Assembly: GCA_964355855.1 (NCBI GenBank) | Contig: CAYHFD010000001.1 | Span: forward strand, 9,921-73,920 | From: an uncultured Candidatus Saccharibacteria bacterium | GTDB taxonomy: Bacteria > Patescibacteriota > Minisyncoccia > Phycocordibacterales > XYD1-FULL-46-19 | Length of the DNA: 64,000 nt | Direction: 5' to 3' | Shown: positions 1 to 64,000 of the stretch, piece by piece | Layout: every line of letters starts with the position of its first letter | How positions within the stretch are numbered: the stretch's first letter is position 1 | Notes under the pieces: model-generated | The model's database searches: none | Seen by the model: the letters and a program-made list of their open reading frames with translations, nothing else | Told to the model about the DNA's origin: nothing | Position numbers and translations under genes: made by a program

Positions 1-336
1 GTTGGCTAAAGCCCCTAGACACACCACGCGAATACCCTCCAGCAAAAAGCTATATATAGTATTAACCAGGCCAGCTGGACCAACCGATTCATAACCCTTC
101 ACAAAAATACCAGAATATTCATACTCACCTGGACCATCAATAATAAAAGGTTCTTTACCGCCACCGGTTAGACCAGTCACACCATTAAACAAATCATCAT
201 GACAACTAGAAATTGCCAAATCAGCCCCGAAACGAGCTGACTTATTGTTAGCACTTTTACCGATCGGATTTACCGCTACTACCGTGTCACCAAAAGAGAC
301 CTTCAAAAAAGCCTCACCATAATATGTGATAACCAT
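1..336 (-). CDS. MBL-fold metal-dependent hydrolase, N-terminal part (gene runs off window edge)
   Basis: Minus-strand translation from ATG at 334-336 gives MVITYYGEAFLKVSFGDTVVAVNPIG...HDDLFNG...; UPF0173/MBL-like pattern; truncated by window start. Confidence 0.45.
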   Translation of the reverse strand, partial: MVITYYGEAFLKVSFGDTVVAVNPIGKSANNKSARFGADLAISSCHDDLFNGVTGLTGGGKEPFIIDGPGEYEYSGIFVKGYESVGPAGLVNTIYSFLLEGIRVVCLGALAN

Positions 337-544
337 TGGTTAATTATAGCAAAAAGTTAAACAAATTGAAAGCCTGGAGCTGACCATTTCACTGGTTGCC
401 AAAGGCTAATTTTTATGTAATACTTTGGCCTATTACCAGTCCTGTTATTGGTCAGGTGGCATAAAACCCAGATGTTTTGTCCCACTAAAACCAGCAGGGT
501 CCATGTCAATTAAACATTGAGTTGGGCTAATTCATAAAATAATA

Positions 545-1756
545 ATGAAAGAAAAGGATAATGTAGTCGATGGTTTAACGACCACGCCGATTGATGGTGG
601 AGTAAAAAGTAAAAGTTCGCCAGCCATGGAAGAGGTGGCCAGATTGTCTCTAGGCAAGCCTGCCCCCGAAACCCTAATTGATGGTCGAGTAATTTCCAAA
701 GAAAAAAAGGCTTTGTATGTAGATATTGCACCGTTTGGTACCGGTATAATTTTTGGGCGTGAATATCTAAATGCCCGCGATATTATCAAAAAAATAAGCC
801 TTGGTGACACGGTCACCGCCAAGGTGGTTGAGTCTGAAGGAGAAAATGGTTATATTGAGCTATCTCTAAAGGAAGCCAAGCAGGCTATTATGTGGGATGC
901 GGCTGAAAAGTCGATGAAGCATAAAGAAATGTTTTCTATTACAGTTAAAGAAGCCAATAAGGGCGGTTTGATTCTCGAGTGGCAAGGCATGGATGGTTTC
1001 GTCCCAGCTTCGCAACTAAAACCAGAGCACTATCCCCGCGTTCCCGATGGTGATAAGGACAAAATTGTTGGTGAACTAGAAAAATTGGTTGGTACTCAAA
1101 TTGAGGTCACAATTATTGGTATTGACCCGAAAGAGGGTAAACTTATCTTTTCTGAAAAAACAACCGACAATAAATCGCGCAAAGAAATTGTCGATAAATA
1201 TGTCGTCGGTGATGTTGTCGAGGGTGAAGTTACCGGCGCTGTCGATTTTGGAATTTTTATTAAAATTGAAGAAGGTTTAGAGGGTTTGGTGCACATTTCC
1301 GAATTAAACTGGTCATTAGTCGAAGACCCGCGCGACCTTTATAAAACTGGCGACAAGGTGCGAGCTAAAATTATCGAAGTTAAGGACGACAAAATCTCTC
1401 TTTCGGTCAAAGCCCTAAAACCAAACCCTTGGCACGAAGCCGAGAAAAAATGGAAACGGGGTGATGTGGTCTCTGGTATTGTTATTAAGTACAACAAACA
1501 CGGCGCACTGGTGGCTATTGAAGAGGGAGTGGCCGGTTTAATTCACATCTCTGAATTTACTGATGAAAATGACTTGCGAACCAAACTTGAACTAGGTAAA
1601 CCATATACTTTTACCATCAACTTGTTTGAGCCTAAAGATCAGCGCATGACTTTAGTGTTTGGTGATAAACAAAAAGAAGTGCTGGCTACTCCAGAAAAAC
1701 CAAAAACTAGAAGTCGCGTCAAAAAAGAAGAGCCGGCGACAACGGAAGCTAAGTAA
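545..1756 (+). CDS. rpsA: 30S ribosomal protein S1-like (four S1 RNA-binding domains)
   Basis: 403 aa with repeated S1-domain signatures (GxxVxGxV...G..GL.HISE); followed by intrinsic terminator. Confidence 0.8.
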   Translation: MKEKDNVVDGLTTTPIDGGVKSKSSPAMEEVARLSLGKPAPETLIDGRVISKEKKALYVDIAPFGTGIIFGREYLNARDIIKKISLGDTVTAKVVESEGENGYIELSLKEAKQAIMWDAAEKSMKHKEMFSITVKEANKGGLILEWQGMDGFVPASQLKPEHYPRVPDGDKDKIVGELEKLVGTQIEVTIIGIDPKEGKLIFSEKTTDNKSRKEIVDKYVVGDVVEGEVTGAVDFGIFIKIEEGLEGLVHISELNWSLVEDPRDLYKTGDKVRAKIIEVKDDKISLSVKALKPNPWHEAEKKWKRGDVVSGIVIKYNKHGALVAIEEGVAGLIHISEFTDENDLRTKLELGKPYTFTINLFEPKDQRMTLVFGDKQKEVLATPEKPKTRSRVKKEEPATTEAK

Positions 1757-1771
1757 TAAGAGCCTTCCCCC

Positions 1772-1806
1772 AAAAAACCCGCTTAGATAATGGCGGGTTT
1801 TTTGGT
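1772..1806. terminator. bidirectional intrinsic terminator between rpsA (+) and pth (-)
   Basis: AAAACCCGC-TTAGATAATG-GCGGGTTTT hairpin with flanking A/T runs. Confidence 0.7.
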
Positions 1807-1813
1807 GGGACAA

Positions 1814-2431
1814 CTAGTGATTATATTTATTCATCGCCAGCGCTAGCCCCTCGCGAACAATTGTTTCAATAATTAATGGCAATTTGTCCTTACTTTTATC
1901 AACTAATAACTTTTCATTTGGGGTAAAAGATTCTAAAACATGTTGGGTAATAGCTTTAGTATCCCGACCAACACCCAAACGGACGCGAACAAAATCTTTG
2001 GTTCCAATTGCATTTATGATGGAACTCACACCATTGTGTCCACCCGCTCCCCGATCTTGTGATAACCGAACTGTGCCAACCGGCAAATCAATATCATCGT
2101 GCACCACTATTAGTTGCGGTAATTTAGCTTGATAACGCAAATATTTTCTAACACTTTGGCCCGATAAATTCATAAAAGTTTGGGGTAATATTAGTGTTAC
2201 CATTTTGCCAGCCACTACGCCTTGAGAAATCAAAGCCTCGGCCTTGCGATTCTCTGTCCACTCGGAAAAATTAGAATTTTTGGCCTGCACCCTAAAGACG
2301 GCCTCTCTTCCGGTATTATGTCTAGTTTTTTCGTATTTTTTACCCGGATTTCCTAGACCAATCACCAAACAAGAAGGTCCCGTGGACTCGGTTTCTTCTT
2401 TTTGTCCCCAAATTTTTTGCCAAATATTCAT
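1814..2431 (-). CDS. pth: peptidyl-tRNA hydrolase
   Basis: LVIGLGNPGKKYEKTRHNTG motif; start taken at internal MNIWQK (upstream part of the long ORF is probably non-coding). Confidence 0.9.
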   Translation of the reverse strand: MNIWQKIWGQKEETESTGPSCLVIGLGNPGKKYEKTRHNTGREAVFRVQAKNSNFSEWTENRKAEALISQGVVAGKMVTLILPQTFMNLSGQSVRKYLRYQAKLPQLIVVHDDIDLPVGTVRLSQDRGAGGHNGVSSIINAIGTKDFVRVRLGVGRDTKAITQHVLESFTPNEKLLVDKSKDKLPLIIETIVREGLALAMNKYNH

Positions 2432-2533
2432 GTCTATAAGTAAGATTAAATTATACGATTTTTGTGAAGTTGCGTCAAAGTATAGTTTATAGTACAATTA
2501 CCCCACTTTGCAACTAATTTAGTCATATTTTAC

Positions 2534-3100
2534 ATGCCAGAAAACAACAAACAGACAGTTTTTGACATTATTCGTTTTGCTCTTATCACCCTTATTATTG
2601 TTATCCCTGTTCGAGCCTATGTGGCCCAGCCTTTTATTGTCTCTGGGGTGTCGATGGACCCCACTTTCGAGAATGGTGAGTATTTAATCGTCGATGAATT
2701 TTCTTATCACTTTCGAACGCCTGAACGAGGCGAGGTAATAGTTTTTCGTTACCCCAAAGACCCATCTAAATTTTTTATTAAACGGGTTATTGGTCTGCCG
2801 GGGGAAACAGTGGAAATTGAAAATGACCACGTGTCAGTTGTTGGCACAAACAATGTTGATGTTGTCCTAGACGAACCCTATCTTACTGTCCCTCCTTTAT
2901 ATGTTCCCAAATCTATAAAGCTTGGTGCAACAGAATATTTTGTGATGGGCGACAACCGCAGTATGAGTCTCGACTCTCGTTCGTGGGGCCCAGTCACCAT
3001 TCAACATATCAAGGGTCGAGTGGGAGTAAGACTTTTTCCCATCACTGAGGCCGAAATTTTACCAGGTGACTACAGTAATCAGATTAAAACCACAAAATAA
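2534..3100 (+). CDS. lepB: signal peptidase I
   Basis: N-terminal TM, SMDPTF / VIVFRYPKDPSKFFIKRVIGLPGE / GDNRSMSLDSRSWG boxes. Confidence 0.85.
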   Translation: MPENNKQTVFDIIRFALITLIIVIPVRAYVAQPFIVSGVSMDPTFENGEYLIVDEFSYHFRTPERGEVIVFRYPKDPSKFFIKRVIGLPGETVEIENDHVSVVGTNNVDVVLDEPYLTVPPLYVPKSIKLGATEYFVMGDNRSMSLDSRSWGPVTIQHIKGRVGVRLFPITEAEILPGDYSNQIKTTK

Positions 3101-3101
3101 T

Positions 3102-4406
3102 ATGCCTACCAGCAAAAAAGGCGTGGGATCAAATAAGGAAGAACTGCAAAGCCCTAAAGGTATGAGGGATTTAATTGGCAATGATCTTTTACACTACCAA
3201 GGTTTTTTTGAAAAGGCCGCCGAAATTGCTTTATATTATGGCTTTACCCCTATTGAAACTCCAATCCTTGAAAAAGAGTCGCTATTTATTCGTGGCGTTG
3301 GTGATGGTACCGATATTGTCGACAAAGAAATGTACACCCTAAAAACTCGCGGGGGCGATCGCTTGGCTCTGCGACCAGAATTTACCGCTTCGGTTATGCG
3401 CGCCTATTTTGAACACGGTATGCAATCTAAACCTCAACCGGTCATGCTTTATAGTCACGGACCGCTCTTTCGTCATGACAACCCCCAACGTGGTCGCTAT
3501 CGCCAACTCTACCAATTTAATTTAGAAATACTTGGCAGTAAAAAAAGTATCGCCGATGCAACTATTATAAAAATAGCTTCGCTTATTCTAACTGAAGTTG
3601 GCCTAAAAAATCACACTGTTCTTATAAATAGCATCGGCGACAAAGAATCCCAAATTGCTTACCGGCGTGAACTTGTGGCCTACTATCGTAAACACACCAA
3701 AACTATTTGTGCTGACTGCCGTGAACGTCTAAAGATCAATCCCCTCCGTTTATTGGATTGTAAAAACCCCAAATGTGCTGAAATTAAAAATGAAGCACCG
3801 GAAACTATCGCCTACCTTTCCACGGAAAGCAAAGCCCATTTCAAAGAAGTTTTGGAATATCTAGATTCAATGGAAATAAATTACACTATTTCCAGCACCT
3901 TGGTTCGGGGACTCGATTATTACACCCACACTGTTTTTGAAATAGTACCAGAAACGACTGGCGACGAAACACCTTTATCTTTAGGTGGTGGTGGTCGCTA
4001 TGACTATCTAGGTAAAATCCTATCCGGTAAAAAAGATGTTCCCGGTATGGGTATGGCCATTGGGGTTGATCGAGTTATGGAAACCCCGGGTTATTCTTTT
4101 CCCACCCCACGGATTGTTAAAAAACCTAAAGTATTTTTCATTCAGTTGTCGTTTGACGCCAAACTACGTTGTTTTGAAATTATTGAGATATTACGCAAAG
4201 CCAAAATACCTATCGCCCAATCTTTGACCAAAGATTCCCTATCAGCCCAACTTGGCACAGCCGAAAAATTGGGGGTAGCTTACGCTTTGATTTTGGGTCA
4301 AAAAGAGGCCCTAGAAGGCACTGTGATTGTCCGTAACATGGATACCCGCTCTCAAGATACAATTAAAATGGACAAATTGGCTGACTACCTAAAAAAAATA
4401 AAATAG
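3102..4406 (+). CDS. hisS: histidyl-tRNA synthetase (class II)
   Basis: GMRDLIG, TPIETPILE, YTLKTRGGDRLALRPEFTA, RHDNPQRGRYRQLYQFNLEILG motifs; start at MPTSKKG after lepB stop. Confidence 0.9.
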   Translation: MPTSKKGVGSNKEELQSPKGMRDLIGNDLLHYQGFFEKAAEIALYYGFTPIETPILEKESLFIRGVGDGTDIVDKEMYTLKTRGGDRLALRPEFTASVMRAYFEHGMQSKPQPVMLYSHGPLFRHDNPQRGRYRQLYQFNLEILGSKKSIADATIIKIASLILTEVGLKNHTVLINSIGDKESQIAYRRELVAYYRKHTKTICADCRERLKINPLRLLDCKNPKCAEIKNEAPETIAYLSTESKAHFKEVLEYLDSMEINYTISSTLVRGLDYYTHTVFEIVPETTGDETPLSLGGGGRYDYLGKILSGKKDVPGMGMAIGVDRVMETPGYSFPTPRIVKKPKVFFIQLSFDAKLRCFEIIEILRKAKIPIAQSLTKDSLSAQLGTAEKLGVAYALILGQKEALEGTVIVRNMDTRSQDTIKMDKLADYLKKIK

Positions 4407-4446
4407 TCTTGCGTGTTTTTTATTCGTGTGCTAAACTCAGCGACAC

Positions 4447-4683
4447 ATGGTTATTGTACAAGTTGAAAAAAATTCCAGCGAATCTAATGCTAGCCTCTTG
4501 CGACGGTTTTCTAAACGCGTCAAAAGTTTGGGCCATCTCCAGCTCGTTCGGACCATCCGTTACTCCAGTCGAGTTAAATCGGACCTGAAAAAAAAGCAAG
4601 ATAAACTAAAGCGCATCGCTAAATATCAAAAACTCCAACTAGACAAAAAGCACGGTAAAATCAAAGATGCTTTCTATCGCTAA
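4447..4683 (+). CDS. rpsU: 30S ribosomal protein S21
   Basis: 78 aa basic protein; V.V..NES.ESALRRF.K......R.RRYS pattern typical of S21. Confidence 0.65.
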   Translation: MVIVQVEKNSSESNASLLRRFSKRVKSLGHLQLVRTIRYSSRVKSDLKKKQDKLKRIAKYQKLQLDKKHGKIKDAFYR

Positions 4684-5068
4684 CAAGACAAGGCAGCCCC
4701 TACCCCGGCTGCCTTTTACCGACATTGCCGACCAAACTGCTGGAAAAAACTACATTTTAAGTTTAGTGTTTGTCGGTAGTACCACCGCCAAAAAACTAAA
4801 TCAGACTTACCGCCAAAAAAATTATATTCCAAATGTTTTGTCTTTCCCTTTGTCTAAAAATGAGGGCGAGATTTTTTTAAATCTTGCTTGTGCTAAACGA
4901 GAATATAAAAATTATGGATTATCTTACAAGAAATATATAGCTTATCTCTTTATTCACGGCCTACTTCATTTGAAAGGATACTCACATGGTAGTACAATGG
5001 ACATTAAGGAGCGTTCATTAATACAGCGCTTTCATCTTAATGACCAGAAACATCGTCACCGGCCTTGA
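4667..5068 (+). CDS. ybeY: rRNA maturation endoribonuclease YbeY
   Basis: HGLLHLKGYSHG metal-binding H..H.....H motif of the YbeY family. Confidence 0.8.
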   Translation: MLSIANKTRQPLPRLPFTDIADQTAGKNYILSLVFVGSTTAKKLNQTYRQKNYIPNVLSFPLSKNEGEIFLNLACAKREYKNYGLSYKKYIAYLFIHGLLHLKGYSHGSTMDIKERSLIQRFHLNDQKHRHRP

Positions 5069-6203
5069 TATTGGAACTGCCAGCATTAGGATTGTGGTCT
5101 GTGAATACAAAAACGGAAGCGCTGTGCCACAAGTCCTAGCCCTAGTTAAAAAAAATTCCCGCGGTCTTCGCCGTGGTTATATTTTGCAGTTTGACGAAGC
5201 GGTCGCGAGTATTAAAGAAGCCCTACAAGAAGCAGAGAGAGTGGCTGGTTGTAAAATTAAACAGGTTATCCTTGGTGTTGGCGGTGCCACCCTTGAATCA
5301 AAAATTATTGAGGGAGGGGTTATTGTCTCACGGGCCGATTCAGAAATAAACACCAATGATATTAATCGAGCCATTGAAGCCAGTGAAGCCGGCCTACCAG
5401 ATACCGCCAACAAGTCTATTATTCACCGTGTTCCAATTGCTTTTAAACTTGACGGTAAACGAGTCACCGGTAGACCAGAGGGACTAAAAGGTTCTAAACT
5501 AGAAGCCCAAATTTTGTTTGTAACTTATGCGTCAAACCATTTACGTGATTTTATTTCGGCGGTAGAAAGCGCTGGGGCCAGGGTGGATGATATCGCGGCC
5601 GCTCCTTTAGCTGCTAGTCTAGCTATCACCACTAAACTACAAAAAACCGCTGGCTGCGTGCTAGCTAATATTGGTTCGCAAACAACCTCTATTATAATTT
5701 TTGAAGAGGGTTTACCTCTTTCTTTAAAAGTATTTCCTATTGGTTCGACCGATATCACCAACGACATCGCCTTGGGCTTTCAAATTCCCCTCGAAGACGC
5801 TGAAAAAGTAAAAATAGGAGACATTGACGCCTCTATTCCCCAAAAAAAATTAGATGAAATTATTGAAGCCCGCTTGTCAGATATTTTTGAATTTATCGAA
5901 AATCATTTGAAAAGGTTGGGCCGCAACGGACTCCTCCCGGCTGGTATTATTATTACCGGCGGTGGGTCCGGTATTACCGAAATTGAACAGTTAGCTAAAG
6001 ATTATTTTAAACTCCCCGCCCGAGTCTCTATCCCAGCCGTGTCCACTGCCTCCAGAAACCAAATTCGCGAAACCGCTTGGTCGGTGGCTTATGGTCTCTG
6101 TTTGTTTGGGGCCGATTTTGAGGCCGAAGAATCATTGGGTCTGAAAATTGCTAAAACCACGAGACTAAACATCCTAAGGTGGATCAAAGAACTTTTGCCT
6201 TAA
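5040..6203 (+). CDS. ftsA: cell division protein FtsA (actin-like ATPase)
   Basis: IVTGLDIGTASIRIVV N-terminal phosphate-1 motif, IITGGGSG; directly upstream of ftsZ. Confidence 0.8.
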   Translation: MTRNIVTGLDIGTASIRIVVCEYKNGSAVPQVLALVKKNSRGLRRGYILQFDEAVASIKEALQEAERVAGCKIKQVILGVGGATLESKIIEGGVIVSRADSEINTNDINRAIEASEAGLPDTANKSIIHRVPIAFKLDGKRVTGRPEGLKGSKLEAQILFVTYASNHLRDFISAVESAGARVDDIAAAPLAASLAITTKLQKTAGCVLANIGSQTTSIIIFEEGLPLSLKVFPIGSTDITNDIALGFQIPLEDAEKVKIGDIDASIPQKKLDEIIEARLSDIFEFIENHLKRLGRNGLLPAGIIITGGGSGITEIEQLAKDYFKLPARVSIPAVSTASRNQIRETAWSVAYGLCLFGADFEAEESLGLKIAKTTRLNILRWIKELLP

Positions 6204-6308
6204 ATTATATCCTTTGCCGACCAAAAAACCCGCTTTTTTTAATGGTTTGCTTTTTTAGTAGAGTTTGTTAACATTGAAACTATATTTCACTAAATAACCG
6301 ACTTTTTC

Positions 6309-7478
6309 ATGGCCAAAATTCAACCGGAAATCGAAGCATTTGCCCGCATTAAAGTTATTGGGGTTGGTGGTTCTGGTACCAATGCAGTCAACCACATGGT
6401 CAACGCCAAGGTACGTGGTGTCGAATTTGTCGCTATGAACACTGACGCCCAGCATCTGCACGCTTCGGTTTCTCAAAAAAAGGTTCACATTGGTAAAAAC
6501 TTAACTCGTGGTCTGGGTACTGGTATGGATCCAGAAATCGGTCGTAAGGCCGCCGAAGAAAGTTTAGAGGATATTCAAAATGTCATCAAGGGGGCCGATA
6601 TGGTGTTTGTTTCTGGTGGTCTTGGAGGTGGTACTGGCACCGGTGCCATGCCCGTCATTGCTCGCACCGCTAAAGAACAGGGTGCATTAACAGTGGCCGT
6701 AGTCACCAAACCTTTTATTTTTGAGGGTAAACATCGCATGGCCCTAGCTGAACGCGGTATGTTGGAACTGCAAAAAGAGGTTGACGCAGTAATCGTTATC
6801 CCTAACGACCGCCTTTTAGGCATAATTTCCAAAGACACCACTGCCGAGCACGCTTTTGCGATGTGTGATGAAATTTTGCGCCAAGCCGTCGAGGGTATTT
6901 CGAATATTATAACCATTCCGGGTATTATTAATGTTGATTTCGCCGACATTCGAGCTATTATGCAAAATGCTGGCTCCGCCCTTATGGGTATTGGCAATGC
7001 TTCTGGAGAAAACCGCGCTGTCGAGGCCGCTCGCAATGCCATCAACTCGCCTCTCTTAGACCTATCGGTGGACGGTGCCAAAGGTGTACTGTTTACCATT
7101 GCCGGTGGTTCTGATATGACAATGTTTGAAATTCAAGAAGCCGCCAAAGTTATTACCGAATCGATTGATCCTGACGCCAAAGTTATTTTTGGTGCTATTC
7201 ATGACGACAAACTCAAAAAATCAGAGATTAGAGTTACGGTTATTGCTTGCGGTTTTCCCGAATCACAGAAAAAGAAAGGTGGCTTGTTTGGTTTTGATTC
7301 AAATAACAAAGAGACCGAAGTCGCCAAGGAACGTTCAAATGGTGTTCCACCCTCAACAACCCTGCGCCAGACACCTCCTCGTACCCAGGTAATTGAGCCC
7401 GAGAATCAATCTGATGGCGACGACGAAGACGATTGGTCATCTATCCCCGCTTTTTTAAGACGAGGAAATAAAAAATAG
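6309..7478 (+). CDS. ftsZ: cell division GTPase FtsZ
   Basis: IKVIGVGGSGTNAVNHM and GGGTGTG tubulin signature, acidic/basic C-terminal tail. Confidence 0.95.
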   Translation: MAKIQPEIEAFARIKVIGVGGSGTNAVNHMVNAKVRGVEFVAMNTDAQHLHASVSQKKVHIGKNLTRGLGTGMDPEIGRKAAEESLEDIQNVIKGADMVFVSGGLGGGTGTGAMPVIARTAKEQGALTVAVVTKPFIFEGKHRMALAERGMLELQKEVDAVIVIPNDRLLGIISKDTTAEHAFAMCDEILRQAVEGISNIITIPGIINVDFADIRAIMQNAGSALMGIGNASGENRAVEAARNAINSPLLDLSVDGAKGVLFTIAGGSDMTMFEIQEAAKVITESIDPDAKVIFGAIHDDKLKKSEIRVTVIACGFPESQKKKGGLFGFDSNNKETEVAKERSNGVPPSTTLRQTPPRTQVIEPENQSDGDDEDDWSSIPAFLRRGNKK

Positions 7479-7554
7479 GAATTAGTATTTAGTATATTGT
7501 ATTTAGGATAATTGGAATTTCATACTATATACTCTATACTACATACATATTTTT

Positions 7555-8487
7555 ATGACCTACGACCTCATCATCATCGGGGGCGGACCCGCGGGAGTTT
7601 CGGCTGGGGTATATTCGGCCCGTAAAAAACTAACCACTTTAGTTCTCACTCCCGACTTTGGCGGTCAATCGGCTGTCTCCCCCGATATTCACAACTGGAT
7701 CGGTACCAAGTCTATTTCGGGAACCGACTTGGCTAAATCACTAGAAAACCATTTGCGGGCCTACGAAGGCCCGGATTGTGTCATTCAGACCGGTCAGGCC
7801 GGCCGAGTGGTTGGTCTAGACAAGTCTGATAATATCTTTGTCGTCAAAACAGAGGACGGCCAAAGTACCGAGGGCAAAGCGGTACTAATCACTGCCGGCT
7901 CCATTCGCCGTAAGCTAGCTGTCCCCGGGGCAAGCGAATACGACCAAAAGGGTCTTACCTACTGTGCCACCTGTGATGGCCCGCTGTTTGCCGACCAAGA
8001 TGTCGTCGTGATTGGCGGGGGCAATGCTGGTTTTGAATCGGCCGCTCAACTCTTGGCCTATTGTAAATCGGTCACCCTGCTTCATAAAAATGCCGACTTT
8101 AAAGCTGACAAAATTACCGTGGACAAAGTTTTGGCCAATCCGAAGATGACTGGCATTTTAAATACCGAGATTGTGGAAGTTAAGGGGGACAAATTTGTTA
8201 CCGGCTTGGTTTATAAAGACAAAATTAGTGGTGAAATCAAAGAACTACCCGTCACTGGTATTTTTGTCGAAATTGGTTTTATGCCCAATACGGCCTTTGC
8301 CAAAGATATTTTAGCCACCAACGATTTTGGCGCCATCAAAATCGACGCCCGCAATCAAAGAGCGACGACCGACGGTATCTGGGCCGCCGGTGACTGTACC
8401 GACGCCCTGTACCACCAAAACAATATTGCCGCCGGTGACGCTGTAAAAGCCGTTGAAGATGCCTACCGCTGGTTGCATTTGAAATAA
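7555..8487 (+). CDS. trxB: thioredoxin reductase
   Basis: IIIGGGPAGVSAG FAD motif, CATCDG redox-active disulfide, GGGNAG NADPH motif. Confidence 0.9.
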   Translation: MTYDLIIIGGGPAGVSAGVYSARKKLTTLVLTPDFGGQSAVSPDIHNWIGTKSISGTDLAKSLENHLRAYEGPDCVIQTGQAGRVVGLDKSDNIFVVKTEDGQSTEGKAVLITAGSIRRKLAVPGASEYDQKGLTYCATCDGPLFADQDVVVIGGGNAGFESAAQLLAYCKSVTLLHKNADFKADKITVDKVLANPKMTGILNTEIVEVKGDKFVTGLVYKDKISGEIKELPVTGIFVEIGFMPNTAFAKDILATNDFGAIKIDARNQRATTDGIWAAGDCTDALYHQNNIAAGDAVKAVEDAYRWLHLK

Positions 8488-8533
8488 AGCATCCTCGACT
8501 TGCAACTCAAAATTTGCTAAATTTTACATGTTC

Positions 8534-8610
8534 GGGCGATTAGCTCAGTTGGCTAGAGCGCAGTCTTGACGTGACTGAGGCCACAGGTTCGAGCCCTGTA
8601 TCGCCCACCA
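8534..8610 (+). tRNA. tRNA-Val (anticodon GAC), CCA encoded
   Basis: Cloverleaf folded by hand: acceptor GGGCGAT/ATCGCCC, anticodon stem CAGTC/GACTG, loop TTGACGT, T-arm ACAGG-TTCGAGC-CCTGT. Confidence 0.9.
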
Positions 8611-8624
8611 AACGAAAAACTACA

Positions 8625-8948
8625 ATGAGATTACCCCTTACATATTTTCTGTTACTACCGATTCTTTTTCTCTGTATCGCTTTTGGTGGTAAATACGCCA
8701 TTTTTGTTTTCCTCACACTAGTTTTTCTATTATTTTTAATAGAGGTTAAGGTGAAATATGGAACTTTTACAAAAAAGAACATTATAAAATTCTTTAATAC
8801 CCCAATTATACAAAAAGGTTTTGACGGCGAGACAGTTATCGATAAAAGTCCAAGGGTTTCAATGTTGACAGGTATATTACTTATCTTGGGTGGTACGATA
8901 TTGGTTGTAATCATCCTAACCCTCATTTTCTGGTTTCTTCTTGCGTAG
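8625..8948 (+). CDS. small membrane protein, hypothetical
   Basis: Three hydrophobic segments; start chosen at MRLPLTYF just after the tRNA; weak evidence. Confidence 0.3.
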   Translation: MRLPLTYFLLLPILFLCIAFGGKYAIFVFLTLVFLLFLIEVKVKYGTFTKKNIIKFFNTPIIQKGFDGETVIDKSPRVSMLTGILLILGGTILVVIILTLIFWFLLA

Positions 8949-9122
8949 TTCAAATCCTTAGGTTTTATTTCTGCCTATGGATCAATGAGAAGCATTGTAG
9001 TTTTTTTGCGTTTGTGTGTGCAATAGAGGAGTCGAAGCCAGATTGAAATATTTTATGAGCTTTTGAAATAAAATATCCAATATGAGTACTGGTCGTGTAG
9101 GGACCGAACCCTCTACCACCCG

Positions 9123-9614
9123 CTATTTCAAATAACTATCAAACCAGACCGCGTGGCAGGTGTAGCCACCCGGGTTTTTCTGCAGATAATCTTGATGGTG
9201 GGCTTCCGCTGGGTAGAATTTAGTCAACGGCTCCAAAGTGGTCACCACCGGCCCCGACCAGCGACCAGACTTGTTGACGATATCAATAAATTTTTCGGCT
9301 TCACTTTTTTCTTCATCACTCCCATAAAATATCGCCGAGCGGTAGGAACTGCCTTTATCATTTCCCTGTTGATTTAAAGTGGTTGGATTATGCACCCGAA
9401 AAAAGAAGTCGAGTAAGTTTTTATACGAAGTCTGGGTCAGGTCATATTCTATCTCCACTGCTTCAGCGTGGCCGGTGTGGTTTTGATAGGTCGGATTGGC
9501 CACACTACCTCCGGTATAACCTACTTCAGTATTAATAACCCCTGGTTCTTTTCGAATCAGTTCCTCTAGGCCCCAAAAGCAACCACCCGCCAAAACTATT
9601 TTTTTATTATTCAT
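9123..9614 (-). CDS. msrA: peptide methionine sulfoxide reductase A
   Basis: IVLAGGCFWGLEE catalytic motif. Confidence 0.9.
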   Translation of the reverse strand: MNNKKIVLAGGCFWGLEELIRKEPGVINTEVGYTGGSVANPTYQNHTGHAEAVEIEYDLTQTSYKNLLDFFFRVHNPTTLNQQGNDKGSSYRSAIFYGSDEEKSEAEKFIDIVNKSGRWSGPVVTTLEPLTKFYPAEAHHQDYLQKNPGGYTCHAVWFDSYLK

Positions 9615-9638
9615 ATTATTTACCCATTTCCTTATTCT

Positions 9639-9662
9639 CCTATTCGCGCGAATTAGAGATAT
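9639..9662 (-). repeat. 24-bp motif copy 1 (CCTATTCGCGCGAATTAGAGATAT)
   Basis: Exact copy; supplies last codons and stop of msrB; 26 nt upstream of msrA ATG. Confidence 0.9.
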
Positions 9663-10038
9663 CTTTGACCGAGATATTCTTAGTCACACCCGCTATAAAT
9701 TTCAGCGAAATCGAGTTCACACAATGGCGGATATTTTTGGCGGTTAGATTTTCACCGGTAAACACGTGGCCGAGGTGACCACCACACTTGGCGCAGGTAA
9801 TCTCGGTCCGCCGGCCATCGGCATCAACACTTTTTATTACCGCTCCCGCAATTTCATCATCAAAACTGGGCCAGCCACAATGTGACTCAAATTTATCTTG
9901 CGAATTATAAAGTGGCGCTTCACACTGCCGGCACACATACACCCCCGTGGCTTTATTATTAACATATTCACCCGTAAAAGCCGGCTCAGTGCCTTTATCA
10001 ATGATGACGTGTTTTTCTTGGGAGGTGAGGGGGTGCAT
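9640..10038 (-). CDS. msrB: peptide methionine sulfoxide reductase B (with repeat-derived C-terminal tail)
   Basis: CxxC...CxxC zinc site and HLGHVF / RHCVNS motifs; last 8 codons (DISNSRE-stop) lie inside the 24-bp repeat. Confidence 0.9.
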
Positions 10039-10089
10039 GGTTCGAATTATGTTAGGTTGGTGGAATTAAAAGATAATAATTAAAACTTT

Positions 10090-10614
10090 TTACCTTAATT
10101 CGTAAGTATTAAATTCAATCGGGCACTCTCCAAGTTCTCTACGGAGACAGTTGATAAATTTACTCTGAGCTTGAGTAAATTTATCAAGACTTTCTGTCCT
10201 ATTCTGCTTGATATGATTTATGAGCATTTCTATCATTATTTTAAGCTCTTCGTAAGCAAAAGATGAAATGAAAAGACTTGAACCTAAATAGGTATCTTGA
10301 AATTGACTGATTAGTCTCTTTTTTTCATCTTCATTTAAATTTTTTTCTAATATAAAAACCCTAATAGCTTTCAATAATTCCCAATATTGTTCTAATTTTT
10401 TATCGTATCGTTTACGTTGCATCTCTAAATAGTGAGTACAAAAATAACCAAAAACGATCGTCGTACCCGCCATTGACGCACTTAAAATATCCATACTTAC
10501 ATCCAATCGATAGAAAATGATAAAAAAGATTAGCTCAAAAGAAATCCAAATCACAAAGGACCATATTAATCCCCTCGTTGTTCTTGGAAAAATTTGGTAG
10601 GCAATAATATTCAT
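10090..10614 (-). CDS. hypothetical membrane protein (very AT-rich gene)
   Basis: N-terminal TM helices, no recognised domain. Confidence 0.35.
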   Translation of the reverse strand: MNIIAYQIFPRTTRGLIWSFVIWISFELIFFIIFYRLDVSMDILSASMAGTTIVFGYFCTHYLEMQRKRYDKKLEQYWELLKAIRVFILEKNLNEDEKKRLISQFQDTYLGSSLFISSFAYEELKIMIEMLINHIKQNRTESLDKFTQAQSKFINCLRRELGECPIEFNTYELR

Positions 10615-10637
10615 AAATCGTTTCTATTGGTGTTTAA

Positions 10638-11537
10638 TCAGTATGTATGCATAATATTCCAAATATTTTGCACAAGACCTTGTGTTTCGTAATTACCAAC
10701 AGTAAGCCATGTCGGTACTCCTAAAACACATAACCCATTTTCCCCTTTAGATAATGCAATCCCCCCAGAGTTTCCACTGTCAACTTTCGCTGATATAAAA
10801 TAGTTAGAGTCCGGCAAAGAAGGCTCTGCCCCTTCATAGCCACTGATAATACCATTTGTCACTATTTGTGTAATAGCACTTCGTTGCGCGTAGGCGGGGT
10901 AACCAATAATTACTACAGGAGATCCTGTACTTATTGAAGTATCACACTTTTGTAGTGTGGACATGGAATAATTTAATTTAGTTTTATCGGTGTTATTACT
11001 GTCCAGGAGTGGAAGAAGAGCAATATCAGTATAATTATTCCATCTTTTAGATTGAGATGGAAAAACGTAATATATCCCTGGTGGACCACCATTTATATTA
11101 AAAGCTGGAATTTCACAGTATCCAGTTGAATATGTAGATCTTTCTACCACATGCTGGTTGGTCAATACAAAATACTCACTTCCAATCTTCCATAAAGTGC
11201 CTGAACCAAAAGAATCACCGCAATCAACTTGTACTATGCCGTATAAATATGGGGTTAATTCACTTGAAGTAATTGCAACAGAAATTTTCTGTATCTGAAC
11301 TTTCTCTTCTAAAACTTCGGATATCCTTTCCTGTTTCTCTGTCTTTTGTTTGAGTGATTCAATTTCTAACTTTGCTTCGTCTAGCATTTTTTGTGTCTTT
11401 TCCTCTTTTTTAAATCTTTCTATTTGATAATTTTTATATTGTTTATAGCCAAAATAACCGATATTGGCTAAAACAGTAAAGCTAAGAATGATCGAGATAA
11501 ATATTAGTATTTGTCTATATTTTATTTGTTTCTTCAT
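10638..11537 (-). CDS. membrane-anchored trypsin-like serine protease
   Basis: N-terminal TM + coiled coil; GSGTLWKIG..FVLTNQHVV (His), DIALLPL (Asp), DSGNSGG (Ser) catalytic-triad contexts. Confidence 0.6.
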   Translation of the reverse strand: MKKQIKYRQILIFISIILSFTVLANIGYFGYKQYKNYQIERFKKEEKTQKMLDEAKLEIESLKQKTEKQERISEVLEEKVQIQKISVAITSSELTPYLYGIVQVDCGDSFGSGTLWKIGSEYFVLTNQHVVERSTYSTGYCEIPAFNINGGPPGIYYVFPSQSKRWNNYTDIALLPLLDSNNTDKTKLNYSMSTLQKCDTSISTGSPVVIIGYPAYAQRSAITQIVTNGIISGYEGAEPSLPDSNYFISAKVDSGNSGGIALSKGENGLCVLGVPTWLTVGNYETQGLVQNIWNIMHTY

Positions 11538-11712
11538 TTTTTTAAAAATAGTCCAAAATTATTATTAGAAGTATAATATATCACAAGAAAAATTAAAGTA
11601 GGAGTAAAAACTATCCTATATTGAATACTTTGCTATTCCTCGACTGTGCTTTGGCCCCTCGAGCTAATTAAATTAGGCCTGGGTTTCCATTGGTTGAACC
11701 TATATATTAAAA

Positions 11713-12825
11713 TTACCTCCCCTTCCAACCAACGGCTTCTTGGATATTTTTATAGCCATTTTGACGTAAAATTTTAGCCAAACCCAAATTAATCTCGCTC
11801 ACCAGCTGGGGGCCCTCAAACACCAGACCAGTAATAAGTTGCACCAGCGAGGCCCCAAAACCAATTTTATGATAAGCATCAGTGGCCGAAAAAATACCAC
11901 CGCAACCAATTATTACATATTTACCTTGCGTTTTTTTATACACTTGGCTAATCGCTCGGTCAGCTAGCTCCGCCACCACTTTACCACTCATCCCACCAGT
12001 CGGTGGCACATTCAGGTCATGCACCCAAACATTATTTCTATCTTTCGTCAAATTGGCCACAATAAAGCCGGCGATGGGATAGCGGGTCGCCACCGCCACC
12101 ACGCCGTCAATAATGGCCGGTGTCATATCGGGACTAATTTTGATAAACACCGGTTTGGTGGTCGGGATGGTAAACAATCGTTTTAGAAGCTCATCAAGCG
12201 CCACTGGGTCCCAAAACAGGCGATCATTGGTTTGGTTGGGACAGCTAATATTGATGGTAAAATAGTCCCCCGTGTCGGCCAAAGTGCTAAAAGACTGAGC
12301 AAAATCCGCAACCGCCGTAGCCACGGTTGAGGTAGAGCTATCATTGGTGAAAGCCAGATTGGTACCAACGGGAATGGTATTTTTTTTGATTCTTTGTTTA
12401 ATCACCTCCACCCCGTCATTTTTAAGACCAAAATTTACTACCAGCCCTTTCGACTGGGGCAAGCGCCACAAATGCCGACCCGGGTTACCCTGGCTCGGCT
12501 TGGCGGTGATCGAGCCCACTTCCGTAAAACCAAAACCAACCGCTGGTAAGAAATTTAAAAGCTGACCATTTTTATCAAACCCACCGGCGAGCCCCACCGG
12601 ATTTTTGAAATATAAATTACCAATTTGTTGTCCAAGGATTGGGTCGGAATAGGAAAACAGCAATCGCCCTAAAAATCGCGTCACGCCAAATTTACCCAGC
12701 CAGTGTCCAATCATCACCGTCTGGTCGTGGACAAATTCCGGGTCAAAACAAAACAAGATGGGCTTGATTAAGTAAACATACCCAAAATGTAAAATCTGAT
12801 TGCGAAGGTAAATTAAGGTGGTCAT
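11713..12825 (-). CDS. pyrD: dihydroorotate dehydrogenase (quinone, class 2)
   Basis: GLAGGFDKNG, GFGFTEVGSIT, NFGLKNDG, IISCPN motifs; N-terminal membrane-association extension. Confidence 0.85.
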   Translation of the reverse strand: MTTLIYLRNQILHFGYVYLIKPILFCFDPEFVHDQTVMIGHWLGKFGVTRFLGRLLFSYSDPILGQQIGNLYFKNPVGLAGGFDKNGQLLNFLPAVGFGFTEVGSITAKPSQGNPGRHLWRLPQSKGLVVNFGLKNDGVEVIKQRIKKNTIPVGTNLAFTNDSSTSTVATAVADFAQSFSTLADTGDYFTINISCPNQTNDRLFWDPVALDELLKRLFTIPTTKPVFIKISPDMTPAIIDGVVAVATRYPIAGFIVANLTKDRNNVWVHDLNVPPTGGMSGKVVAELADRAISQVYKKTQGKYVIIGCGGIFSATDAYHKIGFGASLVQLITGLVFEGPQLVSEINLGLAKILRQNGYKNIQEAVGWKGR

Positions 12826-12974
12826 ATTTTTTTTATTTCTGTTTAAGGGTATTAATAGGTCGGACCTTGGATTCTTTAGCAGATAATGCGGCCAAGGGGG
12901 ATAACTTTGACTTTTTATATAAAGGGGATATACTTATTTTGTCTTAGGGTTTTACCATAAACTTTAAGGGTATT

Positions 12975-13012
12975 ACATCCAAGGGTAGCCCTCCGCAAGG
13001 AGGGCTATTTTG
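12975..13012 (+). terminator. plus-strand intrinsic terminator with no annotated upstream plus-strand gene
   Basis: GGGTAGCCCTCC-GCAA-GGAGGGCTA followed by TTTTGTTTTT. Confidence 0.45.
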
Positions 13013-13015
13013 TTT

Positions 13016-13588
13016 TTACGACTTATCCTCTTTATGTTTAAGATCTCTACCCCACACATCTTCCTTCATGTTTAATACATCGAAGTATCCATCACCTCCT
13101 GTTTTTAACTCATGCGACACATTGTTTTTAGAAGAAAAAATAAAAACCTTTTTACCACCATTACGCAAATAATTGACTAAGGCCAGAAAATCAGAATCAC
13201 CGGTAAAAAGAATTACTGTATCATATTTTTTACAAAAATGAATAGCGTCTATAGTCATTTCCACGTCCATATTGCCTTTTTCTTGTATTGAATCACCTAG
13301 ATCACTATGTTGAATTATTCTTTTAAGCTCCTTTTTACGTACTGTAAATCCCAACCCTTTCTTAAGATAGGTAAAAAACTTATGCTTTCCATCTTGACTT
13401 TGTTCCCGAGTTCCTTCTTTTGGATAGGCCGTGTAATAAAATATCTGAAGTTCTGAAGCATTAAATTTTAATTTTAAAAAATACTTTAATTTTTCATAGT
13501 CAAACATCCTACCTTTTGCCTTTTGGGCTTCCCATAGGTTAGAGGCATCAATAAATGCAAATACAATTTTTTCAACTTCTTTAGACAT
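13016..13588 (-). CDS. NYN-domain (LabA/DUF88-like) protein
   Basis: IVFAFIDASNLW ... VILFTGDSDFLALVNYLRNGGKKVFIFS, characteristic of NYN ribonuclease-like fold. Confidence 0.65.
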   Translation of the reverse strand: MSKEVEKIVFAFIDASNLWEAQKAKGRMFDYEKLKYFLKLKFNASELQIFYYTAYPKEGTREQSQDGKHKFFTYLKKGLGFTVRKKELKRIIQHSDLGDSIQEKGNMDVEMTIDAIHFCKKYDTVILFTGDSDFLALVNYLRNGGKKVFIFSSKNNVSHELKTGGDGYFDVLNMKEDVWGRDLKHKEDKS

Positions 13589-13633
13589 AATATATATTTT
13601 ACATTAATCCTCCCTTTTCTGTTTGGGTAATCC

Positions 13634-13681
13634 CCAAGGACCGTCCTTGGAAAAATTTTGATGTGGTGTAATTTTGCTTGG
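13634..13681. repeat. left inverted repeat (IR-A) of ~5 kb island
   Basis: CCAAGGACCGTCCTTGGAAAAATTTTGATGTGGTGTAATTTTGCTTGG matches reverse complement of 18631-18678 with about 5 mismatches. Confidence 0.8.
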
Positions 13682-13835
13682 CGGGCTACTCGAGTTAAAT
13701 ACCCCTAAGGCAAGGTGCCACAAGGGTATTCTAGCACTAATCAGCCCTCCTTTTCGAGACCTCAGAGTCGGGACTATAATATTGTAAATCCGATACTTAA
13801 AAAGATTCCTCTTGATACGCCACCCCTTATTGCGA

Positions 13836-14618
13836 TTAATTCGTTAATTCATTCCAATACTCAATTAATTCCTGTTCGTTAGTTCTGGATCGATCTTTGG
13901 TTTGGGGCAAGACATCACCTTTATTCCACAGCTGATAACCGACAGAAAATACGAGATTAACAAGTCGAACATAAGCATTAAACCTATCCTTTAAATTGTC
14001 CGCCTTAGTATACCAGGCGAAAGCACCATAGAAATCAACGTCATTTTCCTTCAGATATTTGATAGCTGTTTTCTCCCCTCTCCATAAAATATCTCTGAAG
14101 ACAAAATAGCCAGTGAATACTTCCGAAACACTATAGAGTAGCCGCACTTCAAGCGCGTCGTGATATATTGGATCGCCCGACTCAAAGTAGCGATCATTGG
14201 CGACAAAGTTATAATTGATTTTTTGCCAAAGCAAATCCTTTTCTGATTGCGGTATGACAATCTTTTTATTTAGCTCCGTAATTTTTTCTTTCAACCTACT
14301 TAACTTACCCGATTTATCAAACTGGATTACCGACTTTGTCAGCCAGTTCACAAATATCGCGTCCATGGCATGGCCAGGAAATTCCTTGCTCGTCTCTATT
14401 CGCTTGAGGTCGTCATGATCGAAAAAATAAATATCGGCAAATTTATCATCAATCCAAGTATAAAGAGACACCAATTCATGTTTGTGCTTATTGAGAATTA
14501 TAACGAGGTCTATGTCACTATATGATTTGTTTTTTTCATCCTGAGATCCTGTGAGGAATACTACATCCACATTTTCATGCGATTTAAGCTTTTTAATTAT
14601 ATGGGCTAAGGTTGTCAT
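13836..14618 (-). CDS. Pol-beta superfamily nucleotidyltransferase with C-terminal helical domain (KNTase/LinB-like architecture)
   Basis: LTGSQDEKNKSYSDIDLVII = GS...DxD nucleotidyltransferase motif; ~260 aa. Confidence 0.55.
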   Translation of the reverse strand: MTTLAHIIKKLKSHENVDVVFLTGSQDEKNKSYSDIDLVIILNKHKHELVSLYTWIDDKFADIYFFDHDDLKRIETSKEFPGHAMDAIFVNWLTKSVIQFDKSGKLSRLKEKITELNKKIVIPQSEKDLLWQKINYNFVANDRYFESGDPIYHDALEVRLLYSVSEVFTGYFVFRDILWRGEKTAIKYLKENDVDFYGAFAWYTKADNLKDRFNAYVRLVNLVFSVGYQLWNKGDVLPQTKDRSRTNEQELIEYWNELTN

Positions 14619-14718
14619 AAATTTAGGTAATTACTTATGTATTACTTTAGCAAAATCCAAGATAGATAAAAGAGTTTCCTTTATGCTTATTTTCATAATT
14701 TTATCACTTTTTTTCTTA

Positions 14719-14874
14719 TCAAAAATAGTCTTTTAGTTCCACGGCATCGTCTTCATCAAGACCTTCTTCATCCATAATTTCTTTAACCTGCTCGGCTTCT
14801 TCCATATCTAAGCCGTGATTTTGAGCGATTTCGGCAATGGCTTTAATTTCATCTGGGTCTTTATCTTCAAGCAT
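14719..14874 (-). CDS. small acidic protein (51 aa), hypothetical
   Basis: Hand-translated: MLEDKDPDEIKAIAEIAQNHGLDMEEAEQVKEIMDEEGLDEDDAVELKDYF; below ORF-track size cut-off. Confidence 0.25.
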   Translation of the reverse strand: MLEDKDPDEIKAIAEIAQNHGLDMEEAEQVKEIMDEEGLDEDDAVELKDYF

Positions 14875-14951
14875 GGTTATATTGTATATAGAACCAATAG
14901 TAAATCAAATTTGTAATAAATAGATCGGACCTATAATAATTCTTAAATGGC

Positions 14952-15927
14952 GGCTGACCTGCTCCGTAGAAAACACCTAACCCCAGACAATGGTTACATT
15001 GTGGACGAACAATCGAAGCATCATCTCACGACACTGCGACCAATATGACCGGGCTCGCAAGAACAAACCAAGATTGCTTTAATCATTGAGTTCACTGTTT
15101 CCCCTTGCCACCGCTGGCCGTAAAGAACCTTGTTGAAATGAGTGGCCATAATTTTCCGCCACTTGCCACTTGGAAGTTTGTCAGTTCGTCTGCCAATCCT
15201 CGGTGGGATAATTGTCCGAATGTTTTTCTCGCGAGCAAAGACATGTGAATGTTCGCTGTCATAACCAGCATCAGCCGTTAGGATCTTTAGGTGAACATTT
15301 TTTTCGGCTTCTTTCACTGCTTTTTCAAAATGAACAATATCAGGATATGGACCACGGGATGGCACTCCCGCTAGGACGAGATGGGTATGGCAATCAGAGA
15401 CAATACCAACCTTTGGATAGCGAGTATATGTTGTCAATTGGTACTTTTCTTCTCCTTTAGCTCTTCTTTTCACAAAATAAGTACTAATATGGTGCGATTC
15501 GAAGCCGGTGCCATCAATAGCCGAGAGTTGGATATTTTTTTGCATAATTTTTCTCTGAACCGCAAGAGCGAGAATTTCTTTAATGAGTTTGTCTAAGGTA
15601 TCTTTTTTGGTTAGCCGATAGGCGGCTTTTTGGAGGGTGGTGAAGTGTGGAATTTCGTTTAATTCGAGTATTTTCCTTAGATCGCTGGAGTCCTGCAATA
15701 TTTCTTCGATTCCGCGATAATCAGTAGTAAAAAATTCTTTCAGCACTAAGCAGGCGACTAGTTGATGTTGAGTAAACTTCTTGGGACTTTTGAGATGCCG
15801 AAATGGTGGTAATGCTCGCTTGGCGGTGGCGTAGGCAACCACCGCAATAGCGTTAGGTGATTTTGATGTTTTTATTACCCAAAGTATATCATGGGCTGTC
15901 TATGTTTTCTACGGAGCAGGGCTGACC
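14952..15927 (-). mobile_element. IS4/IS5-like insertion sequence with 17-bp terminal IRs and 8-bp target-site duplication
   Basis: CTGCTCCGTAGAAAACA at 14960-14976 and its reverse complement at 15903-15919, each flanked by direct GGCTGACC (14952-14959; 15920-15927). Confidence 0.75.
15021..15842 (-). CDS. DDE transposase (IS4/IS5-like)
   Basis: IDGTGFESHH ... ILTADAGYDSEHSHVFAREKNIRTIIPP catalytic DDE context. Confidence 0.85.
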   Translation of the reverse strand: MVAYATAKRALPPFRHLKSPKKFTQHQLVACLVLKEFFTTDYRGIEEILQDSSDLRKILELNEIPHFTTLQKAAYRLTKKDTLDKLIKEILALAVQRKIMQKNIQLSAIDGTGFESHHISTYFVKRRAKGEEKYQLTTYTRYPKVGIVSDCHTHLVLAGVPSRGPYPDIVHFEKAVKEAEKNVHLKILTADAGYDSEHSHVFAREKNIRTIIPPRIGRRTDKLPSGKWRKIMATHFNKVLYGQRWQGETVNSMIKAILVCSCEPGHIGRSVVR

Positions 15928-15987
15928 CAATTTCTGAAATAGTGGCTGATTTCATTATCTACCACATTATCCATTTCTAGAAGCTGA

Positions 15988-16191
15988 TTACATCCCTGAC
16001 CACTCCTTTTCACACTGTGCGCAACGATTATTGCCAGTATGTTCAAAAATATCAGTAAACTTGTTTGGCTGATATATTTTTTCATCTTCATTCCAGAAAA
16101 ATTCGTCATCTATAATTGTTTCTACTAACTTGCGTTCACAACCACAAAATTGACAAGAATGTTTTGGAAAAATTATGATTTCTTCATCCAT
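15988..16191 (-). CDS. small zinc-ribbon protein (CxxC...CxxC)
   Basis: CQFCGCERK ... CAQCEKEW. Confidence 0.4.
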   Translation of the reverse strand: MDEEIIIFPKHSCQFCGCERKLVETIIDDEFFWNEDEKIYQPNKFTDIFEHTGNNRCAQCEKEWSGM

Positions 16192-16226
16192 ATTCTGATC
16201 ATTGATCGAATCTAGAAGTAAGTCAA

Positions 16227-16994
16227 CTACTTTAATCGGTAGACGCCATCACCAGCGAATTCAAGATAGCCCTTATCTCTCAAGAATTGTAATTGCTGTC
16301 TGATTTTCGGTTTTATATTTTTGTTTTCAGGATGAATGACGGACAAATCTTGCTCAAAGACATACATGTCTTGCAGGGTAAACTCTTTTTTGTTAAGAAA
16401 ATCTATACAATTCATGATATCCAAAATCCAACCTTTTACATCAGCTTTTTTAACTTGTTTGAGAAATACTGTTTTCTGCCATTTTTCCAATACATCTTTT
16501 TTATATAGTTCTTTCCCGTTCTCAATATAAAAAATTTGTCCTGCTTTTGGTATTTTAGAAAAAAGTATGTTTGAACCGACCCAACCAGCTCGTCTAGCAC
16601 TTTCTGCGAGTGGTTTTCTTTGTTCGATAATTTCGGATACAAAAAAGTGTTTTGGTACAACAAAAAAATTATTTACATCCCACATCTCAACCATATAGCC
16701 CATGAAAAAGAAATTTGGTTTTTGAGGTGAATTAATTCTCTTTATCATCTGAGAATAAGCACCCGCAGAAACCTTTTTGCCCATCTTACCTTTTTTGGAT
16801 TTCAGTTCAAAATCTTCCGCACATTTTTTACAATAAAAATCTGCAACAGGCTTGTTGTTGTCATAATTGTAAATATCATTGCCACAGCTTGGGCAATAAA
16901 TTTCATTAAGAACCCAAGCCTCACTCAACACTCTAGCTTTTTGAGAATAACTTGTGTAATTGTTAGCTAATTTTGTGTCAAAATTTAAGTTCAT
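16227..16994 (-). CDS. DpnI-like (Dam-replacing family) methyl-directed type IIM restriction endonuclease
   Basis: Co-linear resemblance to R.DpnI as I recall it: SYSQKARVLSEAWVLNEIYCPSCGN, PVADFYCKKCAEDFELKSKKG, PNFFFMGY, KPLAESARRAGWVGSNI, C-terminal winged-helix IRQQLQFLRDKGYLEF. Confidence 0.75.
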   Translation of the reverse strand: MNLNFDTKLANNYTSYSQKARVLSEAWVLNEIYCPSCGNDIYNYDNNKPVADFYCKKCAEDFELKSKKGKMGKKVSAGAYSQMIKRINSPQKPNFFFMGYMVEMWDVNNFFVVPKHFFVSEIIEQRKPLAESARRAGWVGSNILFSKIPKAGQIFYIENGKELYKKDVLEKWQKTVFLKQVKKADVKGWILDIMNCIDFLNKKEFTLQDMYVFEQDLSVIHPENKNIKPKIRQQLQFLRDKGYLEFAGDGVYRLK

Positions 16995-16997
16995 AAA

Positions 16998-17840
16998 TTA
17001 TGCCCCCAGTTTGTCTGGTTTCTTCAAGCTCTTTTTTTCATCAGATTTTAACTTCCTCTCAATTTTTTTTATGTCTTCTTCCGCCGGTAATTTTTCAGGA
17101 GTAATTCCTCGACTCAAAAGTGTTCTTCGGACACTTCTATTGTTTGTAATATGTTCTTCGGAAATAGATTGTTCACTTCTCAAGTTTTTACTTTTTGAAT
17201 TAAAAATAGTGATCTCTGTTGCAAAATCCTTCGCTTTTAGAATTATTGTTGGTTGAAAATCAGCAAGCGCACGACCACTAGGAACACCGAGCCGATTTTT
17301 CATTTCTTGAGTTGTATACCCAAATAATGCTTTATCTCCCTTACTTCGTATGAGTGCAAAATTTTTATCACTCCCCGTTTGTTGAAAAATAACACCTGAC
17401 AACTCTTTTTCTGTCTCTGTCAATTTTTGCCGAGCGTTTAGTCTTTCAAATTCTTGTATTCGTTTCTCAATAATTTCAAATTTTCTTGTTTGCACCGCAA
17501 AGTAATTTTGAGCAAATGCAATTTCTTCTTTTCTTGGATCGCCATTTTGAGCAATTAGGTAGCAGGCATACCGAGTAAGCATGATATCTGGAACCTCCTT
17601 TTGCGCACCTTTTGGCATTTGGATCGTTTTCCCGACGTCGGCAAAATGATCATTTACACTGTGACCCGTTACCTCACAAGCAGTTTTTGCCTTTGAGATA
17701 ACAGAGATGAAATTATCCCATTTTGTATAACCCAATAACTGTTGTAAATCACGGGCAAGCCAAAATTCAACACCTTCGCTAGATCTATTGGCATAAGATT
17801 CAAAATTACTTATAAGCGATTTAATAATTTCTATTTTCAT
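16998..17840 (-). CDS. DinD-like (DNA-damage-inducible protein D family, Bro-N-like) protein
   Basis: GVEFWLARDLQQLLGY..W.NF, TRYACYLIAQNGDPRK, FAQNYFAVQTR closely parallel E. coli DinD blocks. Confidence 0.7.
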   Translation of the reverse strand: MKIEIIKSLISNFESYANRSSEGVEFWLARDLQQLLGYTKWDNFISVISKAKTACEVTGHSVNDHFADVGKTIQMPKGAQKEVPDIMLTRYACYLIAQNGDPRKEEIAFAQNYFAVQTRKFEIIEKRIQEFERLNARQKLTETEKELSGVIFQQTGSDKNFALIRSKGDKALFGYTTQEMKNRLGVPSGRALADFQPTIILKAKDFATEITIFNSKSKNLRSEQSISEEHITNNRSVRRTLLSRGITPEKLPAEEDIKKIERKLKSDEKKSLKKPDKLGA

Positions 17841-17879
17841 AAGTCTATTTTAACAATTCATAACTCAAAACACCAAGCG

Positions 17880-18113
17880 CTTTGGCAATATTGGTAATGG
17901 TCGAAAGTGTAGGTGATACATAGGTCGGACCCATGGAAATGGTGACCCTCACAGCCTGGGAAACCCCCACCCGCCATCGCAAGCTCAGGCGTTGCGGGGC
18001 AGGCACGGTTTTCCGACGAGCTTCGCTCTGCCTTCCTCCACGGGAAAACAGGTGTTTTCCCGACCCCTTTCCCCTGTAGGGTCACAGTTTTTTCACTGTG
18101 TTTTAAAAAACTG
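17880..18113 (-). ncRNA. GC-rich structured element G (homolog of 27480-27702), immediately 3' of tRNA-Glu
   Basis: GC-rich in AT-rich genome; shared blocks CCTGGGAAACCC, GGTTTTCC, CTCCACGGGA.A.CAGGTGTT.TCC with element R; 20-bp perfect inverted repeat 18074-18124 includes the tRNA 3' end. Confidence 0.4.
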
Positions 18114-18185
18114 TGACCCTACAGAGAATCGAACTCTGATTACCGCCTTGAAAAGGCGATGTCCTAACCGTTAGACGATAGGGCC
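18114..18185 (-). tRNA. tRNA-Glu (anticodon TTC)
   Basis: GGCCCTATCGTCTAACGGTTAGGACATCGCCTTTTCAAGGCGGTAATCAGAGTTCGATTCTCTGTAGGGTCA folds as cloverleaf; loop TTTTCAA. Confidence 0.85.
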
Positions 18186-18542
18186 AATATTCTATATTTT
18201 AAAACTATCTATTATATTTACCAATATTTATTAGGAACATCGCCTTTACTATTTAATGTGAAAAGGCTTACCCTATTACCTTGTAAACATCAGCAATTTC
18301 TCGTCTGTCAGCGAGAACCGGATAAAAGGTAAAGTAGTTTACCTTTTATTCCAATAACCGTTTCTTGCCCGCCGAAGCCTTGGCGAAGGTGGGGACGATA
18401 GGGCCCTAAATCCACTTTTGGCGAATCGGGCGAACAGTTTCAAAGGAACTGTTTTAGCCAAAAACCGACCAAAAACGAACACGCCTAATATAACATTTTT
18501 TTGAAAAAAGCCAAGAGTTAGGGTAGGATGTAGTAGTATCTT

Positions 18543-18633
18543 GGAAGGGTACCAAAGCGGTCATAATGGCACCGATTCGAAATCGGTTGAGGGCGTAAGT
18601 CCTACAAGGGTTCGAATCCCTTCCCTTCCGCCA
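18543..18633 (+). tRNA. tRNA-Ser (anticodon CGA), long variable arm, CCA encoded
   Basis: Acceptor GGAAGGG/CCCTTCC, anticodon stem ACCGA/TCGGT loop TTCGAAA, variable arm TGAGGGCGTAAGTCCTAC, T-arm AAGGG-TTCGAAT-CCCTT. Confidence 0.9.
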
Positions 18634-18678
18634 AACAAAATTACAACACACTAAAATTTTTCCAAGGACGGTCCTTGG
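18631..18678. repeat. right inverted repeat (IR-B) of ~5 kb island, begins at CCA of tRNA-Ser
   Basis: CCAAACAAAATTACAACACACTAAAATTTTTCCAAGGACGGTCCTTGG; reverse complement matches 13634-13681; similarity extends to CCGCCA of the tRNA 3' end. Confidence 0.8.
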
Positions 18679-18687
18679 TAAACTACT

Positions 18688-19092
18688 ATGAACATCTTCG
18701 AAAAAGTAAAATCTCTAAACTTTCCGACCGGCCAATATGTCGTGGTTGGTAGTGGTATACTAGAAGCAAAAGGTATTAGAGAAACTCATGATGTTGATGT
18801 AGTGGTCACTCCCGAGCTATTTGAAAAATGCAAAACAGAAGGTTGGGAACAGGTTCCATGGACTTATGAAAAAATCGACCAGATTTACTTAAAGAAAGGA
18901 GAATTTGAGGTGTACCTAGACGTAAATTGCAGAGATTTTAATCCAACTTTTAGTGAACTTATACAAAGAGCCGAGACTATCGATGATATAACTTTTGCCT
19001 CGTTACAAGATACAATTAATTTTAAAAGGGCTTACAATAAACCCAAGCATTTGGCTGATCTAAAACTTATTGAAAAATACTTACAAAAATAA
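18688..19092 (+). CDS. minimal nucleotidyltransferase-fold protein (MNT-like), hypothetical
   Basis: VVVGSGILEAKGIRETHDVDVVV resembles GS..DxD NTase core; 134 aa. Confidence 0.4.
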   Translation: MNIFEKVKSLNFPTGQYVVVGSGILEAKGIRETHDVDVVVTPELFEKCKTEGWEQVPWTYEKIDQIYLKKGEFEVYLDVNCRDFNPTFSELIQRAETIDDITFASLQDTINFKRAYNKPKHLADLKLIEKYLQK

Positions 19093-19169
19093 ATTCTCAT
19101 GGGTCCAACCTATTTATTCTCTTTTTAGATTTTAGACAAATCATTTATTTAATTTTATTATATTAGGAT

Positions 19170-19709
19170 ATGAAAAATTTTAACGAAATTGAAAAGAGAA
19201 AAACCCCAGAGCAAGAAAAACTAGAAGACATAACCGATTATGTTAGAGAAAATAAAATTAGTGGTACAGAATTAAGAATAGCCCATGAAATAGCTTTGGG
19301 TATCTCCCCCGAAGAAAGCGGTCGAACAGAAGAAATTAGACAAGAGGTTAGAGATTTGGGTGATAAAATAGAAGAACATACTAAAAATGGCCTACCTATA
19401 AACCTGGTGGCAGAATTTATGCTGAAGGTAGAAGAATATGATTTGGCAGATCAAAGTTATTTTAATCTGGTTGACGACCTGCCTATTACCGACAAAGAAA
19501 AGAAAATCTTGTACTCGGTCGTGACAGACAAAAGGGTTGGGATTATTACATTTTGGGACCGTCACGCCAATTCAGTGGTCGCTTCTATAGAAATTCCACA
19601 AGAAGCTGAAAGGGAAGAGGTCCTACCAAAAGATATTGCTATGGATCTTATTAAAATAATACAAAGACTAAAGGGTTATAAAAAATTAGAAGTTGAATTT
19701 ATATCTTAG
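19170..19709 (+). CDS. hypothetical protein
   Basis: ORF with good length and acidic composition; no recognised motif. Confidence 0.35.
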   Translation: MKNFNEIEKRKTPEQEKLEDITDYVRENKISGTELRIAHEIALGISPEESGRTEEIRQEVRDLGDKIEEHTKNGLPINLVAEFMLKVEEYDLADQSYFNLVDDLPITDKEKKILYSVVTDKRVGIITFWDRHANSVVASIEIPQEAEREEVLPKDIAMDLIKIIQRLKGYKKLEVEFIS

Positions 19710-19747
19710 GATAGGAATATCGCTATGTCTATGCTTAAATAGCAATC

Positions 19748-20920
19748 ATGATTATCCTCGCCATCGAGACTTCCTGTGACGAAACTGCAATCAGTATTGT
19801 GAAAGCCGAGGGTGATTTAATATCGCCAAATTTTGAAGTGCTTGCCCATATTGTGTCCTCGCAGGTTGCCTTGCATGCCACTTGGGGTGGGGTGGTACCC
19901 AACCTCGCCCGGCGCGAACATATTGCCAATCTTATCCCCGTTTTAGAAGAAGCTCTGACTAAAGCCCAGCTCTACACCGAACGTGAACACCCCGAATTAT
20001 CAAACACTGAGTGTTTGATAATTCGGGAAATTTTGGAACGAGAAGAAGGTCTAGCTGAAAACATTATTACCTTCCTGTCGGAAATTCAGATTCCGAATAT
20101 TGACCTGATCGCCGTTACCGCCGGCCCCGGCCTTGAGCCCGCCCTGTGGGCTGGCATCAACTTTGCTCGCGCCCTAGCTACGGCTTGGATGAAACCACTC
20201 GTACCGGTCAACCATATGGAGGGACATATCGTCTCGGTTCTTGCAGACGGAGAAAGCACTAAATCCAAAAACCGAAATTTGAAACAAATAGAATTCCCGG
20301 CGGTGGCCCTGTTGGTGTCTGGGGGCCACACCGAGCTAGTTTTAGTGAAAGCGTGGGGCGAGTACCAGCGACTCGGCGAAACCCGTGACGACGCCGTGGG
20401 TGAAGCTTTTGACAAAGTCGCCCGCCTCATTGGCCTACCTTACCCAGGCGGACCCGAGATTTCTAAATTAGCCCAAGTCGCCCGCGCCCAAAACCTGTCT
20501 GGTGATTGGTCCCTCCCCCGCCCCATGAAAAATTCTGGCGACTATGACTTTTCTTTTTCTGGTATCAAAACGGCGGTTCGTTACGCGGTTGAAAAAAAAG
20601 GAGAATTGACTAACGAAAACAAATTGACCCTTGCCCGCGAATTTGAAGATGCGGTAGTGGAAGTACTGGTCGCCAAAGCAATGTCGGCCTGCAATGAACA
20701 CGGCGCTTCTACTCTCATTGTCGGCGGTGGCGTTATTGCCAACCAATATCTCCGTGCCCAACTAGAAAAAATATGCACGGAAAAAGGAATCAACCTTCTC
20801 CTGCCAACCCTCGAAACTTCCACCGACAATGCCACCATGATCGCGATAGCGGCCTTTTTTCACCAAAACGAAAGCGCGGGCGCGGATGAAATCCGCGCCC
20901 GAGGCAATCTGAAACTCTAA
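19748..20920 (+). CDS. tsaD: tRNA N6-adenosine threonylcarbamoyltransferase
   Basis: MIILAIETSCDETAISIV, VSGGHTEL, GIPYPGGP-type blocks of Kae1/TsaD. Confidence 0.9.
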   Translation: MIILAIETSCDETAISIVKAEGDLISPNFEVLAHIVSSQVALHATWGGVVPNLARREHIANLIPVLEEALTKAQLYTEREHPELSNTECLIIREILEREEGLAENIITFLSEIQIPNIDLIAVTAGPGLEPALWAGINFARALATAWMKPLVPVNHMEGHIVSVLADGESTKSKNRNLKQIEFPAVALLVSGGHTELVLVKAWGEYQRLGETRDDAVGEAFDKVARLIGLPYPGGPEISKLAQVARAQNLSGDWSLPRPMKNSGDYDFSFSGIKTAVRYAVEKKGELTNENKLTLAREFEDAVVEVLVAKAMSACNEHGASTLIVGGGVIANQYLRAQLEKICTEKGINLLLPTLETSTDNATMIAIAAFFHQNESAGADEIRARGNLKL

Positions 20921-21076
20921 CTTCAAAAAACCCTTACGGCGTGGTACGATATCGACAATGAATCCCGTTAGAGGTCACGGACACTAAACTTACTTTCACC
21001 ATGAAAAACAAAATTATTATCAAACTAATTCTGGGTAAAGGCAGGGACAAACAGTCCGTGTCCTACCTCTAACGGG

Positions 21077-23212
21077 ATGAACGAAAAACTACTAAAGCCC
21101 TACGACCCCGCGACCACCGAAGGTCGAATTTACGAAACTTGGGAAAAGTCCGGCTATTTTAACCCCGACAACCTGCCGGCCAGCCACACCCAGCCCTTTA
21201 CTATTATTATGCCCCCACCGAACGCCAATGGGCACCTGCATGCTGGCCACGCTCTTTTTATTACCATTGAAGACATCATGACCCGCTACAAGCGGATGCG
21301 GGGTTATAAAGCACTGTGGGTACCGGGTGCCGATCATGCTGGTTTTGAAACCCAAATTGTCTATGAAAAAAAACTAGAAAAAGAAGGTCGTTCCCGTTTT
21401 GGCATGGACCCCAAACAGCTTTACGACGAGATTTATGCTTTTACAATCGAAAATAAAAAATATATGGAAGCCGAGATGCGAGCCACCGGCGCTTCTTGCG
21501 ATTGGTCCCGGGAAAAATTTACTCTCGACGAAGACATCATCAAGAAAACTCAAACTACTTTCAAAAAAATGTATGATGATGGTTTGGTTTATCGTGGCAA
21601 GCGCATCATCAACTGGTGTAGCAAACATCAGACTTCCCTTTCCGATGTGGAAACCGAATTTAAAGAAAAAAAAGAACCGTTTTATTATTTTAAATACGGA
21701 CCTTTCACTATTGGCACCTCCCGCCCCGAAACCAAATTTGGCGACAAGTATGTGGTTATGCATCCGGCCGACTCTCGCTACCAAGAATATACTCACGGGC
21801 AACAAATAGATTTGGAATGGATCAACGGCCCCATCACTGCCACGGTTATTAAAGATGAAGCAATCGATATGGAATTTGGCACGGGCGTGATGACTATTAC
21901 CCCTTGGCATGACGCGGTTGACTTTGATATTGCCCAGCGTCATCAACTTGAAGCCGAGCAAATTATTGACTTCCGGGGCAAGCTTTTGCCAATTGCCGGT
22001 GAATTTGCCGGTCTCAAAATTACCGAAGCCCGACCAAAGATTGTGGAGAAATTGAAAGCCAAAGGTCTGCTTGAAAAAATTGAAGAAGAATATGTCCACA
22101 ATGTTAAGGTTTGCTACAAATGCGACACCACGATTGAGCCACAAATAAAAGAACAGTGGTTTGTCAAAATGAAACCGCTAGCGGCTAAAGCGATTGAAGC
22201 TGTCAATAATAATAAAATTAAATTTATTCCCGACAATTATCGGAAAATATTTCTCTACTGGCTGGAAAACACTTTAGACTGGAACATTTCCCGCCAGATA
22301 GTGTGGGGTATACCGATACCCGCCAAAATTTGCGACGCCTGTGGAGCGAGCGTGCCCGATTTAGATAATACAATTACTGCTTGCCAAACTTGTGGTAAGG
22401 AAATGCGTGCAGATACCGACACTTTCGACACTTGGTTTTCTTCGGGCCAGTGGCCACAGCTGGTTTTAGGCTATCCCGATGCTAAAGATTTTGCCACCTA
22501 CCACCCAACCGATGTGATGGAAACTGGTCACGACCTAATTTTTAAATGGGTACCACGGATGGTTATTTTTGGTCTTTATCTAACCGGCCAAGTCCCCTTC
22601 CACACGGTCTATATGCACGGTTTAGTTAATGACGCTCAAGGTAAAAAAATGTCCAAATCCAAAGGCAATGTCGTAGACCCAATCGAGATAGCTGAAAAAT
22701 ACGGCATGGACGCCCTGCGTATGGGACTTGTTATTGGCAACCCACCGGGCTCTGATTCGGCCCTCGCTGAAAATAAAATCAAGGGCTATAAAAACTTTGC
22801 CAATAAGTTGTGGAATATTAGCCGGTTTATTTTGGAAAATACCGAGGGAATTGATTTTGATCCAAATTTTACGGCTTATAGTGAAGCCGACGTCACCTAC
22901 CGCGATGAACTAGCCAACCTTATTGGTGACATCACAACTGATATGGAAAATTATCGCTTTCACTTGGCAGCCGAAAAACTCTATCACTACGCTTGGCATC
23001 GCTTGGCCGACGACATAATTGAAAATAGTAAAAATATTTTACGGGGCGATGACGAAGAAGCCAAGAAATCGCGTGCTCAGTTTCTCCTTCAATCCTTAAG
23101 AACCATTTTGACCGCCCTCCACCCCTTTATCCCATTCGTGACCGAAGAACTTTGGGGTATAATAAATAAAGGTGACACGCTCCTTATGATCGAGCCGTGG
23201 CCTCATAATTAA
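21077..23212 (+). CDS. valS: valyl-tRNA synthetase (short form lacking C-terminal coiled coil)
   Basis: PPPNANGHLHAGHAL (HIGH), DTFDTWFSSGQWP, KMSKSKGN; class Ia editing-domain blocks. Confidence 0.8.
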   Translation: MNEKLLKPYDPATTEGRIYETWEKSGYFNPDNLPASHTQPFTIIMPPPNANGHLHAGHALFITIEDIMTRYKRMRGYKALWVPGADHAGFETQIVYEKKLEKEGRSRFGMDPKQLYDEIYAFTIENKKYMEAEMRATGASCDWSREKFTLDEDIIKKTQTTFKKMYDDGLVYRGKRIINWCSKHQTSLSDVETEFKEKKEPFYYFKYGPFTIGTSRPETKFGDKYVVMHPADSRYQEYTHGQQIDLEWINGPITATVIKDEAIDMEFGTGVMTITPWHDAVDFDIAQRHQLEAEQIIDFRGKLLPIAGEFAGLKITEARPKIVEKLKAKGLLEKIEEEYVHNVKVCYKCDTTIEPQIKEQWFVKMKPLAAKAIEAVNNNKIKFIPDNYRKIFLYWLENTLDWNISRQIVWGIPIPAKICDACGASVPDLDNTITACQTCGKEMRADTDTFDTWFSSGQWPQLVLGYPDAKDFATYHPTDVMETGHDLIFKWVPRMVIFGLYLTGQVPFHTVYMHGLVNDAQGKKMSKSKGNVVDPIEIAEKYGMDALRMGLVIGNPPGSDSALAENKIKGYKNFANKLWNISRFILENTEGIDFDPNFTAYSEADVTYRDELANLIGDITTDMENYRFHLAAEKLYHYAWHRLADDIIENSKNILRGDDEEAKKSRAQFLLQSLRTILTALHPFIPFVTEELWGIINKGDTLLMIEPWPHN

Positions 23213-24021
23213 TGCCTCCTCAATCGACCCTTGATTTAAGTACCACTATCTTTGCTTTGGTTGGCGGTTTTGTCCCCGCTTTGATTTGGTTGTGGTTTTG
23301 GTTGCAAGAAGACAAACGCCGACCAGAGCCAGCTGGCCTTATCGCCCAAACATTTGTCGCTGGTGGACTGGCGGTCACTATCGCCTTTATTGTCCAAAAA
23401 TTATTGGCCGGTGGTTTACAAAATTTAGGTTTAAGTAGTTTTGATACCAGTGACCCATCTTTTTCCTTGGCCTTTTTTATATCGTCGTTTGGCATACTTC
23501 TAGTCTGGGCGGGGGCGGAAGAAATTGTAAAATTTTTAGCCACCTATTTTTCGGTATTTCGTAATCGCAATTTTGATGAGCCGATTGATGCGATGATTTA
23601 TTGTATTACCACCGCTATTGGTTTTGCCGCAGTAGAAAACACTTTGTTTTTGCTTAGCACTATTTTGTCGGGCGAGGATAGTATTTTTTTTCTTCTCACG
23701 GGTAATTTACGGTTTATGGGTGCCACGGTAGTTCATATAGTTTCTTCAGCTATTGTTGGTGGTATGGTTGGTCTGGCCTTTTGTTCACCTAAAATTACTA
23801 AAACTTTTGCGGTTGTGTTTGGGTTGTTCACTGCCACTTTGTTGCATGCTCTTTTCAATTTCCTTATAATTACTTCCAGTGGTGAAGAGATGTTGCGAAT
23901 ATTCGTAGCGCTATGGATCGCCGCTATTTTCATTCTATATTTCTTTGAGAAAGTAAAAGTCACAATTTGTCACCCAGCGACTGTGATCACCGCAAAAGAA
24001 ATAGATATTGATACCGATTAA
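23212..24021 (+). CDS. PrsW-family intramembrane protease-like protein
   Basis: Polytopic; AEEIVKF and GFAAVENTLFL motifs typical of PrsW. Confidence 0.6.
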   Translation: MPPQSTLDLSTTIFALVGGFVPALIWLWFWLQEDKRRPEPAGLIAQTFVAGGLAVTIAFIVQKLLAGGLQNLGLSSFDTSDPSFSLAFFISSFGILLVWAGAEEIVKFLATYFSVFRNRNFDEPIDAMIYCITTAIGFAAVENTLFLLSTILSGEDSIFFLLTGNLRFMGATVVHIVSSAIVGGMVGLAFCSPKITKTFAVVFGLFTATLLHALFNFLIITSSGEEMLRIFVALWIAAIFILYFFEKVKVTICHPATVITAKEIDIDTD

Positions 24022-24051
24022 GTAAAAAATTAATAAATAATTTTATCTAGT

Positions 24052-24513
24052 ATGGCAAAAGATCGACGATCCTTTTTTGAAAGAATTACCGGCACAATTT
24101 CGGTAGCCGATGACCGCGATAATTACGAGGAAATAGTTCCCGAGACCAGTCGCCCTGAACCAGATTGGGTAGAAGAGGAAGAGGGTGAACTATCGGTAGA
24201 TGTTTATCAAACCCCCAGCGAAATAATTATTCAGACCATGGTCGCCGGGGTGAAACCCGAAGAGTTAAATATCAATATCACCCGCGAAATGGTCACCATC
24301 AAGGGTACCCGCGAAGCTGCCCGCACTATTGCCGACGAAGACTACTTCCAACACGAACTTTATTGGGGTTCATTTGCCCGGACTATTCTCTTGCCAGCCG
24401 AAGTAGAAACCGAGGAGGCCGAAGCAACCGAGAGAAATGGTTTGCTGACAATCCGCCTGCCAAAAATTGATAAGGATAAGTCCACAAAGTTGAAGGTGAA
24501 GACGGGACAGTAG
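24052..24513 (+). CDS. Hsp20/alpha-crystallin small heat-shock protein
   Basis: ELSVDVYQT...ELNINITREMVTIKGTRE alpha-crystallin domain. Confidence 0.85.
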   Translation: MAKDRRSFFERITGTISVADDRDNYEEIVPETSRPEPDWVEEEEGELSVDVYQTPSEIIIQTMVAGVKPEELNINITREMVTIKGTREAARTIADEDYFQHELYWGSFARTILLPAEVETEEAEATERNGLLTIRLPKIDKDKSTKLKVKTGQ

Positions 24514-24544
24514 ACAATTTAATCCACTCTTAAAATATATGACA

Positions 24545-24572
24545 AAGGGCCGCTCGTTTACGAGCGGCCCTT
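24545..24572. terminator. bidirectional intrinsic terminator
   Basis: AAGGGCCGCTCG-TTTA-CGAGCGGCCCTT perfect hairpin. Confidence 0.75.
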
Positions 24573-24586
24573 GTTGCGACCCCGGT

Positions 24587-24913
24587 TCAGATCATATATA
24601 TTGCCTTTTCTTGACGAGGGTAATCAACCACCATCCGCTCCAAAGCATTGACGATATCGGAGACACTATGCGGGGAGTAGGATACATATACCTTCCATGC
24701 ATCATCAGAATCCTTCGGTGGTGATGTCATCTTTGTGACGACAAAACGCACCCCTTTGGTTTCTGAGCACAGAAGTCCAAGATGGACGTGTTCACCCTTC
24801 CTGAATGGTTTCTTCTCGTCTTTCCTCTCCTCCTCCCATATCTCTCGGCAATGGGTCATAGGGAATATGTATTCCTTCCCCCTGATGGTGGCTATAAATT
24901 TCACACGGTACAT
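24587..24913 (-). CDS. hypothetical protein
   Basis: 108-aa ORF, no motif recognised. Confidence 0.3.
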   Translation of the reverse strand: MYRVKFIATIRGKEYIFPMTHCREIWEEERKDEKKPFRKGEHVHLGLLCSETKGVRFVVTKMTSPPKDSDDAWKVYVSYSPHSVSDIVNALERMVVDYPRQEKAIYMI

Positions 24914-24995
24914 CTCGCCAACCCTCCTCTTTTGTTTTTTCGCTCAGTATCTTCAATTAAGGTATCTTATACGGCAAAGGATAGCAAGCACACAC

Positions 24996-25026
24996 GAAAA
25001 AGGCCTCCATCACTGGAGGCTTTTTG
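24996..25026. terminator. intrinsic terminator immediately 3' of tRNA-Phe (minus strand)
   Basis: GGCCTCCA-TCAC-TGGAGGCC hairpin flanked by A5/T5 runs on both strands. Confidence 0.65.
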
Positions 25027-25391
25027 TGCTTGGGGGCGGGTTCGAACCGCCGACCCTTCGCTCTTCCAGAGCGTTTGGACTATATCATCATCCGTTCTGC
25101 TAATAAGCAGAGTTAGGAGGCAGGCGCTTCCCCTCAACTACGCTCGGGGTAAACCCTAAGCTAATCAAGAGTACTCCCTTTCGGGATAGTCTCTACACCT
25201 TCCGAGCACCACTTTTGAATTCTAGAATATTCTAAAAACCAAAAGTGGTGCTCGGCTTGGCTCGGGATTGTCCAAAAAATTAATCTTGGGTGTCCCCCGA
25301 ATTCACCTACTTTTTCGATCCACTTTACAATAGAAAGGCCCGAAGTTTTTTAGGGTCCAGGCGAATGCTCTACCAACTGAGCTACCCAAGC
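25027..25391 (-). tRNA. tRNA-Phe (inferred anticodon GAA) interrupted by a ~282-nt group-I-like intron in the anticodon loop
   Basis: 5' exon 25359-25391: GCTTGGGTAGCTCAGTTGGTAGAGCATTCGCCT; 3' exon 25027-25076: GAAGAGCGAAGGGTCGGCGGTTCGAACCCGCCCCCAAGCA; halves form perfect acceptor (GCTTGGG/CCCAAGC), anticodon (TTCGC/GCGAA) and T stems. Confidence 0.75.
25077..25358 (-). ncRNA. group I intron (self-splicing ribozyme candidate) within tRNA-Phe
   Basis: 5' exon ends in U, intron ends in G; contains GAGACTATCCCGAAAGGGAGTACTC (P7/GAAA-tetraloop-like) and GATGATATAGTCC (P7') reminiscent of the Tetrahymena/cyanobacterial cores. Confidence 0.65.
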
Positions 25392-25460
25392 AATTTTTAT
25401 CTAACCCTTATTTTATAGCATGTCTGAGGCCAGAAATAAAGCCCAGGATCGAGTGAAATT

Positions 25461-25706
25461 TTACCGCCCCGGAATCGGCAAATTCTGGAACACCCCATTT
25501 AGCTGGTTGTAGGCAGCCAAAACTTGGTCTAAATAGGGTTGCAGATAATAGTAGGTCCACAGGCCAATCCCAAGCACTATTACCCACTTTAGAACCGAAT
25601 AAATCGCCTCTAAACGGCGATAGGACAAGAGTTTTTTCAACATTCGGCGATTATCCTTCCCGATAGCCAAAGACTCCTCTAGTAAGCTTTTTGTTTCCTC
25701 ATCCAT
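25461..25706 (-). CDS. small membrane protein, hypothetical
   Basis: 81 aa, one hydrophobic helix. Confidence 0.3.
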   Translation of the reverse strand: MDEETKSLLEESLAIGKDNRRMLKKLLSYRRLEAIYSVLKWVIVLGIGLWTYYYLQPYLDQVLAAYNQLNGVFQNLPIPGR

Positions 25707-25832
25707 TTGGTAAAAGTATAGCGAACCTGGCTTGGAAAATCAAAGGTTGGGCATCTTCCCTTTCTTCTTTACAGAACAATAAATAAATGATATAGAAAGT
25801 AAAGAGATAACCCAACCACAAGGAGAAGCTAG

Positions 25833-26393
25833 ATGGGTACATCGACAAGAGGGCGGAGAGACGTGCTCATCATCCACCCTTATGGGTTCATCACGGAACT
25901 AGACAACAGTGGTTCTGCCGGCTCAAAAGCACAAATTGAAAGGGCTCGCGAACTCATCCGCCACCACAAGGTTGCTGAAAATTGTGTTATGGTCTTTCCT
26001 CAGGGATATTACCCTCACCGACCGGAGAGTCTAGGTGAGAACATGGTCCGTTACATTCGGAGCTTATCGGAATTTAAGAATGTCTATGTGTTGCAGAGTC
26101 CATGTTCGCGAGGCACGGCCACTGACACCATAGCCGCTTATGACATGGTGGAGAAAGACGGGATAGACAGGTCACTTATGTTCCACTTCGTGACCGATCC
26201 CGTCCATATGCGGCGCGTACGGTTAATCTGGTTCCTGACCCACCCCCGATACAGAGGCTGGCAGGCCACATTTCACCCGGCTTACGGGCACCAAATGACC
26301 GCCAGAGAGCGTAACCTCCGCGAGCCATTGGCTCGCGTCAAGGACGCAGTAAGACTTCTACCTGTGTTCGTTAAGCGACTCATTGGCCGTTGA
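25833..26393 (+). CDS. DUF218 (YdcF/ElyC/SanA-like) domain protein, high-GC gene
   Basis: VTDPVHMRRVRLIW resembles conserved DUF218 HMxRA motif; AAGGAG SD 8 nt upstream; GC clearly above local background. Confidence 0.5.
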   Translation: MGTSTRGRRDVLIIHPYGFITELDNSGSAGSKAQIERARELIRHHKVAENCVMVFPQGYYPHRPESLGENMVRYIRSLSEFKNVYVLQSPCSRGTATDTIAAYDMVEKDGIDRSLMFHFVTDPVHMRRVRLIWFLTHPRYRGWQATFHPAYGHQMTARERNLREPLARVKDAVRLLPVFVKRLIGR

Positions 26394-26416
26394 TTCCATC
26401 CGTCTAATACAACTAC

Positions 26417-26455
26417 ACCCCGGTAGCACTTGTGCTGCCGGGGCAAATTTTATTT
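26417..26455 (+). terminator. intrinsic terminator
   Basis: CCCCGGTAGCAC-TTGT-GCTGCCGGGG then AAATTTTATTT. Confidence 0.65.
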
Positions 26456-26624
26456 ACACAAATTTAATTCCTCTTACTGGCACTTCAGCGCCGACCGACA
26501 CTGGGCTTTTTGGGCCCCCGCCAGCTGATCACAAGCCGCACCGCTGACAATTTTCCTTCAACTCTGTTCAGGATGGTGAACCCGTCGAATCCACAACTTT
26601 TTCTTTGGCGACAATTCAGTAACC

Positions 26625-27386
26625 CTAGAGACAAAGAACTGATGAAAAATCTTGATGGCCACGACCAGGCTGACATCGTTGGGTAGTTATTGGGGTTTCT
26701 AAAACCCAAGCTTTATAGCCATAATCGTAATGCGCAGGCGCAACCTTTCTCGATGCGCTAGAGGAATCGTCTCGAAGTCCTTCGTATGTAGCTGTAACAT
26801 ATATAACACCTCCTGTATTACTTACGGAGACCAAAACTTCGGAACAGCTGTCCGGTGTGCATCCTCCCCATGTAGCTTTAACTAATGCAAGCGCCTCACT
26901 ATTTGAAAGGGTAAGTGGAACAGCGGTGATTGTGAAAGTGGAATCACTTACATCTTCAACAAAGCCTCCTCTAACTGGACGAATAAAAATCTTATATTCA
27001 CCCGTCTGGAGATTGGAAGAGATAGTCCACTTATAAAGACCAGAGTTCCGGACATTCAAAGCTACATAACCAGCTCCTTGCCCTGAACCTTCTGATCCTT
27101 CAACAAGTCCAATGTCAACATTACTTTTTATTGAGTTTGATAACCACTTAATGTCATATGTCTTGCCACCTTGATATTTCTCTCCTCCATTTGGCGAGAG
27201 AACGGTGATTGAAGGTTTAGAATTAGAAGACAGAGGAGTGATGTTGGAAGTTGGTGCCGGCTCTTGTGTGACTGGTCCAGATTTTTTAACAAAAACAAAA
27301 TATCCCACTGTACCAACGAGAATAGCAACAATTACTACTATCAAAACAATATTTACAAATCCTTTTTGATTCATATAATAATTCAT
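26625..27386 (-). CDS. secreted/surface protein with N-terminal anchor, hypothetical
   Basis: N-terminal TM, Pro/Ser/Thr linker, beta-rich body. Confidence 0.45.
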   Translation of the reverse strand: MNYYMNQKGFVNIVLIVVIVAILVGTVGYFVFVKKSGPVTQEPAPTSNITPLSSNSKPSITVLSPNGGEKYQGGKTYDIKWLSNSIKSNVDIGLVEGSEGSGQGAGYVALNVRNSGLYKWTISSNLQTGEYKIFIRPVRGGFVEDVSDSTFTITAVPLTLSNSEALALVKATWGGCTPDSCSEVLVSVSNTGGVIYVTATYEGLRDDSSSASRKVAPAHYDYGYKAWVLETPITTQRCQPGRGHQDFSSVLCL

Positions 27387-27479
27387 AAATTATTTTTCAA
27401 CTTTATAATTAAAAACTTCTTCCTCAAAATTAAATACTAGGCGAGCTTAAGTAATATAACTCCGTTTTTTATCATACCA

Positions 27480-27702
27480 TGATTTTCTGGCTGGTACCCC
27501 AGGCTCCTGGGAAACCCTGCTCCTCCGCTAAAGCTAGCGGCACGCGGGCGGTTTTCCCAATCCTTCCCCGCCTGCCATCGGCTGCGCCATCAGGCAATGG
27601 CGGGCAGGCTCCACGGGAGACCAGGTGTTCTCCTCTAAGCCGTTCGGCACGAGCTAGGCCGACCCCACTCCCTGCCGGGGGCACAACTCGTTCCCCTCGT
27701 TG
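27480..27702 (-). ncRNA. GC-rich structured element R (homolog of 17880-18113), immediately 3' of tRNA-Arg
   Basis: Shares ordered sequence blocks with element G; helix CGGGAGACC-AGGT-GTTCTCC covaries with CGGGAAAAC-AGGT-GTTTTCCCG of G; 14-bp inverted repeat GCCGGGGGCACAAC/GTTGTGCCCCCGGC includes tRNA 3' end. Confidence 0.4.
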
Positions 27703-27774
27703 TGCCCCCGGCAAGAATCGAACTTACATCAGCTCGTTAGGAGTGAGCCGTTCTATCCATTGAACTACGGGGGC
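27703..27774 (-). tRNA. tRNA-Arg (anticodon CCT)
   Basis: GCCCCCGTAGTTCAATGGATAGAACGGCTCACTCCTAACGAGCTGATGTAAGTTCGATTCTTGCCGGGGGCA; one A-C mismatch at base of anticodon stem. Confidence 0.75.
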
Positions 27775-27823
27775 AAAGTAAAAATGAGCTCACGCTCATT
27801 TTTGCATAAATTTATAACTTAGG

Positions 27824-28084
27824 CTATAAGCCAAGCTGAGATTTTATTCTATCCTCATCAAAACCAATGGTCATTTCCGCTGGCCCTGAGGGATTTGAAG
27901 GGTCGCTAATAAAAATTACCGGCACGCCCATCTGTCCGCTCTTATCAATCATTTCTTTCGCTTTGGCCCGATCGGCTACCACATCAATATCCTCGAAAGC
28001 CACATTATTGGCCTTAAAAAAATCCTTGGCCATATGACAGAAGTGGCAGGTGGAAGTGCTGTAAATGACAACTTTTTTATTCAT
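27824..28084 (-). CDS. glutaredoxin-like protein (NrdH/Grx fold)
   Basis: VVIYSTSTCHFCHMAKDFF CxxC active site, GVPVIFI. Confidence 0.75.
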   Translation of the reverse strand: MNKKVVIYSTSTCHFCHMAKDFFKANNVAFEDIDVVADRAKAKEMIDKSGQMGVPVIFISDPSNPSGPAEMTIGFDEDRIKSQLGL

Positions 28085-28111
28085 AAAAATTGAAAACTAA
28101 GGGTAATTGAC

Positions 28112-28408
28112 CTATTGTATCACACGCTCTAGATAGTCGGAAATATCATCTGTCAAAGCAGTTTTATTACGTTTTTGGTAACCACAGTCCAAACATTTAT
28201 GGGTAATAACAAATTCATCGCCATCTTTCTCCAGTTGCTCTGGTTCCATCAATCCCCCACACTCAGACCCTCGATCACCCGGATTTATATCGACATGTTT
28301 ACTCCACAAACAAAATGGACAATGGTTGGTATAGCCATCACCCTTTACGTCTTTACCACAATAGCCACAAATAAAATCCTCTTTTACTTTTATAAAATTC
28401 TCAGCCAT
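28112..28408 (-). CDS. RNHCP-domain protein
   Basis: YTNHCPFCLWSKH and CLDCGYQ cysteine motifs of the RNHCP family; start taken at MAENF (longer ORF would overlap tRNA-Gly). Confidence 0.65.
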   Translation of the reverse strand: MAENFIKVKEDFICGYCGKDVKGDGYTNHCPFCLWSKHVDINPGDRGSECGGLMEPEQLEKDGDEFVITHKCLDCGYQKRNKTALTDDISDYLERVIQ

Positions 28409-28410
28409 AG

Positions 28411-28481
28411 TGCGGAATACGAGAATCGAACTCGTGTCTATTGCTTGGGAAGCAACCATTTTGCCACTAAACTAATTCCGC
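28411..28481 (-). tRNA. tRNA-Gly (anticodon CCC)
   Basis: GCGGAATTAGTTTAGTGGCAAAATGGTTGCTTCCCAAGCAATAGACACGAGTTCGATTCTCGTATTCCGCA. Confidence 0.85.
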
Positions 28482-28602
28482 AGAAATGATGCCTAACTTG
28501 ATGTGTGGGTGAACTATATCCGCAAAATTACTACTGGATTTTCATAAATTATACTCGCATGACTCGTTAATTTATGGAAGAAGCAACCATTTTGCCACTA
28601 AA

Positions 28603-28910
28603 CCCACACACTAACTTTTGTTTTGGAAAAGTTCTAAAGTTTTACCAATACGCTTGAGAAGCTGATTACGCGCTTGCCCCCTTAATTTTAAACTACTCTC
28701 CCTGTTGCGCGCCTCCTCCTCAATCGAATAAGCTTCATAATACAGTAGTTTAAACGGGCGTCTAGATTTGGTTGAACGAACTTTTCCTAAATTATGTTCT
28801 TCTAGACGTTTCTTTAAATCATTGGTTGAGCCAACATAAAGATCATGGTCTTTTAAACTTCCTAAAATATACAAGAAGAACATAATTTGAAACAAAAGTT
28901 AGTGTGTGGG
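28603..28910 (-). mobile_element. miniature GIY-YIG cassette with perfect 20-bp terminal inverted repeats and 5-bp TAAAC target duplication, inserted in a duplicated tRNA-Gly 5' fragment
   Basis: CCCACACACTAACTTTTGTT at 28603-28622; exact reverse complement at 28891-28910; flanks GAAGAAGCAACCATTTTGCCACTAAAC and TAAACTAATTCCGCA copy the tRNA-Gly 5' region (28449-28481). Confidence 0.7.
28611..28883 (-). CDS. GIY-YIG nuclease family protein (COG2827-like, ~90 aa)
   Basis: YILGSLKDHDLYVGSTNDLKKRLEEHN = GIY..YVG...R..EH catalytic motif; ATG at 28883 (TTG at 28895 alternative). Confidence 0.8.
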   Translation of the reverse strand: MFFLYILGSLKDHDLYVGSTNDLKKRLEEHNLGKVRSTKSRRPFKLLYYEAYSIEEEARNRESSLKLRGQARNQLLKRIGKTLELFQNKS

Positions 28911-28934
28911 TAAACTAATTCCGCAATAAAAATT

Positions 28935-29327
28935 TTAAGAAAAAATATCCGCTAAAGCCTGCCAGCCCGCTGTCCACCAACCACCATTACTTTTATTATT
29001 TATTTTAACACTTGAGGTTGATTCTCCTTCCACGATAGTTATGACTTTCTCGCCTGGTTTTAGGACTGAATAATTTTTTCTTATTTCCTCTTCTTGACCT
29101 CGATCAGTGCGCAACCAGACTACTTTTTTTTGCAATTCGCTTTTTTGGCCCTCAAGTTCGGTCAAGCTACCTTCAGCTTGTTTTTTACCAGCTCCCGCCA
29201 AATGATTTTTAGCATACACGCCCCAAACAGCCTTACTCATAAAAAGCACCAACAGGAGCAAGGCAACAATAGTAACTTTAGAATATATAAACCGTCGCAC
29301 CCGCCGTCGGCCTTGAAAATCTCTCAT
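28935..29327 (-). CDS. FtsB/DivIC-like septum formation initiator (membrane coiled-coil protein)
   Basis: Single N-terminal TM followed by coiled coil (LTELEGQKSELQKKVVWL). Confidence 0.4.
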   Translation of the reverse strand: MRDFQGRRRVRRFIYSKVTIVALLLLVLFMSKAVWGVYAKNHLAGAGKKQAEGSLTELEGQKSELQKKVVWLRTDRGQEEEIRKNYSVLKPGEKVITIVEGESTSSVKINNKSNGGWWTAGWQALADIFS

Positions 29328-29450
29328 ATTAGAATTATACTACACTCCATGTTATACGGACGCAATCAGCAGAAATATATCAGAATCATTGCTATGGTGG
29401 TAGGAGTGCTTACCATTATTAGCATGGTTGCCTTGTACTCTCTGCCCTTC

Positions 29451-31253
29451 CTATTCAACTGATTTCATCATCTTTAAGAAAACGTCCTGCGGGATGTTAA
29501 CCTTGCCGATTTTTTGCATTTTCTTCTTACCTTTTTTCTGTTTCTCCCGCAGTTTCATTTTGCGGGTAATGTCTCCGCCATAAAGATAGTCTGTTACATC
29601 TTTGCGTAAAGCCGAAATAGTCCGGGAAGAAATAATTCGTCCCATGGCTTTGGCTTGAATTTTTATAGTAATAAGTTGCTTAGGCAAAAGCTTTTTTAGC
29701 TTATCGGCCGCTTCGGCGGCTTCGGTTTCAACTCGTCGGCGAGCCACTATCCGCGTGAAGGCACCAATAATGTCTTCGTTTATCAAAACATCAAGGCGCA
29801 CGACATCGGCCAGGCGACTATCGATCATCACATATGAAAAACTCGCGTAACCCGAGGTTACACTTTTTACTTCATCAAAAAAGTTTCGCATTAGCTCGCG
29901 CAGGGGCATTTCAATAGTCAAGTTAGTCCGGTTATCGCCAAAGTTATCCATATCAGAAATATCGGCTTCATGCTCGTATAAAATAGCCATTAAACTATTC
30001 AGATAATTTACCGGTAATATCAATTTAACCTTGACCCAAGTTTCCAATACTTCTTTATTTTTTAAGTCTTCTGGAAAAAGATGGGGGGAATAAATGGTTT
30101 CCACTTCATTGGTTTTAATATCACGAACATCGTAGCTAATAGTTGGGGTAGCAATAATGAGTGACAAACTGAACTCGCGACGCAAACGCTCGGTAATTAT
30201 TTCCAAATGTAACATACCCAAAAAACCACAACGAAAACCTCGCCCCAGCGAGCCAGACGATTCTTCTTCAAAGGATAGCGCGGCATCTTCTAACTGAAGC
30301 CGTTCGAGTGATTGACGCAAAATGGGAAAATCATCCTGGCCTTCTGGATAAATACTGGCCCAAACCACCGGCGGAGCGGTTTTATAACCCGGCACCGCCG
30401 GCAAAGGATTTATCGGCTGAACCAAAGTGTCACCCACCTTGGTCCCACCAGCCGCCTTGATACCGGTCACCACGTAGCCTATTTCGCCAGCTTTAATTTC
30501 ATTAATAACTGTTTTGACTGGCGCAAACACACCCGCTTCAAGAATAGTAAATTTTTCACCGGAAGCCGCAAAAACAAGAGTGTCTCCTTTTTTTAGTGAG
30601 CCATCTACTACTCGCACATACACAATCACTCCGCGATGAGTTGAATATTCAAAATCAAACACCAAACCCCTAGTGCCACCCCGGCCAGCATATTCAGATT
30701 CTGGCGGTGGTATTTTATCAATAATAGTCGAAAACAAACCAACTACTCCTTCTCCAGTCTTACCTGAAACTGCTACAATATCTTCTCGCTTACAACCCAA
30801 AAGTTTAACCACTTCTTCTTTGGTTTCCTCTACACGAGCGCTGGGTAAATCTATTTTATTGATCACTGGGATAATCAGCAGATTTTCCGCGCGGGCCATG
30901 TCAAGCACCGACAAGGTCTGGGCCTGCACACCTTGGGTGGCGTCAATAAGAAGTAGCACCCCCTCAACCGCCTTTAGTGCCCGCGACACCTCATAAGAGA
31001 AATCAATATGGCCAGGCGTATCAATTAAATTTAGAACATAGGTTTTACCCCCAGCCTCATATCTCATCCGCACTGGTTGCATTTTTATCGTTATGCCCCG
31101 CTCTCGCTCTAGGTCCATAGAATCAAGAACTTGTTCTTTCATCTTTCGTTTTTCAATCGTCGAAGTCACCTCTAGCATGCGATCGGCTAGGGTTGATTTG
31201 CCATGGTCAATATGAGCAATTATCGAGAAATTGCGGACAAATTCATTTCGCAT
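29451..31253 (-). CDS. lepA: elongation factor 4 (LepA)
   Basis: NFSIIAHIDHGKSTLADR G1, DTPGHIDF, NKID; LepA-specific C-terminal domain. Confidence 0.95.
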   Translation of the reverse strand: MRNEFVRNFSIIAHIDHGKSTLADRMLEVTSTIEKRKMKEQVLDSMDLERERGITIKMQPVRMRYEAGGKTYVLNLIDTPGHIDFSYEVSRALKAVEGVLLLIDATQGVQAQTLSVLDMARAENLLIIPVINKIDLPSARVEETKEEVVKLLGCKREDIVAVSGKTGEGVVGLFSTIIDKIPPPESEYAGRGGTRGLVFDFEYSTHRGVIVYVRVVDGSLKKGDTLVFAASGEKFTILEAGVFAPVKTVINEIKAGEIGYVVTGIKAAGGTKVGDTLVQPINPLPAVPGYKTAPPVVWASIYPEGQDDFPILRQSLERLQLEDAALSFEEESSGSLGRGFRCGFLGMLHLEIITERLRREFSLSLIIATPTISYDVRDIKTNEVETIYSPHLFPEDLKNKEVLETWVKVKLILPVNYLNSLMAILYEHEADISDMDNFGDNRTNLTIEMPLRELMRNFFDEVKSVTSGYASFSYVMIDSRLADVVRLDVLINEDIIGAFTRIVARRRVETEAAEAADKLKKLLPKQLITIKIQAKAMGRIISSRTISALRKDVTDYLYGGDITRKMKLREKQKKGKKKMQKIGKVNIPQDVFLKMMKSVE

Positions 31254-31314
31254 ATGGTAATACTAGCGGAAAAAGGACGAAGGGCAAGTTGTCTGGGCTT
31301 AAACCTAGATAAAA

Positions 31315-32991
31315 TTATATTTCCTCTTCCTCCACCCGAATTGGTTCCCGCCACACCCTGGCCGACAAAGCATTGGTAAACTCGGCCAACTCGACACTTT
31401 TTAAAATAAAAAAAATCAAAATAGCTGACATAATTCCCGACACTCCGGCCCCTAGACCTTGCAAAAATATGCCAACATAAGTCTCCTGATCAACATATGG
31501 AGCAAGTAATAGTAAACTATGATAGGTAACAAAACCAGCTACCACTGCCGCGGAAAAAGAACGAAAGGCCGACTGATATACCAACGGACTAAAAGCCCCA
31601 AAGTCTCGGCGAAACACCCACCAATAAATAATGGCGTTTAGGGTCAGACCAAGAGAGTAGGCCAAAGGTAGAGTCAAAATAATAGTTCCTGGTACATTGT
31701 CGACCCGCAATAGTAATTCTATAAAATAGCGAAAAACTAAAACATTTTTGAAAAAATAAATTAAAATAAAAGCTAAAATAATTACCCCTATCGATGATAT
31801 AATATTAGCCAAAAGAGGCACTTTAGTCCGACCACTAGCATAATAGACCCGAACAAAAAGCTGCACAAAACTCTGGGCCACAACTGAAACCACAAACACC
31901 GCTAAGCCCGCGGCTACTAACCTAGTGTCTGACCAACTAAAATTTCCCGCCCCCAAAATGACGCGCACGATTTGGGCGCGCAGGACAATAAAAAGCACCA
32001 TGGCCGGCAGTGACCAAAAAAAGATGTGGCGAATCGCCGTTTCTATTTTACCGACAAATTTTTTGGTTTCCCCTCTCGAAAAAAGAGCAGCTAGAGTTGG
32101 AAAGGCGGCCACCGAATAGCTAACCCCAATTATAATAAGTGGGACCGATTGTAAGTTAAAGGCCAAATTAAATACTGTAATTGAACCGACGGCCATCAAT
32201 GATCCAAGGGCCACCAAAACCGCTAGCGATATTTGATGGGTGGCTAAAGTAAGGGTTCGAGGCAAAGACATAAACACCACTTCTTTTATTTCTTTGAAAT
32301 TTATATGAACTGTAAATGACGGCAATAGACCAAGCCGATAAACACTGGGCAGTTGAATGAGCATGTGCAAAACAGCGCCAACAATCACACCCCAGACCAA
32401 TCCAACCAAACCCATTGTTGGATAGAAAAAAACTATACCCACAATTATACCAAGATTGTATAAAACTGGACTTAGAATATACGCAAAAAATTTACGATAG
32501 CTTTGGGTTATGCCACCCAAAAAGTTAGACAACCCCAAAAGTAGGGGCGATAAGAGTAAAATTCGTGAAAGTAAAATCAATTCTTGTTTAGCTTCTGGCG
32601 TAAAACCCGGGGCAATCAAACCAGAAAAATACGGCATTGTTATGAAAAAAAACAAACCCATTAAACAGGTCGTTCCCACAAACACCGTACTAACACCACT
32701 TAAAAACCGGCGAACTTTTTCTTCTCCTCCTTCCTCTTTCTTTTTTAAAATAAAAGGAATTAAAACAGTGACAGATACCACCGACGCAAATGTGACATAA
32801 ATTAGGTCAGGAATCCGAAAAGCCGAATAATATATATCTAGTTCGGTGCTGGCCCCAAAAGTAGAAGCTAACAAGCGGTCGCGTAGTAGAGCCAGCACTT
32901 GGGCCGCCAGTGAGGACATACCCAAAAGAAAGGCTGCTTGATGCAAGCCACTCCATTCCTTATACAAAAGTGAGAGTAGTCTAGTTACCAC
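31315..32991 (-). CDS. murJ: lipid II flippase MurJ (MviN)
   Basis: LLALLRDRLLASTFGASTELDIYYSAFRIPDLI N-terminal signature; ~14 TM. Confidence 0.8.
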   Translation of the reverse strand: MVTRLLSLLYKEWSGLHQAAFLLGMSSLAAQVLALLRDRLLASTFGASTELDIYYSAFRIPDLIYVTFASVVSVTVLIPFILKKKEEGGEEKVRRFLSGVSTVFVGTTCLMGLFFFITMPYFSGLIAPGFTPEAKQELILLSRILLLSPLLLGLSNFLGGITQSYRKFFAYILSPVLYNLGIIVGIVFFYPTMGLVGLVWGVIVGAVLHMLIQLPSVYRLGLLPSFTVHINFKEIKEVVFMSLPRTLTLATHQISLAVLVALGSLMAVGSITVFNLAFNLQSVPLIIIGVSYSVAAFPTLAALFSRGETKKFVGKIETAIRHIFFWSLPAMVLFIVLRAQIVRVILGAGNFSWSDTRLVAAGLAVFVVSVVAQSFVQLFVRVYYASGRTKVPLLANIISSIGVIILAFILIYFFKNVLVFRYFIELLLRVDNVPGTIILTLPLAYSLGLTLNAIIYWWVFRRDFGAFSPLVYQSAFRSFSAAVVAGFVTYHSLLLLAPYVDQETYVGIFLQGLGAGVSGIMSAILIFFILKSVELAEFTNALSARVWREPIRVEEEEI

Positions 32992-33003
32992 CTTAGCGGG
33001 TAC

Positions 33004-35478
33004 TTAATTGGCGGGTTCGCTCGCCACTTCGTCAGCCTTGGCTGTATCATCACCTCCTTTGGTTTCATTGCCTGTATTTTCTTCTTCGCCACCTTTATTA
33101 GTATTTACCCCACCCACTCCAGCCAAAGCGTCGCGACCCGCCCGAATATTACGGATTATTTGTTTAACTTCGGCATTGTCAGGGTTAAATTTAGCAATCA
33201 ATTCAAATTGCTCAATCGCTTTATCAGCTTGACCATTTTCCGCGTAAGCTAGACCCAAGAAATATGAAGCATTAGCATTTAGACCATTTGGACTAAGGGC
33301 CAAGACCCGTTGCATAGCGCTAATTGCTCCCACAAAATCACCCGAGCGGTAACGCAAGAAACCAAGTTGAAAATATAGACCCGAATCATTGGTAATAGTT
33401 TGCACCGCCTGTTCTAGGCGACGAATAGCCGCCGGCGCGCCAGTATTTTGAATATCTAGTTGGGCTAATAATAATATAGATGAACTGTAGTTAGATTTAA
33501 TAGCCAGAGCTTGTTCTAGGTAGTCTCGGGCCGAAGTAAATTTATTTTGACTGATCTCTAAGCGCGCCAAAGCCAGTAATATCTCGGGATTATTTTTGTT
33601 GACCTTCAAAGCAGTTTGGTAGGTCGACAATGCCTGTTCGTAGGCCCCCGTTACCCCCAGTCCAGCTAGATACTCATAAACATTACCCAAAGACATAATA
33701 TTAGCACTGTCAGATGGATTGATTTTGACGGCTTCTTCACTAGAACCAATAGCCGCGGTAATAACATTTTGTAACAATGGTTGAATCTCTTCGATTTTAC
33801 CTTCACTTGATGATAATAATTTGTTTAGTTCCTGAATTTTAACACTAGAGAACACGCGAAAATATAATGGATCGCCATTATTTAAATTGATGGCCTTTAT
33901 TATATTAGAACTGGCCGACTCAACATTACCCACACTTAAGGCCGACAAGGCTTTTTGATAAGTAATAACCGACCACATGCGCTGAACCAATAAGTAGCCA
34001 CTAGCGATGGTGATAATTAGGATTAGCACTAACACCAAAAGCGACACAAAATAGTTACGGGGATTGGAATAAAATTTTATCGACAGTTGAGGTAGAGTTT
34101 TGCCGGCCACTAAAGAAGCCACAAAAATACCGGTCATAATGAAGAGGAAGGCAAAACCAAAAGCATCTGGGGTATAGACAATAGACATGACCCAAAAATA
34201 GACCATCCCAGTAAAAGATGAGACGATTAGAAACTTGGTTAAAGGGTCACTGGGTATATTTTTAGACGCCTGCCAGGCGGTATAGAGAATAGCAAATATA
34301 AACAAGAGCCAAGCCAATATCCCCACCGCCCCGGTCGTCACCGCAAAGGTCGGTATAATACCCACCGCATCAGCAAAATTAACATTCCAATATTGCATTT
34401 CATTGACCAGACGTGGTTTATGAATTGACCAAGCGCTACTAAAATTACTTGGACCCACTCCGGTCAACGGATCTTTCAGTAACACCTCTTTTATCACCCC
34501 ACCTGTACTAAGCCAACCCGGCCGAACCTCAACAAACGAAATATTTAATTGGTTATAAACAGAACCAAGACCGTCAGCCAACAAACCACCAGGTCGACCC
34601 AAAATCAAAAACAGTAAAGCAATTAAAAGAACGAAAAAAGATGGCCTAAATATTTGTTTACCCTCCATACTGTTTTTGATTGTTTCCGGGGCATCCCCAG
34701 CTGTTCTTGAGGCGATAGAAAATACAAAAGTAAAAAGAGCCACTAGTCCAACCGCTAGCCAAGCAATAATAAAGTTGGTTAAAGCCAACATAAACACCGA
34801 CAGAGAAAGTGAGGCAATAGCTAACCACTTTAAAATTCTCTTACTACCCAAAATTGGCAATTCAAGCATTAATAACGAAATGATAGCGGTAAAACCAAAA
34901 TAAACACTCATTTCATACCATTTACCGATCAAGGTCTGAGGTAAATAATTAAAAATACCTGGTGCAAATGTACCACCAATTAAAAATACTAAAATATGAA
35001 ATAACGCCACTACTACCGAAACTAACGATAAGGTTAGAAAGAAATTAAATAATCGTTTACGACTATCAAACATCATCATTATCAGAAAAGACAAGAGTGA
35101 TAATGCCAATATCGATAACATGGTTCCCGACTGATAAAGTGGTCCAACCAAAGAATACTTTGGACTAGGAGAAAAAATACCCGCAATTAGGAAAGCAATC
35201 GGTAAAATTGGTAGAGCAAAGGTAATAATACTTTGAGGTAGTTTTATTTCCCCGGCCTGGAGTCGACCAACAATCCACAAGGCAATAGCCACCACCAAAA
35301 TACCAAAAATAAAAAACTTCTTACTTACGTCTGGAGCCAGACCAAACATTGGAAAAGTTACCAGCGGTAAAAGAACTGCCCCTACAAACAGAACCCAAAA
35401 TGAAGCCAGATCGGCGGTAATAAAAGATTTAATTGTAGGCTGAACTTCTTTGTCCATCAAATTTTTGACTATAGGCAT
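33004..35478 (-). CDS. large polytopic membrane protein (O-antigen-ligase-like) with C-terminal TPR repeats
   Basis: ~12 TM N-terminal region, then multiple TPR-like A/L/Y-rich repeats, Gly/Glu-rich C-terminus. Confidence 0.5.
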   Translation of the reverse strand: MPIVKNLMDKEVQPTIKSFITADLASFWVLFVGAVLLPLVTFPMFGLAPDVSKKFFIFGILVVAIALWIVGRLQAGEIKLPQSIITFALPILPIAFLIAGIFSPSPKYSLVGPLYQSGTMLSILALSLLSFLIMMMFDSRKRLFNFFLTLSLVSVVVALFHILVFLIGGTFAPGIFNYLPQTLIGKWYEMSVYFGFTAIISLLMLELPILGSKRILKWLAIASLSLSVFMLALTNFIIAWLAVGLVALFTFVFSIASRTAGDAPETIKNSMEGKQIFRPSFFVLLIALLFLILGRPGGLLADGLGSVYNQLNISFVEVRPGWLSTGGVIKEVLLKDPLTGVGPSNFSSAWSIHKPRLVNEMQYWNVNFADAVGIIPTFAVTTGAVGILAWLLFIFAILYTAWQASKNIPSDPLTKFLIVSSFTGMVYFWVMSIVYTPDAFGFAFLFIMTGIFVASLVAGKTLPQLSIKFYSNPRNYFVSLLVLVLILIITIASGYLLVQRMWSVITYQKALSALSVGNVESASSNIIKAINLNNGDPLYFRVFSSVKIQELNKLLSSSEGKIEEIQPLLQNVITAAIGSSEEAVKINPSDSANIMSLGNVYEYLAGLGVTGAYEQALSTYQTALKVNKNNPEILLALARLEISQNKFTSARDYLEQALAIKSNYSSSILLLAQLDIQNTGAPAAIRRLEQAVQTITNDSGLYFQLGFLRYRSGDFVGAISAMQRVLALSPNGLNANASYFLGLAYAENGQADKAIEQFELIAKFNPDNAEVKQIIRNIRAGRDALAGVGGVNTNKGGEEENTGNETKGGDDTAKADEVASEPAN

Positions 35479-35545
35479 ATTATTTATTATCAGTTAGCTT
35501 TATATTTTTTTATTAGTATACTAGATTTGAGCTATAACCTCCAGT

Positions 35546-35782
35546 ATGAAGCCTATCCCCCACCAATCCAAAAATCGCCTTACTGGTTGTATTTCTATCA
35601 GAAAAGCGGCCGAGATTTTACTGGTTTCCCTATCAGCCCTTAGAAAATGGGACCGAATGGGGATATTAAAGGCCTACCGCAACCCAAAAAATAATTATCG
35701 CCTTTATCACATTAACGATTTACAAAAATTTGCCCAAGAGAAGGGCCTAAAATCTAAACCCAAACGAATATTAAAAGACTGA
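35546..35782 (+). CDS. MerR/excisionase-type HTH DNA-binding protein
   Basis: ISIRKAAEILLVSLSALRKWDRMGIL helix-turn-helix. Confidence 0.5.
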   Translation: MKPIPHQSKNRLTGCISIRKAAEILLVSLSALRKWDRMGILKAYRNPKNNYRLYHINDLQKFAQEKGLKSKPKRILKD

Positions 35783-35786
35783 AAGC

Positions 35787-35813
35787 AAAAACCCCCGCGT
35801 AAGCGGGGGTTTT
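35787..35813. terminator. bidirectional intrinsic terminator (MerR-like gene / rnpB)
   Basis: AAAACCCCCGC-GTAA-GCGGGGGTTTT. Confidence 0.8.
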
Positions 35814-35820
35814 CGATATA

Positions 35821-36270
35821 ATTGCCTTTTGTTTATAAGCCGAATTCTGTACCGAGCACCACTTCTGACACCCACATTCTTATTAGAAAACACTAAGTAA
35901 GTGTAAATTGATTTGCTAGTGAAAGTTAGACAGTCAGTAGCAGAAGTGGTGCTCGGCGATAGCCATTTATCTGGGATGACTGTCGCCAGCCACCTCAAGC
36001 GGCACAAACCAGTGCAAAGCACTGGAGTACGACCTTGCATTCGGGTAGGTATTTTGCCGTTTCAATCTTCAGGTTTCCCTGAAGCTTCACCCCAAAGGGT
36101 GCCTTTGCCTCTCGGCTAGGGCGTCACTGCTCTCAACCCTCGGATTGCTCCGGACAGGCGTTACCTGCTACCTTGTTCCACCATCTAAAGATAGTGGGAA
36201 TGTTCGGACTTTCCTCTATCAGCCCGCCCAATCGGGCAAACTGACAGTAGCTATCCAACAAAAGGCAACC
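35821..36270 (-). ncRNA. rnpB: RNase P RNA (bacterial type A-like)
   Basis: Minus-strand: GAGGAAAGUCCGAAC (P4 5' strand), GGUAACGCCUG, GGGUGAAGC, ACAGAAUUCGGCUUAUA (P4 3' strand); P1 GGUUGCCUUUUGUU pairs with AACAAAAGGCAAUU. Confidence 0.8.
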
Positions 36271-36318
36271 TAAATTATAACATTTTTAGGCAATACAAGC
36301 AATATATCCTCTATAATT

Positions 36319-36942
36319 TTAAAACTTAACCTCAACTGGATTTCTAGCCCCTTCCTCCCCCGCGCCTAATTCAAAAAACTCCCGTTTGGTGAATTTAAAA
36401 ATGCCAGCGATAAAATTTGAAGGAAAACTTTCTATTTTGGTGTTCAAATCACGAACATTGCCATTGTAGAAACGACGAGCGGCCTGAATTTTATTTTCGG
36501 TATCACTAAGTTCACGTTGTAGCTCTAGAAAATTAGTATTGGCTTTCAAGTCGGGATAACTTTCCGACACCGCAAACAATGACTTAAGCGCGCCACTAAG
36601 CATATTTTCCGCTTGTTCATGTTCTTTCACTGTTCCCGCTTGCATGGCCATTGTCCGAGCTTCGGTGACTTTGGCTAAGGTGCCTGCTTCGTGACCAGCA
36701 TAGCCCTTGACTGTATTCACCAAATTAGGAATCAGGTCATAGCGCCGTTTGAGCTGAACATCGATATCCGCCCACGCTTCCTTGGTGCGATTAACCAAAA
36801 CCACAAAACCGTTATACATAACACCAAGCCAAATTAACACCAGAGCCACCAGGGCGATAATATTAAACTCCCACGGAATCAAATCAAAGAAACCACTTAG
36901 GATTAGCAAGATTGCAATAATTCCCACAATAATATTAGACAT
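36319..36942 (-). CDS. lemA: LemA family protein
   Basis: N-terminal TM; NGFVVLVNRTKEAWADIDVQLKRRYDLIPNLV LemA signature. Confidence 0.85.
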   Translation of the reverse strand: MSNIIVGIIAILLILSGFFDLIPWEFNIIALVALVLIWLGVMYNGFVVLVNRTKEAWADIDVQLKRRYDLIPNLVNTVKGYAGHEAGTLAKVTEARTMAMQAGTVKEHEQAENMLSGALKSLFAVSESYPDLKANTNFLELQRELSDTENKIQAARRFYNGNVRDLNTKIESFPSNFIAGIFKFTKREFFELGAGEEGARNPVEVKF

Positions 36943-37004
36943 AAAAGTTATTAGATTAACCTATAAATCACTTAGCCACAGGATAACAAAAAAACCGCTA
37001 AAAA

Positions 37005-37058
37005 GCGACAAAAAAAACCACCATCTTTAGAATGGTGGTTTTTTTGTCGCTTTTTATT
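37005..37058. terminator. long intrinsic terminator 3' of groEL
   Basis: GCGACAAAAAAAACCACCAT-CTTTAGA-ATGGTGGTTTTTTTGTCGC then TTTTTATTT. Confidence 0.7.
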
Positions 37059-37075
37059 TAACCAAACTTAAATCC

Positions 37076-38731
37076 CTAATACCCCATTCCCATATCGCCA
37101 CCACCACGGGTGGGCGGTTCTTCTTTTTTCGGAATCTCGGTGATCGCCACGCCAATAGTCAAATAGTTGGCCGCCACTGATATAGCATTGGTAAAAGCCA
37201 TTTTGGTTACTTTGAGTGGGTCCACAATGCCCGCTTTTTTCAAGTCTTCAATCTTATTAGACGCCGCATTAAACCCTAGCCAGGTCCGCGCCGACTTGTC
37301 TTTGACTTCCGCTTTTTTGGCTTTTAATTCGTCCATAATAATGACCGCTCCTTCTCCACTATTTTCGATAATCGCAGTGAGTGGTGAACACGCCACTTTT
37401 TCTAAAATTTCACGCGCATGGTCGGCCACTACATCACCACTGTTCTCGCCAGACATCGTGAGACTAACATTAAAGAGAGCAATTCCTCCCCCTGGCACCA
37501 CCCCTTCTTCCATCGCCGCGCGCGTCGCGGCCACCGCGTCTTCCACTCGTTGTTTAAGTTCTTTTTGGGCCGATTCGGTTGGCGCCCCAATTTTTATTAC
37601 CGCTACCCCGCCGGCCAACTTACCAATCCGCTCGACCAACTTTTCTTTATCATATTTAGACTCGGTTTTGGCTAGTTGGGCCTTAATTTGGGTCAAACGA
37701 TTTTCAATATCCACTTTTTTACCCTTACCACCAACAATAACTGTTGAATCCTTAGACGACACAATTCGACGCGCTCGACCTAGTTGAGTCAGCTCAACAC
37801 TTTCTAATTTTAAACCAACGTCTTCCGAGATTACTTTGCCACCAGTAACCACGGCAATATCCTCCAACATTTCTTTCCGGCGGTCACCAAAACCCGGCGC
37901 CTTGATGGCCACACTGTTAAAAATACCCCGAATTTTATTTACAATAAGAGTCGTCAACGCTTCACTGTCCACATCTTCAGCAATAATCACCAAATCTTTT
38001 TTCCCGCTTTGGGCCATCTTTTCAATCAAGGGCAAAATATCTTTAATTGAAGAAATCTTTTTATCGGTGATGAGAATATAGGGGTCTTCGTATTGGGCCT
38101 CCATTTTTTCGGCATTAGTGACCATGTAGGGCGCAATATAGCCCTTGTCAAAAGACAAACCCTCTACCACTTCCGAGGAATTGGAAATAGTATTGGAGTC
38201 TTCAATGGTTATCACCCCCTCCTTGCCGACCGTTTTAAACACCCCCGCGATCAGCTCGCCAATTTCCTCGTCTTTAGCCGACAGAGTTGCTACTTCTTTA
38301 ATTTTACCAGCGTCTTTGACAGCTTCCGCCTGACTTTCTAAAGCTAAAATAATTTCGGCACTACCCTTTTTTATTTCATCGGCCAAGCGAATAACATTAA
38401 ACCCGCGGTCAGCAATCGCTTTTTCTCCTTCGGCAATTAGGGCTTGAGCTAAAATAATCGAAGTAGTGGTACCATCACCCACATTGTCATTGGTTTTATC
38501 AGCCGCTTGTTTCAAAAGTTCCGCCCCTAAATTTTCAAACCGATCCTCCAACTCAATTTCCTTGGCCACCGTCACCCCATCTAAGGTGACTTGAGGAGCA
38601 CCATAACTTTTTTCGATGACCACCGCGCGCCCCCGCGGGCCAAGGGTCATTTTGACCGCCTCGGACAACTGATCAATTCCGCGTTTCAAAGCCTTTCTGG
38701 CTTCATCATTAAAATAAATTTTTTTAGCCAT
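37076..38731 (-). CDS. groEL: chaperonin GroEL
   Basis: [12 protein letters not shown]..., [12 protein letters not shown]-terminal GGGDMGMGY. Confidence 0.95.
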
Positions 38732-38737
38732 ATTTTA

Positions 38738-39058
38738 TTATTCTTCGATTATAGCTAATATATTTGTCTCACTGACAATGAGATATTTTTCGTCATTAAT
38801 TTTTATTTCGTCCGGTCCATATTTGGAAAAAATAATATGCTGACCTTTTTTAACCCGAAGGGGAATAATTTTGCCATTTTCGTCAAGACGGCCTTCTCCT
38901 ACTGCTACCACCACCCCTTCTTCTGGACGCTCTTTATCTACTGTTTCGGGAATAATAATTCCAGACAGACTTGTTTTTTCTTGGTGCGAAGATCCAACCT
39001 CCACCAATACTCGGTCACCAAGGGGCACAATCCGTATTTTGCTTTTGGTCTTTTTCAT
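38738..39058 (-). CDS. groES: co-chaperonin GroES
   Basis: IRIVPLGDRVLV, mobile loop. Confidence 0.95.
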   Translation of the reverse strand: MKKTKSKIRIVPLGDRVLVEVGSSHQEKTSLSGIIIPETVDKERPEEGVVVAVGEGRLDENGKIIPLRVKKGQHIIFSKYGPDEIKINDEKYLIVSETNILAIIEE

Positions 39059-39075
39059 AGCGTAAAATTCAAAGC

Positions 39076-39149
39076 GTTTTTAAGCACTTTGATGATAAAT
39101 AAAGCTAATAATACAAGGCTATTATAAGAGCGCGGGGGGTAACAGTCAA
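39076..39149 (-). promoter_or_regulatory. groES promoter (TTGACT-17-TATAAT) followed by degenerate CIRCE-like inverted repeat
   Basis: Minus-strand: TTGACTGTTACCCCCCGCGCTCTTATAAT ... TTAGCTTTA-TTTATCATC-AAAGTGCTTAA ~30 nt before the ATG. Confidence 0.5.
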
Positions 39150-39293
39150 CACCCCCTCCACCCAGCGTCTCAATTTAAATTGTTGCAATTTTAATAATAT
39201 TTTGTATACTTGATTGGTAACGGATTCTGGCCTGAAACACATTAGGTACAGGATTACTCATTTCGCAAGAAATGTTCCGCTAACAACTATCTC

Positions 39294-39524
39294 ATGGAAA
39301 CTATAGCCCCTTTTCTACCTTGGCTACAAATTGTATTGTCCGTCCTCCTAATCGCTCTTATTTTGCTTCAGCAAAATGACTCAAGTTTGGGTGGTAGTTT
39401 TGGTGGCTCTGACTCGGCCACCCATGTCCATCGTAAAAGAGGAGCGGAAAAATATGTTTTTAATTTGACCATCGTAGTAGCAGCCTTGTTTATCGTAGCC
39501 GCGATTCTTTCTCTCTTTATCTAG
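39294..39524 (+). CDS. secG: preprotein translocase subunit SecG
   Basis: LLQQNDSSLGGSFGGSDS matches SecG LLQ..G.G.FGG motif; two TM. Confidence 0.7.
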   Translation: METIAPFLPWLQIVLSVLLIALILLQQNDSSLGGSFGGSDSATHVHRKRGAEKYVFNLTIVVAALFIVAAILSLFI

Positions 39525-39610
39525 TATTCCTTCTATCAAAACTGGCTCCTTAAACTATTCACCACACAATAGAACTGTCTCCCTTTATCTGTAAAAATTA
39601 GTAATCATCC

Positions 39611-41356
39611 ATGTTGAAAAAGTCTGAGCTGGCAAAAACAATCCGCTCTTTACCTCAAAAAAATAAGTTTGTCTTAGTTGCTTTGGTAGCCGTTGGCACC
39701 CTGTGCCTAGTTGGAGCATTTTGGATATTCAATAATAAAAACCTCATAGAAATACCAGAAACCGGTGGTAAATATTTTGAAGGAGTGGTGGGTGCCCCCC
39801 GTTTTATTAACCCCCTACTCGCCATTTCTGATACCGACCGCGATTTGTCAGCTTTGATTTATTCCGGTTTAATGCGCAAGGATAAAACCAACCGACTCGT
39901 GCCCGACTTGGCTGAAAGTTATAAAATATCCGACGACGGCCTAACTTATACCTTTGTTCTACGAGATAAATTATTTTGGCACGATGGCACACCGCTGACT
40001 ACCGCCGACATCGTTTTTACTGTTGCCATGGCTAGTAACCAGGAAGTAAAAAGTATCAAAGCTGGCACTTGGAACGGTATTACCGTTAGGGCCGAGGATA
40101 AACAAACCGTAGTATTTCATCTACCCCAATCTTATTCATCTTTTTTGGGTCAAACTACTTTGGGTATACTACCGGCCCATATTTGGAAAGATGTTCCGAC
40201 AAATAATTTTTCTTTTAGTGAATATAATATAAAACCAGTCGGCTCTGGTCCTTACCAGTTGGTTGATATAAAAAAATCTGCTGCTGGTTTGCCTGAATAC
40301 TATGAACTTTCACCTTTTACCCGTTTTGCCTTAGACACACCACATATTAAAACTTTGCGCCTATACTTCTTTCCTAATGAAAATGACTTGCTCCAGGCTT
40401 TCGAAGACAAACATATTGATAGCCTAAGCGGTATTACTCCCGAAACAGCCCTCCGTCTTTCCCGTTTAGGACAAAAAGTGAACAAATCGAGTCTGCCACG
40501 AGTCTTTGGTATTTTCTTTAATCAAAACCAAGCTGAAGTCTTTACCCAAAGTGAAGTAAGAGAAGCCCTAAACGAAACTATTGATAAAAAATATATCGCT
40601 GACAAAATTCTAAAGGGTTATGCTCGACCCCTTAATGGACCTCTGCCCCCCAACTCTTTTTCTTATGAAGCCGAAAAGTCTACGCCAATGAGTCAAAAAA
40701 TAGAACGAGCTAAATCCCTTTTGGCTAAGGCTGGGTGGCAGGCTGGCCCCGACGGTGTGTTAACAAAAAAGGGTTCTAAATCAAACTATCGCTTAGAATT
40801 TACTATCACCACAGCTGATGTGGCCGAATTAAAAAGTATTGCGACTCTGGCAAAAAATCAGTGGGAAAAATTGGGAGCGAAAGTAGAAATAAAAGTTCTT
40901 GACACCTCGACCTTGCAACAAAATGCAATTCGTCCACGCAAATACGACGCTCTATTATTTGGCATTGCAACTGGTGATGATGGTGATCTATATCCATTCT
41001 GGCATTCCTCACAAAGACTGGATCCGGGACTTAATATTGCGATGTACACCAACGCTGAAAGTGATCGACTACTTGACCGCATCAAATTAGAGCCAAACTA
41101 CCAAGCTCGCACCAAACTTATTTCCCGATTTTTTCAAGAAATAAACAAGGATCGTCCGGCTATATTTATTTACAGTCCAGATTTTATTTACATCGTGCCC
41201 AAAGAATTAAAAGCATTTTCATTACCCAACATTAGTATTCCCGCCGATCGTTTTGCCACTGTTTATCAATGGTATGTAAAAACCGACCGAGTATGGCCAG
41301 TTTTTGCTCCCAAAAAACAACTACCACCACTTCAACCGTCAATAATTAATAAATAA
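39611..41356 (+). CDS. ABC transporter substrate-binding protein, family 5 (peptide/nickel type), membrane-anchored
   Basis: N-terminal TM; ALIYSGLMRKD...LVPDLAESYKISDDGLTYTFVLRDKLFWHDGTPLTTADIVFT. Confidence 0.7.
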   Translation: MLKKSELAKTIRSLPQKNKFVLVALVAVGTLCLVGAFWIFNNKNLIEIPETGGKYFEGVVGAPRFINPLLAISDTDRDLSALIYSGLMRKDKTNRLVPDLAESYKISDDGLTYTFVLRDKLFWHDGTPLTTADIVFTVAMASNQEVKSIKAGTWNGITVRAEDKQTVVFHLPQSYSSFLGQTTLGILPAHIWKDVPTNNFSFSEYNIKPVGSGPYQLVDIKKSAAGLPEYYELSPFTRFALDTPHIKTLRLYFFPNENDLLQAFEDKHIDSLSGITPETALRLSRLGQKVNKSSLPRVFGIFFNQNQAEVFTQSEVREALNETIDKKYIADKILKGYARPLNGPLPPNSFSYEAEKSTPMSQKIERAKSLLAKAGWQAGPDGVLTKKGSKSNYRLEFTITTADVAELKSIATLAKNQWEKLGAKVEIKVLDTSTLQQNAIRPRKYDALLFGIATGDDGDLYPFWHSSQRLDPGLNIAMYTNAESDRLLDRIKLEPNYQARTKLISRFFQEINKDRPAIFIYSPDFIYIVPKELKAFSLPNISIPADRFATVYQWYVKTDRVWPVFAPKKQLPPLQPSIINK

Positions 41357-41382
41357 TAGTAAATAAAATAACAACTAATATC

Positions 41383-43278
41383 ATGCCCCCAATCAGAAAA
41401 CCCAATCCTAGTAAAAACTCCAACCCTCGTCCAGCCCAACAACATGGACAAGCCCCAACCTCGGTCGGGACTCGCCCCCCAGGCGAACGGGCGGCTTTGG
41501 GGTCAAATAAGAATCGTAGTCCACGCCCTCCTCGAGGACGGCATTTTGGTAGCAACAATCAAAAAGAGGAGAATAACAAAGCCAACAAAGCTATACCCCC
41601 AATCGCCCCCGGTGTTATCCGTATTATTCCCCTTGGTGGCGTCGAGGAGGTTGGTAAAAACATGACCGCCATTGAAATGGGTGACGATATTGTGGTTGTC
41701 GACATTGGTTTACAATTTCCCGATGAAAACACTCCGGGTGTTGATTATATTATTCCCGATACCACCTATCTCGAGTCAAACAAAAATAAAATCCGAGGAG
41801 TTATTATTACTCACGGTCACTTAGACCATATTGGTGGTATTCCCTATGTCATGCCCAAGATTGGTAACCCCCCAATGTACACCAGTATCTTAACTTCGGT
41901 TATGATAAAAAAAAGACAAGAAGAATTTGTTCATTTGCCGAAGCTAAATATAAATGTGGTGGAACAAAAAGATACGGTGAAGCTTGGTAATTTTAAATTA
42001 CACTTCTTTGGTGCTACTCACACCATTCCCGACACTTTAGGCATTATTTTGGAAACGCCTTTTGGCAACATCATTATGACTGGTGACATAAAAATTGAAA
42101 CCGTCAATAATGAACCAGTGCCTTTTGAGGTTGAAACATATAGTAAACTTGGAGCGGAAAATAATCTCTTACTTATTGCCGACTCCACTAATGTTGAAAA
42201 AGAAGGCTTTTCCTTTCCCGAAAAAGTAGTTCATGACAATCTAAAACAACTTATTGAACGCGCCCCGGGGCGTATTGTTGTCAGTACCTTTGCTTCACTT
42301 TTTGACCGTATTGTCTATGTGATTCAAGCGGCCGAGCTGTTGGGTAAAAAAGTGGTAGTCGAAGGTCGCTCGATGAAAACCAATGTCGAAATTGCTCGCG
42401 AATTAGGCATACTTAAAGTCAAAGACTCGACGATTGTCAGCGCCGACCGAATGGAAGAATATCCGGAAAATAAACTGGTCATCTTGGCCACCGGCGCCCA
42501 GGGCGATGAATTTGCCGCCCTCATGCGTATTTCCAACAAGACTCATAAATATGTGAAATTACACAAAGGTGACACGGTCTTACTATCCAGCTCGGTTGTC
42601 CCCGGTAATGAAAAAAGTGTGGCCCGTCTTAAAGACAACCTCGCTCGCCAAGGGGCCCGGATTTTGCATTATGGGGTAGCCGAAATCCACTCTTCCGGCC
42701 ACTCCTACCGCGGTGAAATTGAATATATCCACAAAATGATTAAGGCCAAATATTTTATTCCTGTTCACGGTAGCCACTACATGCTACGAGTCCACGAACG
42801 GGTGGCCCAAGAACTGGGGGTTAAAGATGAAAATATTATTGTCCCCGATAACGGTAGTGTTATTGAAATCGCCGATGCTGGCAAAAAGTTTTACCTGCTA
42901 AAAGAAACTGCTTCGAGTCGGGTAGTTATGGTCGACGGTCTGGGTACCGGTAATGTCGAAGAAGTGGTTATCCGCGACCGCCAGCTTCTATCCCAAGATG
43001 GCATGTTTGTGATTATTGCCACGATTGATGTTAAAACCGGCAAGGTCCGCAAATCACCAGATATTATTTCCCGTGGTTTTGTTTATCTAAAAGAATCCCA
43101 GGATATGCTGCACACCGTTCGCAACCTCATTAAAAAATCGATCGAAGACTCAACCAGTAAGATGCATCCGGTCAATTTTGACTATGTTAAAAATACGGTG
43201 CGTGAGGAAGTCGGACGATACCTATTTCAAAAAACCCACAAACGACCAATCATTTTACCTGTTCTAATCGAGGTTTAA
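41383..43278 (+). CDS. rnj: ribonuclease J (beta-CASP MBL RNase) with Pro/Arg-rich N-terminal extension
   Basis: IRIIPLGGVEEVGKNMTAIE, ITHGHLDHIGG, beta-CASP blocks. Confidence 0.9.
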   Translation: MPPIRKPNPSKNSNPRPAQQHGQAPTSVGTRPPGERAALGSNKNRSPRPPRGRHFGSNNQKEENNKANKAIPPIAPGVIRIIPLGGVEEVGKNMTAIEMGDDIVVVDIGLQFPDENTPGVDYIIPDTTYLESNKNKIRGVIITHGHLDHIGGIPYVMPKIGNPPMYTSILTSVMIKKRQEEFVHLPKLNINVVEQKDTVKLGNFKLHFFGATHTIPDTLGIILETPFGNIIMTGDIKIETVNNEPVPFEVETYSKLGAENNLLLIADSTNVEKEGFSFPEKVVHDNLKQLIERAPGRIVVSTFASLFDRIVYVIQAAELLGKKVVVEGRSMKTNVEIARELGILKVKDSTIVSADRMEEYPENKLVILATGAQGDEFAALMRISNKTHKYVKLHKGDTVLLSSSVVPGNEKSVARLKDNLARQGARILHYGVAEIHSSGHSYRGEIEYIHKMIKAKYFIPVHGSHYMLRVHERVAQELGVKDENIIVPDNGSVIEIADAGKKFYLLKETASSRVVMVDGLGTGNVEEVVIRDRQLLSQDGMFVIIATIDVKTGKVRKSPDIISRGFVYLKESQDMLHTVRNLIKKSIEDSTSKMHPVNFDYVKNTVREEVGRYLFQKTHKRPIILPVLIEV

Positions 43279-43300
43279 CTACCACCTAAACTCATAATCT

Positions 43301-44494
43301 GTGACCAACCCTAAACTTTTTACCCCCCAAACTCTTCGGCGCCACACCTATATTGCGGTTTTATTTTTAACTTTAAACGGTTCTTTAGTCTCTTATATAA
43401 ACTCTAGCTTCCTATCACAGCTAGTAGGAGAAAAAGCTATCGGCTGGATTTATATCGTCGCGTCCCTCATTACCATTGCCGGTTTTTGGGCCTTACCTTT
43501 TGTTTTAAGAAAAAACGATTTACGACAAATACTATTGATAACTACCATGGTTATGGTTACCGCCACAGGGCTGTTAGGCTTAGTGGCACAGCCCACGGCC
43601 ATTTTGATTGCTATTTTTTGTATTTTTTATATTGCCGGTGCTCTAGCCCGTTATGTTTTAGATTTATATCTTGAAAATATATCCGTCGACAAAGTAACCG
43701 GTGGGATTAGGGGTTTATTTTTAACCATTATAAATGTCGCCTGGCTGGCCTCGCCACTTTTGGCTGGTTTTATGTTAAACGGCACCGCAAATTACCAGTT
43801 GGTTTATTTGGGGGCCACGGTTATTGCCCTGCCTTTGTTTGCCATTATTATTTGGGGACTAACCAAACAGTCAATAAAAAATATTCCGCCGGTTTCCCCT
43901 GTCTCGTCTTTTGCTATCTTATTTAAACCTCAATCAGATTTTGATCGTGATATTAAAAACATCATTTCTATTGATTTATTGCTAAACTTTTTTTATTCCT
44001 TAATGGTGGTTTACACGCCAATCTATTTATATCAACACATTGGCCTATCTTGGGACCAAATTGGTTTAGTGTTTACAGTTATGCTTTTACCGTTTGTCCT
44101 GCTTGATTACCCCCTTGGCCTATTGGCTGACAAAAAAATCGGTGAAAAGGAAATTTTGGTTGGTGGTTTAGTTATTATGGGCCTGGCCACTATCGCCCTA
44201 TCTTTTATCAGTGGCGCTGGACTGGCGGTTTGGGCCTCACTTCTTTTTATTACTCGTATTGGCGCTGCTTCGGTCGAAGTCGCCAAAGAAATTTATCTGT
44301 TCAAACGAATCACCCCGGGCGACACCTCGATTTTGTCCCTATCGCGTATGATGGTGTCATTTTCTTATATTATTGGGCCCGCCCTGGCTACCGTTTTTCT
44401 GGCTTTTTTTGATTTTCGTTTTATTTTCCTTGCCCTTGGCATAATTGTCCTACTGGGTCTACGACCAGCCCTCGCTTTAATCGACACTAGATAG
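43301..44494 (+). CDS. MFS-type transporter, hypothetical
   Basis: 12 predicted TM segments in 6+6 arrangement. Confidence 0.55.
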   Translation: MTNPKLFTPQTLRRHTYIAVLFLTLNGSLVSYINSSFLSQLVGEKAIGWIYIVASLITIAGFWALPFVLRKNDLRQILLITTMVMVTATGLLGLVAQPTAILIAIFCIFYIAGALARYVLDLYLENISVDKVTGGIRGLFLTIINVAWLASPLLAGFMLNGTANYQLVYLGATVIALPLFAIIIWGLTKQSIKNIPPVSPVSSFAILFKPQSDFDRDIKNIISIDLLLNFFYSLMVVYTPIYLYQHIGLSWDQIGLVFTVMLLPFVLLDYPLGLLADKKIGEKEILVGGLVIMGLATIALSFISGAGLAVWASLLFITRIGAASVEVAKEIYLFKRITPGDTSILSLSRMMVSFSYIIGPALATVFLAFFDFRFIFLALGIIVLLGLRPALALIDTR

Positions 44495-44960
44495 CAAACC
44501 CGTAATCCACCATTTGGCCTTGCTAAATTTAGTCCTTGGTGGTATTTTGGTAGCTGTTTTGATCTTGCCTTGTTCAAGGGGAGCGAGGCAAACTCATTGG
44601 AGACAGTTGTTTTATGCCAAAAGCCAATTTGTTGTTGTCGATGGTCGTTGTTGTCTTCCGGCGGACCAACTCTGGAACAATCCAGGACGAGGTGCGTCAT
44701 GACCTTCGAGTTCCAAACGGTGTTGATCTCCCGCCAAAGGGTGGTGAATTCAATGTCAGAGGGGGCCTACCCGGTATATTCGGTGGGGTTTGCATCGTCA
44801 AACCCGGCACAAATGGAACCTGTCAGGTCAAGCGGGTCTCGACGCACAGAGACCCCGCCTTGGCTACCCTACGGGTAAAACTCGCCCCCCGCTAAACGAC
44901 CACTCCAACCCATACCGACCGCCAACATCAAACCAGGTGCTGGCGGTTGTCTTTTTATTA
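44495..44960 (+). ncRNA. candidate structured ncRNA of unassigned class ending in intrinsic terminator
   Basis: ~460 nt with only short overlapping ORFs in several frames, GC above background, multiple hairpins (GGGTCTC-N8-GAGACCC); ends ACCGCCA-N16-TGGCGGT-TGTCTTTTTATT. Confidence 0.3.
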
Positions 44961-45009
44961 ATGAGTTTCACTTTCTTTTCGAAAAGTTTTATATCTAAAG
45001 CGAGACTAT

Positions 45010-45096
45010 TCCGTTTGATTTGCCTTGCACAGGGCGACGGCCCGAGCAGAGCAAATTTTCAGCAGAAAATTATGTGTGCAAATCAAACGGAATAGG
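45010..45096. repeat. 18-bp perfect inverted repeat (large stem-loop) 3' of helicase gene
   Basis: CTATTCCGTTTGATTTGC ... GCAAATCAAACGGAATAG. Confidence 0.6.
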
Positions 45097-45103
45097 CGAG
45101 CGC

Positions 45104-48061
45104 CTATTTCATCAACTGTCGCAGGTGACAATACTCGCACTTGGCATCAGCGCAAGTTTTGTCCCAAAATGATAAGGTGAGAATTTCCGTGGCTACTTTT
45201 TCAATAACCATTTTTAAATTGGCCACCTTCGCTTCACTCACTTCAAATTTTTCTTTTTTATATTTACCACTATCGCTGGGTTCGACAAAGTCTATTTCCC
45301 CCGAGATCATTTGGTATTTTTTATCTTCAAATAAATCCAACAACAATTTGTAAAATACCAGTTGCCGAAAATAGTTACCATCGGCATCTTTAGTCTCGCC
45401 CAAAATTTGGTTGCGACTTTTAGGCTGGCCGGTTTTATAATCCACCACATTGATCTCGGCCCCAGTACCAACAAATTCAACTTTATCTAAGTTTCCCTTC
45501 AATTTAATATCCGGTGTCAGTAATACCCCTTTGATTTGAAATTCGGTTAAAACATTAAGATTAAATTTACCGTCATATTCATCATACCAACCCGACAACG
45601 CTTCCTCGCCTTTAGCCAAACTATCAGTAAAATCACTAGCGGTTAAAGACTGGGCTTGCAACCGTCGCTGAAAGCTAGCCAATAATGATTCCTTGGTTAA
45701 ACCTCTGCTCTTTCCTTGGGCAAAAACATCTTGCAAGGCACCATGAATTGCCAGTCCATATAACTGGTGTTTGGCCGGCACCGCTGGTAGGCGAATAAGA
45801 TTGCGGTAAAAATATTGCCACGGACAAGTTAAATAGTTATTAAGCGCCGTCACCGACAAACCCTGCTCATGAAAAAGTTCGGCCACAAACTGCATATCCC
45901 GCAAACTACTTTCTGTTACTGATTCTGGCAAAAGAAAAACAGCGCGCTCTTTTTTACTATCACTATTCCACTTTTCGGTCTCTATGGCTTGAACCAATTC
46001 TGGTCGCAAATCGGTCACAAACCGGCTAGGGACTTGTTCCCGACCGGTTTCCCCAATTTTAGAATAGGTAATAGTCACCGCCTGCTTTCCTCTAGTTAAA
46101 GCGACATAAAACAATCGCCGTTCATCGGCATCATCAGTCGCCAACACTTCCGCTTTTTGGCTTTCGGCGGGCAAATCATAAACCTCGTTTAGCAGTTTTA
46201 ATTTGTCGCGGTTTTGGCGCCCACCAAAGTGACCATCGTAAACCCCCACGATATAGACCTGGTCAAATTCCAAACCCTTGGCTTTGTGGGTAGTCATTAG
46301 ACGCACTTTACCTTTATAACCTTGACCGGCTTTTTTCTTCAGTAAAACTTTATGTTTCTGGGCAATATTTAAAAAGGCCAAAAAATCCGCCAGGCGCGCC
46401 CCGGGGCGACTGGCCACGACCGAAGCCGCCAAATCAAAAAAAGTCGCGATTGTTTCTAGTCGTCCCCGAGCTTTATGATCAGTTATTACAAACTCGATCA
46501 ATTTTGATTCTTTAAGCAACCGCTCCATAAACGGTAAAAGATTCATATTTTCACTAGCCACCTTAAGCAACGATAATTGATCAAAAAGTTTAGCCTCTTT
46601 TTCTTTTAGAATTTCAATCAGCTCTCGCTTGGCTTCATAGGCTTTACGGATATAGCTATAAGTAGCAAGTGGCGCTAAACCAAAAAAATCAATATGAAGT
46701 AACCGGGCCAATCTTTCATTGTCGCCAAAATTATTTAGTGCTTCAAAAACCGTAATCATTTTCTGCACATCGAGGTCTGACAACAAGTCATCGTCCGACT
46801 CGACCGCCACCGCCAAACCCCACTTACGCAAAACAGCCGAGAGTGGTAAAGCATCACGATTGTCCCGATATAAAACCGCAATTTCATGTGGTTCGACCCC
46901 AGCCGTAATTTTAGATTGAATATCCTTGGCTAAATAAAAATATTCGGTGATCGGGGAGTCAAACTCGCCCACTTTAATCAAAGGCCCCGCTTTTTTACCA
47001 AAAGCCACCAGGGGACTTTTGCTCGGCAAAACCGCTTCAGCCTGATCTAAAATAGCCTGCCCAGAACGATAGTTATCAGTCAAAGTTATTACCCTTGATT
47101 TGGGGTATAAACGGGAAAAGTAAAAAAAGTTTTCGAGTGAGGCCCCTTGGAACCGAAAAATGGCCTGTTTTTCATCCCCCACCACAAACAAATTTGGATT
47201 ATTATGAAAGCTGGCAATTAGTTCCAAAATTTTATTTTGGGCATTGTTAGTATCTTGATGTTCATCAACCAAAATATATTGATGCTCCTCTTGCAACATT
47301 GAAAGCAAAGTGGTATTACTTTTCAACTCTCGCAACACCTCCATAATCATGTCGTTAAAATCGTAAAGTTTTTTCTCGTTTAAACTGGCTTCATAGGCTT
47401 CATAAACTTCAGCCAACTCCAAATTTTTATCAATCTCCCGTCGTAATTTTTCGTAAACTTTTTTTATTTTACCTTTATAGGCGCCCTGATCGTGACGTAA
47501 ATCAGAAATATTGGCATATTCCCTATCGGCTTTAACGCAAATATTTTTATACTCTTCCACACTAACTCCCTCCCGTTTTAAGTCACCAATGGTACCAACA
47601 ATACCGCGCACATAATAAGTGGGGTCACCATAGGGTCGTAATAGTTTAAGGGGTAAACTATCAATTATTTTTTCTACAATCCCAATCTGATCGATTTCGG
47701 TAATACTAGCCGAACCAATGATCCGCGGAAATTCCTCGGGATAATTTTTAATTATGTTGTTACAAAAACCGTGAAAAGTACTAATCACCACCCGATAGGC
47801 CCGACTACCAATCAGGCGGGCTAATCTATCCCGCATATTGGCGGTAGCATTTTCGGTAAAAGTCAGGGCGAGAATTTGCTCGGGGGCACTGTCGGTCACT
47901 CGCAAAATATTGGCAATCCGCATCGTCAAAATCTGGGTTTTACCCGTACCCGGACCAGCGATGACCATGACTGGCCCCTCAATAGTGTCAACGGCTTCTT
48001 TTTGGGCTGGATTTAGGTTGTTATAAGCTTTTTGGAAGTTTTTCTCATCTAGCATAGCCAA
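45104..48061 (-). CDS. UvrD/PcrA-type helicase fused to C-terminal RecB-family PD-(D/E)XK nuclease with Cys cluster (AddA-like)
   Basis: VIAGPGTGKTQIL Walker A, UvrD motifs; C-terminus IDFVE...K and CADAKCEYC. Confidence 0.75.
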   Translation of the reverse strand: MAMLDEKNFQKAYNNLNPAQKEAVDTIEGPVMVIAGPGTGKTQILTMRIANILRVTDSAPEQILALTFTENATANMRDRLARLIGSRAYRVVISTFHGFCNNIIKNYPEEFPRIIGSASITEIDQIGIVEKIIDSLPLKLLRPYGDPTYYVRGIVGTIGDLKREGVSVEEYKNICVKADREYANISDLRHDQGAYKGKIKKVYEKLRREIDKNLELAEVYEAYEASLNEKKLYDFNDMIMEVLRELKSNTTLLSMLQEEHQYILVDEHQDTNNAQNKILELIASFHNNPNLFVVGDEKQAIFRFQGASLENFFYFSRLYPKSRVITLTDNYRSGQAILDQAEAVLPSKSPLVAFGKKAGPLIKVGEFDSPITEYFYLAKDIQSKITAGVEPHEIAVLYRDNRDALPLSAVLRKWGLAVAVESDDDLLSDLDVQKMITVFEALNNFGDNERLARLLHIDFFGLAPLATYSYIRKAYEAKRELIEILKEKEAKLFDQLSLLKVASENMNLLPFMERLLKESKLIEFVITDHKARGRLETIATFFDLAASVVASRPGARLADFLAFLNIAQKHKVLLKKKAGQGYKGKVRLMTTHKAKGLEFDQVYIVGVYDGHFGGRQNRDKLKLLNEVYDLPAESQKAEVLATDDADERRLFYVALTRGKQAVTITYSKIGETGREQVPSRFVTDLRPELVQAIETEKWNSDSKKERAVFLLPESVTESSLRDMQFVAELFHEQGLSVTALNNYLTCPWQYFYRNLIRLPAVPAKHQLYGLAIHGALQDVFAQGKSRGLTKESLLASFQRRLQAQSLTASDFTDSLAKGEEALSGWYDEYDGKFNLNVLTEFQIKGVLLTPDIKLKGNLDKVEFVGTGAEINVVDYKTGQPKSRNQILGETKDADGNYFRQLVFYKLLLDLFEDKKYQMISGEIDFVEPSDSGKYKKEKFEVSEAKVANLKMVIEKVATEILTLSFWDKTCADAKCEYCHLRQLMK

Positions 48062-48100
48062 AGTATAGCACCCCTTGAAAACAGTCGGGAATAGTGTTTA

Positions 48101-48325
48101 ATGTCTACCAGAAAGGAGGCATGGTCAATGAGCCACAATCATCACCCCAAAAGTGGGCGCAAGCATCGACGGCATTTTGGCCGTAGCTTCGCTGGCTGGG
48201 CCGGTGATAAATTTTCGTTCATCTTGTACTATCTGCCTTTATTCGGCAGAAAACAAGCGGAATACATCACTGGTGAACAACTAGCCAAACGGCTAGAAGC
48301 CGAAGATAATGGTAAAAAGTTATGA
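48101..48325 (+). CDS. small basic protein, hypothetical
   Basis: 74-aa ORF, His/Arg-rich N-terminus; weak. Confidence 0.2.
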   Translation: MSTRKEAWSMSHNHHPKSGRKHRRHFGRSFAGWAGDKFSFILYYLPLFGRKQAEYITGEQLAKRLEAEDNGKKL

Positions 48326-48369
48326 CCGCCCGGAAACTTCGCGTTTCCGGGCGATTATTTTTTGATTTT

Positions 48370-48702
48370 TTAAAAAATTAAATGCTTTTCTATGTCGGCA
48401 AGATTTATCTGGTCATGGTCAACATCATAAACCACCACCCCTTGAGCTAAGACAAGCACCTGGGGTGATTCATGTTTAATACCGGTTTCTTCGGCAATTT
48501 GTTTAGCCATTTCCCGGTCAGCCATTACATCGACTAAATATATTGGAACCGTTATAGTTCGGTTGATATCGGCTGAAGAAAACATTGCAAAAATTCTGGC
48601 ACTAGCCCCACAACTTGGGCTATGTTTAAACACAATTACTGGTTGTTTATAGGATAAGTTTTTAGTTTCGAGCCAACCTTCAATCGTTGTCAGTTTTTCC
48701 AT
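48370..48702 (-). CDS. thioredoxin-like protein (YtxJ/DUF2847-like, single Cys)
   Basis: VIVFKHSPSCGASARIF monothiol thioredoxin-fold motif. Confidence 0.55.
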   Translation of the reverse strand: MEKLTTIEGWLETKNLSYKQPVIVFKHSPSCGASARIFAMFSSADINRTITVPIYLVDVMADREMAKQIAEETGIKHESPQVLVLAQGVVVYDVDHDQINLADIEKHLIF

Positions 48703-48754
48703 AGGCTGATATAGTTAGCGGTAATTAATCTAATCAATACTAACACATACTATT

Positions 48755-49204
48755 ATGTTGCACGAAAAAATAAAAAGTGAAATGAAAGAAGCCATGAAAG
48801 CCAAGGAGGCGGTTCGACTGTCGGTTATTCGAGGCCTATTGTCGGCTTTTACCAACGAGGCTGTTGCGAAAGGCAGAAAACCAGATGAAATGCTGACTGA
48901 CGACGAAACCTTGGCGGTATTAAAACGCGCTTCTAATCAAAGAAAAGATGCTACCTCCCAATATCGCGCCGGTGGTCGTGAAGACCTAGCGATAAATGAA
49001 GAAGCTGAACTAATTATTATTCAAGGCTATTTACCGGAACAAATGTCCCGTGAGGAAATTAAAAAAATTGCCTCCACTAAAATTGCCGAACTAGGTGCCG
49101 ATAAATCTAAAATCGGTCAACTAACAGGGGCAGTAATGAAAGAAACGGCCGGCCGGGCCGATGGGGGTGAAGTAAAGTCTGTTTTAGAAGAGCTGTTAAC
49201 CTAA
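48755..49204 (+). CDS. GatB/YqeY domain protein
   Basis: Full-length match to YqeY pattern (KEAMKAKE..RLSVIR..LSA...A...DE.L.VLKRA.NQRKDA...Y...GRED.A..EE.EL.IIQGYLPEQMS.EEI). Confidence 0.85.
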   Translation: MLHEKIKSEMKEAMKAKEAVRLSVIRGLLSAFTNEAVAKGRKPDEMLTDDETLAVLKRASNQRKDATSQYRAGGREDLAINEEAELIIIQGYLPEQMSREEIKKIASTKIAELGADKSKIGQLTGAVMKETAGRADGGEVKSVLEELLT

Positions 49205-49225
49205 AAATAATAATTTTAAAAAATA

Positions 49226-49263
49226 GAGCCCGGGCCACGCACGTGTGACCCGGGTCTTTTTTT
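49226..49263 (+). terminator. intrinsic terminator
   Basis: GAGCCCGGG-CCACGCACGTGTGA-CCCGGGTC then TTTTTTT. Confidence 0.75.
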
Positions 49264-49527
49264 ACCTTCAGCCTACCTCACCTAAAAAGGTGAGTTCCGA
49301 TCAGACATCGAAACCAAACAAAGGCAAAAACAAAAACAACAAAAAGTCCAACCATCAAGAAACGTCCCCCAACGCCCAGTAAATGAAAAGTCATGGTCGT
49401 CGCTCCCTTTTGTACCTCAACACTAAACAAATAATACTCTAACTCTTTTAATTTTCAACTACTCTCGCTCTGTCTAGTTTTTAGCACCCACTGCTTCTTA
49501 TTCTTTTTTCTTGTTTGCCTCACCGGC

Positions 49528-50220
49528 TTATTTTCGGGCTTTGGCTTGAACTTTTTCTTCCATTTGTTCCTCAACAATCTTTTCTTCTTCTTCTTTTTGT
49601 AATCGCGAGAAACCAAACAAAGCAAAAGCAATAATGGCCCCAATAACTATGGCCAATAAATCAATTAAAAATAAAGTTAAACCACCAGCAACCACTACTC
49701 GATTCATCATCACCGTCCCAATACCAACCGCGCACAGTGGTGGCAACAAAGAGACCGACACCGCGACACCCGGCAAAGTGGCAGACAAATCCTGTTTAAC
49801 CCACGCATAAGCTACCGCGAGACCAGAAGCCAAAGAAATTAAAAACATAATCAGGTCAGGCCGAATCCGCAGCAATATTTCGTCCCCAGCCACATTGCTC
49901 GAAAACAAAAAAGCAGTCGCCAAAGACACTATATAAACCAAAACCATTGAGCGAAAAATTATTTTAAGCGCCCGGCCGATGGCTAGCGGTGACGAAGTAA
50001 CCACTCCCATCGCCAGCGACAACAACGGAAACAATATTGGCGTAATCAAAATACCACCAATAGTTATGCCGGCATTGTCAGTAATAAGACCAAGGGTCGC
50101 AATAAATGTTGCAATGGCTAAAAGAAAATGAAAATCCGCTCGCGCCTGGCTTTCATGTAAAAGTTGAATGAGCGTTTTTTTCTGCTCTAGAAAGCTAGCA
50201 ACAAAAAAAGTTTTGAACAT
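49528..50220 (-). CDS. polytopic membrane protein with acidic/lysine-rich C-terminus, hypothetical
   Basis: 6-7 TM segments; no motif recognised. Confidence 0.45.
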   Translation of the reverse strand: MFKTFFVASFLEQKKTLIQLLHESQARADFHFLLAIATFIATLGLITDNAGITIGGILITPILFPLLSLAMGVVTSSPLAIGRALKIIFRSMVLVYIVSLATAFLFSSNVAGDEILLRIRPDLIMFLISLASGLAVAYAWVKQDLSATLPGVAVSVSLLPPLCAVGIGTVMMNRVVVAGGLTLFLIDLLAIVIGAIIAFALFGFSRLQKEEEEKIVEEQMEEKVQAKARK

Positions 50221-50377
50221 GATATATTTGTCTATTATTGTAACACAAAAATATCAAAGCAAGTGCTAAAAAGATGTGGACATTTGCAAATATAAAAATA
50301 AAATCTTTAATTTTTTTACAAAACAACAAAAGACTCAATCACTCCCCTTTCAGTATGTTTTCTGCTAGACTAGCTCT

Positions 50378-51109
50378 ATGTTAAAAGACAAGCCTTCATT
50401 TCCTGTCCGCCTGAATAAATACCTCGCCGACCACTATCCCGTCACCAGACGTTCGGCGGACACTCTTATCACCAAAGGCAAAGTTAAAATAAACGGTAAA
50501 GTCGCCGTGCTTGGTCAAATGGTCCAAGCTGGTGACACCGTTAAAGTAGAGAGCAAAGCTAGCCGACCCGCCTATCGCTATTTTGCCTACCACAAGCCAA
50601 TCGGGGTAGCTACTCATGCTTCCGCTCCCAGCGAAAAAGCAATCTTGAATGTTTTACGTCTACCCATCAAAGCTTTCCCAATTGGTCGCCTCGATAAAGA
50701 TTCCCGCGGTCTAATTATTTTGTCCGACGATGGTCGCTTGGCTGGTGCCCTTCTGGCGCCAGAATTTAAACACGAGAAAGAATATGTTGTAACGACCGAC
50801 CGCACTATTAATGACGCCAATTTAAAACAATTAGCCGTTGGCGTAAAAATTGAAAATTATCACACCAAGAAAGCTAAGACTAAAAAAATTAGGGACAAGG
50901 AATTTTCCATCATTTTGACCGAGGGTAAAAAACACCAGATCCGGCGAATGTGTGCCGCTTTGTCACTGCAAGTTCACGATTTAATTCGTACGAGAATTGA
51001 AAATATCGAGCTAGGTAAACTACCAGCTGGTGAGGTTCGGGAAATTACTGGTAGTGAACTAGTAGAATTCCTAACTCGTCTTGGACTCCAGAAAAAAACC
51101 ACTGGCTAG
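50378..51109 (+). CDS. 16S/23S rRNA pseudouridine synthase (RsuA/RluB family) with S4 domain
   Basis: S4 N-terminus (VRLNKYLA), YFAYHKP, FPIGRLDKDSRGLIILSDDG catalytic Asp motif. Confidence 0.85.
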   Translation: MLKDKPSFPVRLNKYLADHYPVTRRSADTLITKGKVKINGKVAVLGQMVQAGDTVKVESKASRPAYRYFAYHKPIGVATHASAPSEKAILNVLRLPIKAFPIGRLDKDSRGLIILSDDGRLAGALLAPEFKHEKEYVVTTDRTINDANLKQLAVGVKIENYHTKKAKTKKIRDKEFSIILTEGKKHQIRRMCAALSLQVHDLIRTRIENIELGKLPAGEVREITGSELVEFLTRLGLQKKTTG

Positions 51110-51316
51110 AAAAAAATATCCACAATCGCCTTTGTTTATAACAACTTTTATGTTAAACTTATAAGTGGAATATCTGCTCGAAACACCTAAAAGCGCCCCC
51201 AAACAAAAGCGTTAGCGTTTTTATTTGTTTTGCAGTTAGATAAATGGTCATTAGTGCGACTCTGCGCGCTCTTAGGCGTATTTTTTGTTTTTAAAATTTA
51301 TTCCTAAGCCGTAGAA

Positions 51317-51360
51317 ATTCAAGGCCGGCTCCCTAACGGGAGTCGGCCTTGAATGTTTTA
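51317..51360 (+). terminator. intrinsic terminator
   Basis: ATTCAAGGCCGGCTCCC-TAAC-GGGAGTCGGCCTTGAAT then GTTTT. Confidence 0.75.
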
Positions 51361-51424
51361 AAAACGACAGTCACCCAATTTGTTTGTTATAATATAAAAG
51401 ATTAGAAATTAACTAAAATAAATC

Positions 51425-51814
51425 ATGGAACTATTATTTCTCTTGGGCCGTGTCTTGTTTGGTGGCTACTTTATCTTAATGGGTATTAACCATTTTAAAA
51501 ATCCAGCGGGGCTCATAGCCTACGCCAATTCTAAAAAACTGCCTTATCCTAAAGCATCGGTTTATATTTCCGGACTAATGCTTTTCCTTGGCGGACTAGG
51601 GGTGGTGACTGGTGCTTTTTATGTCACCGCCTTGTGGTTGTTAGTAATATTCCTCCTAGTGTCAGCCTTTTCAATGCACAATTATTGGAAGGCTTCGACC
51701 ACCGAGGCAAAGACTGCCGATAAAGCTAGTTTTCAACGCAATTTAGCTTTAGCTGGCGCATCTTTAATGCTAGCCACCATGCAAGCCGAGTGGATATACT
51801 CGGTGATGTTTTAG
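51425..51814 (+). CDS. DoxX family membrane protein
   Basis: LGRVLFGGYFILMGINHF DoxX N-terminal motif, four TM. Confidence 0.75.
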   Translation: MELLFLLGRVLFGGYFILMGINHFKNPAGLIAYANSKKLPYPKASVYISGLMLFLGGLGVVTGAFYVTALWLLVIFLLVSAFSMHNYWKASTTEAKTADKASFQRNLALAGASLMLATMQAEWIYSVMF

Positions 51815-51914
51815 CTAAGCAAATAACGACCTATTTGACAAATTATATTATATAGTGTATTATATACACCAGATTAGTTGCCGGATTGCCCGGTAACACA
51901 AAGGAGAGACACTC

Positions 51915-52196
51915 ATGCCAGCAGCGGCCCCCTCGACGACCCCGATTAGAACTTTCGACCAGGCCTCCGCCCTTCGGTCCGGAGATCGCCTCCGGTCAAA
52001 AGAAGGAGAAGTTTGGACCGTGGCCAAGGTTGACCGAAATCGGTCATACCCCGATGTTCCCCCACCAGCGTTCGTATTCACGAACGGCCAGCGGGAAATC
52101 CTCGCGGGGTGGTGGCCATTCAGACCACAAGGCTTCGTGGACGAGAGCTTCCAGCTCGTCCCGCAACTCATCGGGGCCACCGTGGTCCAGGACTAG
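51915..52196 (+). CDS. hypothetical protein (high-GC, foreign-looking)
   Basis: AAAGGAGAG SD 7 nt before ATG; Pro/Arg-rich 93 aa; followed by strong terminator. Confidence 0.45.
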   Translation: MPAAAPSTTPIRTFDQASALRSGDRLRSKEGEVWTVAKVDRNRSYPDVPPPAFVFTNGQREILAGWWPFRPQGFVDESFQLVPQLIGATVVQD

Positions 52197-52219
52197 CTCC
52201 TCCTTTCTCGTGTCCCATC

Positions 52220-52256
52220 AGCCGGAACCCCTCAGGGTTCCGGCTGTCTTTTTTTA
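52220..52256 (+). terminator. intrinsic terminator
   Basis: AGCCGGAACCC-CTCA-GGGTTCCGGCT then GTCTTTTTTT. Confidence 0.8.
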
Positions 52257-52262
52257 ATTTTT

Positions 52263-52835
52263 TTATAATTCGATTTCTTTGTTCACCTCACGGTCTAGCA
52301 TATAAATATAGTCCCTGGTTTCTTCCGGGGTGAAAACTTGCAGACCAAGCGCTCTGGCCTCTTCACTTATTTTTTCATACATCTCTTCCGCTTGGTCGGC
52401 CACGTCCGCTTCTTGCTCGGCTTCATAGTAATAGTGCTCGCCCGGCGTCCGCACCAAAGACCACTCAATATCGTGATAGCGATAAATATCTTTCAAGCGG
52501 TGCATCCACACCCCCGTGGTACAGCCCAAGGCCTTCATCACTTCTTTACCCTTAGTTAAATCAGCTACCGCCAGCGGCAATGATATTTCCTGCCGGCTGT
52601 TATTGTTGGCCGAAACTTTATGCTTGACCATAATCTCACATTTGTCATTGGTCTTCCGCAAGCGAATATCAGTTGCCCGTTTTAAGGGGTCGACATCATA
52701 GCCAGGGTAACCATCGGTCAACAAAATCATCTCTCGCTCATGACTTTCGACGTGTTCACCCTTATCAGCCATAAACTTCTTTAGCCGATCAAATTCCTCT
52801 TTCGTCAATTCTCCTCTTATTTCAACTTCAATCAT
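52263..52835 (-). CDS. CYTH (triphosphate tunnel metalloenzyme / CyaB-like) domain protein
   Basis: N-terminal MIEVEIRGEL (ExExK) and downstream acidic/basic tunnel residues. Confidence 0.65.
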   Translation of the reverse strand: MIEVEIRGELTKEEFDRLKKFMADKGEHVESHEREMILLTDGYPGYDVDPLKRATDIRLRKTNDKCEIMVKHKVSANNNSRQEISLPLAVADLTKGKEVMKALGCTTGVWMHRLKDIYRYHDIEWSLVRTPGEHYYYEAEQEADVADQAEEMYEKISEEARALGLQVFTPEETRDYIYMLDREVNKEIEL

Positions 52836-53004
52836 ATGATTTGGGGGGGTTATTGGCTATGGGAACAGAATAACAAATATAAAGTTAAAGAAAAAGTTTT
52901 TTAAAAACTTTTGTCAAGTTTCCCCTGCCAACCAAATTATGGTAGAACTAAGGACAGAACTGAACCGTAACAACCAAGCAACAACTCCAGAAAGGGGTGA
53001 CTTT

Positions 53005-54465
53005 ATGCCAAACACAAACGGCATATGGACCGAAATCCTTGGTCAACTCCCCGCGTTAGGAGTTGACGAACATACGATGACTTTTTGGGCCTCCCAGTGT
53101 CAATTTGGTGGAATAATAAATCAGCAAGTTACGATCCTTGCATCCTCACAGTTTGTTGGTGACTGGGTTCGTGACAACGGTCTGGCCGACAAAATTGTTG
53201 AAGCAGCTAACATGGCAGAGTCCTGCCATACGGAAATCCGTTCCTTCAAGATTGTAGTGGATAACCAAATCAAGTTGTCCGAAGAACTATTGTCTGAAGT
53301 GGATATCGACTCGGAAATTCCCTTTGGGTGCCAAGCTACAATCCAGGCTACCACGGTAGCACCAGCACCACTTCGGGCGTCAGCTCACCAACGTTCGACC
53401 AAGAATCGAGGCTGGGGCAACTACCGCGAAGGCAACTTGGTCGTTGGTAAAGCCAACAACTTTGCCACAGCCGCCATCATTGAGCTGGTAAAACCCAACC
53501 GGAGTTTCAAGGGGTTACTCCTTATCGCTCCACAAGGTCGTGGCAAAAGTCTCCACCTGGAAGCTGCCTGTTTTGCCTTCAGTGCTAAACATAACAGCGC
53601 CCAAAAAATTGTCTTCGTTAGCGGAGATGAATTTTTGGCCCACTATTGTGGAACTGCCAACGGCAATGGCGGGGGCAAGAAATTCGACGACCAATACACG
53701 GGAGTCGACCTGCTCGCTCTAGACGGTCTCGAGAGAATGGCGGGCAACACTCGCAAAGGAACCCAAGATGCGCTCGCGCGAGTGCTGGACCGGCTCGAAA
53801 GAAGGAGGGCGCCGGTGCTAATCGCCTCAACAATGCCCCTAGACGAGCTGGCCTTGACCCCGGACTTGAGTTCACGTCTTCAGTCCCTAGTTCCAGTCTC
53901 GCTCAATTTACCCGACACTGATATGCGCCGGGAAATCACCGGGCGAAAATTGGCAATCTGGGGGTTGGCGCCACATCTGCAACCGAGTGGTGACTCGCTC
54001 TCGTTTTTAGCTGGCTTGCCAGTGACAGATATGCGCGAGTTGGTTGGCCACCTAGACAACATCTTGCTTCACAGCAAGTGTTTCCAGCGCCAACTGACGC
54101 TGGACGAGATAAGGGAGTTGGTTTTGGGTCCAACCAAAACTAAACCACCAGTCACTTGCGAGTTGGTCTGTGCTACCATCGCCGAGCACTATCCCGATTT
54201 GAAACGGTTAGGGGGGCTCGCGGTGCTAGCAGGCAAACGTCGAGACCAAGACGTAGCGTTCTATCGCCATCTGGCGATGTATCTGTGTCTGAAATTGGTC
54301 CCCGACGTAACCGGACCCGATGTTGCCAAATTGTTCAACCGCGACCGGACTTCGGTTAGTCATGGTGTGGACAAAATCAACGAGTTGCTGAAAAGCGACG
54401 AGGGTGAGGACCTGCGCTTTCGTGTTGCAAGGATTTGCGACACGCTTGGTTGTACAATCAAATAG
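53005..54465 (+). CDS. divergent DnaA-like protein (AAA+ core + C-terminal DnaA-type HTH), high-GC paralog
   Basis: IWTEILGQLP..MTFW (domain I-like), NNFATAAIIEL...LLIAPQGRGKS (Walker A variant), VDLLALDGLE (Walker B), LSSRLQSL sensor block, AFYRHLAMYLCLKL...RDRTSVSHGVDKI (domain IV HTH); GGTGA SD before ATG at 53005. Confidence 0.6.
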   Translation: MPNTNGIWTEILGQLPALGVDEHTMTFWASQCQFGGIINQQVTILASSQFVGDWVRDNGLADKIVEAANMAESCHTEIRSFKIVVDNQIKLSEELLSEVDIDSEIPFGCQATIQATTVAPAPLRASAHQRSTKNRGWGNYREGNLVVGKANNFATAAIIELVKPNRSFKGLLLIAPQGRGKSLHLEAACFAFSAKHNSAQKIVFVSGDEFLAHYCGTANGNGGGKKFDDQYTGVDLLALDGLERMAGNTRKGTQDALARVLDRLERRRAPVLIASTMPLDELALTPDLSSRLQSLVPVSLNLPDTDMRREITGRKLAIWGLAPHLQPSGDSLSFLAGLPVTDMRELVGHLDNILLHSKCFQRQLTLDEIRELVLGPTKTKPPVTCELVCATIAEHYPDLKRLGGLAVLAGKRRDQDVAFYRHLAMYLCLKLVPDVTGPDVAKLFNRDRTSVSHGVDKINELLKSDEGEDLRFRVARICDTLGCTIK

Positions 54466-54520
54466 CCCGAGCTAGTGGAGTGATCCACGAGCCCGGGCTA
54501 TATTATTTTTATCTATTTTT
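54463..54520 (+). terminator. intrinsic terminator
   Basis: TAGCCCGAGC...GAGCCCGGGCTA hairpin then TATTATTTTTATCTATTTTTTT. Confidence 0.7.
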
Positions 54521-54548
54521 TTAATATTTTGTGCTAAAACTTGGATAA

Positions 54549-55334
54549 CTAACCTTGGTCATCGTCATCATCGTCATCATCGTCATCATCGTCATCATCG
54601 TCATCATCGTCATCATCGTTTAAATTGTCGCCTTCGTCATCGCTTTCGCCATCTTGATCTTCTTGTTCATCATCCCTATCCTCATTGTCTAAGTTATCCT
54701 CGTCATTAATTAAATCCTGACTAGTTTTCTTGTCCTTTATTTTTATTTTAACTTCTTCTTTGCCATTGTTAAATTTAATTTCAATTTCAATACGAGAGGA
54801 CAATAAATCCGTCGGCACTCGTCCAGTCACCCCCGCCACTTCTAGTATCTCATTTATCCGCGCCAAAGTTTGAGGACCAACTACTCCCACCTGTTCTATT
54901 CTTACTTTATTTTGAAAACGTTTAACAGCTTGTTCGGTTAGTGGCCCAAAAAAACCAGTAATTACTCCTTCTGGGTATAAAGCTGGATCAGTCGCTAAAA
55001 TAGTTTGCAATTCTTTGACATCATCTCCCGACATACCAATTTTTAAACTTCTTTTTAACTTAAGCTGGGCTAATTCCGCATTTAAGGATTGATTAACCGT
55101 CTCAGAAACAACTAATTGTGCTTGTAATTTTTTAATTTGAGCCAATAATGATGCGATTTTTTCCTCAAAAGAGCCCAATGCACTGTTTGCAGTAGAGGAC
55201 GTGGTTGAGGTTGTACTTGAAACAACCGATTCATTAGTACTAGTTGCCGTGCTGGTTGCCGTCTGAGCAAGCCCCTCACTTAAGGTAAAAAAGAAACCAA
55301 AAAGCACCAAGACTACATATCCGATTTTTCTCAT
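54549..55334 (-). CDS. secreted peptidoglycan-binding-domain protein with C-terminal poly-Asp tail
   Basis: Signal peptide, Ser/Thr-rich linker, coiled coil, PG_binding_1-like MSGDDVKELQTILATDPALYPEGVITGFFGPLTEQAVKRFQ, then ~25 consecutive Asp. Confidence 0.7.
   Translation of the reverse strand: MRKIGYVVLVLFGFFFTLSEGLAQTATSTATSTNESVVSSTTSTTSSTANSALGSFEEKIASLLAQIKKLQAQLVVSETVNQSLNAELAQLKLKRSLKIGMSGDDVKELQTILATDPALYPEGVITGFFGPLTEQAVKRFQNKVRIEQVGVVGPQTLARINEILEVAGVTGRVPTDLLSSRIEIEIKFNNGKEEVKIKIKDKKTSQDLINDEDNLDNEDRDDEQEDQDGESDDEGDNLNDDDDDDDDDDDDDDDDDDDDQG
54558..54618. repeat. (GTCATCATC)n microsatellite encoding the poly-Asp tail
   Basis: Seven near-perfect 9-bp units; direct read. Confidence 0.9.
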
Positions 55335-55458
55335 AATTATTTTGTTTATTAAGTTATATAATCAAGACTTACCTCTTGATTATATATTAATATCAATATT
55401 TAGCACACTTTATAACCGTAGCCATACTACGGGTATAAAAACCAAAACCGAAAGCAAT

Positions 55459-57240
55459 TTACTGTCTCTTATGTTTGGCGCGTTCAGCTTCGGTTAAATA
55501 CTGTTTACGCAAGCGCACACTTTTCGGTGTAATTTCCAAATACTCGTCGTCGGACATTATTTCCAGTCCCCGCTCAATAGTAATTGGTAGTGGGGGAATT
55601 AAATAAAGTTTTTCATCAGTACCCGAAGCACGCATATTGGTTAGCTGTTTACCCTTAGTTGGGTTCACCGCCATTTCTTCACCCTTGGACGTATTGCCCA
55701 CCACCATGCCCTCATACACCTCGGTCGCCGCTTCAATATACAAAGTTCCGCGCGTCTGCAAATTTGCCAGCGAAAAACCTAAAGCTTTGCCAGGAGCCAT
55801 CGAGGTCATAGAACCCACGGCCCGCTTTTCTATTTCCCCAGCATAAGGTTTAAAACCCAATACCCGACTGGCAAATATGCCTTCACCTTTAGTGTCAATA
55901 ATAAACTGCCCCCGATAACCCAACAAACCACGAGTCGGCCCCTCAAGCGTAAGACGCACAATTTTATCATCAGTCTTCATATTGGTCATATGGACCGCCC
56001 GTTTGCCCAGCTTCTCAATCACTGCCCCCTGGGCTTCAGTTGGAATTTCGATCGTCACCTCTTCATATGGTTCTGATTTTACCCCCTCGATATCTTTAAT
56101 AATCACTTGCGGTTGGGACACCGACAGCTCAAACCCTTCACGACGCATATTCTCGAGCAGGATCGCGATATGCAATTCCCCGCGGCCGTAGACTTTCATT
56201 GTATCCCCTTCAAAGTCGACCCTTAGTCCGACATTGACTTCGAGCTCTTTCAACAACCGCTCGCGGATCTGCCGACTAGTCACAAATTTCCCTTCGCGGC
56301 CACCAAAAGGGGAGTCGTTGACCAAAAAATTTAGGGCAATCGTCGGTTCGTCGACATGAATAAAAGGCAATATCTCCGCCTCGGGATTATCACAAATAGT
56401 GTCACCAATATAAATTTCCGAGAGCCCAGCCACCATTACAATATCGCCGGCGACAGCCTCTTTCACCTCTTGGCGGCTAATCCCCGCAAAAGTGAAAAGT
56501 TTGGTAATCTTGCCCTCTTCCACTTGGCCATTCGATTTTTTTATATAAATTTTAGTTCCGTCTTTGATGACGCCTTCGTAAACCCGCGCAATCGCCAGCC
56601 GACCCAAAAAGTTGTCGTAAGCCAAGTTAAAAGGCTGGGCCCGCAGGGGCGCCGTGTTATTACTGGCGGCTGGTGGCACATGTTCGAGAATCGTATCAAG
56701 TAGAGGCTCAAGGTTTTTCCGTTCATCATCCAGTTTTTTCATCGCTACCCCATCTTTACCAATCGCGTACACCGTAACAAAGTCTAATTGTTCGTCAGTG
56801 GCCCCTAGTTCCATAAAAAGTTCCAAAATTTCATCATGAGCCCGGGCCGCATCAGCTGCTGGCTTGTCGATTTTGTTTAGCACCACGATCGGCTTGTGAC
56901 CAATTTCAAGCGATTTTTTCAACACAAAACGAGTTTGGGGCATGGGTCCTTCTTGGGCATCTACCACCAAAAGCACCGAGTCGATCGAACGCAAAACGCG
57001 CTCAACCTCGGAACCAAAGTCGGCGTGGCCGGGAGTATCAACAATATTTATCTTGGTCCCTTTGTAATTGATCGAGGTATTTTTGGCGTAAATAGTAATA
57101 CCCCGCTCGCGCTCCAGATCATTAGAATCCATCGTGGTCCCTTCACCAGTCATCCCCGTCTCACGCATAATAGCGTCGGTGAGCGTAGTCTTACCGTGGT
57201 CAACGTGGGCAATAATGGCGATATTACGTATCTCAGTCAT
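55459..57240 (-). CDS. typA: translational GTPase TypA/BipA
   Basis: [32 protein letters not shown]; BipA-specific C-terminal domain. Confidence 0.95.
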
Positions 57241-57249
57241 ACTAGAATC

Positions 57250-57470
57250 TAAAGTTAATTAAACCACTTCTCGCCCCGTAGGAAGCTTGGCTTTCCTACT
57301 GGGGTGGTCCACACTTGTCCCGTAGCCAGCGTACTCGCTGTGGTACCGGGATGGGCAATAATAGCGATGTTACGAATTTCGGTCATTGTAGAAATAATTA
57401 TTGTATTAGCGACCCGCCCGCAACGCCTAAGCTTGCGATGACGGGCGGGTGTTACGAATTTCTGTCATAA
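57250..57470 (-). promoter_or_regulatory. bipA leader with two degenerate upstream copies of the first ~7-11 codons, each preceded by a GC-rich hairpin
   Basis: Minus-strand ATGACTGAGATACGTAATATCGCCATTATTGCCC (57207-57240) recurs as ATGACCGAAATTCGTAACATCGCTATTATTGCCC (57352-57386) and ATGACAGAAATTCGTAAC (57451-57468); hairpins at 57274-57304 and 57414-57450. Confidence 0.5.
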
Positions 57471-57546
57471 AAACAAAATGGCCGACACGGGCCAGAAGTA
57501 ATAGTAATAATACCAACAATACCAACTAAAGTCAACAATCCGCTTT

Positions 57547-58299
57547 TTATTCAAACTCTAAATATAATGGGGCGTGGTCAGAGACTTCATCTGGTAAAAC
57601 ATTAAAATTCTTAAGCTCTATCTCCGGTGAAATGAAAATATAGTCAGCATAGGGTTCAATATGACCAAATTTATATAAACTAGTCCGGGTCGTTGCAATT
57701 TTACTTTCGCTAACCAAATTGCGTAAACCACTTTCCTCTAACAAGCGAATGCTCTCGGTTTCCGGCCGAACATTAAAATCGCCACAGATTATTTTTGGCA
57801 AATTAAAACCTTTTAGAAAACCGAGGATCCGCTGTGACTGCGCGAGACGCTCTGGTGTATCATGTTTTAAAAGCGTCCAGTGCCCATGAAGGTTGGCCAC
57901 TAGATACTCGAGACTATTTTTTTCTATTCGAAACCATTGCAGAAGACGATTATGGTCAGCGTCAGGGTCTTCGTCCACCGGAAAATTACTATTTTCATGA
58001 ACCATAATAGCACCGTCTTCTTTTACTTTAATATCTTTCCGGACAAAAGTGGCTAAACCATATTCCCCATTATATAACGAAGAAAAATAGCCGACGTGGT
58101 TAGATAAAAGTTTTTCTATTTCTTCGTACAGACGGGGGTTAATATTTTTAATTTGCATCGGGTTAGCTTCGGTCGCCGTGCCACCCTTAAAAACTTCTTG
58201 AAAGCAAAAAATATCAATACTATTTTCTTTTTCCTTTATAAAGGATAGCAACGGTTCAAGCACCTTTCCACCCCAAGTGTTTAAGGTAATAAGTTTCAT
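57547..58299 (-). CDS. endonuclease/exonuclease/phosphatase (EEP) family nuclease
   Basis: LITLNTWGG, FCFQEV, GDFN, SDHAPL catalytic blocks. Confidence 0.75.
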   Translation of the reverse strand: MKLITLNTWGGKVLEPLLSFIKEKENSIDIFCFQEVFKGGTATEANPMQIKNINPRLYEEIEKLLSNHVGYFSSLYNGEYGLATFVRKDIKVKEDGAIMVHENSNFPVDEDPDADHNRLLQWFRIEKNSLEYLVANLHGHWTLLKHDTPERLAQSQRILGFLKGFNLPKIICGDFNVRPETESIRLLEESGLRNLVSESKIATTRTSLYKFGHIEPYADYIFISPEIELKNFNVLPDEVSDHAPLYLEFE

Positions 58300-58548
58300 T
58301 TATTTGTTGCCACTGATAGGCTTAATTAAAATCTCGGATTCAATTTTTCTGAACCGCTCCACTTCCCGACCATTTTTCGTAATGGTTTCCAAAAACATCG
58401 TGGTTGGTCGCGCCCACAGCCCACCATCTTCCAGGTGAATATAAACGGTTAGCGGTTCCAAGGTTTCGCTATGTTGAACTTCTAACAGCACTCGCACTTT
58501 GGTCCCTTTGTAGTGTTCATATATCGCTCCGATTTCTAGTTTCTTCAT
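58300..58548 (-). CDS. DUF1653-like small protein
   Basis: YEHYKGTKVRVL...HSETLEPLTVY pattern. Confidence 0.6.
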   Translation of the reverse strand: MKKLEIGAIYEHYKGTKVRVLLEVQHSETLEPLTVYIHLEDGGLWARPTTMFLETITKNGREVERFRKIESEILIKPISGNK

Positions 58549-58561
58549 TTATATATTTTAG

Positions 58562-58610
58562 TCTAAAACAACAGAAAAGCCCACTAGAGAAGCGAGCTTC
58601 TCTAGTGGGC
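58562..58610 (-). terminator. intrinsic terminator
   Basis: GCCCACTAGAGAAGC-GAGC-TTCTCTAGTGGGC, U-run on minus strand. Confidence 0.75.
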
Positions 58611-58629
58611 AAAACGATTTCCACAATGT

Positions 58630-59031
58630 CTAGTGGCCAGGGCTACCACAAATTCTCACGGCGTGTACAAATTCTGCTTCGGGCGGGACTAGTCTCCCAG
58701 TGAGAGATAAGGGGATACACAAAGCGTCCACCTGTAAGACCTTGCTAAAGCAGAAGTCCAGTATCTCTTTTGCAAGACGGAACTGCGACGGGGCAAAAGT
58801 TGCCATAGTGTCTTCCAGTAACGCCCATTCCGCATCTTCAAACACCAGCCAGCAAAATTCCTCTTTTTTCGCCAGTTCCTCGACGATGTTAGAGAGAGAT
58901 TTTTCGCCCCTACCCAGCCTAAATTTAACTTCCTTTCTCGCCCAGCTTGAGGGGGGACGAGTGTCATCCGCCCCTGGTGTCAATGTGTACATCATCGGTC
59001 TCCTTCCTGCACTTTGAAAAGTGCTTGCCAA
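58630..59031 (-). CDS. hypothetical protein (elevated GC)
   Basis: 133-aa ORF followed by terminator; no motif. Confidence 0.35.
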   Translation of the reverse strand: MASTFQSAGRRPMMYTLTPGADDTRPPSSWARKEVKFRLGRGEKSLSNIVEELAKKEEFCWLVFEDAEWALLEDTMATFAPSQFRLAKEILDFCFSKVLQVDALCIPLSLTGRLVPPEAEFVHAVRICGSPGH

Positions 59032-59143
59032 CCCAAATTCTCTACTACATATAATAGCACCGTATTACTATTTAGTCAACTCTACCGTAACCGGTAACAC
59101 CTAAACGCTTCTGGTATTGATTAGAATACACCCAGTTTAAATT

Positions 59144-59971
59144 TTATCTTAAACCTTCACACACTACCCCATCACTATCACTATCTAATTTGTGGGGGTC
59201 GGCCGTCGGGCCACCGCAAGCAATAAAAACTGATTGAGCTTCAGCTTGAGTGGTAAAATTGGTGCAATTGTAAATATTGCGGTCACAAATATAGTTTTCC
59301 CCGACCCCCGCCACGCTGGCCGTGGCGGGGGTGTCTTTTTCTATTTTTTTATCCTCACACACCCCATCGGCCCATAAACCCTTTTTTCCCTCGCGTGCTT
59401 GTTTTTCCGCCAACTTAAACTCGGTCTGGTATTTATAGGGTAAATTGTAGGTGTACTCGTAAGCAAATCCTTGGCTAATCATCAGCTTATTAAAATTGGT
59501 CCCGTCGGCTAGAAAAACATAGCGCAACAGCCGGTTATATTTATCCCGCTCACCATGGCTTGGGTCTGCTTCCAGACGCACCGTCCGACCAGCCAAAACC
59601 GCTTTGGCTTTACTGGAAGCCTCTTTACCAAAACATTCTACCGCCTTACGCGGGTCCACGGTCTCTGGTGTATTTATACCAATTAGACGCAAAGTTTCTG
59701 CTTTGCCATTTATATTCACCACCAGCGTGTCCCCATCAATCACTTTCACTACTTGGTAAGCGTCGCCAGTCACGGCCACCGGCAGTAAATTTCCGGCGGA
59801 TGATGTCGCCCGACTATTTGATATTTTTTCCGTTGAAGTCGATCCACTTATTCCCGTCTCCAATTGGGTTATCTCTTCTCTAGGTCCTGTTCCCCATCCA
59901 CTCAACAAAATAAAACCGGCCGCGAGTAATATCACGAGCCCCAGACCAGTAGCCATTAATTTAGAAAACAT
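59144..59971 (-). CDS. secreted thermonuclease (SNase) with C-terminal excalibur Ca-binding domain
   Basis: Signal peptide; VIDGDTLVV, RLIGINTPE, KYNRLLRYVF SNase blocks; DSDSDGVVCE excalibur motif. Confidence 0.8.
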   Translation of the reverse strand: MFSKLMATGLGLVILLAAGFILLSGWGTGPREEITQLETGISGSTSTEKISNSRATSSAGNLLPVAVTGDAYQVVKVIDGDTLVVNINGKAETLRLIGINTPETVDPRKAVECFGKEASSKAKAVLAGRTVRLEADPSHGERDKYNRLLRYVFLADGTNFNKLMISQGFAYEYTYNLPYKYQTEFKLAEKQAREGKKGLWADGVCEDKKIEKDTPATASVAGVGENYICDRNIYNCTNFTTQAEAQSVFIACGGPTADPHKLDSDSDGVVCEGLR

Positions 59972-60093
59972 TTCCCCAGTCTAACATCTCTTCCCTTCGG
60001 CTATAAATCAACTATGACTAAATCTACTTAAATAATAAGGCCCGGGGTTAAAGACCCGGGCCGGTTTTTACTACTTCACACAGTATAGTAAGA

Positions 60094-60933
60094 CTAAAGA
60101 ACAGAAACCGGTAGATGCAAGATAGCGGCCCCAGTTTCCAAATACCAACCCAAGTTGGTCGTCGTGTGACTAGAGACCAGATACCCATGGCGCGCCACAT
60201 ATTCACCCATGACTAGATACTGGGCTGAAGTCCGCGCCGAGCGTTCCATCAGTTCACTAAAAGAAGCCTGGGGACAAATTCGCTCATACATCCGTAAGCG
60301 CGCTACGGTCTCGCCGACTATCCGGCTGAAATATTGCCCGTCGCTCATCAGCTTAGCCGTAAGCTGCTCTTCGGTCTCGACTAAATTCGGTATCTCGTCA
60401 GTCATCAAGCGCACTTGCCAGCCCCGACTCGCTACTTTAGCCCTGGTCGCCGCCACTGAAGCTTCAACACAAGCCAGCAGTTCCTCCCGACTACGACCGA
60501 CGGCTCGGCTAAGCACTGGGTCATCGGCCTCCTGGTTAGGCATCAGGATTCGCACTTCCGCTTGGGGTAAAACCCTGGTCAGCCGCTCTAGGAATCTAAT
60601 CTGACGTTCGCCCAAGAGTGACACCCCGGTCCCCACCGAGCGAAAGTCATAGGCCCCGTCCCGGTGGCTATAATCCAGGCAAGATGGGGCAATAATCACC
60701 GGCTGTTCATTGGTTCTGGCAATCACCAGCCCAATGCGATCACCCATCACTTTGGTTCGGGAAGCATAGCCGCACACACCGATTGTTCGGCACACCCGCC
60801 GCACTTTTTCCATTCTCAACCGCTTGTGTTGCTCTCCCCATAAGCCTGCCTCACCATTGAGGTACTTCCTCGTCCGTGGCAAGCGCAGGCGGGGTACTGC
60901 CATTTCTTCCATCATTTCCACCACTGTTTGCAT
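60094..60933 (-). CDS. hypothetical protein (high-GC, foreign-looking)
   Basis: AGGAG 8 nt before ATG at 60933 (longer ORF to 61098 probably non-coding); no recognised motif. Confidence 0.35.
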   Translation of the reverse strand: MQTVVEMMEEMAVPRLRLPRTRKYLNGEAGLWGEQHKRLRMEKVRRVCRTIGVCGYASRTKVMGDRIGLVIARTNEQPVIIAPSCLDYSHRDGAYDFRSVGTGVSLLGERQIRFLERLTRVLPQAEVRILMPNQEADDPVLSRAVGRSREELLACVEASVAATRAKVASRGWQVRLMTDEIPNLVETEEQLTAKLMSDGQYFSRIVGETVARLRMYERICPQASFSELMERSARTSAQYLVMGEYVARHGYLVSSHTTTNLGWYLETGAAILHLPVSVL

Positions 60934-61269
60934 TTCACATCTCCTGGTTGGTAAAGATCCACTCAACAAAAAACTCCTCGTCGCCAGGCAGGAAAAAACC
61001 TGCCCAGGGACGAGGAGTCTTGAAAAAAACCCAAGCTCGTGGTGCCACCCTAGTTTTGGAACCAAAAAAACACCGTGGAGGTGCTCTTTTAGTTCCACTC
61101 ATCGGCGCGTACATCCCAGAGGGACAGATACCGATTATCCCATGGTTACGGAGGAGTGCCGAGCTGTCACTTGCGCAACAGCCATCCTGCCCAAACGGGC
61201 GATCGCGGCCCAACCCTCGGCTTACAGCCGAGGACCACGATCAAGGATTTTGTCTCTTGTTGAAGTACT

Positions 61270-61300
61270 AAGCTTAGTCTACCAACGCTACCCCCGCTGT
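61270..61300 (-). promoter_or_regulatory. sigma70-like promoter (TTGACA-16-TAGACT) upstream of 60094-60933 gene
   Basis: Minus-strand TTGACAGCGGGGGTAGCGTTGGTAGACT. Confidence 0.4.
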
Positions 61301-61349
61301 CAACCACCACCTTTTCTTTTTCCCTTTTTATTTCTATTTTTTCTATTCC

Positions 61350-61373
61350 CCTATTCGCGCGAATTAGAGATAT
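61350..61373 (-). repeat. 24-bp motif copy 2
   Basis: Exact copy; supplies last codons and stop of ArsR-like gene. Confidence 0.9.
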
Positions 61374-61635
61374 GTTTAGAAACGTATTGAACAATAGGAT
61401 GACGATCCGGCGACAGCGAATACCACATTTCCAAACCCCGCTGCTTTTTTTCCACAATATCAGCCCCGTAAAGCACTGCCAAATGTTTAGAGGTGGCTTT
61501 GAAAGACAAGTTGATTTTTTCGGCCAACTCACTTACTGTCGCCTCTTTTTCTCGCCCTAAATATTTGATCAGCGCCAGCCGCCGCCCATTGGCCAGTGCT
61601 TTCAACACCCGCTCTAACTCCTTAATATTTTTCAT
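61351..61635 (-). CDS. ArsR/SmtB-family transcriptional regulator (C-terminus supplied by 24-bp repeat)
   Basis: RRLALIKYL...ATVSELAEKINLSFKATSKHLAVLYGADIV winged HTH; ends HISNSRE-stop inside repeat. Confidence 0.8.
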   Translation of the reverse strand: MKNIKELERVLKALANGRRLALIKYLGREKEATVSELAEKINLSFKATSKHLAVLYGADIVEKKQRGLEMWYSLSPDRHPIVQYVSKHISNSRE

Positions 61636-61657
61636 CTTCCCATTTTACCACCCTTGC

Positions 61658-61681
61658 CCTATTCGCGCGAATTAGAGATAT
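61658..61681 (-). repeat. 24-bp motif copy 3
   Basis: Exact copy; between racemase stop and ArsR-like ATG (about 25 nt upstream of ATG). Confidence 0.9.
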
Positions 61682-61692
61682 ATTCTACGCTT

Positions 61693-62397
61693 TTAGGTTT
61701 TATTTTCCAGAGCTAAAGCCAAGGCCTTGTCCACTATCACTTGATTAGAGTTTATTAATGGTACCGCTAAAGCCATGGCCCCGAGCGCCAGTGGCAACTC
61801 TGTACAACCAAGAATAATCACCTCGGCCCCGGCCTGCACCAAGCTAGCCACAATTTCTTGAATCAGCTGAGTATCGGCCCCATCATTTTTTCCAGCCATA
61901 ACTTTCAAAATAATCCCATCTAACTTAGCCTGTTCGGCCACGGTCACAACTAGAGGCTCGATACCGGCTTTCACCAGCTTGTCCGTATAAAGATTATACT
62001 TGGCACTACTGGCTGAGGTTAGGAGTCCCGCCCGAGTGTAGCCCCCAGTCTTCGCCATCTGCACTGTCTCATCGACAATACTCAAAATCGGAATATTGAG
62101 TCCGGCCTGCATTTCGTCTTGATAGATATGTACCGTATTGCAAGCGATCACAACAAAATCACACTTGGCCGATTCTAGTCTTTTGACCCCAGATACCAGT
62201 TGCCTCTTGACGGCTTCAGCCTCCACAATCCCCCGCTCGTCAAAACCCTCGAGCGGTAGATTGTAAATAATTATCGGCGGAAACTCATTGTCTTGCACCG
62301 CCCCATATTTATTATGAGCCAGATCGATAATTAGATTGTAGAAATAAGCACTTGCCTCCGGGCCCATACCACCCAAAATACCAATTGTTTTCTTCAT
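61693..62397 (-). CDS. aspartate/glutamate racemase family protein
   Basis: IGILGGMGPEAS, VIACNTVH, IILGCTELP two-Cys racemase motifs. Confidence 0.85.
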   Translation of the reverse strand: MKKTIGILGGMGPEASAYFYNLIIDLAHNKYGAVQDNEFPPIIIYNLPLEGFDERGIVEAEAVKRQLVSGVKRLESAKCDFVVIACNTVHIYQDEMQAGLNIPILSIVDETVQMAKTGGYTRAGLLTSASSAKYNLYTDKLVKAGIEPLVVTVAEQAKLDGIILKVMAGKNDGADTQLIQEIVASLVQAGAEVIILGCTELPLALGAMALAVPLINSNQVIVDKALALALENKT

Positions 62398-62602
62398 AAA
62401 TATTTTCTTAAACCAATAAAAAACGGCCCCCTTGAGGCCGCTTTAGAACATTTGTGACGAGTGGGACAAACAGGTTTACAAATACTCAAAACCGACCTCA
62501 AAGAGGCTCTCCCGACGACGGTTATTGGTATTTATAGACAGTAGTCTCTGCATATATTTATCCTAGCAATTAATCACAATAAGTCCAGTCCGTCTTACTT
62601 TT

Positions 62603-62905
62603 CTATACCCCACAGGCCTCTTCGACATAGGCCACCAGCTGGTCCTTGTCATCAATAATTTCCGGCGGTACCTCCAGATAATTTTTCAAAACTTGGTCCT
62701 GGCTTGGGGTAAACGGGCCCATCCCCACCGCCTGATATTTTTTAGCCGTCTCGGGATTAGTTTTTAAATATAAAACGCCTTCATTCACGATGCCAAAAAA
62801 GGTCTCACCCAAATACAAACCATAAGAAGAAAATATCTTCTTAATCCGGACCTCCCCCAATTCCCCCACCTGATCCGCCACATATTCTGCGAAGCTAGTA
62901 TCCAT
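62603..62905 (-). CDS. TfoX N-terminal-domain protein
   Basis: IKKIFSSYGLYLGETFFGIVNEGVLYLKT and VPPEIIDDKDQLVAYVEEA match TfoX_N pattern. Confidence 0.65.
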   Translation of the reverse strand: MDTSFAEYVADQVGELGEVRIKKIFSSYGLYLGETFFGIVNEGVLYLKTNPETAKKYQAVGMGPFTPSQDQVLKNYLEVPPEIIDDKDQLVAYVEEACGV

Positions 62906-62976
62906 GTTTTTATTTTACCCCAGCTTAGCCCTTATCTAAAACCCCACAAAAATATTTTCACTATTAGCTTTATTCT

Positions 62977-63000
62977 CCTATTCGCGCGAATTAGAGATAT
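62977..63000 (-). repeat. 24-bp motif copy 4
   Basis: Exact copy with same 7-nt extension as copy 1; ~70 nt upstream of TfoX_N gene ATG. Confidence 0.9.
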
Positions 63001-63045
63001 GGTCTGCACTTTTAGACAAGTCAAAATTAGTGTAGGCTAGATTAT

Positions 63046-63723
63046 ATGCAAGCCATTATTTTAGCTGCCGGTAGTCACGAACATAGCCAGTCGCGAGAAC
63101 CCATAAAGTGTCTCTTAAAAGTCGGTCGAGAACCCCTACTTTGTCACCTCACCCGTGAATTGCCCCCAGAAATATCGGAAATAATTATTGTCGTTGGCCG
63201 GCAAAAAAACCAAGTTAAAGAAATAGCTGGTCGCACCTTGGCTGGTCGGACTGTGCGTTATGTTACCCAAAACGAGCAACTGGGTACTGGCCACGCCCTT
63301 TCTTTGTGCCGACCAATTATTCACACCGAACGTTTTTTGGTCTTGATGGGTGACAACCTTTATTTAAAAAGTGATATCAAGGCTTGTCTTAAACACCCAC
63401 GGGCTATTCTCACTAAAAAAATTGACGCGCCCGAACGCTACGGCCTAGTGAGCGAATCTGGTCACTTGTTAGTGGCGGTCACCGAAAAACCCAAAAACCC
63501 AAACGGGGCTTTGATCAACTGTGGTCTTTATGTTCTTGATCATAAGATTTTTGACATACCTTTAGCTAAAATCGGTGAAGACGAATATGGCCTACCTCAA
63601 CAAGTGGCCAATCTTTCCGCTATTTATCCTGTCGCCATTGAACAGGCCCAGTTTTGGCTTCCGGTTAGCACCATCGAAGATTTAAAACAAGCCGACAAAT
63701 ACCTTCGCCGGATGTATTCTTAA
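63046..63723 (+). CDS. sugar-phosphate nucleotidyltransferase (NTP_transferase fold)
   Basis: MQAIILAAGSHEH...PIKCLLKV, GTGHAL, MGDNLY blocks. Confidence 0.7.
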   Translation: MQAIILAAGSHEHSQSREPIKCLLKVGREPLLCHLTRELPPEISEIIIVVGRQKNQVKEIAGRTLAGRTVRYVTQNEQLGTGHALSLCRPIIHTERFLVLMGDNLYLKSDIKACLKHPRAILTKKIDAPERYGLVSESGHLLVAVTEKPKNPNGALINCGLYVLDHKIFDIPLAKIGEDEYGLPQQVANLSAIYPVAIEQAQFWLPVSTIEDLKQADKYLRRMYS

Positions 63724-64000
63724 TCCACCAACATTCCACACACTATAATTAACTATTTACAAATTATTATCTAAAAAATTTCTTAAGGAAACCAAATCTT
63801 TCTTCTCTTGGTCATAATAATAAGAAATAATACCGACCGATTCGGCACTTTTTATGGCCTCTGGGTTATGATCAAAATAAATTACCTCACTAGAGTATAA
63901 AACTCATCGTTCTTTGCCTTTTTGGCATTTGTAAGATTACTGTTGGCCACAGTTAATTTTCCGTCTAATTCATCATTGGTTTTCCTTTTTAGCTTCATTT

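Follow-up and report, generated by a model that had tools for sequence, protein, structure and literature searches.

The window, meaning the whole 64-kb stretch of DNA that was analysed, carries on its minus strand an ORF at 54549..55334 that is a real gene. The window belongs to an ENA contig, Hain_H52_01um_R1_98 (ERZ1292616, 76.9 kb, coverage about 10x), which originates from Hainich groundwater, well H52, and on which the exact 261-aa protein has been called. From the N- to the C-terminus, the protein is made up of a signal peptide and a long helix, then a PG_binding_1 domain and a short amphipathic beta-hairpin, and lastly an acidic tail of 56 residues. The features of the gene and its flanks are given below, with the evidence in brackets.

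54549..55334, minus strand: complete gene for a predicted secreted peptidoglycan-binding protein with an acidic tail, 261 aa (ORF list, homologues, exact protein on the ENA contig)
55266..55334, minus strand: signal peptide, aa 1-23, MRKIGYVVLVLFGFFFTLSEGLA followed by Q, without a lipobox Cys (by eye; alignment of the A/Q position)
55197..55265, minus strand: Ser/Thr-rich low-complexity segment, aa 24-46 (gaps in alignment A1; AF2 pLDDT < 50)
55032..55196, minus strand: long alpha-helix, aa 47-101 (AF2 pLDDT about 79-94; weak coiled-coil Pfam matches)
54855..55031, minus strand: PG_binding_1 domain, aa 102-160 (PF01471; N-terminal domain of PDB 1lbu; invariant columns)
54735..54794, minus strand: amphipathic beta-hairpin RIEIEIKFNNGKEEVKIKIK, aa 181-200 (AF2, low confidence; subfamily conservation)
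54552..54719, minus strand: acidic, predicted-disordered tail, aa 206-261 (composition; AF2)
54628..54653, minus strand: older duplication of 12 bp, now decayed, within the proximal tail, DGES/DDEG (TRF, period 12, 2.2 copies, 85% matches)
54559..54619, minus strand: perfect tandem repeat, 9-bp unit x 6.8, (GAT GAT GAC)n on the coding strand (TRF; codons)
54463..54500, no strand assigned: GC-rich hairpin between the convergent dnaA-like gene and the peptidoglycan-binding gene (RNA fold)
55355..55386, minus strand: inverted repeat with perfect 13-bp arms, TATATAATCAAGA/TCTTGATTATATA, and a loop of 6 nt (its end lies 20 nt upstream of the ATG)

The signal sequence, judged by eye, reads MRK, a hydrophobic core and GLA before Q, and the cleavage-like position between A and Q is aligned in 28 family members (alignment A1). 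There is no Cys in the 261-aa protein, so it is not a lipoprotein. The helix at aa 47-101 showed weak coiled-coil Pfam matches to YabA and ZapB and is probably a coiled coil. PF01471 matched aa 102-160 over its full 57-position model (E 8.3e-12, 45.5 bits, cut-off 23); the same region matched residues 9-76 of 1lbu_A, the N-terminal domain of a Streptomyces Zn DD-peptidase (E 5.5e-6), and CtpB 4c2c (E 4e-4), and it contains the columns YPEG, LTE and AV.R.Q, invariant in alignment A1. By its sequence, the domain belongs to PG_binding_1, and peptidoglycan binding is predicted. The initial annotation had called the product a secreted PG_binding_1 protein, and the PF01471 match together with the conserved A/Q site agrees with that call.

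The AF2 model of the protein had a mean pLDDT of 58.6. In the PG_binding_1 region it placed helices at 104-115, 121-126, 134-144 and 154-166 with pLDDT of only 51-69, and the two strands of the hairpin (181-189 and 192-200) were predicted with low confidence, the confidence of the peptidoglycan-binding domain and the hairpin being only 50-70. R181 and G191 of the hairpin are invariant in alignment A1. Past aa 200 there was no predicted secondary structure, and pLDDT was 40-58. From this architecture we infer that the protein is exported and binds the wall, and that its tail is disordered. Directly after the signal-peptide site, aa 24-46 (QTATSTATSTNESVVSSTTSTTS) form a second lineage-specific low-complexity expansion; the columns of this insertion are gapped in 27 of 27 homologues in alignment A1, which places it in this lineage only.

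TRF ranked the array at 54559..54619 as the strongest tandem repeat of the window, with a score of 122 for 6.8 copies of period 9 and 100% matches. The runner-up scored 54, and the top scores of 30 resamples of the window under a first-order Markov model lay at 35-59. Located within the ORF at 10 nt from the stop codon, the array encodes exactly 20 Asp in a row (aa 240-259, 54558..54617; hereafter D20), followed by Gln-Gly-stop. TRF and the codon listing confirmed the earlier description of a 9-bp repeat encoding the acidic C-terminus, here perfect and frame-keeping; the poly-Asp tail described with it is likewise real, but its length of about 25 residues overcounts the uninterrupted run. A poly-Ser reading of the plus strand was rejected because no plus-strand ORF of at least 40 aa spans the array. 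Among the last 56 residues of the protein, 38 are D or E and one is K or R, and 33 of the last 61 residues are Asp. The net charge of aa 201-261 is -36, made up of -16 in the proximal tail and -20 in the D20 run, and each folded segment of the protein is close to neutral. No comparably acidic 30-residue stretch was found in the other window ORFs of at least 80 aa.

The gene is a stand-alone unit. The hairpin at 54463..54500 folded with -31.5 kcal/mol (z -6.0; 0 of 200 shuffles folded as well) and is probably a bidirectional terminator shared with the convergent gene. On the other side, the inverted repeat at 55355..55386 could be a 5'-leader hairpin or an operator/protein-binding palindrome. 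The convergent gene (52939..54465, plus strand) encodes a divergent DnaA-like protein with DnaA_N, AAA and HTH domains. It scored only 158 bits against TIGR00362 (cut-off 344), its GC content is about 52% compared with about 42% for the window, and dnaN was not seen in the ORFs immediately adjoining it; the gene may not be an origin marker, or may be a paralogue. A replication origin in the AT-rich spacer, which contains DnaA-box-like words, was rejected: the spacer is only 83 bp long, carries the strong terminator hairpin and coincides with no turning point of cumulative GC skew.

Several other features of the window are recorded here as separate observations. The first 17-36 nt of typA/bipA (ATGACNGARATNCGTAA...) are present three times in tandem orientation at 57224..57468 (minus strand). 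The real typA/bipA start is at 57240, a 36-nt copy from 57386 opens a 43-aa ORF, and an 18-nt copy from 57468 is followed by a GC-rich hairpin; Rfam gave no match for the region of these copies, which might be scars of 5'-end insertions or a start-mimicking leader. A bacterial class A RNase P RNA at 35820..36266 (minus strand) passed its gathering score of 100 only narrowly, with 103.4 bits, which suggests that this RNA is divergent. A tRNA gene at 25027..25391 (minus strand) is interrupted in the anticodon loop by a roughly 300-nt group I intron, for which RF00028 matched 25058..25361 (54.3 bits, gathering score 50). ARAGORN called no tRNA on the intact sequence and called Pro(UGG) or Ser after trial splicing, and reading the U-33/omega-G positions by eye gave Phe(GAA). 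The two halves flanking the intron are as follows.

25359..25391, minus strand: tRNA half
25027..25061, minus strand: tRNA half

A protein search returned 151 relatives of the 261-aa protein, the best of them 57% identical (E 2.5e-55), and all named relatives came from Patescibacteria/Parcubacteria MAGs. About 35 homologues in Patescibacteria/Paceibacteria MAGs have the same layout including the acidic tail. In 27 homologues (206-294 aa, 45-55% identical) we recognized the signal peptide, the helix, the peptidoglycan-binding domain, the hairpin and the D/E tail, and the D/E tails of the top homologues mostly end in DDD. We delimited the acidic-tail subfamily by a signal peptide, a helical N-terminal region, PG_binding_1, a hairpin with the pattern S-R-(V/I)-x-I-x-I ... 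G ... and a D/E-rich C-terminal tail of at least 36 aa. The window protein falls within it, with R181, G191, a 61-aa tail and a net charge of -36. A CxSSGxGNxC loop after the hairpin occurs in about half of the members and is absent from the window protein; it is not defining, because P0005, P0009 and P0012, among others, also lack it. Judged from these alignments, the polyanionic tail is a trait of the whole subfamily, a point that the initial annotation had missed, and only the homopolymeric D20 is lineage-specific.

The next-best matches, the PF16656 relatives (P0029 to P0120), have in common with the subfamily a signal peptide, a coiled coil at the N-terminus and a PG_binding_1 core (45-70% identical), but in them a PPGLLIAPGI linker and an FN3-like domain replace the K/E hairpin and the tail, and the acidic tail is absent. 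An exhaustive profile search against 1.84 billion representatives gave 21,656 matches at E <= 1e-3, mostly multi-repeat PG_binding_1 proteins, among which P0136, P0142, P0146, P0147, P0191 and P0051 are more distant members with hairpin and acidic tail. The architecture is therefore old within the clade. Pfam gave no match for the hairpin and tail. A 44-aa profile of the hairpin retrieved nothing at E <= 1, its own family members included, probably due to composition filtering. In the literature on poly-Asp tails of bacterial wall proteins or in Patescibacteria, we found no description of a peptidoglycan-binding protein with a poly-Asp or polyanionic tail.

Some homologues are longer. In these, a second K/E hairpin and a module of about 45 aa (…GDEFRFVLNTTDHSAIIAELSNRLGLTESEIESVIEFED…) lie between two acidic stretches, which thus flank a folded module; the extra module had no Pfam match either (query of about 60 aa). 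The acidic segments of these long forms may act mainly as linkers. The long-form homologues comprise proteins P0006, P0008, P0020 and P0021 and the following loci.

L002, 3995..4999: long-form homologue
L004, 3944..4762: long-form homologue
L005, 3995..4873: long-form homologue

The acidic tail is encoded at only five (L002-L006) of the 80 best loci in GTDB species representatives. No conserved neighbourhood was found between the window and these five loci, and the adjacency of TypA and the DnaA-like gene, which none of the five shares, was rejected as incidental. Three of the five loci have, 1.2-2 kb downstream and in the same orientation, an ORF of about 400 aa with a Cys-x2-Cys-G-x-x-AIPH start; nothing corresponding to this ORF is present in the 14 kb compared round the window gene (48001..62000).

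L003, 5895..7091: Cys-x2-Cys-G-x-x-AIPH ORF
L004, 6826..8022: Cys-x2-Cys-G-x-x-AIPH ORF
L005, 6082..7350: Cys-x2-Cys-G-x-x-AIPH ORF

A role of the tail in contact with a host cell had, like cation chelation, been suggested by the initial annotation. Patescibacteria are often episymbionts, and the tail could attach to basic patches of a host's surface, perhaps with Ca2+ as a bridge, or act as a decoy that soaks up cationic antimicrobial peptides. In Paceibacteria, secreted proteins with peptidoglycan-binding domains are among the most highly expressed unknown genes, and such proteins have been proposed as attachment factors in Paceibacteria parasitising methanogens (PMC10936435). However, the gene stands alone without conserved neighbours, and nothing in the window links it to pili, adhesins or secretion systems. 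A featureless polyanion would give no specificity, and a peptidoglycan-binding domain would bind the cell's own wall or that of a bacterial host, not an archaeal one. We consider this explanation very doubtful.

To compare tails, we measured them from the end of the hairpin in short-form homologues. They are 36-61 aa long, the window protein having the longest (61 aa), with net charges of -24 to -39 (-36 in the window protein). Asp makes up 54% of their residues, Glu 19%, Ser 8%, Gly 6% and Asn 5%, and A, V, H and Y are each below 1%, though these four are one nucleotide change away from GAY. The large genes of the window contain GAA 481 and GAG 176 times (657 Glu) versus GAT 264 and GAC 239 times (503 Asp). 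Since these genes use Glu codons more than Asp codons, the Asp excess of the tails is not mutational, and the composition looks selected.

We further compared 30 close pairs (not phylogenetically independent) in which the core, i.e., the peptidoglycan-binding domain and the hairpin (101-106 aa), is 85-97% identical. The core had no gap columns in 30 of 30 pairs, whereas the tail had 1-10 gap columns in 29 of 30, and tail identity in these pairs was only 50-78%. The DNA that encodes the tail is, in every homologue, a degenerate tandem repeat with 66-86% match and a period of 3 to 33 bp, always a multiple of three; a 100% perfect array is present only in the window gene among the tails compared. 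The combination of tail indels, a gapless core and decayed in-frame repeats therefore points to evolution of the tail by in-frame slippage with the charge kept. On these comparisons, the tails arise through in-frame slippage and then wear down through substitutions, with selection on charge and Asp content. The D20 array is on repeat perfection a recent expansion and supplies more than half of the tail charge of the window protein (20 of 36 negative charges). The alignments clearly indicate that the acidic tail is conserved in a small, uncharacterised subfamily and that its length has changed often over evolutionary time.

The rapid drift of tail sequence and length would also fit a tail that binds nothing, a solubility or spacer element (entropic bristle or linker) in which D20 is neutral junk in an unconstrained region. 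The linker-like acidic stretches on both sides of the folded module in the long forms would agree with this. So would the C-terminal place of the tail, where an acidic run could be tolerated because its translational cost is lowest far from the N-terminus (10.1101/2021.02.02.429294). Acidic runs destabilise translating ribosomes (intrinsic ribosome destabilisation), worst near the N-terminus, and less so where a long nascent chain comes before the run and counteracts them (10.1101/2021.02.02.429294; PMC11162784); since the destabilisation is strongest near the N-terminus, the C-terminal position would be the least costly for an acidic tract, though some ragged C-termini might still be made. 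However, the net charge is conserved even in homologues less than 50% identical, as are the preference for Asp and the avoidance of A, V, H and Y, and such conservation is not neutral; in the short forms, nothing follows the tail that it could link. A ligand-free tail has a small chance of being the explanation.

The preference for Asp over Glu, which runs against the genome's own usage, raises the question of minerals. Poly-Asp is a classic modifier of CaCO3 crystallisation, and Asp-rich disordered proteins control carbonate biomineralisation. An Asp-rich surface polyanion might inhibit calcite nucleation or mediate attachment to carbonate in a limestone aquifer; the contig carrying the window protein comes from Hainich well H52 and the homologue at L006 from Hainich well H43, in an aquifer that we take to be carbonate rock. 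L002-L005, however, come from river-water and soil MAG sets, so that the subfamily shows no clear restriction to carbonate. A mineral-interface role appears improbable.

The initial annotation had also proposed that in-frame slippage changes the length of the tail. Between homologues, the indels in 29 of 30 close pairs and the degenerate in-frame repeats support the proposal indirectly; within a population, variation is not evident, the identical D20 protein having been called on two contigs with no length difference between them. An exact-sequence cluster look-up for strain variants returned none, a search of JGI metagenome contigs with exact 25-nt flanks gave no variant, and no near-identical protein was found elsewhere, the best relative being the one at 57% identity.

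These results bear on a population contingency locus, in which the array would slip often, tail lengths would be mixed and the surface would be heterogeneous. Bacterial contingency loci likewise have a perfect short tandem repeat in a gene for a surface protein. The perfect 6.8-copy, 100%-match array implies recent repeat dynamics, and the frequent tail indels and the fossil repeats in homologue tails are in line with it. The length of the unit, 9 bp, is however divisible by three: slippage changes only how long the tail is, and on/off switching is ruled out; we rejected a strict phase-variation (contingency) locus, in that an in-ORF unit of this size causes no frameshift. In contrast to contingency loci, the array allows only variation in size, of the kind seen in size-variable repeat surface proteins. 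The tract is also short, at seven 9-bp copies, two contigs carry the identical 261-aa protein, the metagenome scan and the protein search (best 57%) yielded no variant, and the narrow family-wide band of net charge argues for stabilising rather than diversifying selection. Frequent slippage in present populations is unlikely, although it keeps some plausibility.

Among known systems, staphylococcal Sdr/Clf proteins are likewise wall-associated and carry a long acidic low-complexity region made by in-frame tandem DNA repeats. The length of the repeat differs among strains. Unlike the window protein, which has no LPXTG-like motif, Sdr/Clf proteins have a covalent LPXTG anchor; their repeat is a Ser-Asp dipeptide rather than a pure Asp run ending in QG-stop, and it forms a stalk inside the protein, with the ligand-binding domain on one side and the anchor on the other, rather than a free C-terminal tail. 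Sequence homology is absent, and with neither LPXTG nor the Ser-Asp repeat present, an Sdr/Clf-type protein was rejected (for sdr diversity, see PMC3098876). The RTX-type nonapeptide motif GGxGxD is also absent from the 261-aa protein.

The tails of asporin (D-repeat), calsequestrin, EMRE and HMGB1 resemble D20 in having a homopolymeric or nearly homopolymeric Asp run and a trinucleotide-type repeat. Tails of this type bind calcium or basic partners. These eukaryotic acidic-tail proteins are unrelated and from a different kingdom, so the analogy is physicochemical only. The asporin D-repeat is length-polymorphic (PMC6771297, PMC5895348).

As a whole, the observations are best explained by an exported, wall-tethered, Asp-rich polyanion that binds cations and whose tail is renewed by slippage, a reading that we favour tentatively and hold at somewhat less than an even chance. 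The envelope protein would be exported, its signal peptide cleaved, and it would attach non-covalently to the cell's own peptidoglycan via PG_binding_1; the N-terminal helix probably drives oligomerisation. The C-terminus would then be a free, disordered Asp-rich polyanion of about 60 residues with a net charge of about -36. Probably the tail provides fixed negative charge in the wall zone, where it would bind or buffer Mg2+/Ca2+, and it may keep the surface hydrated and repulsive. Short GAY/GAR-rich units slip in frame and then decay by point mutation, while selection preserves charge, Asp content and approximate length rather than sequence; (GAT GAT GAC)6.8 is the most recent such expansion. 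Acidic low-complexity regions have been proposed as charge clusters coordinating Ca, Mg or Zn (PMC6821194). For the window protein we infer cation binding by analogy, and its tail may still vary in length today.

The analogy for a wall polyanion is with teichoic acids. In Firmicutes, these provide fixed negative charge in the wall, cation binding, hydration and repulsion; wall teichoic acids are polyol-phosphate polymers built by Tag/Tar enzymes and are flexible wall polyanions. Like the predicted tail, they are wall-tethered and flexible, with tens of charges per chain and proposed cation binding. They differ in being polyol-phosphate chains covalently linked to peptidoglycan and made by Tag/Tar, whereas here an encoded peptide would be held by a non-covalent domain, and the equivalence is hypothetical. 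A teichoic-acid-like role of the tail is suggested by this likeness. In a stronger form, the subfamily would be a genetically encoded substitute for teichoic acid (about -30 charge) that sets wall cations or prevents carbonate encrustation and is tuned by slippage over the short term, with D20 just expanded; we regard this form as distinctly unlikely.

The envelopes of Patescibacteria are poorly understood, and the secreted proteins that they express most highly include uncharacterised ones with peptidoglycan-binding domains. Taken by itself, an acidic low-complexity tail is unsurprising, and repeat-made acidic tails are known, so this wall-binding example, with its putative role, is a modest addition. 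The locus is a clean bacterial case in which a low-complexity region stands part-way between the expansion of a repeat and its decay. Despite the turnover of sequence and length, the clade keeps an Asp-biased tail of roughly -30 charge, and a protein polyanion of this kind may, hypothetically, contribute to wall charge and cation handling in cells where envelope biosynthesis is reduced.

Follow-up and report, generated by a model that had tools for sequence, protein, structure and literature searches.

Displaced copies of the typA start upstream of a patescibacterial typA gene as candidate scars of nuclease-associated cassettes

Introduction

Mobile endonuclease ORFs (mORFs) of fungal mitochondria bring a foreign C-terminus to the gene that they enter and leave the native one downstream, as in atp6 of Allomyces macrogynus and in atp6, atp9, cox2 and nad3 of Glomus (PMC3630166). 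In phage T4, the homing endonuclease SegB, of the GIY-YIG type, recognises tRNA genes (PMC2330249). Sponge mitochondria harbor repetitive hairpin-forming elements (PMC2800124). Our literature search returned no account of duplicated 5' gene ends associated with GIY-YIG genes or hairpins in Patescibacteria, only GIY-YIG genes in rRNA insertions.

Here we analyse the leader of typA (bipA) in a 64,000-nt stretch of a patescibacterial metagenome assembly (the window). The host of the typA locus is a groundwater ultra-small bacterium. The leader contains displaced copies of the typA start, GC-rich hairpins and AT-rich spacers, and we compare it with close relatives, with a dispersed hairpin family and with nuclease-bearing elements at tRNA genes.

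Results

The typA gene is intact (55459..57240, minus strand, from the ORF list) and encodes a protein of 593 aa. Its identity is based on Pfam domains (GTP_EFTU through BipA_C) of an identical protein, which NCBI names translational GTPase TypA. As the initial annotation had reported, the start of the gene is present in three copies. All are on the minus strand: 57240-57205 (copy 1, the real start, comprising the first 36 nt of the gene), 57386-57351 (copy 2) and 57468-57451 (copy 3). The copies are arranged in tandem, 146 and 82 nt apart, and the window contains three occurrences of the degenerate 18-mer ATGACNGARATHCGTAAY, versus zero expected from shuffles.

Pseudo-copy 2 (57328..57386, minus strand) matches typA nt 1-59 with a local alignment score of 61, against a shuffle maximum of 43. 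Its nt 1-36 are intact with six synonymous differences, and beyond nt ~35 it is degenerate, with indels. It opens a 43-codon ORF (57386-57255) that ends in ...WFN* and stops 14 nt ahead of the typA ATG. One gene caller already calls this ORF as a gene. Copy 3, which opens a 13-codon ORF, is found in two parts on the minus strand, one matching typA nt 1-19 (57450..57468), whose start codon is at the ancestral position, and the other consisting of TCGCTA (57407..57412; typA nt 20-25). When the intervening hairpin B is removed, copy 3 runs on as TCGCTA (57412-57407). It thus corresponds to typA nt 1-25, interrupted cleanly after nt 19 by 37 inserted nt, and copy 2 has the 16-mer spanning this junction, AATTCGTAACATCGCT, uninterrupted. 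The pseudo-copies of typA nt 1-25 and nt 1-59 support the earlier suggestion of a repeatedly duplicated 5' gene end.

Copies 1 and 2 differ at 6 of 36 bases, every one a synonymous third position. The chance of such an all-synonymous pattern is about 7e-5 by simulation, or ~0.003 by our own estimate if the pseudo-copy alone drifts freely. Copies 2 and 3 differ at just 1 of 25 bases, though they are the older pair under nested insertion. The six synonymous differences favour a replacement 5' end from another lineage, and the functional typA end seems to differ from the displaced end in the way that alleles of separate lineages do. One relative (L130) has alleles resembling copy 1. With synonymous sites saturated (~80% identity), a sliding identity comparison of typA with its relatives is powerless to reveal a foreign 5' patch.

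Two GC-rich hairpins containing AAGCTTG had been described between the copies. Both are present, with this motif on the plus strand, and fold stably. Hairpin B (57413..57449, minus strand, one nucleotide away from the 57414-57450 first given for it) has 37 nt, belongs to the CCCGCCCGCCATCGCAAGCTCAGGCGTTGCGGGCGGG family and is a precise insertion without target duplication (fold -26.3 kcal/mol, z = -5.8). Hairpin A (core 57274-57303, extended 57264-57310; fold -21.2 kcal/mol, z = -3.0) is part of the GC-rich body of insertion A (57264..57327, minus strand), which includes inverted repeat I1, and has no further copy among the sequences fetched. Each insertion includes an AT-rich spacer on the minus strand. 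Spacer 1 (ATACAATAATTATTTCTACA, 57387..57406) lies between pseudo-copies 2 and 3, and spacer 2 (TTTAATTAACTTTAGATTCTAGT, 57241..57263) abuts the real typA ATG and holds the stop codon of the 43-codon ORF. They have TTCTA-NN-ATG in common (repeat family D1). By analogy, spacer 1 would occupy the position at which a GIY-YIG ORF sits in full-length tRNA-linked versions of the element (L088, L072, L083, L107).

Pseudo-copy 3 part 1 lies immediately downstream of a promoter and leader common to relatives. This ancestral leader (57469..57494, minus strand) consists of a 5-bp GC hairpin followed by a T run and abuts the ancestral ATG. Upstream is a sigma-70-type promoter (57507..57535, minus strand; TTGACT-17-TATTAT with a TG extension) that matches the consensus at 10 of 12 positions. 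A terminator-like scan of the leader matched only the small ancestral hairpin (57479-57494 plus T run) and identified no T run after hairpin A or B. With Rfam 15, at gathering and permissive thresholds, nothing scored under E = 4 in 57150-57600, and only the tRNA scored in 17850-18500.

The typA leader (380 nt) is identical in three separately assembled samples (L081, L082, L129), one of which represents a strain with two substitutions elsewhere in typA, so it is no assembly artefact. The four to five closest relatives (L121/L124, L126, L128, L130), whose typA genes are 83-93% identical, have a single start. In L121, L126, L128 and L130 this start is preceded by a leader homologous to the one upstream of copy 3 (promoter, small hairpin and T run), within an intergenic region of 130-150 nt, and the promoter -35 region TTGACTTTAG is identical in L128. 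The extra typA copies are therefore lineage-specific recent insertions and do not form a conserved regulatory leader. Neither the 80 species-level relatives nor the five closest ones have a cassette or pseudo-copy at typA, and the case for typA as a cassette target depends on this one lineage. A peptide search for extra typA starts in the 80 species-level loci matched only lepA. An 18-mer search of the same loci gave three weak matches, of which L028, the one inspected, proved fortuitous and lies within another gene. Two N-terminally extended typA calls (P0005, P0028) are read-through of ordinary leaders, and a truncated call (P0007) adjoins an assembly gap.

The hairpin B family is not confined to this locus. 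A pattern scan found it at 38 metagenome loci, where we estimate that roughly 2 would be expected (20 specified bases), and these comprise 31 distinct flanks with sharp 37-nt boundaries. The family is nearly invariant across many Patescibacteria lineages, as seen by an exact-match search, which favours conserved copies; its consensus starts with CCCGCC. These results support the link first drawn between the bipA leader and a GC-rich repeat family, and extend it far beyond the window. The recurrence of hairpin B in a tRNA-Glu-linked element, in reverse orientation, also held up (17962-17998; 33 of 37 bases, E about 1e-8). Members lie in tRNA pseudo-copies, in intergenic DNA and, in frame, within an mnmA-like coding sequence, and either orientation is seen with respect to the adjoining gene. 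At about a third of the 38 loci the hairpin splits a displaced tRNA-gene end with the intact tRNA adjoining. An intact copy of the junction is close by in L087, L088, L102, L103, L110, L112 and L120, always in an adjacent tRNA gene; L083 and L097 have partial or flanking junction matches, also from the adjacent tRNA gene. A candidate protein-gene example (L118) was discarded as two paralogous genes. The same hairpin and pseudo-copy architecture is found in JGI, ENA and NCBI assemblies of unrelated studies. The hairpin core had no match in viral contigs, and a search for hairpin half-sites flanking an ORF, expected of collapsed terminal repeats, yielded only related hairpin subfamilies. The hairpin may have arisen by collapse of a terminal repeat, may be a palindromic mobile element in its own right, or may serve to destroy the target within the pseudo-copy.

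Within the window, the degenerate copy of hairpin B is held by a GC-rich element (17935..18112, minus strand) on the 3' side of tRNA-Glu (18113-18185, minus strand), which also contains a displaced, CCA-bearing 3' end of tRNA-Glu (about 17943-17957). Directly past this element are Bro-N and HTH-like genes. We considered the tRNA-linked 3' elements as tmRNA-like or tRNA-like RNA genes and dropped this idea, which lacked Rfam or ARAGORN support; their ends are better explained as displaced tRNA 3' ends. Truncated end copies with GC hairpins accompany 4 of 24 tRNAs in unselected typA-flank loci and at least 3 of 5 in the window, and 5' gene ends are hit as often as 3' ends.

At tRNA-Gly in the window an ORF-bearing element (28602..28911, minus strand) contains a GIY-YIG gene (28611-28883) inside a tRNA-Gly 5' pseudo-copy. 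The assignment of its product is based on a tblastn match and Pfam PF01541 (E = 3.7e-15). The gene is bracketed by perfect 22-nt inverted repeats (I1) and accompanied by direct repeats D1-D3. All six tRNA-adjacent GIY-YIG ORFs examined (one each in L083, L088 and L107, two in L072 and that at the window tRNA-Gly) precede the intact tRNA and either adjoin a split pseudo-copy of its 5' end or lie within one. In L083, L088 and L107 the GIY-YIG domain was confirmed and the ORF lies between the split pseudo-copy and the intact tRNA. The two ORFs of L072 have the same layout, with the GIY-YIG assignment by tblastn only, and the window tRNA-Gly is a variant in which the ORF is in the split pseudo-copy and a second pseudo-copy lies between ORF and tRNA. 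Complete units at tRNA genes (hairpin, pseudo-copy and GIY-YIG ORF) measure about 300-350 nt. No integrase was identified beside split pseudo-copies among the flanking ORFs scanned in the loci examined.

The GIY-YIG proteins are stand-alone, bare catalytic domains of roughly 80-90 aa, and the closest solved structures are the uncharacterised UPF0213 proteins 1zg2 and 1ywl. As none has an obvious DNA-binding domain, site-specific cleavage is only putative. Seven GIY-YIG proteins used as tblastn queries detected no ORF or remnant in the typA leader (all E > 0.1), and a search for coding remnants in the tRNA-Glu 5' and 3' elements, the tRNA-Arg element and the tRNA-Gly spacer gave nothing significant. 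The intact tRNA gene frequently matches its pseudo-copy exactly, as in L110 and L120, which we count against the nuclease reading, as the target would be restored and open to re-cleavage. The tRNA-Cys pseudo-copy in L102 differs from the intact gene at several stem positions, pointing to a different allele.

Discussion

We consider it rather likely (probability about 0.6) that the typA leader consists of scars, now without an ORF, of nuclease-associated cassettes that replace gene ends. According to this proposal, two successive insertions in the first roughly 25-60 nt of typA left a double scar, each bringing a short AT-rich spacer and a fresh typA 5' end that was fused in frame to the remaining gene. 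The previous typA start would have been stranded upstream each time as a pseudo-start, with the oldest one still behind the original promoter and leader. Hairpin B, a 37-nt GC-rich palindrome of a family that appears to spread widely among Patescibacteria, would have inserted cleanly in the oldest pseudo-start, while hairpin A comes after the younger one. The most likely driver would be the cassette found complete at tRNA genes in this genome and in related ones, in which an old 5' fragment split by a GC hairpin is followed by a gene for a GIY-YIG nuclease of ~80-90 aa and then by the intact gene. The nuclease would break the conserved gene in a cassette-free cell, and repair would copy donor DNA, relying on homology on the gene side, and on the far side on either illegitimate joining or the short gene fragment. 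The nuclease gene and the foreign gene end would thereby come in jointly and the native end would be displaced; later deletion of the nuclease gene would leave hairpin and spacer, as at typA. The leader anatomy, the empty site in relatives, the hairpin family, the recurring nuclease-bearing layout at tRNA genes and the purely synonymous differences between copies are directly observed, whereas cleavage of typA by such a nuclease, the former presence of an ORF in its leader and the repair route are the steps that we infer. At present, transcription of typA probably starts at the old promoter and runs through both scars, giving a transcript whose 5' UTR would span roughly 270-280 nt and include two upstream ORFs. 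These ORFs and the hairpins would be by-products that may influence expression.

The initial annotation had likened the repeated starts and hairpins to decoy start sites or attenuators, and a leader of this kind could have been selected to tune typA translation or transcription, for instance in the cold. Such a role would suit the two upstream ORFs that begin with typA codons, the second of which stops 14 nt before the typA ATG, as well as the stable hairpins A and B and the position of the ancestral promoter upstream of all scars, and selection on the peptide could also account for copy differences that are synonymous only. However, the structure is missing in all close relatives, which have one start and a simple, conserved leader, and neither hairpin is followed by a T run. 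Hairpin B is also promiscuous, occurring in either orientation in tRNA pseudo-copies, mnmA-like coding sequence and intergenic DNA, and the same architecture stands beside tRNA genes, where translation is irrelevant and an upstream-ORF logic is therefore inapplicable. We regard a regulatory origin as unlikely and the decoy or attenuator idea as unnecessary for the typA leader. It is similarly doubtful that larger elements carrying a gene-end copy (attP) were integrated twice by an integrase and then almost wholly deleted, leaving att-like repeats. Integration at tRNA genes classically leaves direct gene-end repeats around the inserted DNA, the tRNA-Glu element is followed by Bro-N and HTH-like genes, and the synonymous divergence is compatible with a gene end from another host; yet no integrase was seen among the flanking ORFs scanned at the loci examined, complete tRNA units reach only about 300-350 nt, 5' ends are affected as often as 3' ends, and the hairpin is inside the displaced repeat, not beside it.

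Local duplication through replication slippage or template switching, to which the hairpins may have given rise, followed by neutral decay of the upstream copies, would be consistent with tandem copies only 146 and 82 nt apart, with the near identity of copies 2 and 3 and with the ability of GC palindromes to stall replication. The spacers before copies 1 and 2 are, however, unrelated to the native leader before copy 3, the hairpin comes from a conserved dispersed family, and the supposedly younger pair of copies is the more diverged one, with all six of its differences synonymous (chance 7e-5 as simulated, about 0.003 by our own estimate), and we give this route little credence. Least probable by far is the tandem joining of strain variants during metagenome assembly. 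The window does derive from a metagenome assembly and the duplicated segment is highly conserved among species, but the leader is identical over 380 nt in three separate assemblies, one of them from a strain with two typA substitutions, the architecture recurs in JGI, ENA and NCBI assemblies of unrelated studies, and the hairpin junctions are precise.

Beyond the proposed replacement of gene ends at typA, we tentatively suggest, at somewhat less than even odds, that Patescibacteria contain an undescribed class of minimal selfish element. It would comprise a stand-alone GIY-YIG gene of ~80-90 aa and a short GC palindrome, invade the 5' ends (in a related form the 3' ends) of essential, conserved genes, among them tRNA, tmRNA and typA genes, and bring a replacement end along, with the 37-nt hairpins as non-autonomous derivatives that would also colonise coding sequences in frame. 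Because it brings the replacement gene end along, such an element would be portable between species that share only the conserved gene. If so, the typA leader would be the first protein-gene scar of the class, and the element would drive mosaic, horizontally patched housekeeping genes in reduced genomes.

If the cassette reading of the typA leader holds, it explains the truncated tRNA-end copies and GC hairpins that recur beside intact tRNA genes in Patescibacteria, and provides a concrete route by which foreign patches could enter essential conserved genes of streamlined, probably competent bacteria. Stand-alone GIY-YIG (UPF0213-like) proteins form a large uncharacterised family, and the reading would suggest that at least the patescibacterial members seen here may act as mobility nucleases. 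It would also caution those who annotate these genomes that a pseudo-start or hairpin ahead of a gene can be a scar and not a regulator. In practice, typA is left with a 5' UTR that is long and structured.

Like T4 Seg proteins such as SegB, the patescibacterial nucleases are encoded by free-standing GIY-YIG genes adjoining tRNA genes. SegB cuts a conserved tRNA gene of genomes that lack it and is inherited with flanking markers via break repair (PMC2330249). Its cleavage is demonstrated whereas that of the patescibacterial proteins is putative, and Seg proteins have DNA-binding domains, of which the latter have no obvious one. Seg homing involves neither partial duplication of the target gene nor hairpin elements, and both are present here. 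The hairpins share with REP/RAYT and IS200/IS605-derived palindromes an imperfect palindromic form of 20-40 nt, many copies and insertion without target duplication. Unlike REP/RAYT sequences, they have a CCCG head instead of GTAG or CGTC, no Y1 transposase was seen at any hairpin locus, and copies occur within genes and pseudo-copies rather than being extragenic only.

As in fungal mORFs (PMC3630166), an ORF for an endonuclease (LAGLIDADG or GIY-YIG) would come into a conserved gene along with a new gene end (here at tRNA loci), the native end is displaced and kept as a nearby pseudo-fragment, the differences between inserted and native ends suggest separate lineages, and the gene is empty in close relatives. 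In contrast to mORFs, which replace the 3' end, it is the 5' end that would be replaced here; the hosts are bacterial chromosomes (Patescibacteria), with tRNA genes and typA as targets; the nuclease, of about 80-90 aa, is no more than a catalytic domain; a GC-rich hairpin typically splits the displaced fragment; and the typA locus lacks the ORF. Yeast mitochondrial GC clusters, Allomyces double-hairpin elements and Rickettsia palindromic elements are small hairpin-forming mobile repeats, as are the sponge mitochondrial elements. Like such repeats, the hairpins described here are GC-rich palindromes of small size, scattered through a compact, AT-rich genome and inserted precisely in intergenic DNA, and, like the Rickettsia elements, they can enter a protein gene in frame (here mnmA-like). 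They differ in being only 37 nt long and nearly invariant, a uniformity found by an exact-match search that favours conserved copies, and in their strong association with displaced gene ends and GIY-YIG genes.

Architecture of the typA leader

The window derives from a Patescibacteria (Paceibacteria-type) genome, an assembly from Hainich groundwater, and the ORF list places typA (bipA) at 55459-57240 on the minus strand. Read in gene direction, the 306-nt upstream region holds a strong sigma-70-type promoter (TTGACT-17-TATTAT, 57535-57507) and a small GC hairpin with a T run (57494-57469), found by a terminator-like scan. These precede the farthest pseudo-start (copy 3), whose two parts, ATGACAGAAATTCGTAACA (57468-57450) and TCGCTA (57412-57407), are separated by a 37-nt GC hairpin (hairpin B, 57449-57413). 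An AT-rich spacer of 20 nt leads to a second start (copy 2, ATGACCGAAATTCGTAACATCGCTATTATTGCCCAT, 57386-57351) with a degenerate continuation; the core of another GC hairpin (hairpin A) lies at 57303-57274, and a 23-nt AT-rich spacer directly precedes the real ATG at 57240 (copy 1). The initial annotation, which described a bipA leader with two upstream start copies and GC hairpins, is confirmed apart from the coordinates of hairpin B, which were shifted by one base.

A degenerate 18-mer of the first six typA codons occurs three times in the 64 kb and never in shuffles. Hairpin B has a predicted fold of -26.3 kcal/mol (z = -5.8) and hairpin A of -21.2 kcal/mol (z = -3.0). The leader sequence is the same in three samples that were assembled separately, and one of these is a strain variant. 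Because the flanks of hairpin B rejoin to give typA nt 1-25, and the 16-mer across the junction (AATTCGTAACATCGCT) is uninterrupted in copy 2, hairpin B is, judging by these junctions, a precise 37-nt insertion without target duplication within the oldest pseudo-start.

Copy 2 aligns with typA nt 1-59 (score 61, shuffle maximum 43). Copies 1 and 2 differ at 6 of 36 positions, every difference being third-codon and synonymous (simulated chance 7e-5), and copies 2 and 3 differ at a single position in 25. Under nested insertion the 2/3 pair would be the older one, yet it is less diverged than the 1/2 pair. Together with the synonymous-only pattern, this disfavours duplication in place followed by neutral decay; the copies argue for a present typA 5' end that evolved as a functioning gene elsewhere.

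Downstream of typA, the directly adjacent ORF (54549-55334, minus) codes for a long, acidic C-terminal tail whose poly-Asp run comes from a GAT/GAC repeat (54550-54620). A 24-nt motif, CCTATTCGCGCGAATTAGAGATAT, with the palindromic core TTCGCGCGAA, has four copies in the window (9639, 61350, 61658 and 62977), three of which fall within 1.7 kb.

The empty site in relatives

The closest typA proteins (83-93% identity) were traced back to their contigs. Each of these loci (L121/L124, L126, L128, L130) has a single start codon, preceded by a promoter, small GC hairpin and T run as upstream of copy 3, and L128 shares the -35 region TTGACTTTAG with the window. No extra typA start copy was found in 80 species-level relatives. 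Since the relatives' one start follows a design matching the sequence upstream of copy 3, copy 3 is, on this comparison, the ancestral typA start, and all DNA from it to the real ATG is most probably an addition in the window lineage.

The promoter/hairpin/T-run leader itself (window 57469-57494, minus; L121, L126, L128, L130) is conserved across five lineages. In four of these lineages the T run reaches the start codon, and in L130 it ends ~40 nt upstream. Independently of the insertion scars, this leader design may serve typA as a true attenuator or as a temperature-sensitive structure.

A dispersed 37-nt hairpin

A metagenome scan with a 21-nt hairpin core (20 specified bases) matched 38 loci, against about two by chance on our own estimate; the scan demanded an exact core, so the seeming invariance is partly ascertainment. 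The loci fall into 31 different flanking contexts, and the boundaries around CCCGCCCGCCATCGCAAGCTCAGGCGTTGCGGGCGGG are sharp; the family includes one paired change (C-G to T-A), compensatory under one of the two stem registers that are possible. Most commonly the hairpin lies within a truncated tRNA gene end, 40-340 nt from the intact tRNA (split pseudo-copies in L083, L087, L088, L097, L102, L103, L107, L110, L112 and L120), and the unsplit junction is found in the intact tRNA gene alongside (L083, L097: partial or flanking matches). Other copies are intergenic or lie in frame inside a mnmA-like tRNA thiolase gene (five contigs: L084, at 3029-3065, L096, L098, L114, L115), where the hairpin translates as YPPA[F/I]ASSGVAGG in a loop and is nearly unchanged while the coding flanks have, judged by eye, visibly diverged. 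As it occurs in either orientation relative to neighbouring genes, the sequences point to a DNA-level element and not a strand-specific RNA signal.

The window has a second copy of hairpin B (17962-17998, 33/37 bases) within a GC-rich element on the 3' side of tRNA-Glu (17935-18112, minus). Such elements, 150-220 nt long, also follow tRNA-Arg (27485-27701, minus) and occur in L078, L083, L100, L110, L112 and L113. The intact tRNA has no encoded CCA; after it come 15-20 bp that perfectly repeat its 3' end in inverted orientation, a GC-rich body with the shared motifs CCCGTGGAG, GGAAAACCG and GGGTTTCCCAGG, and a displaced CCA-bearing 3' end, which for tRNA-Glu terminates the element. The elements downstream of tRNA-Glu and tRNA-Arg contain no ORF and seem to correspond, at the 3' end, to the 5' scars. 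At a distance of 208 nt upstream of tRNA-Glu, 12 nt of its 5' end recur (GGCCCTATCGTC, 18394-18405, minus), followed by a different GC hairpin, CCTTCGCCAAGGCTTCGGCGGGCAAG, with a 26-nt match in L084 (region 18186-18405, minus). This copy breaks at tRNA position 12/13, the hairpin insertion point in L110.

In L083, L100 and L102, hairpins of another GC-rich family, CCTGCCTGCCGG(C/T)AGGCAGG, interrupt tRNA pseudo-copies as well, sometimes beside the 37-nt hairpin, and more types occur in L118 and L104/L119 (GTCATTGCGAG...), so these genomes hold several hairpin families. Separately, a group I intron (Rfam RF00028, 54 bits) at 25028-25361 (minus) abuts an apparent tRNA 3' half (GGCGGTTCGAACCCGCC...), which suggests an intron-containing tRNA gene missed by ARAGORN.

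GIY-YIG genes at tRNA genes

In L083, L088 and L107, an ORF of 77-80 aa separates the 5' pseudo-copy split by the hairpin from the intact tRNA; its stop codon abuts the tRNA, and in each case it encodes a GIY-YIG domain (PF01541, E = 1e-12 to 8e-16). Searching all fetched DNA with these proteins placed two further ORFs in L072 (assigned by tblastn), each 2-6 nt upstream of a tRNA-Thr and preceded by a 5' pseudo-copy of that tRNA split by another GC hairpin, and one just upstream of a tmRNA gene in L025 (region 4923-5724). A disrupted copy is present in L075 (region 9600-9725). At the tmRNA gene, a stretch of ~55 nt ahead of the 5' end repeats ~330 nt on, past the tag-coding region.

The window has its own example at tRNA-Gly (28410-28925, minus). 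Its GIY-YIG ORF (28611-28883; PF01541, E = 3.7e-15) is flanked by two perfect inverted repeats of 22 nt (28602-28623 and 28890-28911) and sits within a 5' pseudo-copy (28910-28923 plus 28576-28602). A second pseudo-copy (28512-28523), with a left-repeat remnant, lies between this unit and the intact tRNA (28410-28481), a two-scar layout matching that of typA. All six tRNA-adjacent GIY-YIG ORFs (L083, L088, L107, two in L072, window tRNA-Gly) have a split pseudo-copy. Complete units span about 300-350 nt and contain no recombinase, and the proteins are bare catalytic domains whose nearest solved structures are uncharacterised UPF0213 proteins. At unselected typA-flank loci, 4 of 24 tRNAs have own-end copies of at least 12 nt within 700 nt; in the window, such copies accompany tRNA-Glu (at both ends), tRNA-Arg and tRNA-Gly.

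Origin of the leader

We interpret the typA leader as insertion scars that brought replacement 5' ends plus a mobile hairpin (probability roughly 0.85). In the proposed cycle, a small GIY-YIG gene would reside directly upstream of a conserved gene. The nuclease would break that gene in a cassette-free cell, and cassette-bearing DNA would serve as the repair template, with homology on the gene side and, opposite it, either a short gene fragment or an illegitimate join. A new 5' end would thereby arrive together with the nuclease gene, stranding the old 5' end, and later loss of the ORF would leave a hairpin plus spacer. typA would have been cut and gone through this cycle twice, and its spacers, in which no nuclease ORF remnant is detectable, may formerly have held the ORF. 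Whether a GIY-YIG nuclease was the driver at typA we consider an even bet; the explanation as a whole is somewhat favoured. The hairpin may be a terminal repeat that has collapsed, a palindromic element in its own right surviving only in dispensable pseudo-copies, or a device destroying the target or a recombination-prone repeat. Two difficulties attend the mechanism: in L110 and L120 an intact tRNA identical to the pseudo-copy would have to escape re-cleavage, and a domain-only protein would have to attain specificity.

A selected regulatory leader is an unlikely origin, given that the structure is absent from relatives, the hairpin is promiscuous, the layout recurs at tRNA genes and neither hairpin A nor B is followed by a T run. 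A side effect of the scars on expression is plausible: the native promoter now stands about 270 nt from the ATG, and the predicted transcript includes upstream ORFs of 13 and 43 codons, the longer of which ends 14 nt short of the typA start. Scars of an integrase are also unlikely, because there is no recombinase at the loci examined and complete units are tiny. Neither the unrelated spacers nor the purely synonymous differences between copies fit slippage in place, and recovery of the leader in independent assemblies excludes an assembly artefact. On the insertion-scar reading the leader is a relic, of value as a thread exposing a common, apparently undescribed genome-shaping process in Patescibacteria.

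Relation to known mobile endonuclease genes

GIY-YIG genes of these bacteria have been reported in rRNA insertions (PMC11270868), the only setting that a full-text literature search returned; the search gave no account of this hairpin family or of duplicated gene ends at typA or tRNA genes. In phage T4, tRNA genes are recognised by the GIY-YIG homing endonuclease SegB (PMC2330249). Replacement of a gene end by an endonuclease ORF is already known from fungal mitochondria, where mobile ORFs insert in atp6, atp9, cox2 or nad3 and bring a foreign C-terminus copy, the native terminus staying downstream (PMC3630166). The units of split pseudo-copy and GIY-YIG gene mirror this architecture; four features are new, namely the setting in bacteria, the orientation towards the 5' end, tRNA genes and typA as targets, and a pseudo-copy split by a hairpin.

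What the first reader, a model, noticed from the sequence alone, without database searches (positions are those of the whole stretch)
61350..61681. ArsR-like regulator gene flanked on both sides by the 24-bp motif
Copies 2 and 3 bracket the 94-aa ArsR/SmtB-type gene. One copy lies about 25 nt upstream of its ATG, and one overlaps its stop. This is the arrangement expected for an autoregulated repressor whose operator also controls the downstream gene, so it is the most direct hint at what binds the motif.
Basis: inference. Interest (0 to 1): 0.5.

Follow-up and report, generated by a model that had tools for sequence, protein, structure and literature searches.

The report
ArsR-like repressor bracketed by its operators
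A small ArsR-family DNA-binding protein of a groundwater Patescibacteria (CPR) bacterium carries its probable binding site, a 12-bp palindrome, on both sides of its own gene. The protein shows no metal-sensing site, and the second copy seems tied to the regulator gene itself, not just to the next gene.

Summary
Four exact, same-strand copies of CCTATTCGCGCGAATTAGAGATAT occur in 64 kb, against none expected. Two of them bracket a 94-aa ArsR/SmtB-fold gene on the minus strand (61635..61351). One ends 22 nt before the ATG and the other contains the TAG stop.

Comparative data support the regulator-operator assignment:
- Among 80 species-level Patescibacteria orthologues (51-74% identity), 79 have the core ATTCG-NN-CGAAT upstream of the gene, 74 have it at or just after the stop, and 73 have both.
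- A 27%-identical paralogue is bracketed in the same way by its own palindrome, ATTCTTAAGAAT.
- The motif supplies the regulator's stop codon in two alternative frames (tail ISNS[L/R]E* or ..SLL*), with invariant synonymous codons.

The upstream copy overlaps a leaderless extended -10 promoter, so autorepression is the likely mechanism.

- The protein has no Cys and no alpha5 metal site.
- Targets number about 9 sites per genome and are diverse and unconserved.
- The 3' copy persists even where the next gene is convergent. In this window it lies about 90 nt upstream of the next promoter's predicted start.

No binding experiment exists. I rate this a new variant of a known kind, of moderate interest.

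The parts
61658..61681 (-). Motif copy 3, the 5' operator of the ArsR-like gene. Core palindrome at 61661-61672, with its centre 31.5 nt upstream of the ATG.
   Evidence: Exact 24-mer. PWM 36.6 bits on the minus strand. 79 of 80 orthologues carry a core within 200 nt upstream of the start.
61642..61650 (-). Predicted extended -10 element TGGTAAAAT. The TAAAAT hexamer sits at -12..-7 from the A of the ATG, which implies a leaderless mRNA. The operator core then covers roughly -37..-26.
   Evidence: Read from the sequence. TAnnnT starts at exactly -12 in 31 of 80 orthologues, and SD-like words are almost absent. This is inference, not a mapped TSS.
61682..61709 (-). Alternative sigma-70-like promoter TGGAAA-16-TAGAAT immediately upstream of copy 3. 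It would place the operator at about +1..+25.
   Evidence: Consensus scan only.
61351..61635 (-). ArsR/SmtB-fold regulator, 94 aa, no cysteine. The last 6 codons and the stop are written in motif copy 2.
   Evidence: Pfam and NCBIfam hits. AF2 pLDDT 92.7. Foldseek TM 0.76-0.82 to HlyU, CzrA, NolR, SqrR and PagR. 284 homologues, the named ones from Patescibacteria/Parcubacteria.
61350..61373 (-). Motif copy 2, the 3' operator. Core at 61353-61364, starting 11 nt before the stop codon. It encodes ISNSRE*.
   Evidence: Exact 24-mer. PWM 45.9 bits. The same -11 register occurs in 22 orthologues and a +2 register in 19.
62977..63000 (-). Motif copy 4, in the divergent intergenic region. Its centre is 80.5 nt upstream of TfoX_N (62905..62603, minus strand) and about 60 nt upstream of an NTP-transferase gene (63046, plus strand).
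9639..9662 (-). Motif copy 1. It contains the stop of msrB (10038..9640, tail ..KDISNSRE*) and ends 24 nt before the ATG of msrA (9614..9123).
61693..62905 (-). TfoX_N gene (62603-62905) and Asp/Glu-type racemase gene (61693-62397). Together they form the unit lying between copies 4 and 3.
   Evidence: Pfam and NCBIfam. A terminator-like hairpin at 62444..62420 lies between the two genes.
60955..61303 (-). Next transcription unit after copy 2: promoter TTGACA-16-TAGACT (61303..61276), then a structured T-box-like leader, then a terminator hairpin (61025..60966).
   Evidence: The Rfam score is only 28 bits against a gathering threshold of 93.
60094..60936 (-). 280-aa ORF behind the T-box-like leader. 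Predicted fold resembles the TyrRS/TrpRS catalytic domain and cyclodipeptide synthases. The family has no name.

Best explanation
The motif is the operator of the 94-aa ArsR/SmtB-fold protein. Its core is the palindrome ATTCG-CG-CGAAT, flanked by weaker outer ATTC/GAAT elements at 8-bp spacing.

Proposed mechanism:
- The protein, presumably a homodimer and possibly two dimers per site, binds the copy upstream of its own gene. There the core lies over the -35 and spacer region of a leaderless extended -10 promoter, so binding would block RNA polymerase. This is negative autoregulation.
- The same protein binds roughly nine sites per genome, placed in front of a changeable set of genes. In this window those are msrA and the TfoX_N-racemase unit, and possibly the divergent NTP-transferase gene.
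- A second operator always sits on or just after the regulator's stop codon. It probably serves the regulator gene itself. It could act as a cooperating or looping auxiliary operator, or as a protein roadblock that ends or insulates the transcript. Where a co-directional gene follows closely, it could also act as that gene's operator.

Shown: the sequence facts, the cross-species conservation and the protein fold. Inferred: binding, repression, oligomeric state, and the role of the 3' copy. The inducing signal is unknown, and no metal site is present.
For: - Specificity: four exact copies against 0 expected. The sites are very information-rich and all oriented the same way.
- Cross-species arrangement: in 80 species-level loci the exact core occurs 214 times against 0-6 in shuffles. 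It lies upstream of the regulator in 79 of 80, at or after its stop in 74 of 80, and in both places in 73 of 80.
- Local clustering: site density falls from about 2 per 10 kb within 1 kb of the regulator to about 0.1 per 10 kb beyond 4 kb.
- Paralogue test: a 27%-identical paralogue with a different recognition helix is flanked by its own palindrome ATTCTTAAGAAT. That palindrome occurs upstream of its ATG, over its TAA stop, and again 45 nt downstream, in two genomes.
- Invariant partners: the recognition helix LSFKATSKHL is essentially invariant, matching the invariant core.
- DNA-level constraint: the tail codons are TCT 20/20, AAT 20/20, TCG 20/20 and GAA 20/20, although those Ser codons make up only 14-19% of Ser codons elsewhere in the same genes. 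The same DNA is read in a second frame in 19 species and lies in non-coding sequence at copies 3 and 4.
- Promoter overlap: TAnnnT starts at -12 of the ATG in 31 of 80 orthologues. In 11 loci the core centre is at -20.5 and the outer GAAT is part of a TAGAAT -10 hexamer.
- Trans-acting factor, not a hairpin: the flanking arms are more alike within a genome than between genomes (13.9 against 11.1 of 20 positions). Complementarity between the two arms of one site (5.47 of 10) is barely above that between arms of different sites in the same genome (5.09).
- Fold: AF2 pLDDT 92.7, with TM about 0.8 to HlyU, CzrA and NolR.
Against: - No experiment shows binding. All the support is by association, and the 80 loci were selected for carrying the regulator.
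- In a motif-first sample only 22% of sites lie next to the regulator. This fits a regulon, but it does not prove which protein binds.
- Targets are not conserved between species and include housekeeping genes, so no physiological signal can be inferred.
- The protein has no recognisable sensor site.
- In this window copy 2 is about 90 nt upstream of the next predicted TSS, and copy 4 is about 80 nt from the TfoX_N start. Simple occlusion is plausible only at copy 3 and perhaps at copy 1.
- The helical phasing of the two flanking sites is weak (Rayleigh p about 0.005, not corrected for the four periods tried) and is confounded by promoter geometry.
- Repressor versus activator is not decided.
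Confidence: 0.72

Rival explanations
1. A different trans-acting protein (another transcription factor or a sigma-associated factor) binds the palindrome. The ArsR-like gene would then be just the most constant member of that protein's regulon.
For: 78% of sites in the motif-first sample are not next to the ArsR gene. Targets are diverse. There is no binding data.
Against: 79 of 80 and 74 of 80 loci show adjacency on both sides of the gene. A paralogue with another recognition helix carries another palindrome in the same layout, which is hard to explain if a third protein were the binder. No other regulator gene recurred in the eight gene tables inspected. Neighbours in the other loci were not checked for one.
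Confidence: 0.12
2. The motif is a recombination or mobile-element site, for example a recombinase core site bounding exchangeable gene units. On this view the ArsR gene is a cassette between two direct repeats.
For: The copies are exact direct repeats, with 31 nt identical between copies 1 and 4. The units between copies differ between two syntenic genomes: TfoX_N lies upstream of the ArsR gene here but downstream of it in L011/L012. The ArsR tail looks like a partial motif duplication (GTTTCTAA|ACATATCTCTAA).
Against: No recombinase or transposase gene appears in the eight gene tables inspected. Neighbours in the other loci were not checked for one. No terminal repeats or target duplications were noted where flanks were read by eye. 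The central region is 2-4 bp, shorter than the 6-8 bp spacers of tyrosine-recombinase sites. The position relative to -10 boxes and start codons is fixed. The paralogue-specific core fits a DNA-binding regulator better.
Confidence: 0.05
3. The palindrome acts in RNA, or as a DNA cruciform, as a terminator or processing hairpin at gene ends.
For: It overlaps stop codons of the ArsR gene and msrB. Some lineages have 30-42 nt perfect palindromes.
Against: The RNA hairpin is weak, at -5.8 to -7.9 kcal/mol with z-scores of +0.6 to -1.3, no better than shuffles. No U-tract follows it. There is no site-specific compensatory variation. At leaderless promoters it lies upstream of the transcript start. 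Copies 3 and 4 are not at gene ends.
Confidence: 0.04
4. What is selected is the C-terminal peptide ISNS[L/R]E (for example a degradation or interaction tag), and the DNA palindrome is a by-product.
For: The tail is conserved in many orthologues and recurs on MsrB in this genome.
Against: Synonymous positions are invariant. 19 orthologues read the same DNA in another frame and end ..SLL*. The same DNA lies in non-coding sequence at copies 3 and 4. The last four residues (91-94) are coil in the model and the final block has low confidence.
Confidence: 0.02

Closest known systems
Non-metal-sensing members of the ArsR/SmtB family (HlyU, NolR, PagR, SdpR-type autorepressors)
   Same: About 95-aa winged-helix fold in the order a1-a2-a3-aR-wing-a5. 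Best PDB sequence hits are HlyU at E 5e-13, then Lmo1102 and NolR. Foldseek TM is 0.76-0.82. Neither metal site is present. A palindromic site sits at its own promoter.
   Different: No equivalog model is passed. The family appears, from the named hits, to belong to Patescibacteria. The operator sequence is not found in the searchable literature. There is a second operator on the gene's own stop codon. It has no Cys, so it lacks the thiol switch proposed for HlyU, BigR and SqrR.
SmtB/CzrA-type metalloregulators with 12-2-12 inverted-repeat operators
   Same: Same fold. An inverted repeat overlaps the promoter of the regulator's own transcription unit. Extended sites could accommodate two dimers. 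These operator properties are from general knowledge.
   Different: The a3N (CxC) and a5 (Asp/His) ligand sets are absent. Targets are not metal efflux or sequestration genes. The half-site orientation is ATTC..GAAT with 8-bp spacing.
Auxiliary-operator systems (lac O1/O2, gal OE/OI, deo)
   Same: A second operator lies a few hundred bp downstream, within or after the coding sequence. Here the spacing is 276-468 bp, with a median of 322 and 308 in this window.
   Different: Here the auxiliary site brackets the regulator's own gene and carries its stop codon. Looping or tetramerisation is not known for ArsR-family proteins and was not testable.
T-box leaders (Rfam RF00230), for the unit downstream of copy 2
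   Same: T-box sequence AGGGUGGCACCACG, with competing antiterminator and terminator structures followed by a U-tract.
   Different: The score is 28 bits against a gathering threshold of 93. The stem I region is atypical. The regulated gene is an unnamed protein with an aaRS/CDPS-like fold, not a known aaRS, biosynthetic or transporter gene.

Membership tests
ArsR/SmtB family transcription factors | Sequence matches the family models above their curated cut-offs | tested here: met
   Pfam HTH_5 38.6 bits against a cut-off of 22. NCBIfam NF033788 69.9 bits against 55.
ArsR/SmtB family transcription factors | Winged-helix fold in the order a1-a2-a3-aR-b1-b2-a5 | tested here: met
   AF2 pLDDT 92.7, with helices at 2-14, 17-29, 34-41, 45-57 and 80-90 and a hairpin at 61-74. 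TM 0.76-0.82 to HlyU, CzrA, NolR and SqrR.
ArsR/SmtB family transcription factors | Metal- or metalloid-sensing ligand set (a3/a3N Cys motif or a5 Asp/His/Glu site) | tested here: not met
   The 94-aa protein has no Cys. No conserved His, Asp or Cys lies outside the recognition helix in 51 aligned homologues. This does not exclude family membership, because HlyU, NolR and PagR also lack these sites. It does argue against the protein being a metalloregulator.
ArsR/SmtB family transcription factors | Homodimer binding an inverted repeat at its own promoter (autoregulation) | tested here: inconclusive
   A palindrome overlaps the predicted promoter, and this is conserved in 79 of 80 orthologues. 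Dimerisation and binding cannot be tested with these tools.
ArsR/SmtB family transcription factors | Release from DNA on effector binding or modification | not testable with these tools
   No effector could be predicted.
Repression by DNA looping between primary and auxiliary operators | Two operators 100-600 bp apart, in helical phase, bridged by an oligomeric repressor | tested here: inconclusive
   Spacing is 276-468 bp. Phasing is weak (R 0.27 at 10.5 bp, p about 0.005 uncorrected) and confounded by the preferred promoter offsets of -20.5, -31.5 and -41.5. The oligomeric state is unknown.
Intrinsic terminator | Stable GC-rich hairpin followed by a U-tract | tested here: not met
   MFE is -5.8 to -7.9 kcal/mol, not better than shuffles. 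The hairpin is followed by AGGAGAAUA. The terminator scan does not report the motif.
Mobile or recombination element (MITE, REP, recombinase core site) | Terminal inverted repeats with target duplications, or an associated recombinase, and placement independent of promoters | tested here: not met
   Identity is confined to 24-31 nt. Orientation and distance to starts and -10 boxes are fixed. No recombinase appears in the eight gene tables inspected.
T-box leader (RF00230), downstream unit | Score above the Rfam gathering threshold. Stem I with a specifier loop. T-box sequence with alternative antiterminator and terminator. | tested here: inconclusive
   The score is 28 bits against 93, E 2e-4, over the full model length. 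The 3' half (T-box sequence, antiterminator, terminator) is convincing. Stem I and the specifier were not identified.

The most novel reading that the evidence does not exclude
The ArsR-like protein is a widely conserved, sensor-less global regulator of Parcubacteria-type Patescibacteria. Its gene forms a self-contained autoregulatory cassette.
- One operator lies in its leaderless promoter.
- A second operator is written into its own last codons and stop codon, in either of two reading frames.
- The two cooperate, by looping or by a protein roadblock that terminates or insulates the transcript.
- The operator-bounded units around the gene are exchanged between genomes, so that new genes are recruited into the regulon by being placed behind a copy of the motif.
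Probability: 0.3. Interest if true: 0.7.

Novelty: new variant of a known kind. Interest (0 to 1): 0.55.

Why it matters
Gene regulation in Patescibacteria/CPR bacteria is almost unstudied. These organisms have very few transcription factors and almost none are cultured.

This finding offers a concrete regulator-operator pair that can be tested in vitro. It is conserved across many candidate lineages, including Zambryski-, Giovannoni-, Taylor-, Kaiser-, Lipton-, Nomura- and Uhrbacteria, and has a very information-rich site (at least 36 bits here). It therefore gives a direct way to define a regulon in uncultured organisms by DAP-seq on metagenomic DNA.

The layout is also unusual. The regulator's stop codon and C-terminus are encoded by its own operator, in two alternative frames, and the 3' operator is kept even before convergent genes. 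This is not part of the textbook picture of ArsR-family autoregulation. It raises the question of whether the site acts through looping or as a roadblock terminator.

If binding fails, the finding reduces to a conserved motif of unknown function.

Tried and rejected
- Rfam at gathering thresholds found nothing at the motif. Permissive scans found only the weak T-box-like leader nearby.
- Folding the motif as RNA gave no stable structure, so I rejected the terminator and hairpin idea.
- I tested whether the long lineage-specific palindromic arms reflect base-pairing. Same-site complementarity is not meaningfully above cross-site complementarity within a genome, so I rejected that.
- I looked for a functional theme in the targets, both near the regulator (91 proteins, 78 Pfam families) and in a motif-first metagenome sample (86 proteins, 45 families). 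No theme emerged. The most frequent families (DUF167, TspO, NUDIX, NifU_N, TfoX_N, Mur ligases) each occur only 2-4 times. I therefore dropped the metal-resistance reading and any simple oxidative-stress regulon.
- Helical phasing of the two flanking sites gave a weak signal that is confounded by promoter geometry, so I did not use it as evidence for looping.
- Literature searches found no prior description of a Patescibacteria ArsR operator, of regulons in the candidate phyla radiation, of leaderless promoters in Parcubacteria, or of the core sequence itself.
- My first counts of stop-in-motif loci were wrong (27, 21 and 48). One search corrected them to 22, 19 and 42.
- The crude ORF caller yielded some antisense artefacts among the candidate targets.

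Full report
**Observation.** The 24-mer CCTATTCGCGCGAATTAGAGATAT occurs exactly four times in the 64-kb window, at 9639, 61350, 61658 and 62977, all in one orientation. Dinucleotide-preserving shuffles give no match even with three mismatches allowed. Its 12-bp core ATTCGCGCGAAT is a perfect palindrome found nowhere else with up to 1 mismatch. Similarity between the copies is confined to 24-31 nt. Copies 2 and 3 bracket a minus-strand ORF, 61635..61351, of 94 aa. This ORF matches Pfam HTH_5 and passes the NCBIfam ArsR/SmtB subfamily cut-off. Copy 3 ends 22 nt before the ATG, and copy 2 contains the TAG stop.

The functional strand is the minus strand. A weight matrix built from orthologous sites scores the four copies at 36.6-45.9 bits on the minus strand and 24-29 bits on the plus strand. 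The next best position in the window scores 0.4 bits. Read on the minus strand, the motif is ATATCTCTA-ATTCGCGCGAAT-AGG. It encodes ISNSRE* both for the ArsR-like protein and for MsrB at copy 1.

**What organism and protein.** The protein has 284 homologues, and those that carry names are from Patescibacteria/Parcubacteria. Near-identical contigs come from Hainich groundwater and show the same arrangement. AlphaFold gives a confident canonical fold (pLDDT 92.7): a1, a2, a3, recognition helix 45-57, wing 61-74, and a short a5 at 80-90. The last residues are of low confidence. The closest solved structures are HlyU, CzrA, NolR, SqrR and PagR, with TM 0.76-0.82 and 24-32% identity. The protein has no cysteine. 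The 51-sequence alignment shows no conserved metal ligands outside the recognition helix, whose sequence LSFKATSKHL is practically invariant. It belongs to the ArsR/SmtB fold family but shows no sign of being a metalloregulator.

**Comparative test of the regulator-operator assignment.** A scan of one genome per species returned 80 loci with orthologues at 51-74% identity.
- The exact core ATTCG-NN-CGAAT occurs 214 times in 1.08 Mb, against 0-6 in Markov shuffles.
- Allowing one mismatch, 79 of 80 loci have it within 200 nt upstream of the regulator's start. 74 of 80 have it between -30 and +80 of its stop. 73 of 80 have both.
- Site density is about 2 per 10 kb within 1 kb of the regulator and about 0.1 per 10 kb beyond 4 kb.
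- The strongest single argument is a paralogue test. In two genomes (L042, L052) a 27%-identical paralogue has a different recognition helix (NMKTISEHARRL). It is flanked by its own palindrome ATTCTTAAGAAT, which lies just upstream of its ATG, over its TAA stop, and again 45 nt downstream. The architecture is the same, the core differs and the helix differs. This is what a cognate regulator-operator pair predicts, and it is hard to reconcile with a third protein being the binder.

**The motif is constrained as DNA, not as peptide.** In 22 orthologues and in this window, the core starts 11 nt before the stop and the protein ends ISNS[L/R]E*. In 19 others the TAA of TCTCTAA is the stop and the protein ends ..SLL*. 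In total the stop codon lies inside the motif in 42 of 80 species. In 20 genes with the ISNSxE tail, the codons are TCT, AAT, TCG and GAA in 20 of 20 cases. Elsewhere in the same genes TCT and TCG are 14% and 19% of Ser codons. Copies 3 and 4 of the window are non-coding yet identical.

**Promoter context and likely mechanism.**
- Upstream of the orthologues a TAnnnT hexamer starts at exactly -12 from the A of the ATG in 31 of 80 loci, against a background of about 3 per position. Shine-Dalgarno-like words are nearly absent. These mRNAs are therefore probably leaderless.
- In 11 loci the core centre is at -20.5, and the outer GAAT element is part of a TGn-TAGAAT extended -10 box.
- In this window the -10 element is TGGTAAAAT (61650..61642) and the core centre is at -31.5, over the -35 and spacer region. 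The closest orthologue shares this geometry.
- A protein bound there should exclude RNA polymerase, so negative autoregulation is the best reading. An alternative promoter just upstream would put the operator at +1..+25, which is also a repressing position.
- The site consensus is tattCTCTA-ATTCGCGCGAAT-gGtAGAATAg. It has four ATTC/GAAT elements at 8-bp spacing, which suggests more than one dimer per site. This is inference.
- The arms are lineage-specific but uniform within a genome, and they show no site-specific compensation. The RNA hairpin is weak. A trans-acting protein therefore explains the palindrome better than base-pairing does.

**What the 3' copy does.** Sometimes it may. In 58 loci a co-directional gene follows, often within tens of nucleotides. 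However, the 3' copy is also present in 14 of 16 loci where the next called ORF is convergent. Five of those convergent ORFs match Pfam families and so are real genes: a PurF-like amidotransferase, an MFS transporter, an RNase T-type exonuclease, GMP synthase and CTP synthase.

In this window the next unit has its own near-consensus promoter (TTGACA-16-TAGACT, 61303..61276). The centre of copy 2 lies about 90 nt upstream of that promoter's predicted start. The constant partner of the 3' operator is therefore the regulator gene itself. I propose an auxiliary operator that cooperates with the 5' site, or a protein roadblock that ends or insulates the leaderless transcript, since no intrinsic terminator follows the gene. 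The spacing is 276-468 bp (308 bp here). The helical phasing is weak and confounded. This part remains unexplained.

**Regulon.** A motif-first scan of metagenome contigs returned 120 loci with 168 exact cores, and 22% of these cores lie next to a regulator homologue. That implies roughly nine sites per genome. Targets near the regulator and in the motif-first sample are very diverse and not conserved. They include DUF167, TspO, NUDIX, NifU_N, TfoX_N, Fic, Mur ligases, Map, YchF, ClpP, topoisomerase I, GltX, RF-1, DinB, TatD and others. In this window the candidate targets are msrA (copy 1), the TfoX_N-racemase unit and perhaps the divergent NTP-transferase gene (copy 4), the regulator itself (copy 3), and doubtfully the T-box-like unit (copy 2). 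No inducing signal can be inferred. msrA alone is a thin basis for an oxidant response.

**Comparison with known systems and novelty.** The system works like an autoregulated ArsR/SmtB-family repressor and is a member of that fold family. It resembles the non-metal members (HlyU, NolR, PagR, SdpR) more than ArsR, SmtB or CzrA. Several features are not described in the literature I could search, and the core sequence appears in no indexed paper:
- this Patescibacteria-wide family and its operator;
- the conserved bracketing of the regulator gene;
- the stop codon and C-terminus being written in the operator, in two frames;
- the persistence of the 3' site before convergent genes.

I class it as a new variant of a known kind. 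I put about 0.72 on the overall explanation: roughly 0.8 that this protein binds the motif, about 0.7 that it represses, and about 0.35 that copy 2 directly controls the next gene here.

Noticed in passing
window 61303..60955 (minus strand): A near-consensus promoter (TTGACA-16-TAGACT) is followed by a highly structured leader (MFE -149 kcal/mol, z -7.6). The leader carries a T-box sequence (AGGGUGGCACCACG; UGGC implies a tRNA with discriminator G), an antiterminator/terminator pair and a U-tract. Rfam T-box scores only 28 bits against a gathering threshold of 93, and stem I is atypical.
   Followed up: partly
[not shown]
   Followed up: partly
window 9640..10038 (minus strand) and copy 1 at 9639-9662: MsrB runs 17 codons past its SelR domain and ends ..KDISNSRE*, inside motif copy 1. 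The motif thus supplies the same six-residue tail and stop codon to two unrelated proteins in one genome. In L009 a rhodanese gene likewise ends inside a copy.
   Followed up: partly
L042 7372-7750 and L052 16978-17357: A distant ArsR paralogue (102 aa, tail ..FSNS*) is bracketed by a 28-bp palindrome, ATTCTCGTATTCTTAAGAATACGAGAAT. It has the same outer arms and ATTC/GAAT half-sites as the main motif, but the centre is TTAA instead of GCGC.
   Followed up: yes
window 61351-63000 compared with L011/L012 10001-11220: Synteny with the closest species (ArsR 72-74% identical) is conserved downstream (SNase, DUF1653, BipA, DnaA), but the operator-bounded units differ. TfoX_N lies upstream of the ArsR gene here and downstream of it there. 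PNPOx there is replaced here by the T-box-like unit. The ArsR tail here (..YVS-KHISNSRE) looks like a partial duplication of the motif's 5' arm.
   Followed up: partly
window 25058..25361 (minus strand), exons about 25387-25359 and 25066-25024: A group I intron (Rfam 54.3 bits) interrupts what reads as a tRNA gene in the anticodon loop. By eye the anticodon is probably GAA (Phe) with discriminator A. ARAGORN did not call this tRNA.
   Followed up: partly
80 orthologous loci, and window 61642-61650 and 62912-62917: The geometry TAnnnT-N6-ATG, together with the near absence of Shine-Dalgarno words upstream of the regulator genes, suggests leaderless mRNAs in these Patescibacteria. TfoX_N in the window has the same TAAAAT-N6-ATG arrangement.
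   Followed up: partly
window 35820..36266 (minus strand): Bacterial RNase P RNA class A, only just above the gathering score (103.4 against 100).
   Followed up: no
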